DNA of 64,000 nucleotides from NCBI GenBank assembly GCA_013239625.1, contig MU055785.1:434001-498000 (forward strand), in the 5' to 3' direction. The position numbers were made by a program, and so were the translations under genes. Shown here in pieces: positions 1-64,000 of this stretch. The notes beneath the pieces were generated by a model that was not told the origin of the DNA, ran no database searches, and worked only from the letters and a program-made list of their open reading frames with translations. Each line of letters begins with the position of its first letter. Positions within the stretch are counted from its first letter, which is position 1. The stretch is from Lama guanicoe. Its lineage: Eukaryota.

Positions 1-689
1 GATGGCTAAGGACTGAGCCATCATGTACCCTGAGCCCCCATGGACCGTGAACATCTCCATCTAGATGCTGCAGCTTCTTCCCCATTGTCAAGGTTCTGCT
101 CAGTCCAGCCATCTGGACCAAGTAATCAGAAGGAGCCAAAAGATGTCTCAGGTTCAGTGGGTTTGAGTCCCCTGACCTGGAACTAAAGAGGCAGGAACAT
201 GTCTGCTGGGTCAGGGCAGGGCAGGGCAGTTGGTCTTCCAACCTCCAGTTCCTCTGACCATGCAAGCTAATAATCATGATAGCCAACATTTATCAAAGGC
301 TCACGATAAGCCAGGAGCCAAGCATGCCTTCTTGGCATTATCTCAAAGTGCGGAGGATGATTTGAGGTCATTTGTTCATGTATTCATTCAACAAACGTTT
401 ATTAAGCACCTGTGATGTGTCAGGCACAGTGCTGGAGTTACATCAGCAAGCAAAATACACACAGATTTCTGGCTTTGTTAAGAAGCTGAATTTCTGGTGG
501 GACAAACATTTTTTGAGTACAGTTACGACGTGTGGTAGGAAAAAACACTTTGCACCCGTGATGTCACCAGCATTACTGCCTTAGCGTGAAGCTCTGTGTT
601 TACAAGTTGATTTAAAGAAAAATGTTAAGAATAAAAAGATGATTCACAGATGGCCGAAAAGCATGACGGGGTTTCTTTTCCCAAATAAT

Positions 690-820
690 CCTGATAGAGG
701 TATTATTGTTAGTCCCACTTTACAGCTAGGGAAACTGAGACTCAGGCAGGTGGAGGCATTTGCCTGAGGTCACCTATCTCGGACATAGTGGAGTCCAGAT
801 TTGAACCCAGGTCAGTCTTC
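690..820. mobile_element. MIR SINE (one of many; others near 6400, 11820, 12390, 35240, 40600, 41770, 48560, 61550, 61860, 62660)
   Basis: MIR core CCCA(C/T)TTTACAG..GAAACTGAG(A/G)CTCAG. Confidence 0.65.
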
Positions 821-832
821 AGAGCCAGTATT

Positions 833-943
833 GGGGGGGGAGGGGTGGGTAATTAGGTTTTTATTTATTTATCTTAATGGAGGTGCTGGGAATTGAACCC
901 AGGACCTCTCTGCATGCTAAGCACTTGCTCTACCACTGAGCCA
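833..943 (-). mobile_element. tRNA-derived SINE (camelid Vic-1-like)
   Basis: Reverse complement of A-box/B-box head plus AAACCTAATTACC tail shared with the other copies. Confidence 0.8.
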
Positions 944-1141
944 GTGTTGAGCCGAGGCGACACATCAGGTGGACTGTGTCACTCTCATACTCGACTCTCT
1001 TCCGCCAGCTCCCAAAAATCACTTTGCACATGACTTACATCCCTTCTACAAAAATCCCGCCAGGAGGTTATGCAATTTCCCCTCACTCATGTTTTCGGGT
1101 TGGGGAGGATTTAGGGCAGCCTGTTTCGCATCTTTCCTTAA

Positions 1142-1260
1142 GGGAGGGTGTAGCTCAGTGGTAGAGCACATGCTTAGCGTGCACGAGGTCCTGGGTTCCA
1201 TCCCCAGTACCTCCATTTAAAAAATAACTAAACCTAATTCTCCCCATCAAAAAAAAAAAA
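1142..1260 (+). mobile_element. tRNA-derived SINE (Vic-1-like)
   Basis: GGGAGGGTGTAGCTCAGTGGTAGAGC...GGTTCCATCCCCAGTACCTCC plus A-rich tail. Confidence 0.85.
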
Positions 1261-1284
1261 ACCAATTTAAAAAAACAACAAACA

Positions 1285-1500
1285 AAATATATATTTAAAC
1301 TGAAGAAGAGTTTACAATGTTATATCAGTTTCTGGCGTACAGCATAATGTTTCAGTCATACACACGTATATATTCCTTTTCATATTCTTTTTCTTATAGG
1401 TCGCTACAAGATGTTGGAACTTGTTATTTATCCATTTTGTATATAGTAGTATCTTCAAATCTCAAACTCCCAATTTAACCCTTCCCACCACCCCCCGCCA
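1285..1500 (-). mobile_element. L1 3' end fragment
   Basis: Resembles the reverse of the L1 3'UTR ends at 45385, 50136 and 59969. Confidence 0.6.
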
Positions 1501-2003
1501 CAGATTTAATTGTCATTTTTCTTCATTGTATTTCTGTATGTAATAGTTCCAGAGTCTTCCCTTGCCTTTTATGATCTGGACACTTTTGATAGTTTGTAGA
1601 ATTTTGTTCAGTTTGGCTTGGTCTGATTTTGTCTTCTAACTAGACTGAACCACTGCACACCCAGTCAGCCACTGGTTGAGCTGTCTGCTTACCAAAACTA
1701 GCTGTTTGCCCCCAAATCTCCTTCTGCCAGTTACACTCACTATTGTAATTACATATTTTAGGTAAATAGTATGTAGCAGGTAGGATAAAATATAAGGGGA
1801 AAAGAAAATTGCTTCTATGAAAACTAAGTTGAGTGACTTTGGAAAACCCTGAGAAAGTCAAATTCCTAAATAGAAATTGATGAAAAATTAATTGCAGGCA
1901 GCTATCAAAGATGTAGATGGGGAGAGATGACAAAAGTCTGGGAGAGTTTTGTAGTCTGTTTTGCAAGTGTCTTGAAATTCTCATTATATTTAAAATACAC
2001 CAA

Positions 2004-2138
2004 GTGGGGAGGGTATAGCTTAAGTGGTAGAGCACATGCTTAGGATGCACAAGGTCCTGGGTTCAAACCCCAGAACTGCCTCTTACAAAAACAAAAAACA
2101 AAAAACCTCATTACCTCCCCTGCAAAAAAATAATAAAA
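2004..2138 (+). mobile_element. tRNA-derived SINE (Vic-1-like) with 13-bp TSD
   Basis: TSD TAAAATACACCAA at 1991-2003 and 2139-2151. Confidence 0.88.
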
Positions 2139-2399
2139 TAAAATACACCAAAATACACTGATGTGTGCAGGAGAGATGATATGAAACATCAATCAATTAA
2201 CTCATTATCAATAATCAATTCACCCAATATCAATGAATTAATTAACAACCCAATTTAATAATGGAAAATTAAGGTACAGAAAACTTGTATGTGTAAGTTA
2301 AAATAAAGATAAGATAAAATATTCTAGGATATAAAACTCTCTATTTCTCTGCTTTAACCAACTTTTTCAACTAAGCCACAAAAAGCCTGTCAATGGGAA

Positions 2400-2680
2400 A
2401 AGGGCATTGCGCTCCACGTCATATGTCCTCAGAGAAACGCAAATTAAAATACCAGTGAGATCCCACCACACCCATTAGAAGAGCCACAGTCTGGAACATT
2501 GACAGCATGAAACGGTGGCGAGGCTGTGGAGCAACAGGAACGCTCATTCATTGCTTGTGAGGATGCAAAATGGTACAGCCACTTTGGAAGACAGTTTGGT
2601 GATTTTTTACAAAACTAAATGTGCTCTTACCATACGACCCAGCCATCAAGCTTTATGGTATTTACCCAGAGGAGTTGGAA
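2400..2680 (+). mobile_element. Old L1 (L1M) ORF2 C-terminal/3' fragment
   Basis: Typical GCAAAATGGTACAGCCACTTTGGAAGACAGTTTGG motif. Confidence 0.75.
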
Positions 2681-3259
2681 GTCTATGTCTATGCATTTTA
2701 CTGCGATAATAATAATAATAATTAATAAACACGTGAAATGTCTAGACTAGCAGAAGAAGAAAAGTTAGGTTATTTCTTACGCATTGTTAATGGCTGAAAA
2801 AGAAAAAACTGACCCCAGTTGTAGGCTCAGCAAAACATCTGGATTAAGTAAAAGAGGGGGCTTTTAGGAGAATTCCATGAAAAGAAAAAAAAAAAAAAAG
2901 ACCTGTAGCAATGAGATGGACTTACCACATTGATGCCCCTAGTCAGCACTTGCTGGTTGTGATTATAACTCCCCTAAAGAGGGAGCCATGGGAAGCCTGG
3001 CAGCTCAGGCCGGCTTGACACCTGGCCAGCCGAGCTCCAAAGGGACCACTTTCCCCACCACAGTCTCAGAGCAGCCAGGGAGGCTCAAGCAAGAACAGGA
3101 GGGTTGGTGGAGGAATCCACTCCCTCCTGTTCATCTCCAGCCTGGGGATGGGGCAGGTGTTAATTTGGTAGCTGCACCCCCAAACTACGAATTGTTCTTA
3201 AGGAGGATGGAGACACCTTTGTCAGAGAAACTGTGGAAAACCTTAAGGAGACAACGAAT

Positions 3260-3575
3260 AAAAATGCTGAAAGAAGCCAGTCACAAGAGGCCACATATTG
3301 CATGACTCCATTTTTAGGAAATGTGTCCAGAAGAGAGAAATTTATTCAGACAGAAAATAGATCACCGGGGGCTGAGGGAGGACCATGGAGGGAAGAAATG
3401 GGGGTGACTGCTAAAAGGAATTAGGGGGGTACTTTTGGGGGTGATGAAAAGTTCTAAAATTGATTGTGGGGATGATGGTTTTCCAACTCTGTAAATAAAC
3501 TTAAAAAAAATTGAACTGTACACTTTAAAGGGGCAAATTGTCTGCTGTGTGAATTATATCTTAATAAAGCTGTTT
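3260..3575 (+). mobile_element. Old L1 (L1MB-like) 3'UTR end
   Basis: GAAAGAAGCCAGTCACAAGAGGCCACATATTGCATGA...GAATTATATCTTAATAAAGCTG. Confidence 0.7.
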
Positions 3576-6500
3576 TTTCTTTTTTTTAAGTTACCTTGGC
3601 TCTAAACCAATTTCTCCAGTTCCTCTAAGAACTCCAAAGCCGCCGGCATCTCCCTAATTAGGGCTGTACTCACTTCACGATCATTTTTAAGCAGCATTTC
3701 CTCAGTACCTGAAAAGGACCCTTTGATGTCCAGCCAAAGCCGTCCTAGGAATTCTAACCTATTTTAAAGAGAGGACTGCATATTAAAAGCTTGGCTTTCC
3801 TGGCTAGCTAGGCACCCATATTAACATCCATGTCTCTGTGTTACTATGGCAACAGAAAGCTTTCACTGAGCACTTTTGGGGTGCATCCAAAGGGCCTGAA
3901 ATCTGGGTCCTGGGGGTCTCCAGCCTTCTACCCAGCACACCGCAGGCACTGGCTGCCTCGCTGACGGACGCTGGAGGAAGGGCAGCCTGGAATCAGGTGA
4001 ATCCGGGAAATCTGAGGCACATCAGGGTCCACACTCCCTGCTGGTCTGCTGGCCACCCTGAGTCACTAGCACCATGCAGGAAGAGGAGAGGGTGTTGGTC
4101 ACAACTCTCAGAGGCTGCGATCTAAAACAGCCAGTCTCCATGTCAACATGACCGTATTTTCAGGCAGGGGTAGGCAGTTTCTTCAGCCCGTGAGAGTAAC
4201 ACGGCTCGAAAGCTTTCATTCAACAGCTGGGGGGAAAGGCTGCTGTGGCTGGTATTTCTTAGCTATTTTTCTATGCACATCTAGTTTTAAATTATGAAAT
4301 ATTTCAGGCATCCAGAGGGCATAGATAATACCACGGGTACCTGTGTGCCTGCCACCTCGTTGAAGAAATACCATAGCAAATTTTTTTTTTAAGTTTGAAT
4401 GTTTTTTATGATCTCCAAATCATCAAAACATAAGACCTCCACACAAAAAACTACAAAACTGCTACTGAAAAAAATTAAAGAAAACCTAAATAAATAATGG
4501 GCTCTCCCTTCTTTAGGGGTTAGAAAGACTCAGCACAATTGTGCACAGGTGTTTTTTGTTTTTTTTTTCCTTCTTGTTTCTTTGTGCCTTCTGTTACATC
4601 GGTAATAATCCTGTCTCGCTTTTCGGAAATAAAGTCATTGGTTATCGAACATGAAAAAAAAGCAGTTAACTTTTTTTTTTTAAGTAAGATATAGGGCTTC
4701 CCCATGACTGTTTTGAGAACACTTATTTGCATGGCTGAGATCCATTCGATGGTGAAAATCAGTTTGACACAGATTGACATGAGACACATCCTGAATCCAG
4801 TGCATGAGACATCAGCCCAGGGACACGTACATATGGTCTCCAAACTCTGTCTCTTGGGGACACCACAAACTGAGCCCGCCCCTACTGGGTCTGCATGGGA
4901 AGGATTAATCAGCCGTCAGGGAGAAGGAAAAAAAATCCAGGCAAAGAAATAGGAAGAACCTGCGAGTGAGGGGAGAGAGACCTGGTATGGGTATATTTGC
5001 TTTTAAATGCCGTTGAGTCATTCTGAAGCCGTCTCAACGTAGCCTCACGTTGGGGAGTTTTGTGTTTCCGTAGCAATAGAATTCGACTCAGCCAGGAGAA
5101 AGCACTTGACTGCTGTTTCTTAAAGACGCATAAGGGGGTTTTTTGTTTGTTTTGTTTTGCATAATGGACACATTTCCCACGCAGCCACTTTCCAGGGTCT
5201 TTGTCAAGTGTCAAGGTAAGCTTTTCGAACTCTTCCGTGGACAACAGGGGAGGCAATTTCTACCCAATACAGAATGCTTAAGATGGAAAAAGCCAACTTT
5301 TGAATATAACTTCGGGGACATATTTTGTGCATTCAACACAGCTGAATGCAGACCAAGCGGAGGTAAGAAAATTGAGTAGAATCTCCTGACAAGGGGATTC
5401 AAGGAAGTGATGGGAGGTGAAGTGCTGCCCCCTGGTGTCCACAGACGGTAGTGCAGCCATTTGCCGAGATGGTCTTCTGTTATTTCCCCGTGTTCCCTAC
5501 CACCATCTCCCGCACATTTTAAAAGACTTCAATAGGGATGGCAACCTGGCAGCCCTCTGTAACCAGTGGGCAGACATGCCAACTGCTTTAAAATCTAGGC
5601 CTGACATTTCTGGTGAAAGACTGGAAAAATCTGTCAACTTTTGGGCTGCACCCGGGCATAATGAAGGTAGGCTGGAGCAGAGAAGCCGCTGCCCACTCTG
5701 AACAAGGGTTCCCCCTCTCTCCACACTCCCCACCTCTCCCCAGTGTCTCACACCCTCGTTAAGGGTTCTTGTATCGCTTCTGGATTGGCTACCAGGGTCT
5801 AAGCTCGTGAGAGAATTTACACTTGGCGTTCCAAGAAGGACTGGGCAGAGGATGGTGCCTTTTAAAGCAGATGATCACATCACCTTATTGCCTGGGGAGA
5901 GGACAGAGGTCCACAAGCCCCTTGATACCCAGCTCGGCGACGGTAAGTGCCCAGGTCAAATTCCATGTTTGGTCCTGCTTCTAATCTTTCTTATTCAACT
6001 CGACAAAATTTCTCGAGCATCTGCTAAGGGCCGTACTCGTGCCAAGAGCTGAGAGTTGCGGGGGAATGGGGCCAGTGACGAGGTATAAACAGGGGCCCAG
6101 TGGGCAAGGGCCGGAGCTGTTGGGTCTCTCATCTTGCCACGTCCCCTTCTCTGGCCTGGGCGCTTCCCTTCCTGCTCTGGGTCAATGACTTCCCTAAACC
6201 CGAATCAGACTGAGACCATGACAGGACACTGGGTTCTCTTTCCAGTGGTTGGAGCAGCCTGCAGCTTTGAAAGCTTCTCCCGCAGATAACTGCAATGATG
6301 ACTTGGCATCTTGTCTAGGAATAATGGCAACAGTGGATAGTTGGCAAGTGTTTGCTCTATGCCAGATGCCCTCACGCATGCCCCCGTGAGCAGGTGCTGT
6401 CATCGCATTATCCTCATCTTACAGAAAAGCAAAGGGAGGGTCAGCGAGGCCAAGTCACTTGCTGCCTGTAACTCAGCGCACAGGTAGCAGAGCTGGGATT

Positions 6501-8474
6501 TGAACTCCATCGGTGACCCCTACAACCACCACCTGGTAGTGGCTCCCAGTGGGGACAGGTGTCATAGAGGATGGAGGTCAGACCTGCAAGGGCCAGTCCT
6601 GCAAATCCCAAATGAGAGGGTGAAAGTGAGGAAGGCTGTTGGCCCCCATTTTACAGACGGAGAAACTGAGGCTCGGAGTCACTGGCAAGTCAAGGGCACA
6701 CAGAGCAAAGGTGACAAAGTCTGAATTGGAACCTGGTCTCCCAGTCTCCGGCATCTGTACTGCTCCCAACCTAATGTCAGCATTTCTGGGCACGTCCTGG
6801 ATGTTTAATTTCAATCTTTGTGAATTAAGAGGGAAGCTTCAACTCTCTGCTGCAAGGAAAAAAAAAAAAACTCTGTGGGAAGCAAGGGGACCAGCCAGGC
6901 TCTTCTTGAAAGGATGCAAATTACAAAGGCGGGAGGAATAGAAAGAGGTGAGAGACAGGGCAAGGAGGGCCACCTGGCAGCACAGAGAGGAGGCTGAGAA
7001 TACAGGCTATGAAGTCAGACCCACAGGCTGGAGACGGGAAGGCATCAGCATCCCCATTTGACACCCAAGGAAACTGAGGCCGGGGAGAGCGGCCCTGGCT
7101 GAAACCGAGGGCTAAATCCATTCCACCTGCCTCCACTAATCAAGGTTGTTTTAAGACTTGCACGTCCTCCAGGCAGCATGGAGCTTAAACAATAAGATAT
7201 TTGCCCGTATTGTTTTCTAGAAACTTGGAGTCAGCTGTGTCTGGTTTGAGCTAAGCAGGTGAAGATTGGCTAGGACCACCCATTCTTAAACTGGACATGC
7301 GCAAGGACCCCTGGGAGCCCTTTTGGAAGGTGCAGAGGGCTATGGTTCAGTTACACCTGTGGTAAATTCTCACACCTTTTCCCAATCACCGTCCCCACCC
7401 TCCCCCTGCCTCCTATTGCCCCACTGCTTTGTTCTTCATCCCACAAACACCCTGGGCCTTTGGAGAGGAGACCTTGAGGTTTGTTCTCCTGTCTCCTTGC
7501 TCGGCTGCCTTGCAAGACGCTGTGGAACCCAAGTTTGTGTGCCTGATACAAGGTGAGGCCAAACAGAGATGTCGAAATCTGGAGTAGAGAAAATTTTATT
7601 GCGGGGCTGTGCCAGGGAAACAGGCAAACTCGAAAGACCAGGACTCCTCAAGGGTTTTCAGGCAAGAGGTTTTTGTTGTTTTGTTTTTTAAGTTTTAAAG
7701 GTAACTTTTGGGGTGAGGGCTGCAGGGTGCACGACTTCCTTCTGGTGGGTGGAAGGTAAGGTAACGGGGGAGGGTGAGTGTTCCAGGGATCTTGGGCTCA
7801 GTCTGAAGTCCCCCCTCCTCCACCTGGTGGGGGGGGGGTCTCACCTTAGTTCCCATAGGAAAACTCATATATATCGGAAAGGTGCATTGCAGGGCCAGGC
7901 GAGTAGAACCAGTGACTCAAACTCCCAGAGGGTTTGGGGGAAGAAGTTCTTAAAGGCAAAATTTGGGGTGAGGGGTGCAGGGTGTATGATTTCCTTCTGA
8001 TGGATGGGGTGGGGACTGAGGGAATGGGGAGGGGCTCCAGGAATCTGTGCTCAGCCTGAAATTACCATCCTCCACCTGGGTGGGGGCCTTAGTTCTGGCA
8101 GAAGAACTCGAAACACTGTTATGTCTTCTCCTTAAGAAAGAACCAGGACCCTGTCCCAAGGCTGCATTCCCTTGTCTCTGCCTCCCTTCCCTTCCCTGTT
8201 TGAATCTGCCCTTTGGAACTCAGGGAAGGTCAAGCAGGCTGAATGAAGCCTATTTCCTACAATAAAAGAAATGGGGACCACAGAAGGGACTTGTACCAGG
8301 GAGGAACCCACAGGGTCCTGCTCTTTTTCCAGAACTAGGACTCCGTTAGTGGCTTCACTATTGTTTTCTTGACCGTTCCTCCTTTGTTTCTGCCTCCCCT
8401 CACTCCTCTAATTAGTAATTGCTTGAATCCGTCCTTTGGAAATCAAGGAAGGTCTAGGAGGCTCATTTTCCTAC

Positions 8475-9000
8475 TGAGACAGGAGAGAAGGGAAGAGGGC
8501 AGAGCACAACCATTAAAAGAAAGATACAGCAATTAGCACCAAGATGGCGGCAGGCTCAGCTCCCAGGAGAACTTGAGCTTCATCACAGGCTCATTGTAAC
8601 CTATTAGTGGCTAAATGACACCCACAGGCGCCATGACACTTTGAAGGCTGACCATAAAAGGTCAAAAAGTGGGGGATAGCCCAATTTCTAGGAATCCCAG
8701 CCCCTTTCCCAAAGTAGTTGGAATAATCCTCCCATTTGTCAGCATATGAAAGTTACCAGGCCCATAAAAACTAGAAACCCTGCTCCTCCTGGCCTTTTCT
8801 CTTGCCTTTTGAGATGGCCTTCACTCCATCTGTGGAGTGTGCTTCTCTCTGAATAAACCACTTTGACTTAACTATGGCTCGCTGTTGAATTCTTTCCTGC
8901 ACAAAGCCAAGGACCCTCACTTGGCGGGGGTGCATCCCAGGGACTCACCTGGGACTTGGGACATGGACATCCTCTCATGCCCTGCCCTTATCCTATATCA
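8475..9000 (+). mobile_element. Solo LTR (TGAGACAGG...TATCA)
   Basis: TG..CA ends, TATA-like CATAAAA near 8763, AATAAA near 8852. Confidence 0.75.
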
Positions 9001-9117
9001 GGACCATATGCCAACTTACAGAGATGACCCAGGGAGAATGGAGAGGGTTTTTCTATCAATCTTTGCAACCCACAGCCCAGCCTGGGCAGATGTTCCAAGC
9101 TGACTAGACACCCTCCT

Positions 9118-9765
9118 TGATACAGGAAAAACGAATGTAGGGTGAGAGGAGGGCCATGTCCCAGGTCTCGGCTGGTTCCTGGGACGTGCCCCGCCAACTG
9201 TGGGTCCTTGGCTTCGCTCAGTAAAGAATTCAAGAGTGAGCCACAGTTGAGCAAAGATAGATTTATTTAGAGAGATGCATACTACATAGAGTGTAGGCTG
9301 TTTCAGAAAGTGAGAAAAAGGCCATGAGGTTGGGAGTTGAGTGCTCAGGTTAAAGTAAAAGTAGGTACACACTCCATAGACAGAGTACGGGCCATCTCGA
9401 GGGCATGAGAGAGGCCACGAGGCATGGTGTTGCCAGTTTTTATGGGCTCAGTAGCTTCACATGCCAACAAGTGGAGAACCATTCCAACTACCCTGGGGAA
9501 GGGGCTGGGTTTCCCAGGATCTGAGCCACCGCCCACTTTGACCTTCTATGGTCAGCCTGGAAGCTTTCATGGCACCTGTGGGAGTGTCATTTACCATGTT
9601 AATATTACAATGAGCATATAATGAAGCTCAAGGTCTACTAGAAGTTAAATCTCCCGCCACCTTGAGCCTGAAGACCAACTGGGAGTTGAATCTTCCACCA
9701 TTTGGGTGTTAATTGCTGTGTCATTCTTTGAATGGTTGTGCTCTGACCCCTTCCTTCCTGTCTCA
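9118..9765 (-). mobile_element. Solo LTR related to 8475-9000, opposite orientation
   Basis: Reverse complement begins TGAGACAGG and ends TATCA; flanks TCCT/TCTT are a near 4-bp TSD. Confidence 0.75.
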
Positions 9766-10266
9766 TCTTCACTTCAGATGAGACACACATAGGACGGGAT
9801 GTCCCCATATAGGACGCCCTGCAGCTTTATCCTTCATCCCACAAATAGCCCAAGCCTTTTGCCTTCAGGGAGGCGGATTTGAGATTTGTTCTCCCATCTC
9901 CTGGCTTGGCTGCCTTGAGAATAAATCCTCTGTGTTGAAAACCTCAGTTTCTCAGCTTTTTGGCTTGCTGTGTATCAGGCAAGAGAAACTTGACTTGGAG
10001 TCAGGCCTTCTACAATTCCCAAACTTGAGGGCAAAAGTGAGGTAGGCTGTTTGCCCCCATTTTACAGATGGGGAAACTGAGATTTTGCCCAGGTCACACA
10101 GAGTGAAGGTGACAAAGTTTGAATTTAAGCCAAGGTCTCCCTGACTCCAGAGTCTGTACTGCTAACATCTTAATGTCAGCACGTTGGGGCACGTCCTGGA
10201 TGTTTGCTTTCAATATTTGTGGATTAAGATGAAAGCTTCAGCTCTCTGCTTCAAGGAAAAAACTTT

Positions 10267-10687
10267 TGCCAACTGGGAGGGAAAATGCACAGTCTAAAAG
10301 TTGAGAACGGTTTTTATTCGGGGGCATTACAAATTACGGAGGACTATGTAGCCTGGGATCCAGTCTCTCAGCTCTGAAGAATTGTTCCAAAGAGGTAAGA
10401 GAGAAGCCAGGATATGAGTTTTTGCTGGTGGGGAGAAATGAACAAGGATTCCCACTAACCCCAAAAACAGACATCTCAGGTTAACGATTTTTGAGTGCTT
10501 TTCTATGTATGAGATGCAAGAATCTAGCCTCATTGAAAGTATTCCTTTTGATATGCATCTTATCTAGGGATTTAGCCCCATCCTGAAATCCCCTAAGGGC
10601 ACACCAACTATGCTGCTGGCATGGCTGAGGGCAGGCATAATTCATTGTTTGCTTACGGGAATGGCAGGTTAACATTCTTTATCCACA
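10267..10687 (-). mobile_element. Solo LTR inserted into duplicated segment
   Basis: TG...CA ends, TTTATT near left end, flanks CTTT/CTTG; absent from the paralogous copy near 6870. Confidence 0.7.
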
Positions 10688-10959
10688 CTTGGAAGCAAAA
10701 GAACCAGCCTGGCCCTTGTCGAGAGGATGCAGATTACGAAGAGTGAAAGAGGTGAGTGACGGGAAACAGGGCGACACTGGTCGCACAGAGCCGCGGCTGA
10801 CAGCGGAGGCTGGGAAGTCAGACTAACGTGGTGGAGAGGGGTAAACCATCAGCATCCACATTTTAAACTTAAGGAAACTAAGGCCAGGAGAGGGGCCACG
10901 TGGACAAGGAAATCTAAGGGACAGAGGAGCGGAACCTCCAATTCCAGGCCCGCACTCAG

Positions 10960-11360
10960 CGCGCCCCAAAACATCTCTGGGAGTTTTCAGCACCGGCTGC
11001 TCACGCTTGACGCCCAGGCCCCGCCCCTCCCGCTGCTTATTGGCTCCTGCGGGCACGAGACCAACACAGAAAGGAACCAATGGGAGTGGCCCACGGCGCG
11101 TCTTTCCCGGGAAAGGGGAGGCGGGCGCGGGAACCCGGAAATGCGAGCGATAGACAAATTGAGGAAGCCTATCTGCAGCGGCGAGGATGGTGGACTGGCC
11201 AATGGCGAGTCCCCGAGGGCGGGGTCACGGGCCGGCAGTGGAGGTGGGTCCCGGGAGCCCGCGACCAGGGAGACTTCCAGCGCCGGTCAGACCGCGGCGG
11301 CGTCCGGCAGCGGCGCGCGGTGAGGAGGGGGCCAGCCCGGGAGGGTGCGGCGGGGCAGCA
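10960..11360 (+). promoter_or_regulatory. FICD: FICD CpG-island promoter and probable non-coding exon 1 (candidate donor GCG|GTGAGG at 11319/11320)
   Basis: CpG-dense; GC box, three CCAAT boxes (11039 reverse, 11077, 11199), ERSE; about 1.4 kb upstream of the first coding exon. Confidence 0.75.
11077..11095 (+). promoter_or_regulatory. ER stress response element (ERSE-I, CCAAT-N9-CCACG)
   Basis: CCAAT GGGAGTGGC CCACG is an exact consensus match. Confidence 0.75.
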
Positions 11361-12808
11361 AGCCTTGGGTGGGGTTTGGGAAGGGGTGGCTCAGAATGAC
11401 CTTAGTCCAGGGTCCTCGCCTCTCCGGGCCTCAATTTCCCCCTTCCTAGCTAGTAGTGGGTGAGATTCGAGCCTCAGGGAACACAGATCCTCCCTGGCCA
11501 ACGTCAGCCCCGCCGAGGAGCCCGTCCCCACCACTTGGAGGAAGCAGTGACCCACGCTCTCTTCTGTACCCCCGTTAGAGCGCGTACTAAGCCTCCTGAG
11601 ATGTTCTGTTATCAACGAGCCGGCACCCTTATTAGACTGTAAACTTGAGCGTTCGGAACCCTTATCAGTCATTTCTGAGTCTTGGTCCAGTACCAGGAGC
11701 AGGGGCTTGGGCCCTGGTTATGAATAAGGTAGAATGAGGTGAAGACCTGGGCCCTCTGTCCCCAGGTGCACTGGCGGTTCCTTCCCCATTACTCTGTTTA
11801 CATGTGGGCCCTCTGGGAATTGACTTACTCTGGGCCTTAGTTTCCTCATTAGTAAAGTGGAGCCTACGGCTTTCCTTTGTGGGGTAGTGAGGATTAAGTG
11901 AGATAAAGCATGGGCAGCACCCAGATCAATGTCCAGCACACCACAGTTGCCTAATAAATGCTTATTGTTTGCATGATGGTGCTTGCATCCCTGACCTCTT
12001 CACTGCCGCTGCCAGCCCCAAGCACCTGCTCCTTGTCCTAGAAGGCAAGCAGTCACCCACTCTGGTCCACAGCCTGAATTTTTTTTTTTTTTTGAGATGC
12101 TCAGACTGCCCACTCTAGGTGGGATCCCAGCTGAACAGACCAGGAAAGAAAGGCCGGAGAAGGAAACAGCATTGTGTTGGTATCGGACACCTGGGTGGCA
12201 ATAAATCAGGCCTCCAAACGGTTGTGCTCATCAACAAATGGGCCTCTGCACTGCCTTAGCCAATCGGGATGTGTGTGTGGTGTCCAGGACCCCCAGTGCT
12301 TGGGGTCCAAGGCTACAGATTTGGGGTTAAGGGGAAGACTTTAAGAGCTGTGGGTTTCTGAACTCAAGTCCTAAGGCCATCACTCACTCACTGGTGAAGG
12401 GACATGACCTCTCTGAGCCTGTCTCATCTGTAGAGTGAGGTGATGATGAAGACGGTAGGATACAGTATACTTGAGGTCCTTAGGATTTAGCAAAGGGCCT
12501 GGCCTACATTAAGTGCTTAATAAATACTGGGCAGTGGCATTACTTTCTGCAGAGCCACACCACCTTGGAGGAAGCACCAATCCTCCCAGGTTGACCCCCC
12601 CATCCTATTACTCCTCCTTGTCTTGTCCCCACCCTCTCATCATAGTAACTTCAGAGGCATGTAGGTCTCCAAGCCTCAGCTGTAGCCAGAAACATATCCT
12701 GAAGGTGTTGGCTCCCCTGCTTTATCACCTACAACTCCTGTCTCCATGCAGATCCTGCTTCTCTCTGAGTAACTGTGGATATGTGCAGGGGGTCCCCCCT
12801 GAGTCCAG

Positions 12809-13109
12809 ATGACACTCATACCGATGGCTTCAGTGATGGCGGTGACTGAACCCAAATGGGTGTCAGTCTGGAGCCGCTTCCTGTGGGTGGCGCTGCTGAG
12901 CATGGTGCTGGGGTCTCTGCTGGCCCTGCTGCTGCCGCTGGGGACCGTGGAGGAGCAGTGTCTGGCTGTGCTCAAAGGCTTCTACCTGCTCAGGACCAAG
13001 CTGGACAGGGGGCAGCATGCCAGCACCAAGTGCACCAGCCCCTCCACAGAGCTCAGTGTCACCTCCCGGGATGCAGCGCTGCTGGTGAGCAAGACCAAGG
13101 CCTCTCCAG
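12809..13109 (+). CDS. FICD: FICD first coding exon (MTLIPMASV...KTKASP)
   Basis: ATG 12809; donor CAG|GTAAGA at 13109/13110; probable acceptor TGCAG|A at 12751/12752. Confidence 0.96.
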
Positions 13110-14988
13110 GTAAGAGTGGCCGTCTCTCAATGCTCATTCACCCTGTGGGTATTACTGTGGCCTGTGTGCAGGGCGCGGGGTCAGCTGTGAGCTCCCAGCC
13201 ACACAAGGTGAGAGGTGGCTGAGATGCGGCGCCATCAGTGTGGTGATGGGGAAGCAGAGGGAGCCATAGGAGCACGCCAGGAAGGCTCTCTGGAGGAGGG
13301 GATGCCTGGGCTGAGATGTGAGTGCAAGCAGACGTGACCCAAGGGACAAGGCACGAGTGGAGAGTGTTCCAGGCTGAGACCAGAAGGTAATTAACAGAGC
13401 CCTGGGCACTTAAGGAACTAAAAGGTAGGTGTGGCCGGCACTGGGGGTGGGAGGGCCAGTGGGAAAAGGCCAGCTGTAGAGCAGGGTGGTCTAGCTGGAG
13501 CCCACTAGGTTTAGGAATTTTTTTAAAGGCCCAGGGATAGGAGGAGCCCTTCACAGCCTGGGCCTTAAAGGGGCAGAGGCAGAAACGAGCACCTCCAGAA
13601 ACTGACAGCAGCTGGGAGCTGGAGAAGATGCAGGGGGTGGGGTGAGGGAGCTGCAGAGGAACAGCCACTCAGGATGGCTGGTCGGGGCGGGGGGCCAGGG
13701 GGCCCAGGTGTTGTCCCCACAGTACAGAGAACGGCCCTGGGCCAGATGGACGGTGCACAGCACCCAGCCCCACTGGGCTGCGGGAATGATGCACCCACGT
13801 GTACAGTGGGCTGGATCGAGCCCCTGAGGCCCTGGCGGAACCCAGCAGCCGCCCTGGCCGTCCTTTGCCCCTCTGTGCCCTCCCTGACCGTGCTTCTTGG
13901 GCTCTTCTCTAGCTGGTAAGTTGGAAGCCAAAGCCGCTCTGAACCAAGCCCTGGAGATGAAACGCCAGGGCAAGCGGGAGAAGGCCCACCGGCTCTTCCT
14001 GCACGCGCTCATGATGGACCCGGGCTTCGTGGACGCGCTCAATGAGCTGGGCATCTTCTCGGAGGAGGACAAGGACATCATCCAGGCGGACTACCTGTAC
14101 ACCAGAGCGCTGACCATCGCGCCCCACCACGAGAAGGCGCTGGTCAACCGGGACCGGACGCTGCCGCTGGTGGAGGAGATCGACCAGAGGTATTTCAGCA
14201 TCATCGACAGCAAAGTGAAGAAGGTCATGTCCATCCCCAAAGGCAACTCTGCGCTGCGCAGGGTCATGGAGGAAACATACTACCACCACATCTACCACAC
14301 GGTCGCCATTGAGGGCAACACCCTCACGCTCTCAGAGATCCGGCACATCCTGGAGACCCGCTACGCCGTGCCGGGGAAGAGCCTGGAGGAGCAGAATGAG
14401 GTCATCGGCATGCACGCGGCCATGAAGTACGTCAACGCCACGCTGGTCTCCCGCCTCGGCTCCGTCAGCATCAGTGACGTGCTTGAGATCCACCGGCGGG
14501 TGCTGGGCTACGTGGACCCGGTGGAAGCCGGCCGCTTCCGCACGACACAGGTCCTCGTGGGCCACCACGTCCCGCCCCACCCTCAGGATGTGGAGAAGCA
14601 GATGCAGGAGTTCATTCAGTGGCTCAACTCTGAGGACGCCACGAGCCTGCACCCGGTGGAGTTCGCGGCCCTGGCGCACTACAAACTCGTGTACATCCAC
14701 CCCTTCATCGACGGCAATGGCAGGACCTCGCGCCTGCTGATGAACCTCATCCTGATGCAGGCGGGCTACCCGCCCATCACCGTCCGCAAGGAGCAGAGGT
14801 CCGAGTACTACCACGTCCTGGAGGTTGCCAATGAGGGCGACGTGAGGCCGTTCATCCGCTTCATTGCCAAGTGCACAGAGACCACCCTAGACACCCTGCT
14901 CTTCGCCACCACAGAGTACCCGGTGGCACTGCCGGAGGCCACACCCAACCACTCTGGGTTCAAGGAGACGCTGCCCGTGAAGCCCTAA
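12809..14988 (+). CDS. FICD: FIC domain protein adenylyltransferase (HYPE; BiP AMPylase/deAMPylase), spliced CDS join(12809..13109,13913..14988), 458 aa
   Basis: 301+1076=1377 nt. N-terminal TM segment ([21 protein letters not shown]), TPR region, inhibitory helix TVAIEGN, Fic motif [13 protein letters not shown]-terminal ETLPVKP*. GT-AG intron 13110..13912 in phase 1. Confidence 0.98.
13913..14988 (+). CDS. FICD: FICD last coding exon (TPR + Fic domain)
   Basis: Polypyrimidine tract plus TAG| at 13912; frame [12 protein letters not shown]... to TAA 14986-14988. Confidence 0.97.
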
Positions 14989-16569
14989 TGCTGTCAGTGC
15001 CCCCCGATGACGAAGGATGTCCCCAGAGGGGATAAAAATCAAATTTAGCATTCTTAGAAACCTCCTCATCTCCTTGAGCAAAAGGAGATGGATAAGCAAC
15101 TTAAAATATTCTTGACCTCCAGATGTTTCTTTATAGAAGAAAACTAAATTATTAAGCTTTGTCCCTAAGATAACTTATAATTCAGCCAAGTTATTTATTT
15201 CCTTTGGAGCTGGTAACTGTGTGGTATCAGCTGTCTGTGCTGGTGGCTCCCAGTCTGGTAGGGGGAGGGTGCCAGCAGGCTTTGGGGGCAACAGTGTCCA
15301 TGGTGTGACCAGAACACAGGTTCTGGAGCAGAATTTGCACTAAGGGGAGGAGAGGTGGGGAAGCTGTGGGATGAGGTGCAGAGCCAGAGGAAGAACGCCT
15401 CCCAGCCTTTCTGAAACTGGCTGAGGGTCTGGGACTCCCTGGAAAGCCAGCTCGTCTGAGGAGAGCCTGGTTGCCATCCTTTCAGGTGTCGGCTCCCCCA
15501 CCCAGCGGTGAGTGCTGTGGCCAGCCCTCGCTGCTAGAGCAAGTGCGAGGTAAGACGGGCACGCTGACGATACTGCTGGTCTGGTACCTTGTTTCGAGGA
15601 TTCTTTTGAGCCATGGTTGGCAAACTCCAGGCCCAGAGGCTGGCATTTTTCCACATCAAGACTGTTTTTCTATTTAAGAACAGGGACGGGGCTCACCTGG
15701 TTTCTTTCTATCAGTGTTTCTCACGCTGGCAGCAACTCAGATCAGATGTTTGAGTCTAGAAGTTCTCTGGGTTTGTCACCCAACAATTAAATCCTGCTGC
15801 AAATCAAGTATTAGAAGACAGATGCCATGTCAGTGCCAAACAAGCATCTGTGGTAAGTTCTGTTCTTAGGAACTAAGAAAAAGCTGACCACAGCCCCGAC
15901 ACATCCCCTTTAGTCCACTTACTCACCTGCCCCACGGCCAGCGTACGGCCCAGCATCCCCTCGGGGAGGCAGACTAGAGTGCCTCAGAGGAGTGGCCTTA
16001 CTTCCCTAGCAACTTGTAAAAAGAGGAAACATTACATGTCACACAGCCAAGGTCCCAAGTTGTCATTATGGAAGGAGACTGTCCAATCACACGTGGCCCA
16101 AGTGCCAACACGACTGCTGCTATCCAGAGTCTGCAGGGCTGGAAACGAGGGGCCCCTTCTGCGGGCACCAAGCCAGTGCTGTCTGACACTGTGCGCACTT
16201 TGTCTGTGTCTGAATGATGGTGACTGTCCACCAAGTGCCGTCCAGCTTGAGAAGTCAGAGCCTCACAGGAGTGAGGTCACTGTTCTGATGTAGCAAGTGT
16301 TCAGCTGACGGTATACTAAGCACAGAGTAGTTCTGAAAGGTTAAGTGAGAAGATGGATGAGATGGCCCCAAATGGTACTCAAACCTTTATAAAAAGTATT
16401 TTTGTATGTGTGTGCTGCCGCAGGGTATTTCTTAAACCTTAACTCTTCTCTCATCTTGCTTTTGTAAGTGTACCACGGAAGCCTGACAGACGTGTTTGCT
16501 CTGTACCATGGGGAGAGATTTGCACTTTATTAGCAAACGTGAAAGATATTATTTTAACAGATTACTGAT

Positions 16570-16575
16570 AATAAA
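16570..16575 (+). terminator. Candidate FICD polyadenylation signal AATAAA
   Basis: Canonical hexamer in an AT-rich block about 1.6 kb after the FICD stop, followed by U/GU-rich sequence. Confidence 0.45.
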
Positions 16576-17560
16576 GTATTTTGTTACATAAATGCCTGAG
16601 CCTCTGCTGTCTTGTTCAAGAGCTGTTCCCATTTATCCTAAGGAGGGATTCTTTCTTTCAGAACCTTTTTGCCCTATTTAAATTGTTCTAGGAGAAAAAC
16701 AGGTGCAAGGTGATGTAATTCAACAAGAAAACGAGACAGAACTGGCTGGGTAAGCTGTCTGCCGAGGTTGACAGGGATGAATTAGTGGTCCTGCACTAAG
16801 GAGCAGGCAACTGAAATGGCTCTTCATGTATCTGTTTACGGGGAAACAGACCCACTTCTATGTCCCTGAAAATCCATTTTTAGAACAGTCAACTCCCTGA
16901 ACCTAAATCAGGTCCCACTCAAGTATGAAAGGTCCACTGCTGTTAATGAGCCCCTGTGGACATCTGAGCAGATGACGTGAGGTCGGAGGACTGGCAACAA
17001 ACAGCAAGAGGACAAAACGGCTCACCTGGACGCGGCGCGGCCCAGCGCCACAGCGCCCTGGACCGGTAAGGAGATGCCTGCGGCTCTTGGGTCCCCGACG
17101 GACCCACACCCCCGGGACGGGGAAGCGGATGGCCACTGCAGTGAGCACAGGTTCCTACAACTGCGTCACAGCTGCTGCTTGAGTTCAAAAGTAACACCTA
17201 ACAAAAAAATGTTCTGTGCAAGAGAGAAAGATGAGGTAGAAGGAACCTACAGATTAAAAGACTTACCCAGGAAACTGGAAGTTTGCCTGGATAGTTGATG
17301 ACATTAAGGTATTACTGCTAATGTTTGTAGAAATAATGATCACGGCCACGGTCTCGAGTCCTTAGAGACACGTGCTGCGGTACCATCGGGTGGCCGCTGT
17401 GTCGTCTGGGACGGCCCTCCTTACAGGGGACCTCAGAGGGGAAGGAGGTGGGCCACAAGCGGACAAACACAAAAGCTCAAGGCCAGGCACGTGGGTGTTT
17501 GGCTGACTCTTCTACTTACCTGTTTTACGTTTTCCATTAAAAATGTTAAAAAAAAAAAAA

Positions 17561-17650
17561 GTGGAGGGTATAGCTCAGTGGTAGAGTGCATGCTTAGCAT
17601 GCACGAGGTCCTGGGTTCAATCCCCAGTGCCTCCAACTAAAAAAAATAAT
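17561..17650 (+). mobile_element. tRNA-derived SINE (Vic-1-like) between FICD and SART3 3' ends
   Basis: GGAGGGTATAGCTCAGTGGTAGAGTGCATGCTTAGCATGCACGAGGTCCTGGGTTCAATCCCC plus A tail. Confidence 0.85.
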
Positions 17651-18054
17651 TTTTAAGGTTTATAAAAATAGTAAAGCCTGATTGATGTGTAAGAAACAGA
17701 TAAATGAGCTGATTCCCATCACACAGGAAAGAATTCCGATTTTTTTCCCCCAGAGTGCCTTTACAAAGTCAGCTTCCCTACTGACTCTCCTGGAAATGTC
17801 ACCCTCAAAGCAGTAAATATTTGGTGAAAGATAAGGGTCAGACAGGTCAGAAGCTGTTAAGCGTCAAATTGTTGTAAACTGAGGCTGAAAACTAAAGATA
17901 TCACAGCTGAAATGATTTCAAAGTGACAATCGGATTTGACTTACAAAAGTTCTATTTACACACCTAGTAGGTAAAGCAAGGGACACTCATTTCATAATAC
18001 ATATTTGAATTCACAATCTGAGTACCATCCGGCAAGTTTTTAAGAGAACTTCAG

Positions 18055-18060
18055 TTTAAT
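18055..18060 (-). terminator. Candidate SART3 polyadenylation signal ATTAAA
   Basis: TTTAAT on + strand, about 740 nt after the SART3 stop. Confidence 0.35.
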
Positions 18061-18797
18061 AAACAAAGCTAAATGGGGAGAATTTAAGTTTGCACTTGAC
18101 ATGGTATTTAAACAAAACCAAAGGGCTGAAACTCAATACTCAGACAGAGAACACAGGTCACTAATCACTAGGCAAAGAAAGTGGTCCGTAGCGGATGGCA
18201 CACAGAACTCCTACACAAAACAAATGTCACAAATATTCGGCTTTTAGGAAACAAAACAATGGGGTTGACGTGTCGTTTACAAATACGTAATAGAAAAACG
18301 CACAGCCCCCTGGAACAAAAATCCATCAGATGTTCATGTGACGTCCTCTCTCCCCACCCCTTTACTAAAATAGGCCATTCTGGTGAGTTACTAGCATCTG
18401 CCATTTTGTCTTCTAAAAATTAAAAGAGTGACGGGCACATGTGCTGTGCCAGGTGTAAGAGAGTGTCTTATAAAAAGGGACCAGAGTTGGCCGAAAATAT
18501 TTGGACAAGTGGGTCTCAAAACGGTGTGTTTGAGTTTCACTTCTGCTTCTCACTCTTGAAACACAAAAAGATCTCGGCAGACTAGACCCTGTGCCCAGCC
18601 TGTGGGTGACCGCTACGTCCTCTCGCCCTCAATGTGAGGGAGCACTAAAGCCTCTCTCCTTGGACACCCTCTCCCGTCCCACCTAAACCAGAGGAAGGGT
18701 GTGGGAGTGGGCAGCACTGGGCCCCGCACACCCAGGGCACAGCCGGGCGTCCTCCTGGCCAGCATGAAGTAAGGCATTTCCCTCCTCTCAGTCCCAC

Positions 18798-18972
18798 TCA
18801 CTTTCTCAGGAGCAACTTGGCGAAATCGGCATTGGACATCTTGGGTGCCTCAGCCGCTGGGGTGACACCAGCTGGCGGCGGGGCGGGGCCGTTCTCGGCC
18901 TGGGTCCCCGCGGCGCTGGGGAGTTGCAGGGCGCGAGGCAGCAGAGAGAGCTGGGTCCTCCCCTTCCCCCGC
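18798..18972 (-). CDS. SART3: SART3 exon 19 (RGKGRTQLSL...MSNADFAKLLLRK*)
   Basis: Acceptor CAG|; TGA at 18800-18798; 175 nt. Confidence 0.95.
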
Positions 18973-21900
18973 CTGGAAGAGCAAACACTGAATGTACCTT
19001 CCGTTCATGAAAATAAGCCAGGACAGTCTTAAATTACCCCCAAGTAAAAGGTGAAACACAGAACATCGAGAAGGATGAGACAAGCCCTGTCTCCCTGACT
19101 TTCGCTTGTAGGTAAAAATCACTGTAACAAGCTGCCTTTTCCACAGGTTTGGCAAGGGCCAAGCCTTTGCAATGCAGTCACATGTGGGGTGGATAAAAAT
19201 GGCTGTGACCTTACAGACCTCACCAAATGAGCGCAGTTTTGCTGCCTCAGCTCTGTCGGGTGAGGACACGCCTTCTGTCCACACTACAGCTGGGGCTGTG
19301 GATCAGCCCACACAGATGGGTTCTCTCGCTAAAGGGGCTTTAATCACTGTCTTAGAAAAACCTGACCTTAAATAAGTCACCAGTGTAAAGTGGCAAACAC
19401 CAGGGAGGGCCCCACTTCCAGGCTGGCACTCGGTGTAGACTGGCTGCAGACCCCGGTCCCCCGGGGAACGACTGTGAGCACCGCCAGGAACGGCAGGCCC
19501 TGGCCTCGTGCCTGAAGTCGCGGCACTAACGGGAACCGCGGTCACCGGGGCGCCGGCCAGGACCCAGCCCGCGCCCGCCACACTTACGCTCCGTACATCT
19601 GCCGCGGCACCAGGGGGCCCCCTGGGGCTTTCCTAGCCTCCGGCTTCTCCGGAACTCTCCTCTGAGGAGGATTGCTGATGGCCACTTTGATGACGTTCTC
19701 TTTGATGGTCATGCCGTCCATCTTCAAGACAGCCTGCGACGCCTGGGATTCGTTTTCGTACTCCACGTAGGCCAGGCCCTGGAAGTGCATGAGCCCGAGC
19801 CCGGTCGGTGCTGCACAGCCAGGACACGGCTTCCTCCCTCCCGTCCGCAGGCCGGCGGGGCAGACACCCACCCTCGGGTTCCCGCCCCCACCACCGGCAC
19901 CCTTGTCTGTAGGTTCGTGTCCCTGCCCGTCTTCCTCCCTTTTTCTGCAACTGACTATAATCCACAGAACTTTTTAAGGTCAGTGCATCTTGTGCTGGCT
20001 CCAGTGAGAAAAAGAAGAGAGAGGCCAGCATAAACCTAGCACACAGACAAGGTGGCCAGGACACAGAAGAGCCCCGATCGCTCTGTGCCCTAGGGCCGCC
20101 CTTACTTCATAGTCCTCAACTCCCGATTAGCCTGGATACACGGGAGCTGGGGTGAGAGGTCATCCAAGCTCTTAAACAGCTATTCAAAACGTGGTCAAAG
20201 CTTTCACGAGAGGTTGAGGGGACCACGGGGGGCCAGATGAGGGGAACGCCAGCAGCAGGAGACTCGTGACAAGAGGGGTCTGGGCAGGAGAGAAGAGACC
20301 ACAGAGGGGGTGCCTCACCCCAAGGCCCACAGCCTGGGGGCCACACTGGAGCCCCTGCTAATTCGTGGGAGTTTTTCTTCAAACGCCTTATTCTTTTTAG
20401 TACAGTGAGCCACAAATGGGTGAACCCAACTCTGAATGTAAGTAGAGCCTAGCGCACCTAGCCTCGCGTGAACTTCTCATCTGCTCCTTAGCAGACAAAC
20501 CAGAACCCACTATGGAACCAAACCATCTTTGAAGATGGAGAATGGGGCTCCTGGGCCCCAGGAGACGCACGCCATCTGCAGAGACGCTGACCTTGGGCTT
20601 GCCGGCCCGGTTGGTCACCAGCCGGATGTCCTTCACAGTGCCGTGAGCCTTACAGATCTCCTCGAGCTCCTCTTTCGTGCAGGAGAACGGCAGGCCTGAG
20701 ACGAACAGTTTGTGCTTCTCCAGGGCGGTGCTGTACCTGAACACCTGTGGGAGGAGGGAGAGGGAACCGTGACTCGGGCCCAACCCAGCTCCCCACGCTG
20801 TAGGCCACAGCCTCGCCCACGGGGCTCGCTCAGCCCGCCAGAGCCCAGGGTCGGCCCCAGGTGCTGGAACTGTTAATCCAGTCACTCTGCTCAAGTCACT
20901 CAGATTCTCGAAGCCTCCACTTCCTCCTCTATAAAATGGCCAGCATGAAAGTCGCTATTCTTAGAGTTTGGATCAGGGTCCACTGAGGTAATATGTGACA
21001 CTTCGCGCAGCCCCCGGGCCTCCTAACCATTCAGCAGCAAGTACCCAGCATACAGTTCCTAATTTTACTGTCATTTGTGAACAGTGCAAGCTCAAAGTAC
21101 CCCAGGCCTAAGTGAGACCTCAGTTACCAGCTCAGAACGGACCCCAGATAACGCGGAAGTTTCGCTCTAAACAGAGGACGGATGGTCCGCGTTTGCTCCA
21201 CATCCCCACCGCCGTCCGTGCTACAGACCCCGCGTAGAGGCACTGCCTCCCCCGCGACAAACCTTGAAGTCGGGGTGCTTGCTCTTGTCCACGCAGGGGG
21301 AGACAAACATCGGCCTCCCCTCCACACTCTTGCGGTCCAGCTCCAGTGCCCGCAGGGCCGCCGCCTCTTCTTTGAACTCCACGTAGCAGTAGCCCCGGAA
21401 ATCACCGCGGTTGCTGAAGATGGGGCGGATCTCGACCACGTCCCCGCAGGCCTCGAAGAGCGGCCGGAGTGCAGCTTCCGGCGCCCCCAGGCTGTAGGGC
21501 AGGTTGCTGACGAAGACGGTGACCCCGTCCTTGCTGCTGTCGTGAAGCACCTTGGGCATGTCCCTTTTCGGGGCGGCCGCCCGCGCCTTCTGCTTGGAGG
21601 GGGGCTCCACGTCCACGGGGCCCGTGTCTTCTTCCAGGTCAAGTCCGACTTTCCCGGTGGCAGGAGGGACACTGTTCTCCACCCTCCTGCGCTTGGAAGG
21701 CTGCTCTGCAGTGTCGGGAGGACAGCGGCAGCGGCTGAGGGGCTGTCCAAGGTCAGCCCCTCCCAGCACTAAGGGCTGGCCGGGACACACCCACGCACGC
21801 ACCCCGCCCTCCCAGCCCACCCGATCATCCTGCTCCTTCCTGGGTCCCAGATCCCTGGGTGTAAGCGGACTAACTCAGGCAGAAGTGGTAAGACAAGTTC

Positions 21901-24900
21901 TCATCGTCCACTCTTAATTATAGGAAAGGTCAGAGGGTCTCAAAGTCGGGCTGGCAAATTCCAAGAAAGTGCAGGGGTGGGGGGAAGGCTGGAGCATGGA
22001 GACCAGCACCCCAGGAGACACTGGAGTCGCGCTCCCTGGCCACACGTTGGGAAACAGTCGAAGTGCTATAGTTCCTAAAAACATCCAGTCTTGTCTGTGT
22101 CCTTCAACAGAGTTTAACAACATTTCACTCCACCCCATTCTCCCCACTGCCTCCAGGGGGACAGTACTGACACCCAACTGGTTTTGGGCCCTCTGCTTCC
22201 AGATTTTTCCATCAATTCCCTACCACTCTCCTGGCAGAGTCAACCACTGCTGGTGTCCCTGACGGGGCGGCCGGGCCACCTGCTGCTCCAGCCTCACTGA
22301 CCCGGCACCTGGCCCTCTGTTGTGCATCAGGGCCCAAACTCACTTCTTTGCTACTCAGAGAAAATGCCAGACTATCCTGTGCCCTGTGCTTGGCTGACGC
22401 CGGCCAAGCAGCCAGCCCCTTCCCTTCTTTTCCATTCGACAGTCCCCAAGGCGCACGTGTCACTCCCACACCAAGTCTCCTGCAGGCAGCGGACCCCTAG
22501 TGCCTTCCTTGGCCTCCACCACTGTTCGCACCTACGTCTCCCCCAGGCCCGATCATGCACCGCTGCGGTCACAGGTCCCGTCTGCCTTACCCTGCTGCCC
22601 CAGGAGCCCTAAAGGGCAGTGAGCTGCCCACCAGCATTCCTGAAGGCCCCAAAAAGGTGCACAAGAAAGGTCAACTGGCTGATGTTACTACTTCCCTCTG
22701 GCTGACAACTTTCTACTAGAAAGATGTTTCGCATCCTTCAGCATCTACACAATTCTTCACCTTGACTGACTTTGCTGAAATAAATCTGACCCACACCTGC
22801 CCACACCTGAAATGGCAGTGGTGACAGAAACACTGGCTGGAAAATTCTACAAGTCGAAACCAGTGGATGGGGCAGGTAGGCTGCCACGGTGGTGGATGAG
22901 GGGTGTCCACACACGGGCAGTGATGGGACAGGGTGGGTGTGGGGGCCGGAGGTGGGGAAGGAGCACCCACGGGAGGAGGGTGGCAGTGTCCCACACACTG
23001 CTGGGAGTGGAGCGCAAGTGGCCCTGGGCGGGGGTGTCAGTGCGGGGCGGCGCTGGGCACCCACATCGACGGTAGGCGGGGACGGGGAGGCCAGTGGCAC
23101 CTCACAAGCAACTTTTTCTCCAGTGGCTCAAGCAGAACGCTCCCTGCGCTGCTCTGCATTGTCTGCAGGGCTGGGGCGTCCCCAGAGTCCCCCCGACTTT
23201 ACCTTCCTCATCATCACCCCACTCTTTCTCGTCATCCTCGTCTGCTTCATGCTTGTCCGCGCCTCTGATCTTTTTCTTCTTTCTCAGAGCTTTCTTCTCA
23301 GCCCGAGCCCTCTTCCGCTGTTCAGCCTTTTCTTCTTCTTGCTGGACGAGGGCTGCTTCCTTCTCCGCAGCCTGGAAAACCAGGATGTGACGCCTCAGTG
23401 GATGCAGCAAGGAGGTGAAGTCTGGCTGGTGATGAGGGGAGGAGGGAGGGGACCAGGAGCACGGCGAGGAGGGGGCCTGCCTTCCCCTGGTCAGGGCTCC
23501 TCAGGCTTCCCAGGAGCTGCATCTCAAGTCTGCAAGGAGTCTCACAAGACCCCGGGAATTACCAAAAGGAAAAACCTATAAAACCAGGGCCCTGACTCAT
23601 TCAGGCATGTTCATGTCCCAATCACTAGGCTAAACAAGGCTCTTTTTTTTTTTTAATCTTTTTCATCTATTTTAATAGACTTTAGGGCCAAAATTCCCTC
23701 GCTACGTGAAGTATTTACTGTTGGGGCTTAAATTTAAAGACAATCTGGAAAGATGATGGGCTTAAATATGGATTCCAACATCTCATAAGTAATACTGTGG
23801 GTAAAAGACACTTCTAAGGAAGACCTCAAAGGCTCTGACAAGCATCAGTCACGCCAGTCAAAACAGCTGCCAGAGGTTCCAGATACTTGAAATCAAGAGC
23901 ACCATTACCTTAAGTCTCTGCTCATTAACACGAGCTAACCGAGTTTCCGTTTTCTGAACAGCTATGTCCCAGTCTTCTAACGTACCTTCAGAGAAAAAGA
24001 AACACTTTCACTTTTTAGGATTTCAAAGGATATAATAAGATAAAATGTTCTTAATTTCCCCGCACCTCCAGAAGAGATCTGTCCCAACAAACAGAACTAC
24101 AGAATCAGCTCCCCACTTTCAGAAGATTTCGTTAGCGCAGGTTTCAAGTTTCAGAACTTTAAAAGTCCTCCCAGGTGTGCTGAGAACACCCCTTCTCTTT
24201 CAGAAAAGAGATCTAAAAACCAGAATACAATCTATTACGGGCTCTCTATGGCAAAGATTATGAGAACATTCTAAAGCTAAACGTACAAGACACCTGGACT
24301 AAGACCGAAAGATTTCAAGGACTCCTCAAATGATAGTTTTTTGAGGGGAGGAGGGTAGTAATTGGGTTTACTCATTTACTTTTAGAGGAGGTACTGGGGA
24401 TTGAACCCAGAACCTTGTGTATGCTAAGCATGCGCTCTACCACTTGAGCTATACCCCCCCGGCTTCAAATGATAAATGTTGAGGTGTTTTTCTTTCTTAC
24501 TTGCAGTTGCTGCCTGGGTGTTTGTTTCCAGTTCTGAAGGGTTCATACCCAAAATCCAGACTAACGCCATGGATAAACTTACTATTTCCTTGGGAAACCA
24601 ACACTGAGGCTCTGAAATTCAAAAGGGAAGTACACATGGCCAAAGACCACGTTTCGCCATTTGCCTCTAGGCACTGCTTCGGTGTGCGTGACGCTGGGCG
24701 AGCGCACGGGTTCTTCTGACCTTCAGGGACCCTCCAGCAATGTCCAGAGACGGTTCCAGCTGTCAGGACCGGGGACAGGGAGTGCTACTGATACCCAGCG
24801 GGGAGAGGGAGGACAGGGATGCGGCCACGAGGCGCACGATGGCCACACCAGCGTCACGAGGGGTCTGTGCCGGAGCATCGCCACAGAGCATCCTCACACG

Positions 24901-27900
24901 TGGACAAAAGCTGCAGGACGACCCCTCCACTGGGAGCACCACTTGGGGGGCGGAGCCATGAACACAGACTGTCCTTAAGCCTAGAGTCTTGAGACCAAAT
25001 GGCCCCCAGGACAGACCCCAAGCCAGGAGCAGAGAGCTGAGGGTCCCCACCTTCTGTCCTCTCCATGGTGAGCAACACCTCACAGACGTGCTCTGGGTAG
25101 TCACTGGTGCACTGGACGGCCCTGTGCAGAGCCTTCCTGCAGTGCTGGGTGTCACCGTGGGCCCTAGGGCAGAAAACACACAGATGGGGCCACCAGGACA
25201 CCAGGTGGAAGGCACGCGGAGGCGGGGGCGGGGGCAGTCTTCTCACCGTGAACGCCACGGCCTGGAGCTCGGCGCCCCACCAACCCCTAGCCCCCGACGA
25301 GACGCGAGCTCTCGGAAACAGCCACGGCTATTCGCGTTACCACTTTCAGTGCTTTCTCCTTTTTTCCAGAGAGCCCCCTACTCAAAACGAAAGCTTTCTC
25401 CTAAACTACTCCTGCTCTTAGCAAGCAGGTGCCAGTGGAAAAGGCACCTGGGGCAGTGGTCAGCGAGCAGCTGTTCTGCCTTCACTGCAGTCACGTGTGC
25501 AGCACGTGTCGGGGGTGCCAAGAGCTGGAGGTAACTTGATAAAGCCCCTAGAGAAATTCTAGTCTCACTGTTACAGGGGACTGTCACATTTTGAGCCACA
25601 TCTATCTGCTCCAACATGGAAAGATACACTGCTTATCACAATAGTCATAAAAAACATTCTTTTAATCACAAGTTATGAAACACTACTTTCTCATTTCTGT
25701 TTTTAAAAAATTCTATAAATATACTCAAACACTGTAAATATGTATTGGGACAATAAGAAAAATGTGAAAGCGGTGGATCTCCAAGCGGTGATCCACAGAC
25801 CCCAGAGGGTCTCCAAGACCCTTTCAGGAGGTCTGCAAGGTCAAAGGTGTTTTCATAACGACACCAAAACATTTATTTGACTTTTTCACTGTGTTGACAC
25901 TTGCACTGATGCGGTGCAAAAGCTACAGCGGCTCTCAGTGCAAATCAAGACAGTGCACATCTTGTTAGTGTTCCGTGTGACAAACGGAACGCACACAAAG
26001 CAGCTCTTCACATGCACCTAAGTACGAGGGCTGGAGCAAAGAAATAATCCCTTCCTGTCTGAGCTGCAAGCTGCACTACTTTCTTTCTTCATGGAAGATC
26101 ATTTTCACTTGAGAGAACAGCTATGTGATAAAAACTATGGTTATGCAGACCTGGGTGTTTGGCAGACGTTTTCAGAAATTAATGACGTGAGACTGTCACT
26201 TTAAAGAAGACCACTGACATGTTTTGTTGCTGGTGATAAAACTGGAGTTTTCAAGTGAAAATGAGAACTTTGGAAAACTTGAATCTGCTACTGTGAGTCT
26301 GAGAGCTTCCTACTTGGAAGACTCTTCTGCTAAGATCAGTACAGACAGGAACAAATGCAGTGTTTTTATACCGGATAATATTTGGAAGAGCTGCAGGACT
26401 GAATGTCCGCACTTCCCACACACACGTGCATGTCACAGAGAGCAAAACAGACCAATGGATATTAACGTTAACATGCTGAAAAGTTCACTGATGTGGTTTC
26501 AGATTTCACAGTGCAACCGACAACGCGCTGAATTCTGCTGTACCATGAAAGAATATCCACAATTATCAGAAAAATACCCTCTTCTCCCTTCTAACCTCCT
26601 CTACGTGTGAGGCTGAATTTTCCTTCATTTTCTTCAGTGAAAACATCACAACAGTAGGAATACAGAAGCAGACACGAGAATCCAGCAGTCTGCTACTAAG
26701 CCAGGCTAAAGACACTTGCCGAAGTATAAAGTCATGCCGCTTCCTCACTTCATTATTTTGGGGTTTGGAAAGCGGTCATTTTTCATAAAAATGTTATTTG
26801 TGTTCAGTGTAATGGATCTACTGTTGTGAATTTTAAATGAATAATCTCTTAATCAGTTTTATTTTCTAATATGGTAAATCTTAATAGATATACTTCACAT
26901 AAACAAAAGCTTTTGAGGGGGTCCTCAAATTTTACGAGTATAAAGTGGTCCTGAGACCAAAAAGTTTGAGAATTGCCGATCCAGAGGAATATTCAACGAG
27001 CTTTGATGGCGGTCATCTCTGGGAGTGGGATTTTTTAAGAAACTTTCACTTTCTATCTCACATTTTGGTAAATCTTCCAGCTATTTTAAGTCGAGTACAC
27101 ATTATTTTTTAAATCGGGGGGAAATATTCAAAACAGAAAAAGAATTGTATCTATTGACATGCAATGTCCAAGATACACTGAATTAAAAAGCTGGTCATAT
27201 TCTCTGGACCTTCCCCACGTCATAAACACTATTGAAAACAACGCCTTTGTAACGTGTGCACTGTGATACCGCACTGCCATTTCCCCTTTACGTGAAGCAG
27301 GAAAGTCTCCAAGAATATACCCAAGCCATTAACGGTGGTGGTTGTAAGTGGGTTTGTTGCTGCAGATAAGTTGGGGTTTTCTTCCTCTACTTTTTAGTGT
27401 TTTCTACTTTTACTGACAGAGCAAATATAAAAAATAAACAGCTTCCCCCAAAAGTCAAATAAAACATTCGTGTCCAAAAACCAAAACCAACCAGAGTCAT
27501 AAATTAAAGTAAAGCCAGGGTGTAAGAAGAGCCCAGGCAGAGCACCTCTGGCTCTCTGCGGCCCCGCCCGGTAAAGCCCCAGCCACCAGCGGAGCGGCGG
27601 GAGGTGCAGGGAAGCGGTGTGCTGTGACCAGCACGCCCAGGCCCGCAGTCAGGACAGAAGCCCACCCACAGTGGCCCCCGCCGCTCACCTTTCCAGGTTG
27701 TAGTACTCGAGCCACATGTTGGCGTACTTGGCGTTCCCTTTGGTCATGATGCTGTCCCAGAGCTCCCGGGCTTTCTGCATGTTGTTGCACAGACGAGCCT
27801 ACAAGGCAGCAGCAGGCGGAGTCGGGACAGGGCTCAGACAGACCCCCAGACGTCGTGCCCATGACCAAAGACGCCTGCGATGGTCATGGCTAAAAACCCC

Positions 27901-30900
27901 CCACCCCGAAACTATCAGCGTCAGACAGCACCCTGACGCTCCTAGGCGCCCAGCGTGGTGACAGGCCCAGCCCAAGCACGTGACCCTTCCTGCAGCGACA
28001 AGCTTCAAGCTGGCTGCCCACATTTGCCCGAGACACAAGCACAGGAGCCCACAGGCACTTATGACAGTACTGGCCAGGCGTTTGTGTTTTTATGTTTTTG
28101 TTTAGGCGTTGTTTTGTTTTTTCCATCATGCTTAACAATGAGGGTTTAATTTGAAGGGCAAGGCAGAGAAAGACGGTGATCCAGGAGCAGACGCCGGCTC
28201 TCATCCTCTCTGAGCTCACAAACATCCCATCCCCAAACTACCTGGTATGTGTCTCCGTGACCCGACTTTGTCTCAAGAAGAAAATACTAGAATCTGACAA
28301 TCCTATGAGCTGATCAAGGGCAGTGTTCATGTCTTACTCACCGTGAGGTCCTTGGTCCGGGAATAACCCTGAACTCATTATATCCCCTAATCATCTGTCT
28401 TCCAGACTACACTGAAGCCTCACCGGCACAGGGACAGGGTCTATCTCACGTCCCCGGAACACAGCAGATCGTCTGACAAATAGCTCACCCCGGGTACACG
28501 CTCATCAGTGAGGCTCTGAGCAGGAGGGGACGAATAGAGGGTGTGCCTGGCATTCAGACACCTGCTGCACAACTTCAAACTGGGAGCCAGTGTCCTCCCT
28601 CAGACAGACGAGTGTGCCTCAAGCTAGGGAAATAACACGAGTCCATGCAGAGCACAGACCATCACCTTGGACAAAGGTCCTTCAAAGGTGGATGAAACTG
28701 ACAGATATGTCAGAAACACGCACCTCAATCCGAGCCCAGTTCTGCATAATCAGGCAGCTTGGATCCCCACTCTCGTTGAAACCTTAAAGAACAGGAGGAG
28801 ACAAAATCAGAAGGTACCTCAAGAGATGAACAGCCCTGGGCTGAAAAGGCACAGCAAAGAGGCAACGAGGCAACACGACTGGACAAGGCAGGGGGCCGCA
28901 CTTACGCTCGTCCACCTCCTGTTTCAGGTACTCCAGAGCGCGGGCGAACGCGGCCCGCAGCTCTTCCAGCTCTTTACTGGAGTCTGCGAGAAGATGCAGG
29001 AGGCAGAGCTCGGTGAAACCATATGCTATGTTCTTTTTTTTTTTTTTTTTTTNNNNNNNNNNNNNNNNNNNNNNNNTTTTTTTTTTTTTTTTTTAACCCC
29101 AAACTGAAACTCCCAGGAGCGTGAGATGCACCTGGCACCATGCTGGGGACACAGAAAGAAAACTGCCAGTCTCCCCGACCCCTGCCCCGCCCTCATCACA
29201 CAGCAGGGGAAGAAGACCCAGAGCACATGGTAATGTAAGGACAAGGTGGCAAGGGCGCTGAGTGTGGGACCGCTGCAGAGGGGGCCCCTCAAGCCAGCAG
29301 AATGGCTGATGGCCACCTGCACGAGTGGGCAAATACCAGCTGGACTAGGGATTCTGGCTGCTCTGGGGTTTTTTTGTTGTTTTTTTTTTTTCTTTTTTTG
29401 AGGGAGGCAGGCAGGGGATCCTATGGAGGCTCAATGATTTAAAAGAACACAGCAGTCCTATGTTCAGAACTATTTACGACATACAGGAGGGAGAGAAGAG
29501 AGAAATGAGACTATGGAGGCTGGCAAGAGCCCGTGTAGGATGTAAGGACCACTCTCTTCCTTTACAGTCTATCTGTTAGACTTAAATCACTACAGATTCT
29601 GAGAAAACAAGTTACCCATGGCTGGTCTCCATCATTTGCCCCATCAGGTGGTATTTGGGCAACTGGGACATCCCACCAAAAGACACGTTAAGAAAAAGCT
29701 CAGTTCTGACATGAAATTTCACATGAATTTCAATACCTTGTTTGAAATCAACCCTTCTCCTCAGGTAATCAAGGTACGCCTGCCAGATCTCCACATAATC
29801 AGTGGCTTGAATGAAGCCAGCACTCAGAGCTTTCTCGAAGGTCACTGGAGTTAGAGAAGAAGCCAGGATATGTTGCCAATTCAAAAAGAAGCTAATACAA
29901 AGTTACCAAGGTTACTGCAGAAACCGCTACTGACTATAAAATACCTTATGGTTTTAATAACAACAGGCTGCAACAAAGTGAAACGAGCCAGAGAAAAATG
30001 TTCAAAAGAAAGGCTGCTACAGTGGGGCCCAAACTGGGTTCTAGAAAGGGCACAGCCCACGAGGTGTCCTGCATTCGAGTGCTCCAGGTCGAGTTAGCTG
30101 GAGAAAAGACCGGGACTTCCTGGATTATCACAATGCATATTAAGACATAAAAAGTTCTAAAAAGCCAAAAGGACCACCGGTTTACCTCCCACTTACAGCC
30201 CCTTCTGTCACTATTATTCAATATTCCAGAGTAGCCCCTGGGGGACACTGATTTAATGGCTGTCACAGCTCAGTGTTTCTGACTCGCACAGAAAGTTTAG
30301 ATGTGTTCCCACAAAAACATTCGCACCTGAAATCACTCGATGATCAACTCCGTGTCTTTCCATGGCCAAGAGGTACCGACTCCACAGGGCAACTGTCCAG
30401 GGGCAGTTTCTAACAGCGCGACTGTGCACAGATAAAACCAAATCCTTCACTTTCAGCTGCCGATCCTATGATAGAGAATGCCAGGGTCAGGAGATAAAAT
30501 TTTATTGTTACGACTTCACCATCCACAAGACATTTCCAGCACAGCCAACTGATGAGAGAGATGTCCTTAATGATGTCTCCTGTGACTGGTTTCTTCAACA
30601 AAGAAATCGCAACGGAGACTGGGGGAGAAGAGGAAGAGAGAAGGAGAGGGGACCTACAGATCAAAGAGCTATCAGCCAATCCTAAAGTCCAGATCTTGTT
30701 CAGATCCCAATTCAAATCTTTTATATATACATACTGAAATATTTACCATCGAAATGGGATTTCTGGATTTGCTTCACAATAACATGGAAGGAGGGGACTA
30801 GGTAAGGAAACAGATGAAACTAGTAACATATAGATGAAACTAGACTAGTGCCATTCGTCACTTGAAGCTGGGTGATAATTACTTGTCATTTCATTTCACA

Positions 30901-33900
30901 AACCTGTCTACATTTATGTGTTTACATTTTTCTGTCATAAAAAGTTACAAGAAAAAATTAATCTGTTATAAAGCCATCAATAGTAAGATTGTGCCCTTTT
31001 TTTTTTTTTTAACAGTTGGTGATCAGTTTAAAATAAGTTAAAACACTAGGAGACTTCCTAAGTGAGTCAAGCAGAGGAGCAGCACGCAGCTAACTCCTGG
31101 CACTCCTGATTTTTCCCTTAAAAAGAACCTAAATTGGTAAAAATAAAATGAGATCAGAACAGGCAGGTGATCTTACTAGGTACTGACTGTAGCGGGTCCA
31201 TAAGTCTGGGACGAGGCAGTTCTCCACCAGGGCGCGCTCGAAGATCAACTGAATGCGGGCGGGATCGCCTACTTTCATCTCAAAGTCGATGTATGCTTGA
31301 TACTCGGCCAGCCTGGGCGCTTCTGCTTGCAACTGGGGCAAAGGAGAATCGCAAAGAAGTTGAGATGAGCTATGCGACACTGCGGAAAGCACACACCTTC
31401 ATATTAAATGCTGGCGAGAATGGATACACCCAGGTGAGAATCGCCCATCCCCACTCTCAGACCTCTGCACACCAGCTCTATGAATTTGAGGGGCAGAATG
31501 AGAATACAAAGTGCGTCTTCATGGCAACAGTTACAAAGGCTCCATAAACCCTTTTCTAAATCCATCCCTAATCCACAGGGAATTTAAATCTCCCATCAAT
31601 CAGGAACCTGAATGAAGGAGAAACATCTTTGCCAATGACCACCACTAGCCATCCGTCCAAAATAGATGTCACTTTTTGACCTACTGAGTGGGCCACAACC
31701 ACACGGGAGCAATTCAGTGCCTTGTGCCGTTTCAGGTTTGTCATTCCAAGTATCAGCTCCTGCCCGAGTACAGGTACATGGAGGGGATGGAAGAGGCCAG
31801 GCTGAATGTTTACGGATCCAAAGACAGACAATCAAAATTCTGTTTAGACAAAATCCTCTTATTCAACTGGTATCCTCCTCAGCCACTCTGCTGATGGCCA
31901 AAACAAAATTCAACTGACTGAGGAGTTCACTAATAAGCCTTTGTGAAGTAAAACGAAATACCAATCATTTACACGTGAAAGGAGCATGAGCACACGCAGG
32001 CCAACAAGAGAGTGCTCTGAACTCAATGATGCCACAGAGGCTGCTTCTAGTAATAATGACAAGTCAGGTACCCAGACACACTGTGCCACTGAAAACAACT
32101 AAAACTGCTGAATTAAATTTAAAAAAAAATCTTCTTGCAAATCAACAACCCGCAAATAAACACTTCAGACAAAATCTAAGTGGAGGTAGCTAAGTTAAGG
32201 GAAGGTGAAGCTTTCACTGGCTTAAGAGATATATTAAGAATTCAGTCTTCGCAACAATCCTAGGAGGCAGATGTCGTTTTTATCCCCATCTTTCATTCGA
32301 GATAACTGAGTCACAAGGAGGCTAAGTGCTAGCCCAGGGCGAAAATTCAGACTTGAGGCAGCCTGGCTCTCAAAGTCTGTGTTCTCACTCACAATGCCAT
32401 AAAAGATACCAAAAACAGAGCCGAGAAGCCAAACAAACCTGGAGCAGGATAAATATAAAGATGTCCACAACTGGACTTACTGAAATGAAACTGCAGGTCA
32501 TCAAACCAAACCAATGAGATCTTAAAACTGACCAGAGAAAAAACAAGGATTACCTTCAAAGAAGCAACCATTAGACAGACAGCTAACTCCTCAGCAGCAA
32601 CAGAAGCCGCAAGACAGAAAGATACATTTAACCTCTAAGAGAACAGAACTGTCAAGTCTAGAGTTCCATATCCTGAGAAATTAACTCTCAAGACGGAGAG
32701 CAAAATAAAGACCTTTTCAAACAAACAAAAGCTGAGAAAATCTGTTACCAGCAAATATCCAGTGCAGGAGACCCTAAAGGGTGGACTGTGAGCAAAAGAA
32801 AAGTGATTCCAGAAGAAAGATCTAGGGTGCGAGAAAGGAGGAGAGCAAAGAAAGAGAAATGCACGCAGTAAATGTTAACAGAGTGGGACAGGAGAATGCA
32901 GCACCCACAGTGACACCTGGTGGGGATGGGGAGAAAACAAGAGCTTAAGCCTGAGGAGTAGTAAGTGAGAAGTATTCCAAGACCAAAAGAGGGAAATAAA
33001 TGCCATTCACAAATAACATTGCGTGTGTGTGTGTGTGTATATTATTGTCAACACAAAATCCCCCAAATCTGTTATTACTAAAAAGTACCAATAGCAATAA
33101 GGATTCAGCAAGTTTGATTTAAAAATTATTTAAGAACTGCATTTTGTATACCAGAAACAAACTAGAAAAGAAAACCTTTAAAAAGGTATCACTTTCAACA
33201 GCACCAAAATACACTTAAAAATACATCTAAAAATGTGCTGGAAACACTGGATAAAGTTATAAATTTGTAAAACTTTACAGAAAAACAAGACCTAAATAGC
33301 AGAGGTCTATACCACGTTCATAGGTTGAAAGATTCAATATTTCAAAGACGTAAATTCTTCCCCAAACTGATCTACAGATTCAATGCAATTCTAATCACAA
33401 ATTCAACAATTTCAGTAGAATCTGAAAAGCTGATTCTAAATGTCATGGAAATATTAAGAGCTACAGAAAGCCAGGACCCTCTTGAAGAGGAAAGTTCAAA
33501 ACTTAATTATACAACCACCATCATTACGACACTGTGATATAAACCAGTGGGGCAGGACAGAGAGCCCAGAAACAGACCCACACAGAAATGGACAGCTAAT
33601 CCATGACAGGTGTGGGACAGCACACAAGTGCGGGGAGGAGGGAACTGTCAAAACCAGTGCTGGAGCAACTAACTGCTTCTCCATGTGCAGAAAGGAAACT
33701 GGACCCTCCCTCAGCCCAGACCCAAAGATCAATTCCAGATGAAAGCCTAAGGAGGAACTACAAAACATCAACTTTCAGAAGAAAAACAGAGCCAAGTATG
33801 TTAGCGACCTTGGAGTATGGAGAGATTTCTTAAGCATAAACTGTAAGGGAAAGAATGTGATAAATCCCATTAGATTAAAATCAAGAACTGGCCATCAAAA

Positions 33901-36900
33901 GACACGACTGAAAAAACTGGAACACCACAAGCTTGGGAGGAAAAGTCTGCAATACACACAACCAAAGGTAAGGATTCCCACAAATCAACTAGAAAAAAGA
34001 CAAAACAAAAGACAAATGAGTCTAAGACTTACTAGGCACTTAAAAAAAAGGAGGTGGGGAGATCTGAATGGCCAACAGATGTGAAAAGATGCTCAATTTC
34101 GTTAGTAATCAGGGAAATGCAAATTGAAACTACAATTTCAGCTCCAACAGACTGGCTAAAACGTAAGTACGTCAACATCCCAGGTCGGCAAGAGGAAAGA
34201 GAACTCTCAGGCAGCGTTGGCAGGAGGGGCACCTGATAAGCTGGAAGACAGTTCGGCACTGCCCTGCGAGCCGGAATGCCACTCCCAGCGGCGCACCTAC
34301 ACAAACTCCCTTTCACGTGCACCGAGGGGTTCGGACGAGAACGGTCGGGGCGACACCAGCCCTCCTAGCAAAACGCTGGGAACGACGCAGCTGTCCGAGA
34401 ACACGGCCACACGAGCTGCTCCCACCCAGGCAACCTCACAGCAGGGAAAACAAGCGGACGGAACCACACTTCCCAGCACGAGGAAAAGCCGCAAACACGC
34501 TGCATGAAGGGAAACATGCAGCGCGATACCATTACAGGGAAGTTCAAAACCCAGCAAAACTAAATGGTACGTCAATTAAGGATGCGTTCATCTCAGTGTC
34601 AGGAAAGCGATTCCCTCTCGGGAGAGGGCAGGGGAGGCGATGGAGAGGGGCACGCAGGAGACTAAGTACCGGCAACCTCTGTTCCTTCACCTGAGTGGTG
34701 GGTTCACGGACGCTCACTTTATTATTAGTATGTAAACTGGATGCACACATTTACACACGCTACAGATTTCACAATACAGCAAATGTTAAAGACGTGGTTT
34801 TACTTGCAACTATCGATCAGGGAACAGCTCGCAGAGACGTTTACGGTAGGAGAGGCCAACACTTACCAGCGCTTCCTCGTAGGGCTTGTATTTCTCCAGC
34901 TGCTGCAGTGCCTTGTTATAGCTCTGAATTACCGACTCTGGTATTGGGTCTTCCGACCATTCTTCATACTCTGCAAACGTTGCCTCCATATCTATTGAAA
35001 GATGGATTCAGCCCCGTGGGTCTTGCCCCTGGGTTTTATCCCCCCAAACACAGAATAAACCCTGAGACGCAGGTGCCGCTGGCCCCTCCCACATCTGTGG
35101 CTGCACAGCTCTTACTAAGCGCATCCTGAGCTCTCGTGCTGAGCCTGACTTGCCCTTAGACTGCCTCAAAGCACCGTCCCAGGCTGCCTTGCAACTGATC
35201 AATCAATTAGAGTAAATGAAACTAACAGCCACGCACTAACAAACTCACCTACTGTTAACTTTGTTCTAACACTTCACGTCCATTAACTCATTCACTCCTC
35301 ACAACTCTATGACGTAGGTTTTACTGAGATCCCCATTTTGCAGTTGAGGAAACACAAGCAGCATCCACAGTTAACGGCAGAGCAAGGCTTTGAACCCAGG
35401 CAGTCTGCTCGAGTTCACGCTCCACTCACCACGCGGTACCGCCTCACACTGCTTTGTGAGGTGAGAGCTACAGGCCAGCTCAGTTCTAGCCTGTTTCCCG
35501 TGTCACCCAAGGATGCAACTGGAGAGCCACTTTATAACTGACTGCATCAAATCCAAGTAAACCATAAAGTAAAAAGAGAAATAATACCTGGGCTCAGGTA
35601 AAGTTGCCCAGAGGTTCAGAGGGCATGTGATGCATGACCCTGCCCGGGACCAAGCCAGACGGCGGCACCCACCTCCTCCTGGGCCCAGAAAACCCTCCCG
35701 GCGCTGCTCATGCTGACGCTCAAAGGCTGGGCTTGCCAAAATACGTTCACCCCAAAGGAGAATCCCTCCCCAAGCTCAAGAAACTCAGACAGGAATACTT
35801 CCGATCGCCCAGGCTCCTGAACCAAATCACCCACGGACGACTGGCGAGAGCCCACGTAAAACCCCCACTCTACTAGGGAGGTCACTCTCCATGAGAGAAG
35901 ATGCTTCTAATGGAACTCTTGTTCAATCACGTTTCCCCAGAAAATACAGGGGTCAGTTTGCTTCCCAAGACCCCATCTCTGCCTCCCTCACAACATCTTA
36001 ACACAGGAAACTGGGAGTCAGGGAGTCAGCTTCCAGGCCTGCCTCTGACCCTCACAACCCTCCGGAGCGTTAACAATTCAAGATACGCCTTGTCCAGGGC
36101 GGCACTGCCCAGCGAGGACAAGGAAAGCAGCCCCATCAGCCTCCCGAGATGCGGGGGGAGGCCCAGGCCCTGACGTGCCCCAGCGCGTGTGGGAGCCACA
36201 AGGGGCTGGTGCTGGGTCTGCGTCTCTTACCGTAGAGTGGGATCGCCAGCTGTCGCCGGAAGAGACTGTGCACTTTCTCCAGCTGTGAATCAAAGGTTTG
36301 TTCCCGGTCAAAAGGGGAAAGGAAGCCAGCTATGGGCTAAAGAAGCAAATTCGGAGTAAATGACAAACTTTGGTTCTTCCTACTTCAAAAAACATTTCAG
36401 CAAATATTTAGTTCACAATAAAAAACTCAAAGGACCTCTTATGCATAAGGTGTTGTGCCAAATGCCGCAAGAGGTTCAAAAGTAAATTTCATCACTCCAA
36501 CTGTTGATGAAGAGGGGAAAGCAAGACACAATCTAAGAAACATAGCCAAAAGACTAGCACCAGGTAGAACCAGAGCATCAGGAGAGCAAAGCGTTCCAAG
36601 TATCGAAGTATCGTGGCTTGCCGCGGGCGGGTTCTGAGGGCTCAGTTACTGTTACAGAAGGAGGGACTCAGGAAACACTCCTGGAGGAGCTGGCACCTGG
36701 GATGCGCCTGCAGGCTCCCCAGCTAGTGAGAGAAGGAACTCCGGGTCGGAGGAACAGCATGAGTAAAAGCGCAGCGGCAGGAAGTGCAAGAATGCTGAGC
36801 GGAGCTCGGGGGCAGAGGACACGGGGGTCCACGCCTGACCGAGAGCGCCTCGCATGTCGGCCCGGCTCAGCCCGATGCCTCCGTCAGGGTGCGGGGAGGG

Positions 36901-39900
36901 CACCGCCACCCACTGTCCAACAGGGACACAGTCAAGAAGGGACTGGACTACTTTAATAACAATGACCTCACCAGCAGAGGGCCCCGCCTCGTACCAGCAA
37001 CTGTGCGGTCACGCGCAGAGGAGGAGGGACACTGGGGAGGGGACTGTAAAATTCTACAAATCATAGTCTAGTCTAAAAAATGCAATTATAGCAGGGTCAA
37101 ATCTCTCACAGTTACTAAGGGGCATGATATCTGTACATATATACACACACATAGATACACACACACACATATACACATGTACATACACAAGTAAGATTTT
37201 CTCTTAGTGACTTGGTTATCCTCGCCTGGAGCCAGTAACCAACAACAGGAGTATTTTTAAGTATCAGGAAAAAACTGTACGGTCATCTGCTTTTTAGTCA
37301 AAGAGGTCTTTCCTGCCACTCCACAGACTCATGGTTTGACCGACGTTACCGCCCACCCACGAAGGGACCGGCAAAGACCTCTTGGTTGACCACGTTCTTC
37401 CGAGGCCACTTACAGACAGCCCCGACCAGACAAAGGCGAGCACGGGCCACAGAGACGGGCACTCACCCGGGCGGCTTCCACGATGGCGCTTTCGAACTCC
37501 CGGTAAGCCTCCCAGATGGCGAGCCCTTTGGTCATGTGCAACCCGACGGACGAGAGAGCCCTTTCAAACACGGAGCGGACTTTCTCAAGGCCGCCTTTCT
37601 GACCGATCCCGCCGACTGAGTACTGGCCGTACTCCAGCCAAATGTTAGGACCTTAAATGAGAGGTGTTCTATTAGTTCAGGGTATGAGACACCCCAACAG
37701 CAAAACTTCTGATGCGTAACAAAAGAAACAAGCCCATCGAGAAAACACTCATTTGTGCAGAAAGGGAAAAGCACGACCAACGAGCAGCCCAGTTTACCTG
37801 CACCCACACCGCAGCCTGGAGAGAACGTCTGTCTTAACCCGCATCCCTACCAGGGATCATCGGTGAGATGTGACTGCACAGACAGTACGTGCCAGGCGGT
37901 AGTATGTAATATGGCTGTGATTACAAAGCTTATCTATTAAAATTGAAGGAAATCAGTGACAGAGTTCAATGAAACTAGTTATGAATCTGAGTCAACCTCC
38001 AGAAAGATTTTAAAGCCTAGAATTTTTCAACTTTTGAATCTTGATTCACTTCTAAGTCTCCTGGCCAAAATGAAACAACAAAATTTAAAGCACCAATCCT
38101 GTTACTAGAAAGCTGTATTTTAAAACTTCAACAACAACAAAGACCTGGTTGCCTTGTTTCTTTCACTTTCTTTTCAAACTTTTTACATACTCACTCCCGC
38201 GGCTTTAGATCAGACTAGTGAACTAAACTCTCTGTGAATGCGTCGATTTTGCTTACTGTACATATTTTGCCTAAGTCACTTTTCAGAGACCTGAAAATAA
38301 TTTCAGATGCCCATACACTAACCTTGCTCAAATAAAAATACTAAAAAGACAAAACCAACGTGAGAATTATTGTCTTCCTGAGGCTTGTTTTTCAATGAAA
38401 TAAGTCTCTTTCAAAGAACGAAGCTAAAGTTAGCTACTTTGTTTTCGCTCAGCAGTCTAACAACTGCCGTATGGGCTGCAAAATAAAAATGGAAATGAAC
38501 TAGCTTGAAGCCCTTGGTGAGGGTTAGCCAAGTTCACGGAGGGTCTGTGAAACAGCTCCTCCTGACAGGTTACATCATGGCTCCTCCCAATATTTAAATT
38601 ATCTACAGAGGGGCAAATATTATGAACAGTTTTATAATTCAGAAAACGCAAGGGTGCAGAGTCCACAATGACTATGAGAGGTAAACAACAGAATGTGTCA
38701 CCAGGTCCCAGGTTCCAAAACTGGCACGAAGCCCCTGCACGAGGCTGCCCCAGAGACCAAGTAACCTGACTTTCGAAATCTTTAAAGATCCAAAGGGCCG
38801 CAGCCAGAACTTATCAATGGTATACTTTTCGCCCCCCAGGTGGCCTGAAATCACTGAGTGCATGCTGAGGAATAAAGGAGGTCTATACTTGGCATCTTCA
38901 CGCGTGCAGAACATAGTTAAAGACAGAAGCAAGCAAAACAAGTGACACCACTCCCATACACTAAAGTTCCGACAGTAACACCACCACCCCTCAGGCCCCC
39001 ATCCCCCACTACTTATGAGACACGATCTAAGAGGCGGGGTTATCTGGCTTCCCGGCCCAAGCAGCCCCGAGGCCCTGGGGGAAGGTGATGGGACACTGAC
39101 AGTAACACTAAGTGACAGCGGAGGCCTGATTGGCAGAGGTGACTGCAGGACCATTAAGGATGGAGAAACATCACTGTCCGGGGAGGCACAAAAGGTCCTT
39201 GGACACAGAGAACTGGTGCTGTTAACGATGGCTCTGTGACATCAGGAAGGGTAACGGGATCGTCAGAAACCCGGGAACAGCACTCAGAACTCTGTCAGAG
39301 ACCCTGTCGCTGCTTCTCCCAAGGGACATGCCCACAGCGGGAGTGAGGAAAGTCAGACAGGGAAGGAGACTTAAAGGAGGGAAATTTTTTTAATATTCTT
39401 AAAAACATTTCACCCACAGCACTGTCTGAGGTAGTCTGCAATGTAATGTGGAGAAACTATTTAGAGACTTATACCATCAACAGGAGAGGGTGACGGGATT
39501 TAACGGAGTAAGTCGTCCACACTTCACTCGCCCTGGTCAAATACCAAGGCCAGCGGACAAGGGGATCTCCGTGGTGATGCAGACTCCGCGCCTTGATGCA
39601 GCAGTAGGATAAAACATCACAGAACTGCACACGCACGGCACCAGGGTCCACTTCCTGGTGCTGGTTTTGTACTATAGTTGTAAGATACTGGAGGAAACTG
39701 AATGAAGTAAATATACAGGACTTCTCTATTATGTCTGCAGGTACCTATAAATCTACAATTATTTCAAACTATAAAGTTTTAAGTTTTTTAACACTGGGGG
39801 GAAAAATTCTGTCCATAACTTCTAAAAATCCACTCAATGTGTAAAAGGGAACCCTTAGCCACCTGGAAATACCATGTAAGCGTTCCGGGCCAGATAAATG

Positions 39901-42900
39901 CCAGGGGCGGCTATACTTACCCACTTCCTCCAAGTGTGTCTTCTACTTGTATTTTAAAACCAAATACCCTCAACTGAAAACCACAGACAGGGATAATAAG
40001 AACCAAGCCCACATCTTTCTCACTGCTGGACGGAGGCTCTTTTCTGGGTGGCAACATCTCACAACACAGAGATGCCCACGACAGCAGAGAAGGGTGGCCC
40101 AGTGACACCCCCAGACTCCCCCAGAGAAGCCCATGGGGACTCACAGATGTAGTCCTGCACCGCTCGCTCGAAGAGGTCGTACACGCGCTCCCTGTCCAGG
40201 CCGTCCAGGGCCATGCTGACCTCGTCCTGCAGCCACTCCAGCCAGAGCTCTGCAAGACAACGGGCCCCGGCGTGAGCGCCCCGTGCCGGAGGGCGGACTG
40301 GGAGGCCTCCTCACGCAGACGCTCCATCCACTTACACAGCTGGGCACAGTCCACGGGAATCCCATCCCTAAAACCCACACCCAGCACACAGGAGGTTTAT
40401 GCTTCCAAGTAAGATCAAATCTCTAAAGTCATAAAAGTCTACACTTGCTGGGCATCTTCTATTTTGCAAAGTACTTTTAGATATATTTTCTCCTTCAGTC
40501 TTTGTCAAGATCCTGCGAGGTGGGTGACATAACATCAGTAACAGTGGCATCAATCAAAGAATTTACAACATGCCAAGTGTGTGGTAAGTGTTGCAGACAG
40601 GAAGCCTCGTTCAACCCATGTGCTACGAGGCAGAAACTACTGTTAGCCCCACTTTACTGCTAGGAAAACTGAGCCTTAGCATGTTTATATAATTTGCTTT
40701 CTATCACACAGCTAGAAAGACATAGAGCGAGGCAATCAGATTTCCACTTCTACATTCAGAGTTACATTCCGGAGTCCTCATGGGAAGGAGCAGGGCCAGA
40801 GCTGAACCTAGGACCTGTGCTTCCCAACCTGTTCCCAGAAGATCAATCAGGGACATTCACGGAGAGTCAGCCACAAAGATGCCCAGTGTAACTATGTTTC
40901 AAATACGCAAGTAAGTAGGCGTAACCTCAATGTCCAACTACTGTGGAACAAATAAGGTAGGAAACACTTAAAAGCTGTCTATCAAAGTTTAGTGATAACA
41001 CATTTACAATGATCTGTTTCTGAGAGAATGGATTAAATACATAAGTACCAGAATGGGAAACAGAAAGGGAACGGGGGGAGTTTAATCACACAGGGACACT
41101 TTATCATAAAAGGCTGGGTTAAAGACATCAGGGCTCAGAGTACTGCACAATCGCAACTATGTTTTGCCAAAAACTGCGAGACGATAAGCTAAGAATCGCT
41201 GACTCTGGGTGATGGATTTTCTTCCTTCCACTAGACTCATATGCTCCACATTTTCTAGAAGGAGCGCGCCCCACTCTCAGCACTGAACAAAACGTACTCC
41301 CCTCGATTCTGTATACGTGACAGCCGCGCGCGCGGGGCGTTACCTTCGGTCAGGGGGAAGATCTCACTCATCTTCTGGCGGGCCGTCCGCACCTTGGCAA
41401 GCTCCCCCTCCAGCCGGAGCAGCCGGATCAGGTCCACGTGGCAGTTGTAGTCGTAGACGTTGATGGACAGCTAAAAGGGCAAGGAACAGAAGCTGACGTG
41501 GAAAACGCCATCAGCAAAATAACTCAGCTTTTTTCACTGCTGGTGACGACACACGTGTCTGCCACCAACACAAAACATGTGCTGTCTGGGGGAGCCACAA
41601 AAGCAGCAATGTGTAACGTGTACCCTCAGGAAGAGGGAGGAAAGTCAATGAAAGGGGCTTCTTATCATAAACATAAAGCTCCCTCAAATCTGCTACAGCT
41701 CCTGTCAGAACACACTTGGGCTCTCTCTGAGATACAGGAGACAGTTCTAATGAAACGTAAACAAACACAAAGTGTGACCTGAGGCAAGTTATTAACTTTT
41801 CTAAGCCTCCATTTCCTCATCTGTAAAATGGGATACACTACTAGCATCTAGCTCATAGGTTCTCGTTGAGAGATTTTGAAAGTCAATTTAGTAACACGCA
41901 TTAGCACCTGCCAGGTACACGAGAGCGCTTTTCTTTTATTAAACAAACAAAAAAATGGAAATCCCTATTGGGAGAAACAAGAATGGCAACCGACTGGTAC
42001 CTGACGAGGCTGAGATCGCTACATAAAGGCTTCATTTTGTATTTCAAATTTTTCAAACTGAAAAGTTAATAAATGAAGATAACTGCTTCAAAAGCTATCA
42101 TATATCTGAGACAAAGGAAAACTAAAAGAATCTGTCACTAGCAGACTTACTCTTAAAGACCAGCTAGAGGAATTTCTTCAAACAGAACGGAAATCTTAGA
42201 GCACCAGGAAGGAAGGAAGGGAGAGCAGAGATGTGTTAAGTACAGGAGATGATCCTTCCCTTCATGAGTTTTCTAAATTGTGTGCAATAACTGAAATAAA
42301 AGTCCTGAGACTATCTGATACCCAAAACAAGGGCATTTAAAAGGAGGAGTGGTAAAGGGGCCTCCATGGGGAAAAGATTTCCACACTTCACTCAGCAGTA
42401 AGAAATAGATACCATGTGAGTCAAATATACTGTAACACTCAAAGCGACCACTGAGCGACTATATAAAGCAATGCTTCAAAATCACTATAAATATAAATCA
42501 AGATGGAATCCTAAAGAATGTTCAAGTAACCCATAGAAAGGAAGGAAAAGAGAAGCAGAAGAACAAGAAAGACAGAAAACAGAAAATAATAAAATGTCAG
42601 GCTTTAGACCTAACATAATAGTCACCTTAATAGTATACAGTCTAAATATACTAATTAAAAGGCAGAGAATGGCAGAGTGTACAAAAACACAACCTAGCTG
42701 TATGCGGATTACAAGAAACTCATATTCAAGGGTGTATGCAGATTCAAAGTGAAAGGATAAGGAAAGATACAGCACGCAAACATTCATCACAAAGAAGCAT
42801 TAGTGCCTATATCAATATCACATAAAGCAGACTTCACAGCAAAGACAATTATCAGAGATAAGGTGGGACAGGACAGGACATAATGATAAAAGGATCAACC

Positions 42901-45900
42901 CACCAGGAAGACAAAACAACCCTAACTGCGTATGCACCAGCCACGAGAATCTCAAAATAGATGCAGCAAAAACTGATGGAGCTAAAAGAAGAAACAGCCT
43001 CATCCACAATAATACTGGGAATTACGGCATCCCCTATTTCAGCAACTAAAGGAACTACCAGATAATCACCCAGGACACAGAAGAATTCAACACCATTAAC
43101 CTGCATTGTCTAATTGATGTACATAGACAACTCCACCCGACAGTAACAAAACACACATTTTTCTCGAATGTCCAAAGAACACTGAGACCATATCCTCGGC
43201 CCTAAAACTAATCTCAACAAACTTAGAAGAAATTAAATCACACAGAGCATGTTTTCTGATAACAACAGAATCAACCTAGAAATCAGTAACAGTAGGAAAA
43301 TCTCTGAACACTTGGAAATTAAATAATACACCTGTAAGTAATGTATGGCTCAAAGAGAGTCTCAAAGACAACTTTAAATCCATACAGCTGAATGAAAATG
43401 AAAATATAGCAAATCAAAATAAGTGGACTGCAGCTAGCACAGGGTGGAGAGGAAAACTTACAGAACGAAATTCATGCACAGGAAGAACGATACCCCACGC
43501 CTACAGGTCTGCAAGCCTAGTTCGGTCTCTGAAAATCAATCACCATATTCCACTGCATCACAGACTAAAGCACAAAAACCATGCTGTCAATTGATAGAGA
43601 AAGTGCATCTGACAAAGTCCAACAACCGTTGACGGTAAAACTCTCAGCAAATTAGGGCTTCACCAAAATTAAAACTTTTTGCTCTGTAAAAGGTTCTGCC
43701 AAGAGGCTGCAAAGACAAGCTACAGACTGGAAAAAGTGTTTATAAACTACGTATCTGACCAAGGACTAATATCTAAACGATGTAACTCCAAACTCAACAG
43801 TAAAAAACAAACCAATTAAAAAGCAGGCAAAAGACAAGAACCAACACGTACATTCAAAGAGGACACAGACGGCAAGCTCAGTGCACAGGAACAGCGTTCG
43901 ACATCTGTAGCTCCAAGGGAAATACCAGCTAAGACCAGAGTTATCATTACACACCTCACAGAATGGCCAAAATGAAAAACAGTGACACCACCAAATGTCA
44001 GAGAAAGATGCTACTGAAAACCTGGATCGCTCCTACATTGCTGATGAGAACGCAAAATGGTACAGCAGCTCCGGAAGACAGTTTGGCAGTTTCTTGTAAA
44101 ATTCAACACACAACCATCGTGTCACCCAGCAAGTGCACCCTTGGGCATTTTTCCAGAGAAATAAAACCTATGTTCACACAAACCCCTCTACAGGAATGTG
44201 CGCGACAGCTGCTCCTGACAGCCAAACCTGGTAACTAACCAGACTTCCTTCCGTGGCTGAATGGTTGGACTAACCGTGGGACACCCACACCACAGATACT
44301 CCTCAGCCCTAATAAGGAACACTGAATAAGCACACGACTCAGATGAATCTTGAGGGAATTATGCTGAATGAGGAAGGCTGATCCCAAACGGTTACATGCT
44401 GTATGATTCCAGTTACATAACATTTTTGAAATGATAAAATCATGGAAGTGGAGAACAGACTAGGGGTTGCTAGAGGTCAGGAACTGTGAAAGGACTTGAG
44501 AACAACTCCTTGTGATGACAGAACTGATCTGTGTTGGTTATATTAACATCAACATGTGGTTTGTAATACCTACTACAGGTTTACAAAAGGTTACCTTTGG
44601 AGGAAACTGGGTAAAGGGTACACAGGATCTGTCTATATTATTTCTTACAACTACAGGGAAACCTACAATTATCTCAAAATGAAACTTTTTTAAACTTTCA
44701 GAAAAAAAAACATGGGGGTATGGAGGTTACATTAAGTCTATACACCAAGATCAGACCAGTATCCACTCTTCTAACATCTGCCATGGCATTTCAGCAGTAT
44801 TTCCCTCTCCAGAGATGACAGAGTGCCTGTACGTCACTCAATTAACACTCCGCCGCCTGACAACAGACCCAGTATTCTAGACGCTAGCTGCCGCACTGAA
44901 GCACACACAGGAGGATTTGTCTTTGCGGGTAGCAAGTCTCAGCAATGAGTTAGACCATGGAACTGACACAGGACGGACAAACGGACCACAAGAACGATGC
45001 AGAGTGCCCGGAAACAGACCCCCGCACACAGAAAATACAGCACAAGCACACATACATCCACCGAATACAGAAGTGGCGCCGGTTACATCCACTGAATCGA
45101 ATTCATGACCCCAGTTTGAAAAACACTGACTGAGGGGAACTCTCATACAGGTTCAAGGGCAGCAGTTTAATAGGAACAATGTTCCTTGTAGTTTGTAATA
45201 AGGAAAAAAAACTGTACACAATTCAAACCCTGGAACAACTGACAGACTCTGGACTCCTCACATGCTGGGGTTCCAAATATTCAGCACGCGACACGGCTGG
45301 ATCTTGGGGACACACTGCTGAGTAAGCAGAACCAGCAAATGACACATCGCACGATACGCTTTTTTAAAAGGTTCAGAAATGTGAAATAGGTAAACAACAA
45401 GGACCTACTACATTGCACAGCGAACCACATTCAATTTCTTACAAGCTACAACGGAAAACAATCTGAAAATATATGTAAACATATGTATGTATATGTATAA
45501 CTGAATTGCTTTGCTGTACACCTGAAACTAACAGTATAATTCAATTACACGTCAATAAAAAATAAAACTTAAATTTAAAAAGAAGCTCAAGGCGGGGAGT
45601 AGGTAGAGCTTAGTGGTAGAGCACCTGCAAAGCATGCACGAGGTCCTGGGTTCAATCCCCAGTGCCTTCATTAAAAAAAATAATAGATGAATAAACCTAA
45701 TTACCCACTCCGAAAAAAGTGGACAATATAGTGCTGAGGGACGCAAACTTAGGTGATACAGTTATACAGAAGGAAGCACACACAATTCAAGGGAGCAGGC
45801 ACCTGGGCTGTAGGAGGGGGCAGGGGGAGGGTCAAGGCAGGGCCATGGAACAGGGGAGAGGCCGGGGGCACAGCGACAGAGGTGATGCAGCTCTCACTCT

Positions 45901-48900
45901 CGGACCGGCCGGAAGAGTAAGGGGTGTTTCTTTCATCACCAGCCTTTACAACGGACAGATGTGAGCTGCTCTGTATGTGTCAAATTACATGCAAAGAGAT
46001 AACAGATAAGCCCACGATCTGTAAATTTTTTTTTTAATTTTAAGACCTTCAGCAATGCTGTCCTGCTCATGATTTATAAACATGAAGGCAGAGCCCACCA
46101 TGATTACGTGATGGGCTGAAAAGGATGGGACCAGGTCGGGACACACATGTTCCAACGTCCACTGGTTCTGTTTCCCCGTCTGTACCCGGCGCTGGAGTTC
46201 TCCTCTGGACCCCAAGCGGCCTGCCGTGACGCACTGATGTCTCAAAATTGACTATCAAGTGCGTCACACAAGTAAAACAGTGAGGTAAGTGAAGATGGTA
46301 AGATGTCCTCTTCTCATGAAGGAGCAGGCTCAGTCCCCCGTCTCCCCACCACTCACAACTCACCTGGGTCCGAATGTGTTTTCTGAGCACAAAGAGGGTG
46401 GGGAGTCCCTCCAAGCCAGCATGAGTGATGTCTGTGCAAGTGCCCTTCATGTGAACACCATGTGTATGAAGGTCACCAGAGTACAGGAACTGTCTCTAAG
46501 ATGCTTTTTGGTCTAAATTTCTGATTTTTAGGCCCAAATAATGAAGATACTACAGATGGAGAGATGCCCCAAGAGTATGGACACTGAATGCACACTGAGA
46601 TGTGCTTAAGGGACCTTCCCAGAGAGGTCGATCAGGGCTGACAGATGAGAACATGCGCCGGTCTATTCTGGTCTCAGAGCATTGTTAACGACAAAGAATG
46701 TTTTCAAGAAAGAGGCAGCTCAGCCAGTGTGCAAAGTGATCTGGGAACTGATTTCCTAACTCCGTAACAGCACAACGTGGCCCTGGCCTGGGGGTGGAGA
46801 AGCAGCAGAGAGGCCTGGGGGAAAGGACACAGGGCTGCAATCACAGGAAAGAGGGGGAGGGAGGAGGGTGCAGGTCCTGACAGAGGACCTACTATGCGCT
46901 GGACTGTGCCCAGAGCTTTACACACATCGTGTCACTTAAGCTCCACAACAGCCCTGGGAGGGAGGCACTGTCACAACTCTCCTTTTACCACCTGGGACAC
47001 CAGGCTCAGAGCGTAGACATAACCTGGAAGGCACTTTTGGTTTCAGGCCACACACACAAAATAGTGGGAAATCTCTGCTTTTGGTACACGGGCAGATACC
47101 ACAACTAATTGCGAGCTTTCGTAAAATACACTCAGGGGTGAGAACTGGAACTCAAAAACACCATGAGGCCGAGCTTTGCACAGGCCTACCTGGAAGCTAT
47201 CCATCCTCATGCTCCACCGTAAGACAAGTTACAGCAGGGACCAGAGGCTGTGGGATTCGGATGAGGTGGGAGGAAGTTTTGGAAAAATTGGAAAAGTCCA
47301 TTTCTGGACCCTAGGACAAAGTGGATAAAGCCAGGCGCTCTTCAATTCACCACCACTCGCCACACCCCATCCTGTGTGGTCCCACCTTCAATGGCTTGAG
47401 GCAGGGAACAGCCAGCCGACCTCTGCCCTGACCCAACCTCCTCACTAGCAAGCGGGGTACCCTCATCAAGGACTTGACCTCTCTGCTTCCAAGCCTCCCC
47501 TACCACGAAAACAGGTAATCCTATTTCCTCTACAGAGTAAGCTCATGGTCCGTTGAAAAGCCCAAGGCCAGAAGTCTGAAGAACAGATTTCTCTCAGGAC
47601 AGGGACACTGTCAGCCTGGCACCTCAAATTACACTGCATTTGCTGACTGAACTTCAGCATGCTTATTCATAAAAAGCAGAAATCTAACCACCTCTGTACC
47701 CCCAACTGGTTCCCCTGACACTCAGATGGCATGACAAGTGGGACAGTTACACCAATCGATGATATCACTGTTGCACAACGTAAAAATATCTCTGCTGCAG
47801 AGGACATTACAAGGAACCTCACACCCAGCAAGTTAAGTGAGAACCCCCAGCTAACAACTTCACATCACTAAGTGACTTCACATCCAGTGTGGTGTTTGGT
47901 CCGCAGACAAAACCTGGACAAGTTCCTATCTCCTTATGAGTGACTTTGAGCAAATCATTTCATCATTCATTCTGAGCTTCGGTTTCCTCATCTGTAACAT
48001 GAGAATATGTTCAAGTTCTCTGTTTGCCCCTCTAAATCCACTCCACCCTCTCTCCCCACTGTCCTGTGCCCCACTGTGTGGACCACATGGATGGGGTCTC
48101 TGGTTCTCTTGCCTGCGGTAGTTTGCCCAGCAGAAGGCACCAGAGGATGCCTGGAGGGAGGAAGAGAGGTAGGTCAGGGTATTTCTTCCCCAACCCCAAT
48201 CCCTGATGGGAACCTGGGGCTGCACCCTTGACCCAAGCTCTCCACTCCTTTCAGATGCCCTATCCACAAAACTGTTCGGAAAACGGGTCACTCCTCTCAC
48301 CTCTTCAAGCCTAAAGGTGGACACAAGACCCTGCTGTTACTAGCCCTGGAATACTGAACCTTCACTCCTGCTATCCCTGCCCTGGACGCAGTAGTCCCTT
48401 TACTTACCTTTCCTCAAACTAGCCTAGTTTAAACGTGTCTAAATTTCCTGCTGGGATCCTTGATGACACGGGAGATACCACCACCTGTATCTCATAAGGT
48501 TACAGATTAGAAATCACAATAGTAGTGCCAGGCACTAGGCTCTAATCACCGCTATGACAATTCCACGTGCGGGAACTGTTTCCCTCAATCTACAGGTGAG
48601 GAAGCCGAGGCTCAGAGAAGTTAAGAAATTCGCCGAAGCACAAGCAGGTGTGGAAAAGCTAGAACTGGGGCCTTAGCCTCCAGACGCTGAAATCTTGACC
48701 TCTGTCTTTCTATTATCATCGTCATGGTCTATATTTTCCCTACCACTCCATTTCTCATCATCGCCGTCATTCCTACAGGCAAGTAACTCTTACCAATAGA
48801 ATTTAATTTCTAGTGCTGGGCACAGTTTAATGGCGTGGCTAAGAGCGGAAGGCCTGGAGTCGGTTCAAAGTTCCAGGCCTGACTCGCTGCTCGCAGGAAG

Positions 48901-49448
48901 TGTAAATCGTGAGCAAGAGTATTTCCTCCACTGGGAGCCCGTTTCCTCCCCTAAAGCGGGAAATACACTCTTTCCTTTACTGGGTCCTTGCGAGGATTCA
49001 AGGGACCGTTATCAATAGTATAATGGTTACAAAAGCACCGGGCCTCGGCGGCTTTATTACCGCCGAGGACCGAGGAGGCGGGCCGGGGCCTGGGAACCTG
49101 AGGGAAGGACCCCGCTGCCCGCCCGGGACCCACCTGCTCCTCCAGCCGCTCTATCTCCAGCTGGTTCTTCTCCTCCTCTTCGTCGTACTCCCATTCGTAC
49201 TCCCCGGGGGAGCTCTCCGCCGAGGAAGCCATGGCGTACTCCTCATCTCCATCGCTCTCACTCACGCCTTCCTCCTGCTGGTCCCACCCTGGCCCCATGG
49301 TCTTGTACGTTGCAGCGGCCACAGCCCGCGATAATACTTTCCTCCTGGTCCTAGCCGCCTTAGCCTCATCTTCCTTTCCCTCGGCCTGGGGCCCGGCCTT
49401 GGACTCAGCCTCCGCTTCTGAAGCCGATGCTGCGGCCGCCGTCGCCAT
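18798..49448 (-). CDS. SART3: Spliceosome-associated factor 3 / U4/U6 recycling protein p110 (SART3/TIP110), 19 coding exons, 2880 nt, 959 aa
   Basis: Acidic N-terminus, HAT repeats, basic NLS, two RRMs (VFVSNLPY/RGYCYVEF; LFVSGLPF/GLAYVEY), C-terminal LSm-binding motif MSNADFAKLLLRK*. All introns GT-AG with consistent phases. Confidence 0.98.
19588..19778 (-). CDS. SART3: SART3 exon 18 (GLAYVEYENE...QMYGA)
   Basis: AG/GT bounded; 191 nt. Confidence 0.95.
20592..20744 (-). CDS. SART3: SART3 exon 17 (VFRYSTALEK...AGKPK), RRM2 N-terminal part
   Basis: AG/GT bounded; 153 nt. Confidence 0.95.
21263..21705 (-). CDS. SART3: SART3 exon 16 (EQPSKRRR...RRM1...HPDFK)
   Basis: AG/GT bounded; 443 nt. 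Confidence 0.94.
23203..23371 (-). CDS. SART3: SART3 exon 15 (AAEKEAALVQ...WGDDEE), basic NLS
   Basis: AG/GT bounded; 169 nt. Confidence 0.95.
23909..23985 (-). CDS. SART3: SART3 exon 14 (GTLEDWDIAV...EQRLK)
   Basis: AG/GT bounded; 77 nt. Confidence 0.95.
24336..24464 (-). mobile_element. tRNA-derived SINE (Vic-1-like) with 10-bp TSD
   Basis: TSD TCAAATGATA at 24326-24335 and 24465-24474. Confidence 0.87.
25051..25163 (-). CDS. SART3: SART3 exon 13 (AHGDTQHCRK...MERTE)
   Basis: AG/GT bounded; 113 nt. Confidence 0.95.
25768..26978. mobile_element. hAT-Charlie DNA transposon fossil (Charlie1-like)
   Basis: Degenerate termini (CGGTGGATCTCCAAG... / ...TTTGAGAATTGCCG) and transposase-like remnants (KEYPQLSEK..LLP). 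Confidence 0.65.
27689..27798 (-). CDS. SART3: SART3 exon 12 (ARLCNNMQKA...YYNLE)
   Basis: AG/GT bounded; 110 nt. Confidence 0.95.
28724..28782 (-). CDS. SART3: SART3 exon 11 (RFNESGDPSCLIMQNWARIE)
   Basis: AG/GT bounded; 59 nt. Confidence 0.95.
28906..28983 (-). CDS. SART3: SART3 exon 10 (DSSKELEELR...QEVDE)
   Basis: AG/GT bounded; 78 nt. Confidence 0.95.
29053..29076. other. Assembly gap inside a poly(T) tract (SART3 intron 9)
   Basis: 24 Ns flanked by T runs. Confidence 0.97.
29737..29844 (-). CDS. SART3: SART3 exon 9 (VTFEKALSAG...VDFKQ)
   Basis: AG/GT bounded; 108 nt. Confidence 0.95.
30327..30465 (-). CDS. SART3: SART3 exon 8 (DRQLKVKDLV...HRVIS)
   Basis: AG/GT bounded; 139 nt. Confidence 0.95.
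31177..31332 (-). CDS. SART3: SART3 exon 7 (LQAEAPRLAEY...YSQYL)
   Basis: AG/GT bounded; 156 nt. Confidence 0.95.
32400..34600 (+). mobile_element. Fragmented old L1 (L1M/L1ME) in SART3 intron 6
   Basis: ORF1/ORF2 remnants (PKLIYRFNAI, ESPETDPH), 3'UTR-like tail. Confidence 0.75.
34867..34991 (-). CDS. SART3: SART3 exon 6 (DMEATFAEYEEW...YEEAL)
   Basis: AG/GT bounded; 125 nt. Confidence 0.95.
36231..36282 (-). CDS. SART3: SART3 exon 5 (LEKVHSLFRRQLAIPLY)
   Basis: AG/GT bounded; 52 nt. Confidence 0.95.
37467..37651 (-). CDS. SART3: SART3 exon 4 (CPNIWLEYGQY...EAAR)
   Basis: AG/GT bounded; 185 nt. Confidence 0.95.
40145..40249 (-). CDS. SART3: SART3 exon 3 (ELWLEWLQDE...QDYI)
   Basis: AG/GT bounded; 105 nt. 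Confidence 0.95.
41344..41470 (-). CDS. SART3: SART3 exon 2 (LSINVYDYNCH...PLTE)
   Basis: AG/GT bounded; 127 nt. Confidence 0.95.
42070..44690 (+). mobile_element. Fragmented old L1 (L1M) in SART3 intron 1
   Basis: A-rich ORF1-end, endonuclease and ORF2 C-terminal motifs, L1MB/MC-type 3'UTR. Confidence 0.8.
45385..45565 (+). mobile_element. L1 3' end (cetartiodactyl-type)
   Basis: AAACAACAAGGACCTACT...TGTACACCTGAAACTAACA...AATAAAA. Confidence 0.7.
45593..45718 (+). mobile_element. tRNA-derived SINE (Vic-1-like)
   Basis: Same head and AAACCTAATTACC tail as the other copies. Confidence 0.83.
49134..49448 (-). CDS. SART3: SART3 exon 1 (MATAAAAS...RLEEQ)
   Basis: ATG 49448; donor CAG|GTGGGT; 315 nt. 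Confidence 0.96.
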
Positions 49449-50969
49449 CTTAAGCTTCCAGCGACTCTTGGGTCCTCAGTCGGCCGCCGAAGACCCGCTG
49501 AAATAGGAGCTGCCCGCGGCACGCGCCTGATCAAAAACCCCGCTGTCTTGCCATCTAAGGAAAAACTACGAGCCTCGGATGGCGGGGAAATCTCGCAGTA
49601 CACGAAATTCATGTTACTTCATATACTTTTAATAGTTCTCGTCGAAGAAAAAAGCTCACTAACAGGGCATGTATTCCAGCACAACTTTGGACAGAAGTTG
49701 GGTCCTTAGGCCGGAAGTGGAAGCCATAGAGGAAGTCATGGAGTGAGCATGATGATTGTCGTTAAGGGTTTGGCGCCATCTTGAGAAGGTCGTAATGATT
49801 CTTGCAATAAATGTATTACTTACTAGTCTGACCTGGCGCTTGGTTCAGTCTCCCCAGCAACTAAACCTCACACGCAGAGAAAAGCCCAACTCCTCGAAGA
49901 AGAATCGACTGCACCATTCATGAGAAAAAGTCGTTTTCCAAAGACATTCCTCCCCTTTACGTAATGCCTGGTGCCTAGTAGTTAAATACCCATGTGAGTT
50001 TTCTGGTTTTATAGGATCATATTCTGCAAACCAATGTTAATAAATTACACTACTAAACGTTTACTTAGTAGCTCTTCATTGCCCGGCATTGCCACATAAA
50101 TTGTGACAATTTTCTCTTTTAAAAATAGTGATCGATCCATGAATGACTGAAAACTTGTGCTGAACACTGGAATTTGACACAACATTGTAAAATGATTATA
50201 AATCAATAAAAAATGTTAAAAAAATAAAAATAGAGATCGAGACATTAAACATACATTTTTTAAAATCAGGGAGAAGTATTCGCTTCTTTAAGCTTCCCAT
50301 TTTTTGAGGAAGGAAAGTCTGTTTATTTATTGCCTTTCTACCTCATTAACAAGCTTAATTATGTCAGAAATTATGTCTGTTTTCCTTTCCGTTGGAGCAC
50401 CTTGACAAAACCTCAACACATATTTGGTCAAAGGATGAAAGAATTGCCCTTGAATGAGTACAAAAGAGAAGATCGAGGTTTAGAAAGACGATGTGGTTCA
50501 ACTAGGATCACACAGCCAATTAGGCGCAGAACTGGAATTCTAACCCAGGATTGTCCAAGTTTGAATCAGTCCCAACTGAGTCTAACTCTCTGGGCAACCT
50601 CGAACAAGTTACTAAGCCGTTCTGATCCTCAACTTCCTAAGCTGCAAAGTGGGGCTAAGAAAGATAAGACTGGTTGATCCTCTGCGTCGCATTCTGGCGG
50701 TGGGCTTTGTCAAGGTACACTTGGGTCCCACACTTCAGCCTGAGGTTCCCCAGATCCAGAACCCAGCACGTTGGACAAACTCTCCTGCGACTTCAGACCT
50801 CTGGGATCCGCGCCCCGCCCGCCGCGGAGGGGCGTGGTCAAATCGGCGCCAGAGCGCAGACACGTGCACGGAGCGGAAAGGCGCAGGCGCGAAGTCGCCG
50901 GGACATTAGAGGGCGCACGCGCCCCGCCCCTCGGCCTCACGCTCGGCTGCGCAGGCGCAAGCCCGCAAG
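49449..50969. promoter_or_regulatory. Bidirectional (head-to-head) SART3/ISCU promoter region, CpG-rich at both ends
   Basis: Divergent ATGs 1.5 kb apart. ETS/GABPA CCGGAAGTG 49712-49720; YY1-type CGCCATCTT / CAAGATGGCGGC near 49443, 49774 and 50966; E-box CACGTG 50861-50866; NRF1 TGCGCAGGCGCA 50948-50959; GC boxes. Confidence 0.85.
50136..50225 (+). mobile_element. 5'-truncated L1 3' end with 15-bp TSD
   Basis: AAAAATAGTGATCGA (50121-50135) / AAAAATAGAGATCGA (50226-50240), TTTT/AA target, AATAAA and A tail. Confidence 0.75.
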
Positions 50970-51083
50970 ATGGCGGCGGCTGGAGTTGGCCGTCTGAGGC
51001 GGGCGGCGTCGGGTCTGCTGCTCCCGGCCCCCCGTCTGCCCGCCCGGGAGCTGTCAGCTCCGGCTCGGCTCTATCACAAGAAG
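50970..51083 (+). CDS. ISCU: ISCU exon 1 (mitochondrial targeting peptide)
   Basis: Kozak AAGATGG; donor AAG|GTAGGG; 114 nt. Confidence 0.96.
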
Positions 51084-54000
51084 GTAGGGGCGGGCGAGGG
51101 CGTGCGCGGGGCCCGTCCTGGGCAGGGGGGCAGGAGTGCGAGGACCGCTCAGAGGACTTGGCGTCCTAGCGGAGGCCGGGCCCAAGGAGGAGTGGCCGCC
51201 GGGCTCTGCGCTGCCCAGGTGGGGCCGCCCCTCGCACAAGTCCTCCTCGACTGACTTTCTTCTCGCTGTTCAGGGGCACTAAGAATGACAGTTCAAGCCC
51301 CTCTAGCGGCCATTGCCCGTGGGCCCCGCCGCTGGCCGCGATCTCGTGCATCCAGCCTTTAAACTTCCCAACTGCCCAGGAAGGAGGGTCCTGCTCTGAC
51401 CTGCCAGCCAGACTCCAAGGACAGACACACACAGCAGCGCGGGCTCCGGCTTCAGCCAAGGCCACTGTCCTGGCCAAGTGACCTTGCGCAAGTCACTGCC
51501 CCACGCTGAACCTATTTCCCCACTTGTCCAGTGGGGTCTTAGCAGTCCCCCTCCCTGAGACCATGCCTGTGGGGTCCTCGGCCCGATGCCTGACACACGG
51601 AGGCCACTTAGGGTGCTGCTGCTGTCATTGTCGTAGGAGCTCAGAGCCTTCAAGTGGAGCCAGACATGTAACCAACGGCCATAACGTTTTTATTTTTGTT
51701 TCTTCTCGGGGGGAGGGGCAGCTATGAGTACAAATAGGTGCCTAGTTTGCAGCCCTGACCTTCCTGGGGCGTGAAGTCCCTAAACGAGATTCTCTCACTC
51801 GGGAAACGGTTAACTAAAGAATGCAGTCAGTCAACACAGGGCAGAAAGTCCATACTGGGCGCATAGGTATGCTTAGTGGTCCTGGATTCAATCCTCAATA
51901 CTTCCATTTAAAAAAGAAAGAAAGAAAAAGAAAATCCACATTGGACATTACTTTGTAGGTCCTGGGCTTAAAAGTCAAATTCCGTGGTCTGATAGGTGGT
52001 GGGGTAGGGGACTGGAAGTTTGGGGAACTTAAGGGCTGACTGGTAAACAAACCTCAAGGCTTTTAAAGCTCTCACTGTGGCAGTTTGAATAAATGCTTAT
52101 ATGTTCTGGCTTCAGTGCGTTTGCCCAAGGACTTCACTCCTCCCCCATCTAGGGGTGTATGTTGTTGACAGTACAGGCGGAATTAACTTGTCGCTAAGCA
52201 GCCTTTCAGCCACCAGGGTGCTCTGCTGCACCAGCGAGATTTCAGGGCCCTGAAACACAGTAATGGGACCGTTGTCATTTATTAATCGCACACAAATGGA
52301 CAGACGCCACAGCATTGTTCTTCCTGTAAGAATCTCCTTGAGGCTTCTGGGAAATCCTTCCATTTCTGGACTGTACTTATTTTTAGATTTCTGAGTAGTA
52401 ATCATTATCCTTTGAGAATGTATTTTATTTGGAAATTACAAAGATGATGTTTGAGCCCAAATCTGGTGATGGATGGTTAAAGGTCAAGTAATTATTTGTG
52501 GCTCAAAACCCTATGGAATTAAGACATGATTTTGCTGATTTTTCTCCACTATCTTGCATCTCTGAAGGTGGCTAGAGAGGAGATACAAAAAGACTTTGGG
52601 TCACAAGTGGTTCTCACTGACATGAATGTAAGCCTTCCTCCCGGAGTGAAATTTGGTCCTGTGTGATTGCCTGCCAGGTTCGGGTTGCTAATTTCCCGGA
52701 GCTTGCCATCAAAGTCAGGGAGAGCAATACCTCAAAAAAGAGTGATTGTGATTTCTCTTAACCGTCTCCTTGCAGGTTGTTGATCATTATGAAAATCCTC
52801 GAAATGTGGGGTCCCTTGACAAGACATCTAAAAATGTTGGAACCGGACTGGTGGGGGCTCCAGCATGTGGCGATGTGATGAAATTACAGGTAGCTCTGGT
52901 CTCCATCTTTCCTGGTGGTAATGGTGATCCCTTTGTTGTACAGTGCTTCGTAGTTGATGGAGCACAGCACAATGCTTTTGGTCCCCATCTTGATTCCTGT
53001 GAGACGGGATGCGTCATCATTATAAGTGATTCAAGCCGGGGCTGAATCCTGGTCCTACTGATCCACTACACCGACCCTTCCTGACACAGTAAACTGACCT
53101 CACTTTTGTACTTACTGTATCAGCTTAAATTCCAACTTCAGCTAAGTAAAAGCTGTTGTGACTTTCACCGATCAAAGGAAAACCACAGCCATTCAGTTAG
53201 CAATAAATCAAACCTCCCGCAAGTGGGAGACAACGCGCAGGTAGTGCCTGGCACTTTCGGGTAAACCGGAGCTCTCTCCACATCTACTTCATCATGGTGG
53301 GTGGGCAGCTCGCCAGGTGGCTTCATGCCTATCTTGGGAAACAGAAACAAGGCAGGAGGGAACCACTAAATGCAATTTGGTGCCGAAGGAAAAAAAAAAA
53401 GCATTCACCAGAGGCATTTATTGCAGGCTCCTTCAGTGTTTAAAAATGCAGGTCCACCCAGCAGCTGGGAGTAGAAGTTCACATCCAAAATTCAGGCTAG
53501 GGTTGGGGGGAAAGAAAACAGGAGGAGGCATATTTTTTTCAGCTGATCTTTACCAGCTAGGCCTGTATAATTCGGTGTGGTTGTTCCTACTATTCACTTT
53601 TCATCACCCAGCTCTTTGAAACAAAGGCAACTCTGTAACTAATGCCAAAACCTTAAGCATGGAGAACAGGACCAGAGCTCTCAGGGAGTGCCCCAGGGGC
53701 CCTCCGTGAGTGCCAGGTTCTACAGGGCGGCACCAGAGTCACTGCTGACTCCTGCCTTTTTTCTAGATTCAAGTGGACGAAAAGGGCAAGATCGTGGACG
53801 CCAGGTTTAAAACGTTTGGCTGTGGTTCTGCGATTGCCTCCAGCTCGTTGGCCACGGAATGGGTAAAAGGGAAGACGGTAAGTTTCTGCCAATTGGACAA
53901 AATTGAATCATTCCCCACAAACCTGGCTCTCAGTTAAGGGAAGGGTCCAGTTATATTAAAAAAAAAAAAAAGTAACTATGATTTTTTTTTTTCCTAAATA

Positions 54001-57000
54001 AATTCTTCTTCACATTGGGAATTGTGGATAATTCGGTGAAGTGTTTTTCAGTTTGAAGCCAGGGGGTTCTTGTTGATCATTTTTGTTTGGAGGTTTTGGA
54101 GGTATTTTGGTTTTTATTATATAGAAAATAGATCCTCACCTCCCCCTCAAAGAAAAAAAGAAGTGAAAAGAACTCCTTGGCTTTCTCCAAGGTCACTGGT
54201 AATGTCATCGTTTCTTAGACATCTGAGTCTGCTCCGGCTGTTGTCGGGTAGCAGTTTGTTTAGTTTATTTCCTCCCATCGTGTTTCAGGAAGGACTGCAG
54301 GTGGCTTACAAGGATTTGTGAAATAACAAACTAGCCTTTCTAAAATCCTGTTGTCATTAAAACCTCTCAGAAAAGCCAAACTGCAGGTGCATGTCTTTGC
54401 AGCCCCAAGGGGCCGAGTTCAGGGAGCTGAGTGCTGGTGGCGTGTGCTGGGGGAGCTGGGAAGCTCTGGAGCAGAGCCCTCCGCCAGGCCCCGTGCTGCC
54501 GCTTCCTGCAGCTCAGGGCCTTCTGGCTGGCAAGCCTCTCTGAGCCACAGAAGCAGAGACCTAACCGGTTCTGGCTGAAGGTGGCTCTGGAGTGATTTGT
54601 CCAGAACTACCCTCAGGGAAAGGAAGTGAGGAGACAGGGCACCTGTGCTCCCAGGACCCGGCCCTGCAGGTGCCGTGAGTGTGACCAGAAAGGGGGGTGG
54701 GGAGGGCTTTCTCTGACCTTGAGATCCTCCCATTAGATCAGGAACAGAATTTGAACCATAACTGAGTGAGATTGGGAAATCGGGGGCAGGTGGGGAAATC
54801 TGGCTTTCCTAAAGGCAGCGGGGCTCTCTTCCACATAGGGCTGCCACACGTTATGCCCTCGGGCTCTCGACCAAACCCCAGGCGTCCTTTTCAGTCCATC
54901 TAGAGGAGAAAGATTCTCTCGTAGGCAGGGGACGAGCCCAAAGAGCTCTCAGCCCGAGAGCTGTCTGTGCGCCACCCACCCCACCCCCCGCTTCCATGAT
55001 GCCACGTAGCATTAAGAGTTGAAGGGATTTATCCTGAACACTGGGTATAAGGACATCAGAGAAACTGACACTCACAAAACCAGCATAGGAAACCACTGCC
55101 TTTTAAAAAAGACTCGAGTTGCTGGCCTCAAGCAGATCCCTAAGAGACTTCTTACAGGTTCTGCTCCTGACTTGCAGCAGTGTCTGGCAACCACGCAGTG
55201 CCGGGGTGTACACTTCACCCTAGAGAATCCCAGCGGCAGCCTAGACTTGGAAGTGGGGGTCCTTTGTTTGAGGTTACTATGTGGAAACCATCCCCCACCA
55301 CCCTGCCGCAAGGGCCTCTTCGGCCCCTTTTATTTTCCATCCCACTGCGTAGAGCATCACTAAAACTGCTCGTCTCTCCCGTCTGCCTCCCAGGTGGAGG
55401 AAGCCTTGACCATCAAAAACACAGACATCGCCAAGGAGCTCTGCCTGCCGCCTGTGAAACTGCACTGCTCCAGTGAGTCTCCCCTCCCCAGAGTGCCAGT
55501 GGGCCCAGACAGCGGGGCGTCACTTTTGTGACAGAGTAATGGCGAGTCCTTTTTGGTCCCGGAGTCCACCTTGACAACCCTCCGAGGGTTGGAGCTCGTG
55601 GGGTCTGCTCGTAACCTCCAGAAGGTTGCGCCCAGGGTCTCACCGCCCTCTCCAGGAGGGTCTTCCAGCACGTCGTGACCTCACTTCTGAACCTCAGAAA
55701 CGGCCTCCATCCACAGAAGGCGTCACTGCCTCCCCCCGGCACGGATGAGGGAACGAGGGCTCAGGTGAAAGCGCCCGTCACACAGCCCCTGAGCGGGAGA
55801 GCCAGCACCCAAACCCAGTCGCTGATCCCAGAGTCCGTGTCGTTCCCGCCCCTCTGTGGTGGAGCGAGGTCACTCGGGGAGAAAGCGCAGCGCTCACCGC
55901 CGCCCTGTTTGCTGTGCGCTGTATCACTTCCTTTCCAGATGCGCTCACTGCCGGGGTCTGCATCTGCGTGTATGGATGACTAAGCCGGGTTGTGCAATGT
56001 CCCCCTCTTCACTGTCCTAAGAGAAAGCCCAGATGCCTTAAGACTTACACTTGGCTTTCCAGTTCAGACTCTGTCTTAAACCTAAAGCTTTTCCTTCTTC
56101 TCTCAAGCTTCTGGGGAAGAGGGAATGGGAAACAACAGCCTTAAGTTACTGGTAGACATTTACTGACCAAATTCATTATAAATCAGCAGAGACAGGCCTC
56201 TTGCCAGGGTAAGACTCACAGGGGAAGTGAGCGCCAGGGCAGGGACCAGCTAACGCTGCCTTCAGGAAGTCTGCTAAGACCCGAGTTCTTTCCACTTGAG
56301 CTGGAATTTCAGATACCCGTGAATAAAGGCCCTGGCTTGTAAGCATTTTCACATGGTTTCGGAGAAACCCCAGCCTTTTCACTAGGCCATCCTGGGTACT
56401 GAAACCTCTAGTCAGCGCTCCCTGCCGTCATCCCAGCTCTCTCCATTTTTATTTTCCCCATGGCTTCCCTTTTAACATCAGCTCCAAAATAAAAGTTTTC
56501 AAACTTAGGGTCACTGGAGAGTGACAGCAAACACCATGCCGTCAACAGACTGGCATGACCCACGTTACTGCAGCCACAGTCACCAGCATCCCCTGCATTT
56601 GTCCTGACTCCCGTGTGGGCAGCTGAGAACTCACGGTCGTTGTGTCCCTCCTGTGTATAAAGTCCTCGAGGACACCATCCCAGCAGGAAAAGCATGACTG
56701 TCCCAGTTTTACAGAAGAGAGTGTAGATTCCAAGAGGCTAAGGAACCCACCTAAAATCCTGGGTGTCTGACCCCAAGTCTGTCCTCAGAGCCACCCCGCG
56801 GGAGTAATCCTGCTCAGAAAGCAGCTGTCGGCTGGCCGAGAGCTTGCTCCTCACCCCCAGCACCCTGGCAGGGGACTCTCTTAAGCCTGTCCCAGCACCA
56901 CTGCCTCCAGCTCTTAAAGATTCTCTGCCTAAGACCATCTCTGCAGATTCTGGACACTTAGGCTCGCTTTCCTTCCCTTACTTCCAGTGCTGGCCGAGGA

Positions 57001-57073
57001 TGCCATCAAGGCTGCCCTGGCTGATTACAAACTGAAACAAGAACCCAAGAAAGAAGAGGCCGAGAAGAAATAA
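50970..57073 (+). CDS. ISCU: Iron-sulfur cluster assembly scaffold ISCU (mitochondrial isoform), join(50970..51083,52776..52889,53767..53877,55394..55472,56988..57073), 167 aa
   Basis: 504 nt. Arg-rich presequence, [47 protein letters not shown]. Confidence 0.98.
51857..51932 (+). mobile_element. Internally deleted SINE remnant in ISCU intron 1
   Basis: ATGCTTAG..GGTCCTGGATTCAATCCTCAATACTTCCATTTAAAAAA. Confidence 0.55.
52776..52889 (+). CDS. ISCU: ISCU exon 2 ([10 protein letters not shown]...MKLQ)
   Basis: AG/GT bounded; 114 nt. Confidence 0.97.
53767..53877 (+). CDS. ISCU: ISCU exon 3 ([10 protein letters not shown]...VKGKT)
   Basis: AG/GT bounded; 111 nt. Confidence 0.97.
55394..55472 (+). 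CDS. ISCU: ISCU exon 4 (VEEALTIKN...LPPVKLHCS)
   Basis: AG/GT bounded; 79 nt. Confidence 0.97.
56988..57073 (+). CDS. ISCU: ISCU exon 5 ([10 protein letters not shown]...EKK*)
   Basis: Acceptor CAG|; TAA 57071-57073. Confidence 0.97.
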
Positions 57074-57088
57074 GCCGTCGGCGAAGCC

Positions 57089-57096
57089 ACGCACAG
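57089..57096 (+). promoter_or_regulatory. miR-210-3p seed match ACGCACAG in ISCU 3'UTR
   Basis: Exact complement of miR-210-3p nt 1-8 (CUGUGCGU), i.e. a 7mer-m8 site. Confidence 0.6.
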
Positions 57097-57468
57097 GTCA
57101 CACCTGCTTCTTGCCCACCCGCTGTGCAGTCACGCAGAAGCCCTCGCACTACAAAAAAAGAGCTATGAGATCCGCACATTTGCTCTTCACGTTGTGACTC
57201 CAATGCAAGCAAAATACAGTCGAATTGTTCTGAATCCTGTAGTTTCTTTCAGTTCACTTTTATCACCTTAACCCAGGTCATGTCTGTTTGAATTGTGTAT
57301 ATGGCCTCCAAACTGAAATCGATGGTGAAGTCTCGCATTCGGGGAGGCATGAAGTGCACAAATATCTGATTTTACCTGAATCTATTTTGGGGAAGATTAC
57401 TGATAGAATGCCTTGGTAAGATTATTTGCTAGAACCGAGTATTGTACATAAAACAGATTTGCATATAT

Positions 57469-57478
57469 AATAAATAAA
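57469..57478 (+). terminator. ISCU polyadenylation signal (overlapping AATAAA x2)
   Basis: AATAAATAAA about 400 nt after the stop, with upstream TGTA and downstream U-rich tract. Confidence 0.8.
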
Positions 57479-59968
57479 AGAATGGAAGACGATGTTTTTC
57501 TCTGGTAAGCCTTGTCTCTTGGGTCCCTCACTCACCCCAAGGTGCTGCCCACAGCCCCTTGGGTTTTGCAGACACTGGACCACGACTATGCCTGCACCTT
57601 TCCTAGCAAACTGGGCAGTAAACACCACACACGGAGATTTTTACAGAGCCGAATGTCGGTAATGTTTTATGAAACAGGAGGGAGGGTGAAAGGAGAGGTT
57701 CAAAATGAGTCCAGAAGATTCTTTTTGTAATTTCACTGGTTTGTGAAATCCTGAGATCTGAGGAACTCTGCCATGGACGCTCCCCTAAAACTGTGGATCA
57801 AACACACAAAGAGGTCTAGGGGGTGAGTTTAAAATGTTGATTTCTAGACCCAGGGCCCTGCTTGCTGTAGGTCTGAGCCCGCAGTTCCAATACCTGACTT
57901 CGGAGAACCTCCGGGGAGGTTTTGTGCGCTGGCAGCTGAGCCTAGCCATCAGGGAGAAACTTCCTTTGTCCACTCACTGTCTTGCATGAGTGTGACACTT
58001 AAGTAGTTCGTTCTGAACTGTCTGTGCATGAGCAGTGACCTAAAGTTTAAAAACATCGACTTCTGGCTCACGGGCAGGTAACAGACACTCTAATCTCTGC
58101 CCCCCCTCCCCCAACCTGCCCCCAGGGCTGACGGGGAGGCGGACAGATGGTCCCATGCAGAGGGGCCCTCGGTCGGGCACCAGCTAAAAGCCCCACTAGA
58201 GGAGGCCCAATTTTCTAATGAAAACGTGATCTCGAAATGCCAGCTAGGAGCCTCAAGTCTCCAGCGTCAAGAGGAAGATGCTTTTGTTTTTCCTGATACT
58301 CAGGCATAGGCTGGCTGCCTCTTCTCTTTAATATACCTCCTTTGTTTTAAAGAAAAAAATCAAAAACTCCTCTGGGTTCTGGGGAAGGGCACAGAACTTC
58401 AAAGGCCACCCCTCTGCAGCCTGCAGGGCAGGCCACAGAGCAGGCCTTCATCAGAGTCTCAAATTAGAGCCGCCGAGTGGAACCGTGTCACCCTGGCCCC
58501 GGGGGCATGTTCTACTGTTTAATCCACGGTCTCTCTGGCTGTGTGTGTTGTTTTCCTTTCTTATACGTGGCCACACTGTAATCCCCACCACTCTTCTTTG
58601 GGAGTTTTGAAAATGAGACATTTGTGTCCCAGTGACATCCTCTGAGAGCTGAGGCTAAATTCCACACATCAGAAACTGCTCATAAACAGCACGGCAGTGT
58701 TCCCAGAATAGCCCAGACCTCAAAAGACATGGTCTTGCAGCTAAAAGAAAAGAATATTTCACTTTAACATCCCCTAGACTCTCCTCCTCCCAGATAAGAC
58801 CAGTTTGAACCACATGAGGGCACCGCGTACCTTTTGGTGAGCTCTTCGTATCTGGCGGATCTCAGCATCCCTGCGTGGGCTTTTCCCCAGGAGATGGAGA
58901 TGCGCGAGTTAAAAACAGCCTATCGCGCGCCCGCGCTCTGTGCCAGGCTCTGACATCTGTGATCCCCTTCGTTCCCAGGACAGCCCTCTGAGGTGGGCAT
59001 TATTTCAAACAAGGAAACTGGCGTGGGGGTTAGCTGACTCCCAAGCCACCAGCCTGGACTTGGGCTGGGTGACTCCAAGGCCCATGCTTCCCTGCCTCCT
59101 TTCCCTCTGGCAGAACTCGACACCAAGAAGTCTTACCACACAGCCTCACTCGTGCCCTGAGCACCAGCGGGAAGGTGAACCCCAACACAGGATGAGCCCC
59201 AGTCCATTCACTGGCCAACTCGCCACCAAGCCCTGTGGCCCCGGCCCTGGCTATGCCTACTACTCATCAGGGGCCCAATTTTTCCGCAATGCCCAATGAC
59301 ATCAGATGCCATGCGGGTGGGGCCCGGGCACTAGTGTTTTTCAAAGCCCCGAGGAGTTCCCAGTGTGCAGCCAGGAGGTTCTCTCCCCTTTGCAAAGCGG
59401 TTTGCTAAAATTACTTCCATGGAGGCTCACGGTCCTGTGAGAAGGTGTCACTTCCCATCTCCAGCCTCCCTCTCTGCCCCTCCCACCCCCTGCATCTGCC
59501 TTAGTCTAGGCCTCCATCATCTCTCTCCTGGCCTCCCCACTGGCCTCCCTGCCTCCAGACTCACTATTGGGATCCATTCCCCACTCTGACCCTGACACTC
59601 CTCCTTCCCTACCACACGGATCAATCTCTTTACTCTGCCCCACTGAACCTTACCTTCAGGCCCTATGCTGCTCCCCGCCACCGGGAAAGCCCTTGCCAGG
59701 CTTCTCCCTTTAACCTCCACTCAGCCTGGGAGCCTCATCTCAGGCATCACCTCCCCTGAGAAGCCCCCCTTGATTCCCCCAGGCTGAGCTAGGTGCCCTG
59801 CTCGGCTCCCACAGTCCCCTGTACCTCCCTAATCACATACGTATCATGGATGGTTTTGTAATTTTTTCTTGTCTTTCTGTATGTATCATTACTCAGAGAC
59901 TGAGGTTTTTTTAATAATTTTTTTCAATTTTAAACAAGTAATACACTATTTTTAAAACCTCAAACAGC

Positions 59969-60140
59969 AGGGAGGGATAAATTAGGAGTTTGGGACTAAT
60001 ATATATACACTCCTCTATATAAAATAAACAACAAGGACCCACTACTGTATAGCACAGGGGACTATATTCAATATGTTGTAACAACCTGTAATGGAAAAGA
60101 ATCTGAAAAAGAATATATATATAAAACTGAATCACTGTGC
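59969..60140 (+). mobile_element. L1 3' end (cetartiodactyl-type)
   Basis: GGGAGGGATAAATTAGGAGTTTGGGA...CTTCAATAAAAAA; flanking TCAAACAGC repeats at 59960 and 60144. Confidence 0.78.
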
Positions 60141-60559
60141 TGTATGCCTGAAACTAACAAAACACTGTAAATCAACTATACTTCAATAAAAAAAAAGTTT
60201 AATTCAAACAGCCTGAAAGGGAACAAACTAATATATAAGGTTCCTTGCCACAGAAACTTTCTAGGCATATCCAAGTCTATATGTGTTTAAATAGAGTGTT
60301 TTTTTCTTTTTTTTTCACAAATGGTAGCATACTACACATACTTCGGTATCTTTTTATTTTCCTCTTTACCATACTTTTCCACATCAATTCCTATAGACCT
60401 GCCTCATTCTTATTAACAGCTACCCAGCATTCCATGCACGATGTTCTGTAATTGACTCTTCTAGTGATGACCATGTAGGTTGTTTTGACGGCAATGTCAG
60501 TTATGAGACCCAGTATCTGGTACAGCTTCTGACTTACTAGGGGCTCCATGAATGCTTAT

Positions 60560-60982
60560 TGAGTGGGTAGATGGATGGATGGATGGGCAGATGGCTGGGT
60601 GGATGGATGGCTGGGTGGATGGGTAGAAGGGTGAATGGCTGGATGGAGGAGTGTGTGAGTGGGTGGGTGGATGAGTGGGTGGGTGGATGGATGGATGGGT
60701 GGATGGATGGATGGATGGATGGATGGATAGAGAGGTGGAGGGGTAGACGGATGGATGTGTAAGTGGAAGAGTGGGTGGTTGGGTGGGTGGATGGATGGAT
60801 GAATGGATGGGTGGATGGATGGATGGATGGATGGGTGGATGGATGGATGGATAGAGAGGTGGAGGGGTAGACGGATGGATGTGTAAGTGTATGAGTGGGT
60901 GGTTGGGTGGGTGGGTGGATGGATGGAGGGAGGGAGGGGTGTGTGAGTAGATGAGTGGGTGGGTGAGTAGATGGATGGATGG
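60560..60982. repeat. (GGAT/GGGT)n complex microsatellite with an internal ~125-bp duplicated unit
   Basis: GATAGAGAGGTGGAGGGGTAGACGGATGGATGTGTAAGTG occurs twice (near 60725 and 60850). Confidence 0.92.
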
Positions 60983-62867
60983 AGAAACAGGCTCAGAGAG
61001 GTAAAACAACTTGCCTCAGATGACACGGTGAAGAAGAGCCCTAGCTGAGGTCCCCTGCCCACCTCCCACCCCCTTCAAAGCACCCCACCAGGGCTATGAC
61101 CACATCTTTAATTTAACCTTTCCTAGATGCTATTCCTGGATTCTGGCCACGTGGGACCACATCAAAATGCACACTTCTACAATTTCCCATTAAGCATGGT
61201 CCTGTCAATGAACTGTCTCGATCTTGGCATCTTCTTAAAAAGCAAATGAGGGCTGCCTGTTGATGATGACGGCCCCTTGAACTTGAGACAAGAGGGCAGA
61301 CTCTGTGTCCAACCTTGTGATGGGACAGAAGACTTCCCACTGATCTTGGGAGAGTTAGGGGGACCTTGCAGTGAGCTCCAGCCCCAGCCAGAAGACAGAT
61401 GTGGAGCACAGTTCTCACAGGTGGCTCTTTGTGACCTGTCCGTTTGCTTTCTCCTCTCCTCGAGATGACATCGGTCAACCCCTCAAACCGCCACCTCCGC
61501 AGAGACCATCTCTGCACAGGCAGGTACCCACAGGGCAGAGCAGAGTGAGCTCTGAGGGCTGGAGTCAGACAGGGTGGGTTCAAATGCTGGCTCCCACACT
61601 GTGACCCTGAACAAGAGACTTCAAACATCACAAGTCTCTGTTTACTCATCTGCAAAATGGGGATAACAGTACCTATCTGGTTGGGTTGATGTGACCATTA
61701 AATGACAATTCAATGCAGCATGTAAAGCACGTGGCACATAAAAATGTTCATTATTGCTACGGTGACTGTTAGGATCCCGTGTGACTCTTCAGCCCTGGCT
61801 CTGTACCACGCACAGATGCTGGGTGTTTCATATACAGACTAGTTCATTTACTCTACGCAGAAATCCTAAAATTCTAGGATTATCCCATTTTCCAGATGAA
61901 GAACTAAAAGGTAAAGAGATGTGTCCAAGATCACACAGCCAGAAAGTGGCTGAGGCAGGATTCCAGCCCATGCTCTCAGCTTGCTACCCCTCTCCTTCGT
62001 TCTCTCTACTATGATCATTATTACTATTAACACTGGGCTTCTTATTACCACGACTCGTAGTAACTGTTACTATTACTACTATTGTTACTAATACTCCTCC
62101 TATTACTATTTTTAAAATACCATAAACCTCCAGGCTTCCAACCCATGGTGTCTTTGCCTTGGGATGAGTCTTCACAGCAAGGCCTCCAAAATTACACAAA
62201 GCCGTGGTCTGGCTGCGCCTGTGCAGGGGACACACAGACGTGACTTCTGGCACACGTGGCTTGACAGGCAAGCTCACTCCCTAGTGCTTGGTCAACCACA
62301 GGGCACAGCTATTCCCCAAGCCCAGCCTCAAATGCCACCGCTGCCCTCCCCACCCAGCTATCTTTGGAACTGTCATGTTAGACTCTCCAGTCCCTGGCCT
62401 CACAACAGAGAAGTCCAGCTCCCAGAATAACTCCAGAAGTACCCCCGGGTGAGGACAACTCTTATTGCCCGGGAGAAGTTAATGCAAAAGATATTTCAGG
62501 GGCCTCCATCCTGCCCCCTGAAGCCTCAGGCTGATGTATCAAATGAAGCCCCAGTGGGGAAATCGGGCTGGACCACCCTCTCCCCAAATGCCTCCCCACC
62601 ACACAGCCCCTTTGAGCAGCACCACAGGATATGAGGGAACAACCTTAGATGGGGACTTAGGGACTTGGGTTCTAATCCCAGCTCTGCCATGATCTATGTG
62701 ATTTTAAGCAGATACTTAACTTCTTTGAGCCTTGCTTCCCTTTCTGAAAAATCAGTAGAATACAAGCTCCTAAGTCATAGGTTTGTTGTAAGGATTAAAA
62801 GAATTATCACATGTAAAGCGAAAAAAAAAAGTGCCAGGCATGTAATAAGCACTCAGTAAATGTTAGC

Positions 62868-63112
62868 TATCATCACCACCATCGNNNNNNNNNNNNNNNN
62901 NNNNNNNNNNNNNNNNNNNNNNNNNNNNNNNNNNNNNNNNNNNNNNNNNNNNNNNNNNNNNNNNNNNNNNNNNNNNNNNNNNNNNNNNNNNNNNNNNNNN
63001 NNNNNNNNNNNNNNNNNNNNNNNNNNNNNNNNNNNNNNNNNTATCACCACCACCATCATCCCCATCATCGGTATCAACATTATCACCACCATCATCAGCA
63101 TCATCACCTCCA
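62868..63112. repeat. (CAT/CAC)n trinucleotide repeat spanning assembly gap 62885-63041
   Basis: ATCATCACCACCATC arrays on both sides of the Ns. Confidence 0.85.
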
Positions 63113-63113
63113 C

Positions 63114-63330
63114 TGTTCTGGGTCAGACTCCCCAGAAAGCCAACTCTGAGATGGAAGTTAGCCTGCAGGGTGTTCATTCAGGAGTGTTGGTGGGATCGAC
63201 ACCTGTGGAAAACTGCTTAAGAAAGCAGGACTGGGCAGAGGGAGAAGATGGGCCACAGGGTAGCCCCAACAGACGTCTCCACTGACCCTGTGGGGAGCTC
63301 TACATCTGATGGCCCCTCAAAGTTGGCCAG
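63114..63330. mobile_element. MaLR (MLT1-like) LTR fragment
   Basis: TCCCCAGAAAGCCAACTCTGAGATGGAAGTTAGCCTGCAGG motif typical of MLT1. Confidence 0.5.
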
Positions 63331-64000
63331 CCTCCAAGCCCCAATCACTTACAGTCTCTAACATGCATCATAATGGTGGGTTTGAGACTTGATCTTCTCA
63401 CTCTCTTCCCAAGGGAGATTTGCATTTTACAAGAGGAGGAGCTAAGAGCAATGTTTACCACCCAGGAGTGAATCATCAGTGGTGGAATTCCAGGCATCTG
63501 CTGGGCTCACTATCAGGGGCAAAGGAGGTTTGTGGGAGCTTCTCACACTGTCCCGTTTGCCCTTTGGCCCCAGATTCTCCTTTGCTTTCCCACCACAGCA
63601 GCGCCCCAGGGGACCATCTCCTTTCGAGTGGATGCTCATCCATCCCAACCCCAAAGGCTTGGACCAGCGTGACCCTGCTTCCCGGCAAGTCTTCTTGGGC
63701 GGCCACTAGGATCTGCATCTCCTCTCAACCTTTCCCACTCTTTTTCCAAAGGAGCACAAGCAAAGGACAATCTGCTCGTGCGGGCGAGTCATTTTCTAGT
63801 CAAGCTAACCCAGCTGAGGGCCTCAAGGGACAAAGCCTGGGTTCTGGACGCATGCAAGGAGCAGCCACAGGCAAGCGTGGACCTCTCCCATTTGTCCTCC
63901 TCTGATGGTTGCAGGATGAAATGAGATCATGTGGACAAGGTGCCCAGGACAGCTGGGCACACAGTAGGCGCTTACTAAATGCTCGTTCGTCCACAGGATA

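Follow-up and report, generated by a model that had tools for sequence, protein, structure and literature searches.

The window (the whole stretch of 64,000 nucleotides analysed, positions 434,001 to 498,000 of contig MU055785.1 from Lama guanicoe) carries ISCU on its forward strand (Table 1). The five coding exons of the gene, as read from the window sequence, total 167 codons plus a stop codon. The gene was identified from three coding exons that match the Pfam family NifU_N over profile positions 6-106 (three of the four exons scanned), and the last exon (27 aa) matched no Pfam family. Past the stop codon, the same frame has no further stop for 65 codons (57074-57271), probably by chance; no extended ISCU relatives were found for this frame, and a search for protein relatives of the off-frame translations of the 3′UTR found none.

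Table 1. Positions of the ISCU exons and of the sites and signals in its 3′UTR, in window coordinates
Feature	Position	Strand	Evidence
ISCU coding exon 1, with ATG and presequence-like region	50970..51083	+	ATG and GT donor read
ISCU coding exon 2	52776..52889	+	NifU_N, E 2.7e-12
ISCU coding exon 3	53767..53877	+	NifU_N, E 4.6e-15
ISCU coding exon 4	55394..55472	+	NifU_N, E 1.2e-4
ISCU last exon, coding part, TAA at 57071-57073	56988..57073	+	AG acceptor, open frame
ISCU 3′UTR, about 417 nt, probable 3′ end	57074..57490	+	AATAAA at 57469 and 57473; second copy in run X7 departs from the window past 57489, continuing as an A-rich tail
Two overlapping AATAAA polyadenylation signals	57469..57478	+	sequence read
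Upstream site: miR-210-3p 7mer-m8 (57089-57095, nt 2-9), miR-147b 6mer	57088..57096	+	site inventory
Predicted 3′ pairing stretch, miR-210 nt 13-20, within the ribosome path	57073..57080	+	duplex -25.6 kcal/mol
Canonical-position site: miR-210 6mer, miR-147b 7mer-m8	57171..57178	+	site inventory; C57172 common to X7 record 1
Putative 3-nt loss, which would have taken away the A opposite miRNA position 1	57175..57179	+	three additional letters after 57175 in X7 record 1; start of shared record 2 at exactly 57176

Elsewhere in the window, a Fic-domain/TPR exon (FICD) was found by Pfam match at 13888-14988 on the plus strand, and RRM-like reading frames lie on the minus strand at about 21200-23600; by gene order, the latter are likely SART3. 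Several direct and inverted repeats (70-78% identity, 100-300 nt) occupy 6599-10897. Six tRNA-derived SINE copies are present (837-941, 1144-1215, 2012-2081, 17564-17635, 24386-24458 and 45599-45670), presumably of the camelid Vic-1 family, and an Rfam scan of the window returned five tRNA-like SINE heads and nothing else. Runs of N at 29053-29076 and 62885-63041 mark the sequence as a scaffold with gaps.

Repression of ISCU by miR-210 is the textbook link from hypoxia to the mitochondrial Fe-S supply, and Chan et al. (2009) is reportedly the work cited for the miR-210 site in the ISCU 3′UTR. This site is described as mammal-conserved: according to PMC4619707, the site in human is an 8mer bound by AGO and annotated as conserved in mammals, and a SNP (rs10187, allele frequency 6%) disrupts it and raises ISCU mRNA. 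The mouse site occupies UTR nt 71-77, has been validated by reporter and retains the A at nt 8 (as given in PMC3944272), and the full human ISCU UTR is reported to be responsive to miR-210 (PMC2859946). Nucleotides 2-7 of the hypoxia-induced miR-210 are common to miR-147b (PMC3441733), which has G as nt 8 and A as nt 9 (PMC4198252). In A549 cells, miR-147b was induced by TNF and LPS, not by hypoxia (PMC3441733); another paper reports its induction by chemical hypoxia too, and describes the miRNA as identical from human to gar (PMC7793259). The responses of human ISCU mRNA to mimics were -1.12 (log2) for miR-210, -0.63 for miR-147b and +0.08 for miR-147a. Matches to nt 2-7 of miR-210 were also repressed in mimic experiments (COL4A2, -1.51; SDHD, -0.45; PMC3441733), and 6mers are described as having much lower efficacy, reduced further by a C at site position 8 (PMC4532895). 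The original prediction had asked that the camelid miR-210 seed be confirmed. In alpaca skin, the dominant miR-210 read is the sequence of the human mimic, so that the mature alpaca miRNA equals the human one in the data reported (PMC3508611, PMC2978113). A search of the alpaca skin supplements of PMC3508611 did not turn up miR-147, and ISCU is not named in the human miR-147b prediction tables searched in PMC7793259.

In the inventory of the ISCU 3′UTR, miR-210 and miR-147b each have one 7mer-m8 and one 6mer (site classes as defined in PMC4532895). The hexamer CGCACA lies at 57173-57178, between C57172 and T57179; neither a match to nt 8 nor an A opposite nt 1 is present, and miR-210-3p has a 6mer only. 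Judged by its sequence context, 57173-57178 is the presumed homologue of the human miR-210 site. The claim that nothing beyond this 6mer is left is borne out, and a weakening of the canonical miR-210 site is supported if the position is indeed homologous, the human site being an 8mer (PMC4619707). The original prediction overlooked a further match that C57172 would create, a predicted 7mer-m8 for miR-147b: with the human miR-147b sequence, assumed to hold for camelids, 57171-57178 pairs with nt 2-9, and 57172-57178 forms the 7mer-m8. A change away from A gives C in 17-33% of cases by computation, and little can be concluded about selection from the miR-147b match by itself. The energy of the miR-147b duplex at this position is ordinary (2331 of 5000 shuffles were as good).

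The second site, ACGCACAG, lies at 57089-57096, separated from the stop codon by 15 nt. Its position and spacing are as first described, but it is not a full match: G57096 stands opposite nt 1 where an 8mer for miR-210-3p has A, and the motif is a 7mer-m8 (57089-57095) with pairing extended to nt 9. For miR-147b it provides a 6mer only. The human ISCU UTR is not known to have an upstream miR-210 site. With UTR nt 16 as its first base, the seed match begins immediately beyond the 15-nt ribosome path, which agrees with its proposed place at the edge of the ribosome shadow; the pairing of nt 9 and the 3′ pairing lie inside that path. Flanking AU content is low (0.37-0.40, and 0.20 in the nearest 15 nt upstream), and predicted accessibility is 0.12 compared with 0.29 at the canonical position, or 0.004 compared with 0.26 with a wider folding window. 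The context of the upstream site is therefore poor, being GC-rich, less accessible and at the ribosome edge. The spacing between the two sites is 76 nt, beyond the 8-40 nt range of cooperation between miRNA sites, and they are predicted to act independently. The miR-210 form with one extra 5′ base, which is the reference form of the alpaca table, would also find a 7mer-m8 in the upstream motif (57090-57096, nt 2-10), and at the canonical position no more than an offset 6mer.

When the 417-nt UTR was shuffled 20,000 times with its dinucleotides preserved, a miR-210 7mer-m8 arose by chance in 2.0% of cases, or in 4.0% for the first 120 nt. Two miR-210 6mers occur in 0.27% of dinucleotide shuffles of the UTR; since one of the two was inherited, the fair chance figure is about 2-4%, not 0.27%. 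Pairing of miR-210 beyond the seed in the upstream motif was dropped as evidence, because its duplex energy (-25.6 kcal/mol) was equalled or beaten in 521 of 5000 flank shuffles.

Outgroup UTRs were sought in sequence data. A pattern search with the ISCU coding sequence in metagenomes returned 0 stretches, and 19 loci matching the UTR pattern (13 metagenome, 1 viral and 5 genome) were discarded as outgroup UTRs, as none aligns beyond 36 nt and the matches are attributable to chance. Among 24 sequencing runs compared with 48 sampled words of the stretch, 20 matched in part; eight runs, under four organism labels, had 41 of the 48 words, and three had 40. Four of the 24 (X7 and the small-share runs X15, X17 and X19) were aligned to the stretch, and all six records obtained came from X7, which says nothing about the content of the other three.

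Records 2-5 of X7 equal the window sequence apart from one difference, T57401C; the T of the window at this position could represent a private allele, or else an error of assembly. Record 1, covering 57062-57205, differs from the window at 15 letters and has three extra letters behind 57175. Changes are present at 57169 and 57173 and none at 57172, which lies 37 letters from the record end, so that the C at 57172 is present in this copy as well. The change C57173T removes the CpG of the 6mer core, which is kept in the gene. Record 2 is shared by both loci and begins exactly at 57176, neighbouring records overlapping by 30 nt. Sequencing depths are additive (15.3 and 19.4, against 36.4 on shared record 2), as for two single-copy loci. 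Record 1 was accordingly rejected as an allele or a contaminant, being about 10% divergent and adding its depth to that of the gene. Record 6 (57445-57489), on a 5.9-kb contig, departs from the window after 57489, 11-15 nt past the AATAAA, into an A-rich tail. The copy thus stops where the mRNA is polyadenylated and continues through an A-rich tail to an unrelated flank, the configuration by which processed pseudogenes are recognised, and this second, diverged ISCU sequence is most likely a processed pseudogene situated elsewhere in the genome. Its aligned stretch has no intron position, and its 5′ end lies outside view, with 4 to 7 differences hidden there. The divergence of this copy is about 4-9%.

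The original prediction had named a sequencing error at C57172 as a way in which it could fail. This was rejected because the probable processed copy, an independent second locus in X7, has the same C. Over the 150 nt that are visible in full, six differences lie outside CpG and give the copy an estimated age of about 14 My (5-31), at an assumed rate of 1.4e-9 per site per year (taken from PMC7331169), an age resting on those six differences; with CpG changes counted, the estimate becomes 21-31 My. The three letters that are extra in the copy and absent from the gene suggest that decay may have proceeded in two steps, although they could be an insertion in the copy instead of a loss from the gene. 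For record 2 to start at 57176, the gene base before it must differ from the A of the copy, as C57175 does, which supports the shorter state in the gene of X7. The gene records of X7 start at 57176, and 57060-57175 is seen through word counts only. For the seven sampled words missing from X7, P is 0.03 with one difference and 0.17 with two, and the gene of X7 may carry a further, unseen difference in this interval.

The interpretation we put forward, with confidence falling just short of even, is an old two-step turnover in the camelid line that would leave ISCU under weaker miR-210 repression and equal or stronger miR-147b repression, as predicted from the sites. Before the retrocopying of an ISCU mRNA, some 14 My (5-31) ago, the base opposite miRNA nt 8 would have changed from A to C. 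A site that had been an 8mer for miR-210 would thereby have become an 8mer for miR-147b and a 7mer-A1 for miR-210. A later loss of 3 nt from a short tandem would have removed the A opposite position 1, and would weaken the miR-147b site as well. The upstream site would restore part of the miR-210 repression. The predicted outcome is that miR-210, acting on a 6mer and on a 7mer-m8 in poor context, represses ISCU less, while repression by miR-147b, through the accessible site, is as strong as before or stronger. To judge from the sites alone, control of ISCU would have been rebalanced, not removed.

A possible, if unlikely, alternative is that miR-210 control of camelid ISCU has largely been lost by plain decay, the upstream heptamer being a mostly silent chance product of a CpG-rich stretch and the miR-147b match incidental. 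The heptamer arises in 2-4% of shuffles, and its AU context and accessibility are poor, as are its position at the ribosome edge and its 3′ pairing within the ribosome path. The reported low efficacy of 6mers, worse still with C at site position 8 (PMC4532895), points the same way, as does the tolerance in humans of a site-breaking allele at 6% frequency (PMC4619707). Against decay, the CpG of the 6mer core is intact in the gene and lost in the copy (C57173T), which fits continued constraint, although at one site only, and the 2-7 matches of COL4A2 and SDHD did respond to the miR-210 mimic (PMC3441733). There is very little probability that the heptamer is an allele private to this genome or came about as an error of its assembly. 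The gene records of X7 start only at 57176, a second difference in 57060-57175 is likely, and record 1 has hidden differences close to its 5′ end, all of which would leave room for such an error; yet the heptamer occupies 7 of 116 positions and X7 must have most of the words there, wholesale absence of the 57060-57175 words being unlikely (P of seven or fewer missing, 0.001-0.026). A more elaborate proposal, which we regard as decidedly improbable, is that selection in camelids split the shared element, giving the old site to the inflammation-induced miR-147b and the new site to the hypoxia-induced miR-210, and making the two inputs to Fe-S cluster assembly separately tunable.

The states of both sites might also be common to many artiodactyls or other mammals, with nothing special to camelids. 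The age of C57172, up to about 31 My by non-CpG differences and higher with CpG changes included, is compatible with this; the annotation of the human 8mer as mammal-conserved (PMC4619707) and the A kept at nt 8 in mouse (PMC3944272) speak against it, and we consider it rather improbable. Lama and Vicugna separated 2-3 Mya. The original prediction had linked the changes to high-altitude life, but C57172 also occurs in the copy, whose age is about 14 My (5-31), and is not a recent Andean change; even the lower bound of 5 My precedes the Lama-Vicugna split, leaving the altitude link unsupported for this base. Adaptation to hypoxia at high altitude in the South American camelids would be in keeping with the rise in ISCU mRNA when the human site is broken (PMC4619707), as weaker repression could sustain respiration in hypoxia, and the 3-nt loss and the upstream site could be young. 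A study of selection in the four South American species makes no mention of ISCU in its main text. We hold this explanation to be very unlikely. As a whole, the earlier interpretation is supported in part: it retains a probable weakening of the canonical site, loses the altitude link for C57172 and had missed the miR-147b 7mer-m8.

Compensatory turnover of microRNA target sites, in which one site is weakened while another for the same miRNA appears in the same UTR, is a recognised pattern. The ISCU UTR described here resembles it in having one probably weakened miR-210 site and another, putatively compensating, miR-210 site. The ISCU/miR-210 axis and the element shared by miR-210 and miR-147b are already known. 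With the human and mouse miR-210-3p sites (described in PMC4619707, PMC3944272 and PMC2859946), the guanaco sequence has in common the gene, the mature miRNA and a 6mer core in the proximal 3′UTR. It differs in having a 6mer at the presumed homologous place and a 7mer-m8 at UTR nt 16-22, where the human gene carries an 8mer and the mouse gene a 7mer-m8 or better. The element in NDUFA4 (MISTR1) is likewise a single element in a mitochondrial gene for two seed-sharing stress miRNAs, miR-147b as well as miR-210 (PMC7793259, PMC8035321, PMC3441733). It is a miR-147b 8mer, the state proposed here for the camelid ancestor. It is conserved to fish, whereas the ISCU element appears to switch its nt-8 preference in one lineage and, unlike that of NDUFA4, is paired with a second site of opposite preference. 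Like the changes proposed here, the human variant rs10187 is a natural one by which this miR-210 site is weakened (PMC4619707); that variant is a 6% polymorphism disrupting the site, while here the 6mer core is kept and flanking positions are changed. No publication on camelid ISCU miRNA sites was found in a search of mainly open-access text; cross-species alignments in figures may display such a state. A search by titles and the beginnings of abstracts, again of mainly open-access text, found none on the evolution of a miR-147b site in ISCU.

Both motifs are real, and the site turnover that they probably reflect, at a textbook miRNA-target pair, is modest, with a testable change of specificity. 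The probable retrocopy would supply a dated intermediate of this turnover, as it keeps an older state of the 3′UTR. A nt-8 preference moved to miR-147b would make camelid ISCU a natural test of how seed-sharing miRNAs divide a target, and the upstream site likewise offers a natural test of whether sites can function when they begin immediately beyond the ribosome path. If that site is silent, camelids would have little miR-210 control of ISCU, which would bear on how necessary this axis is.
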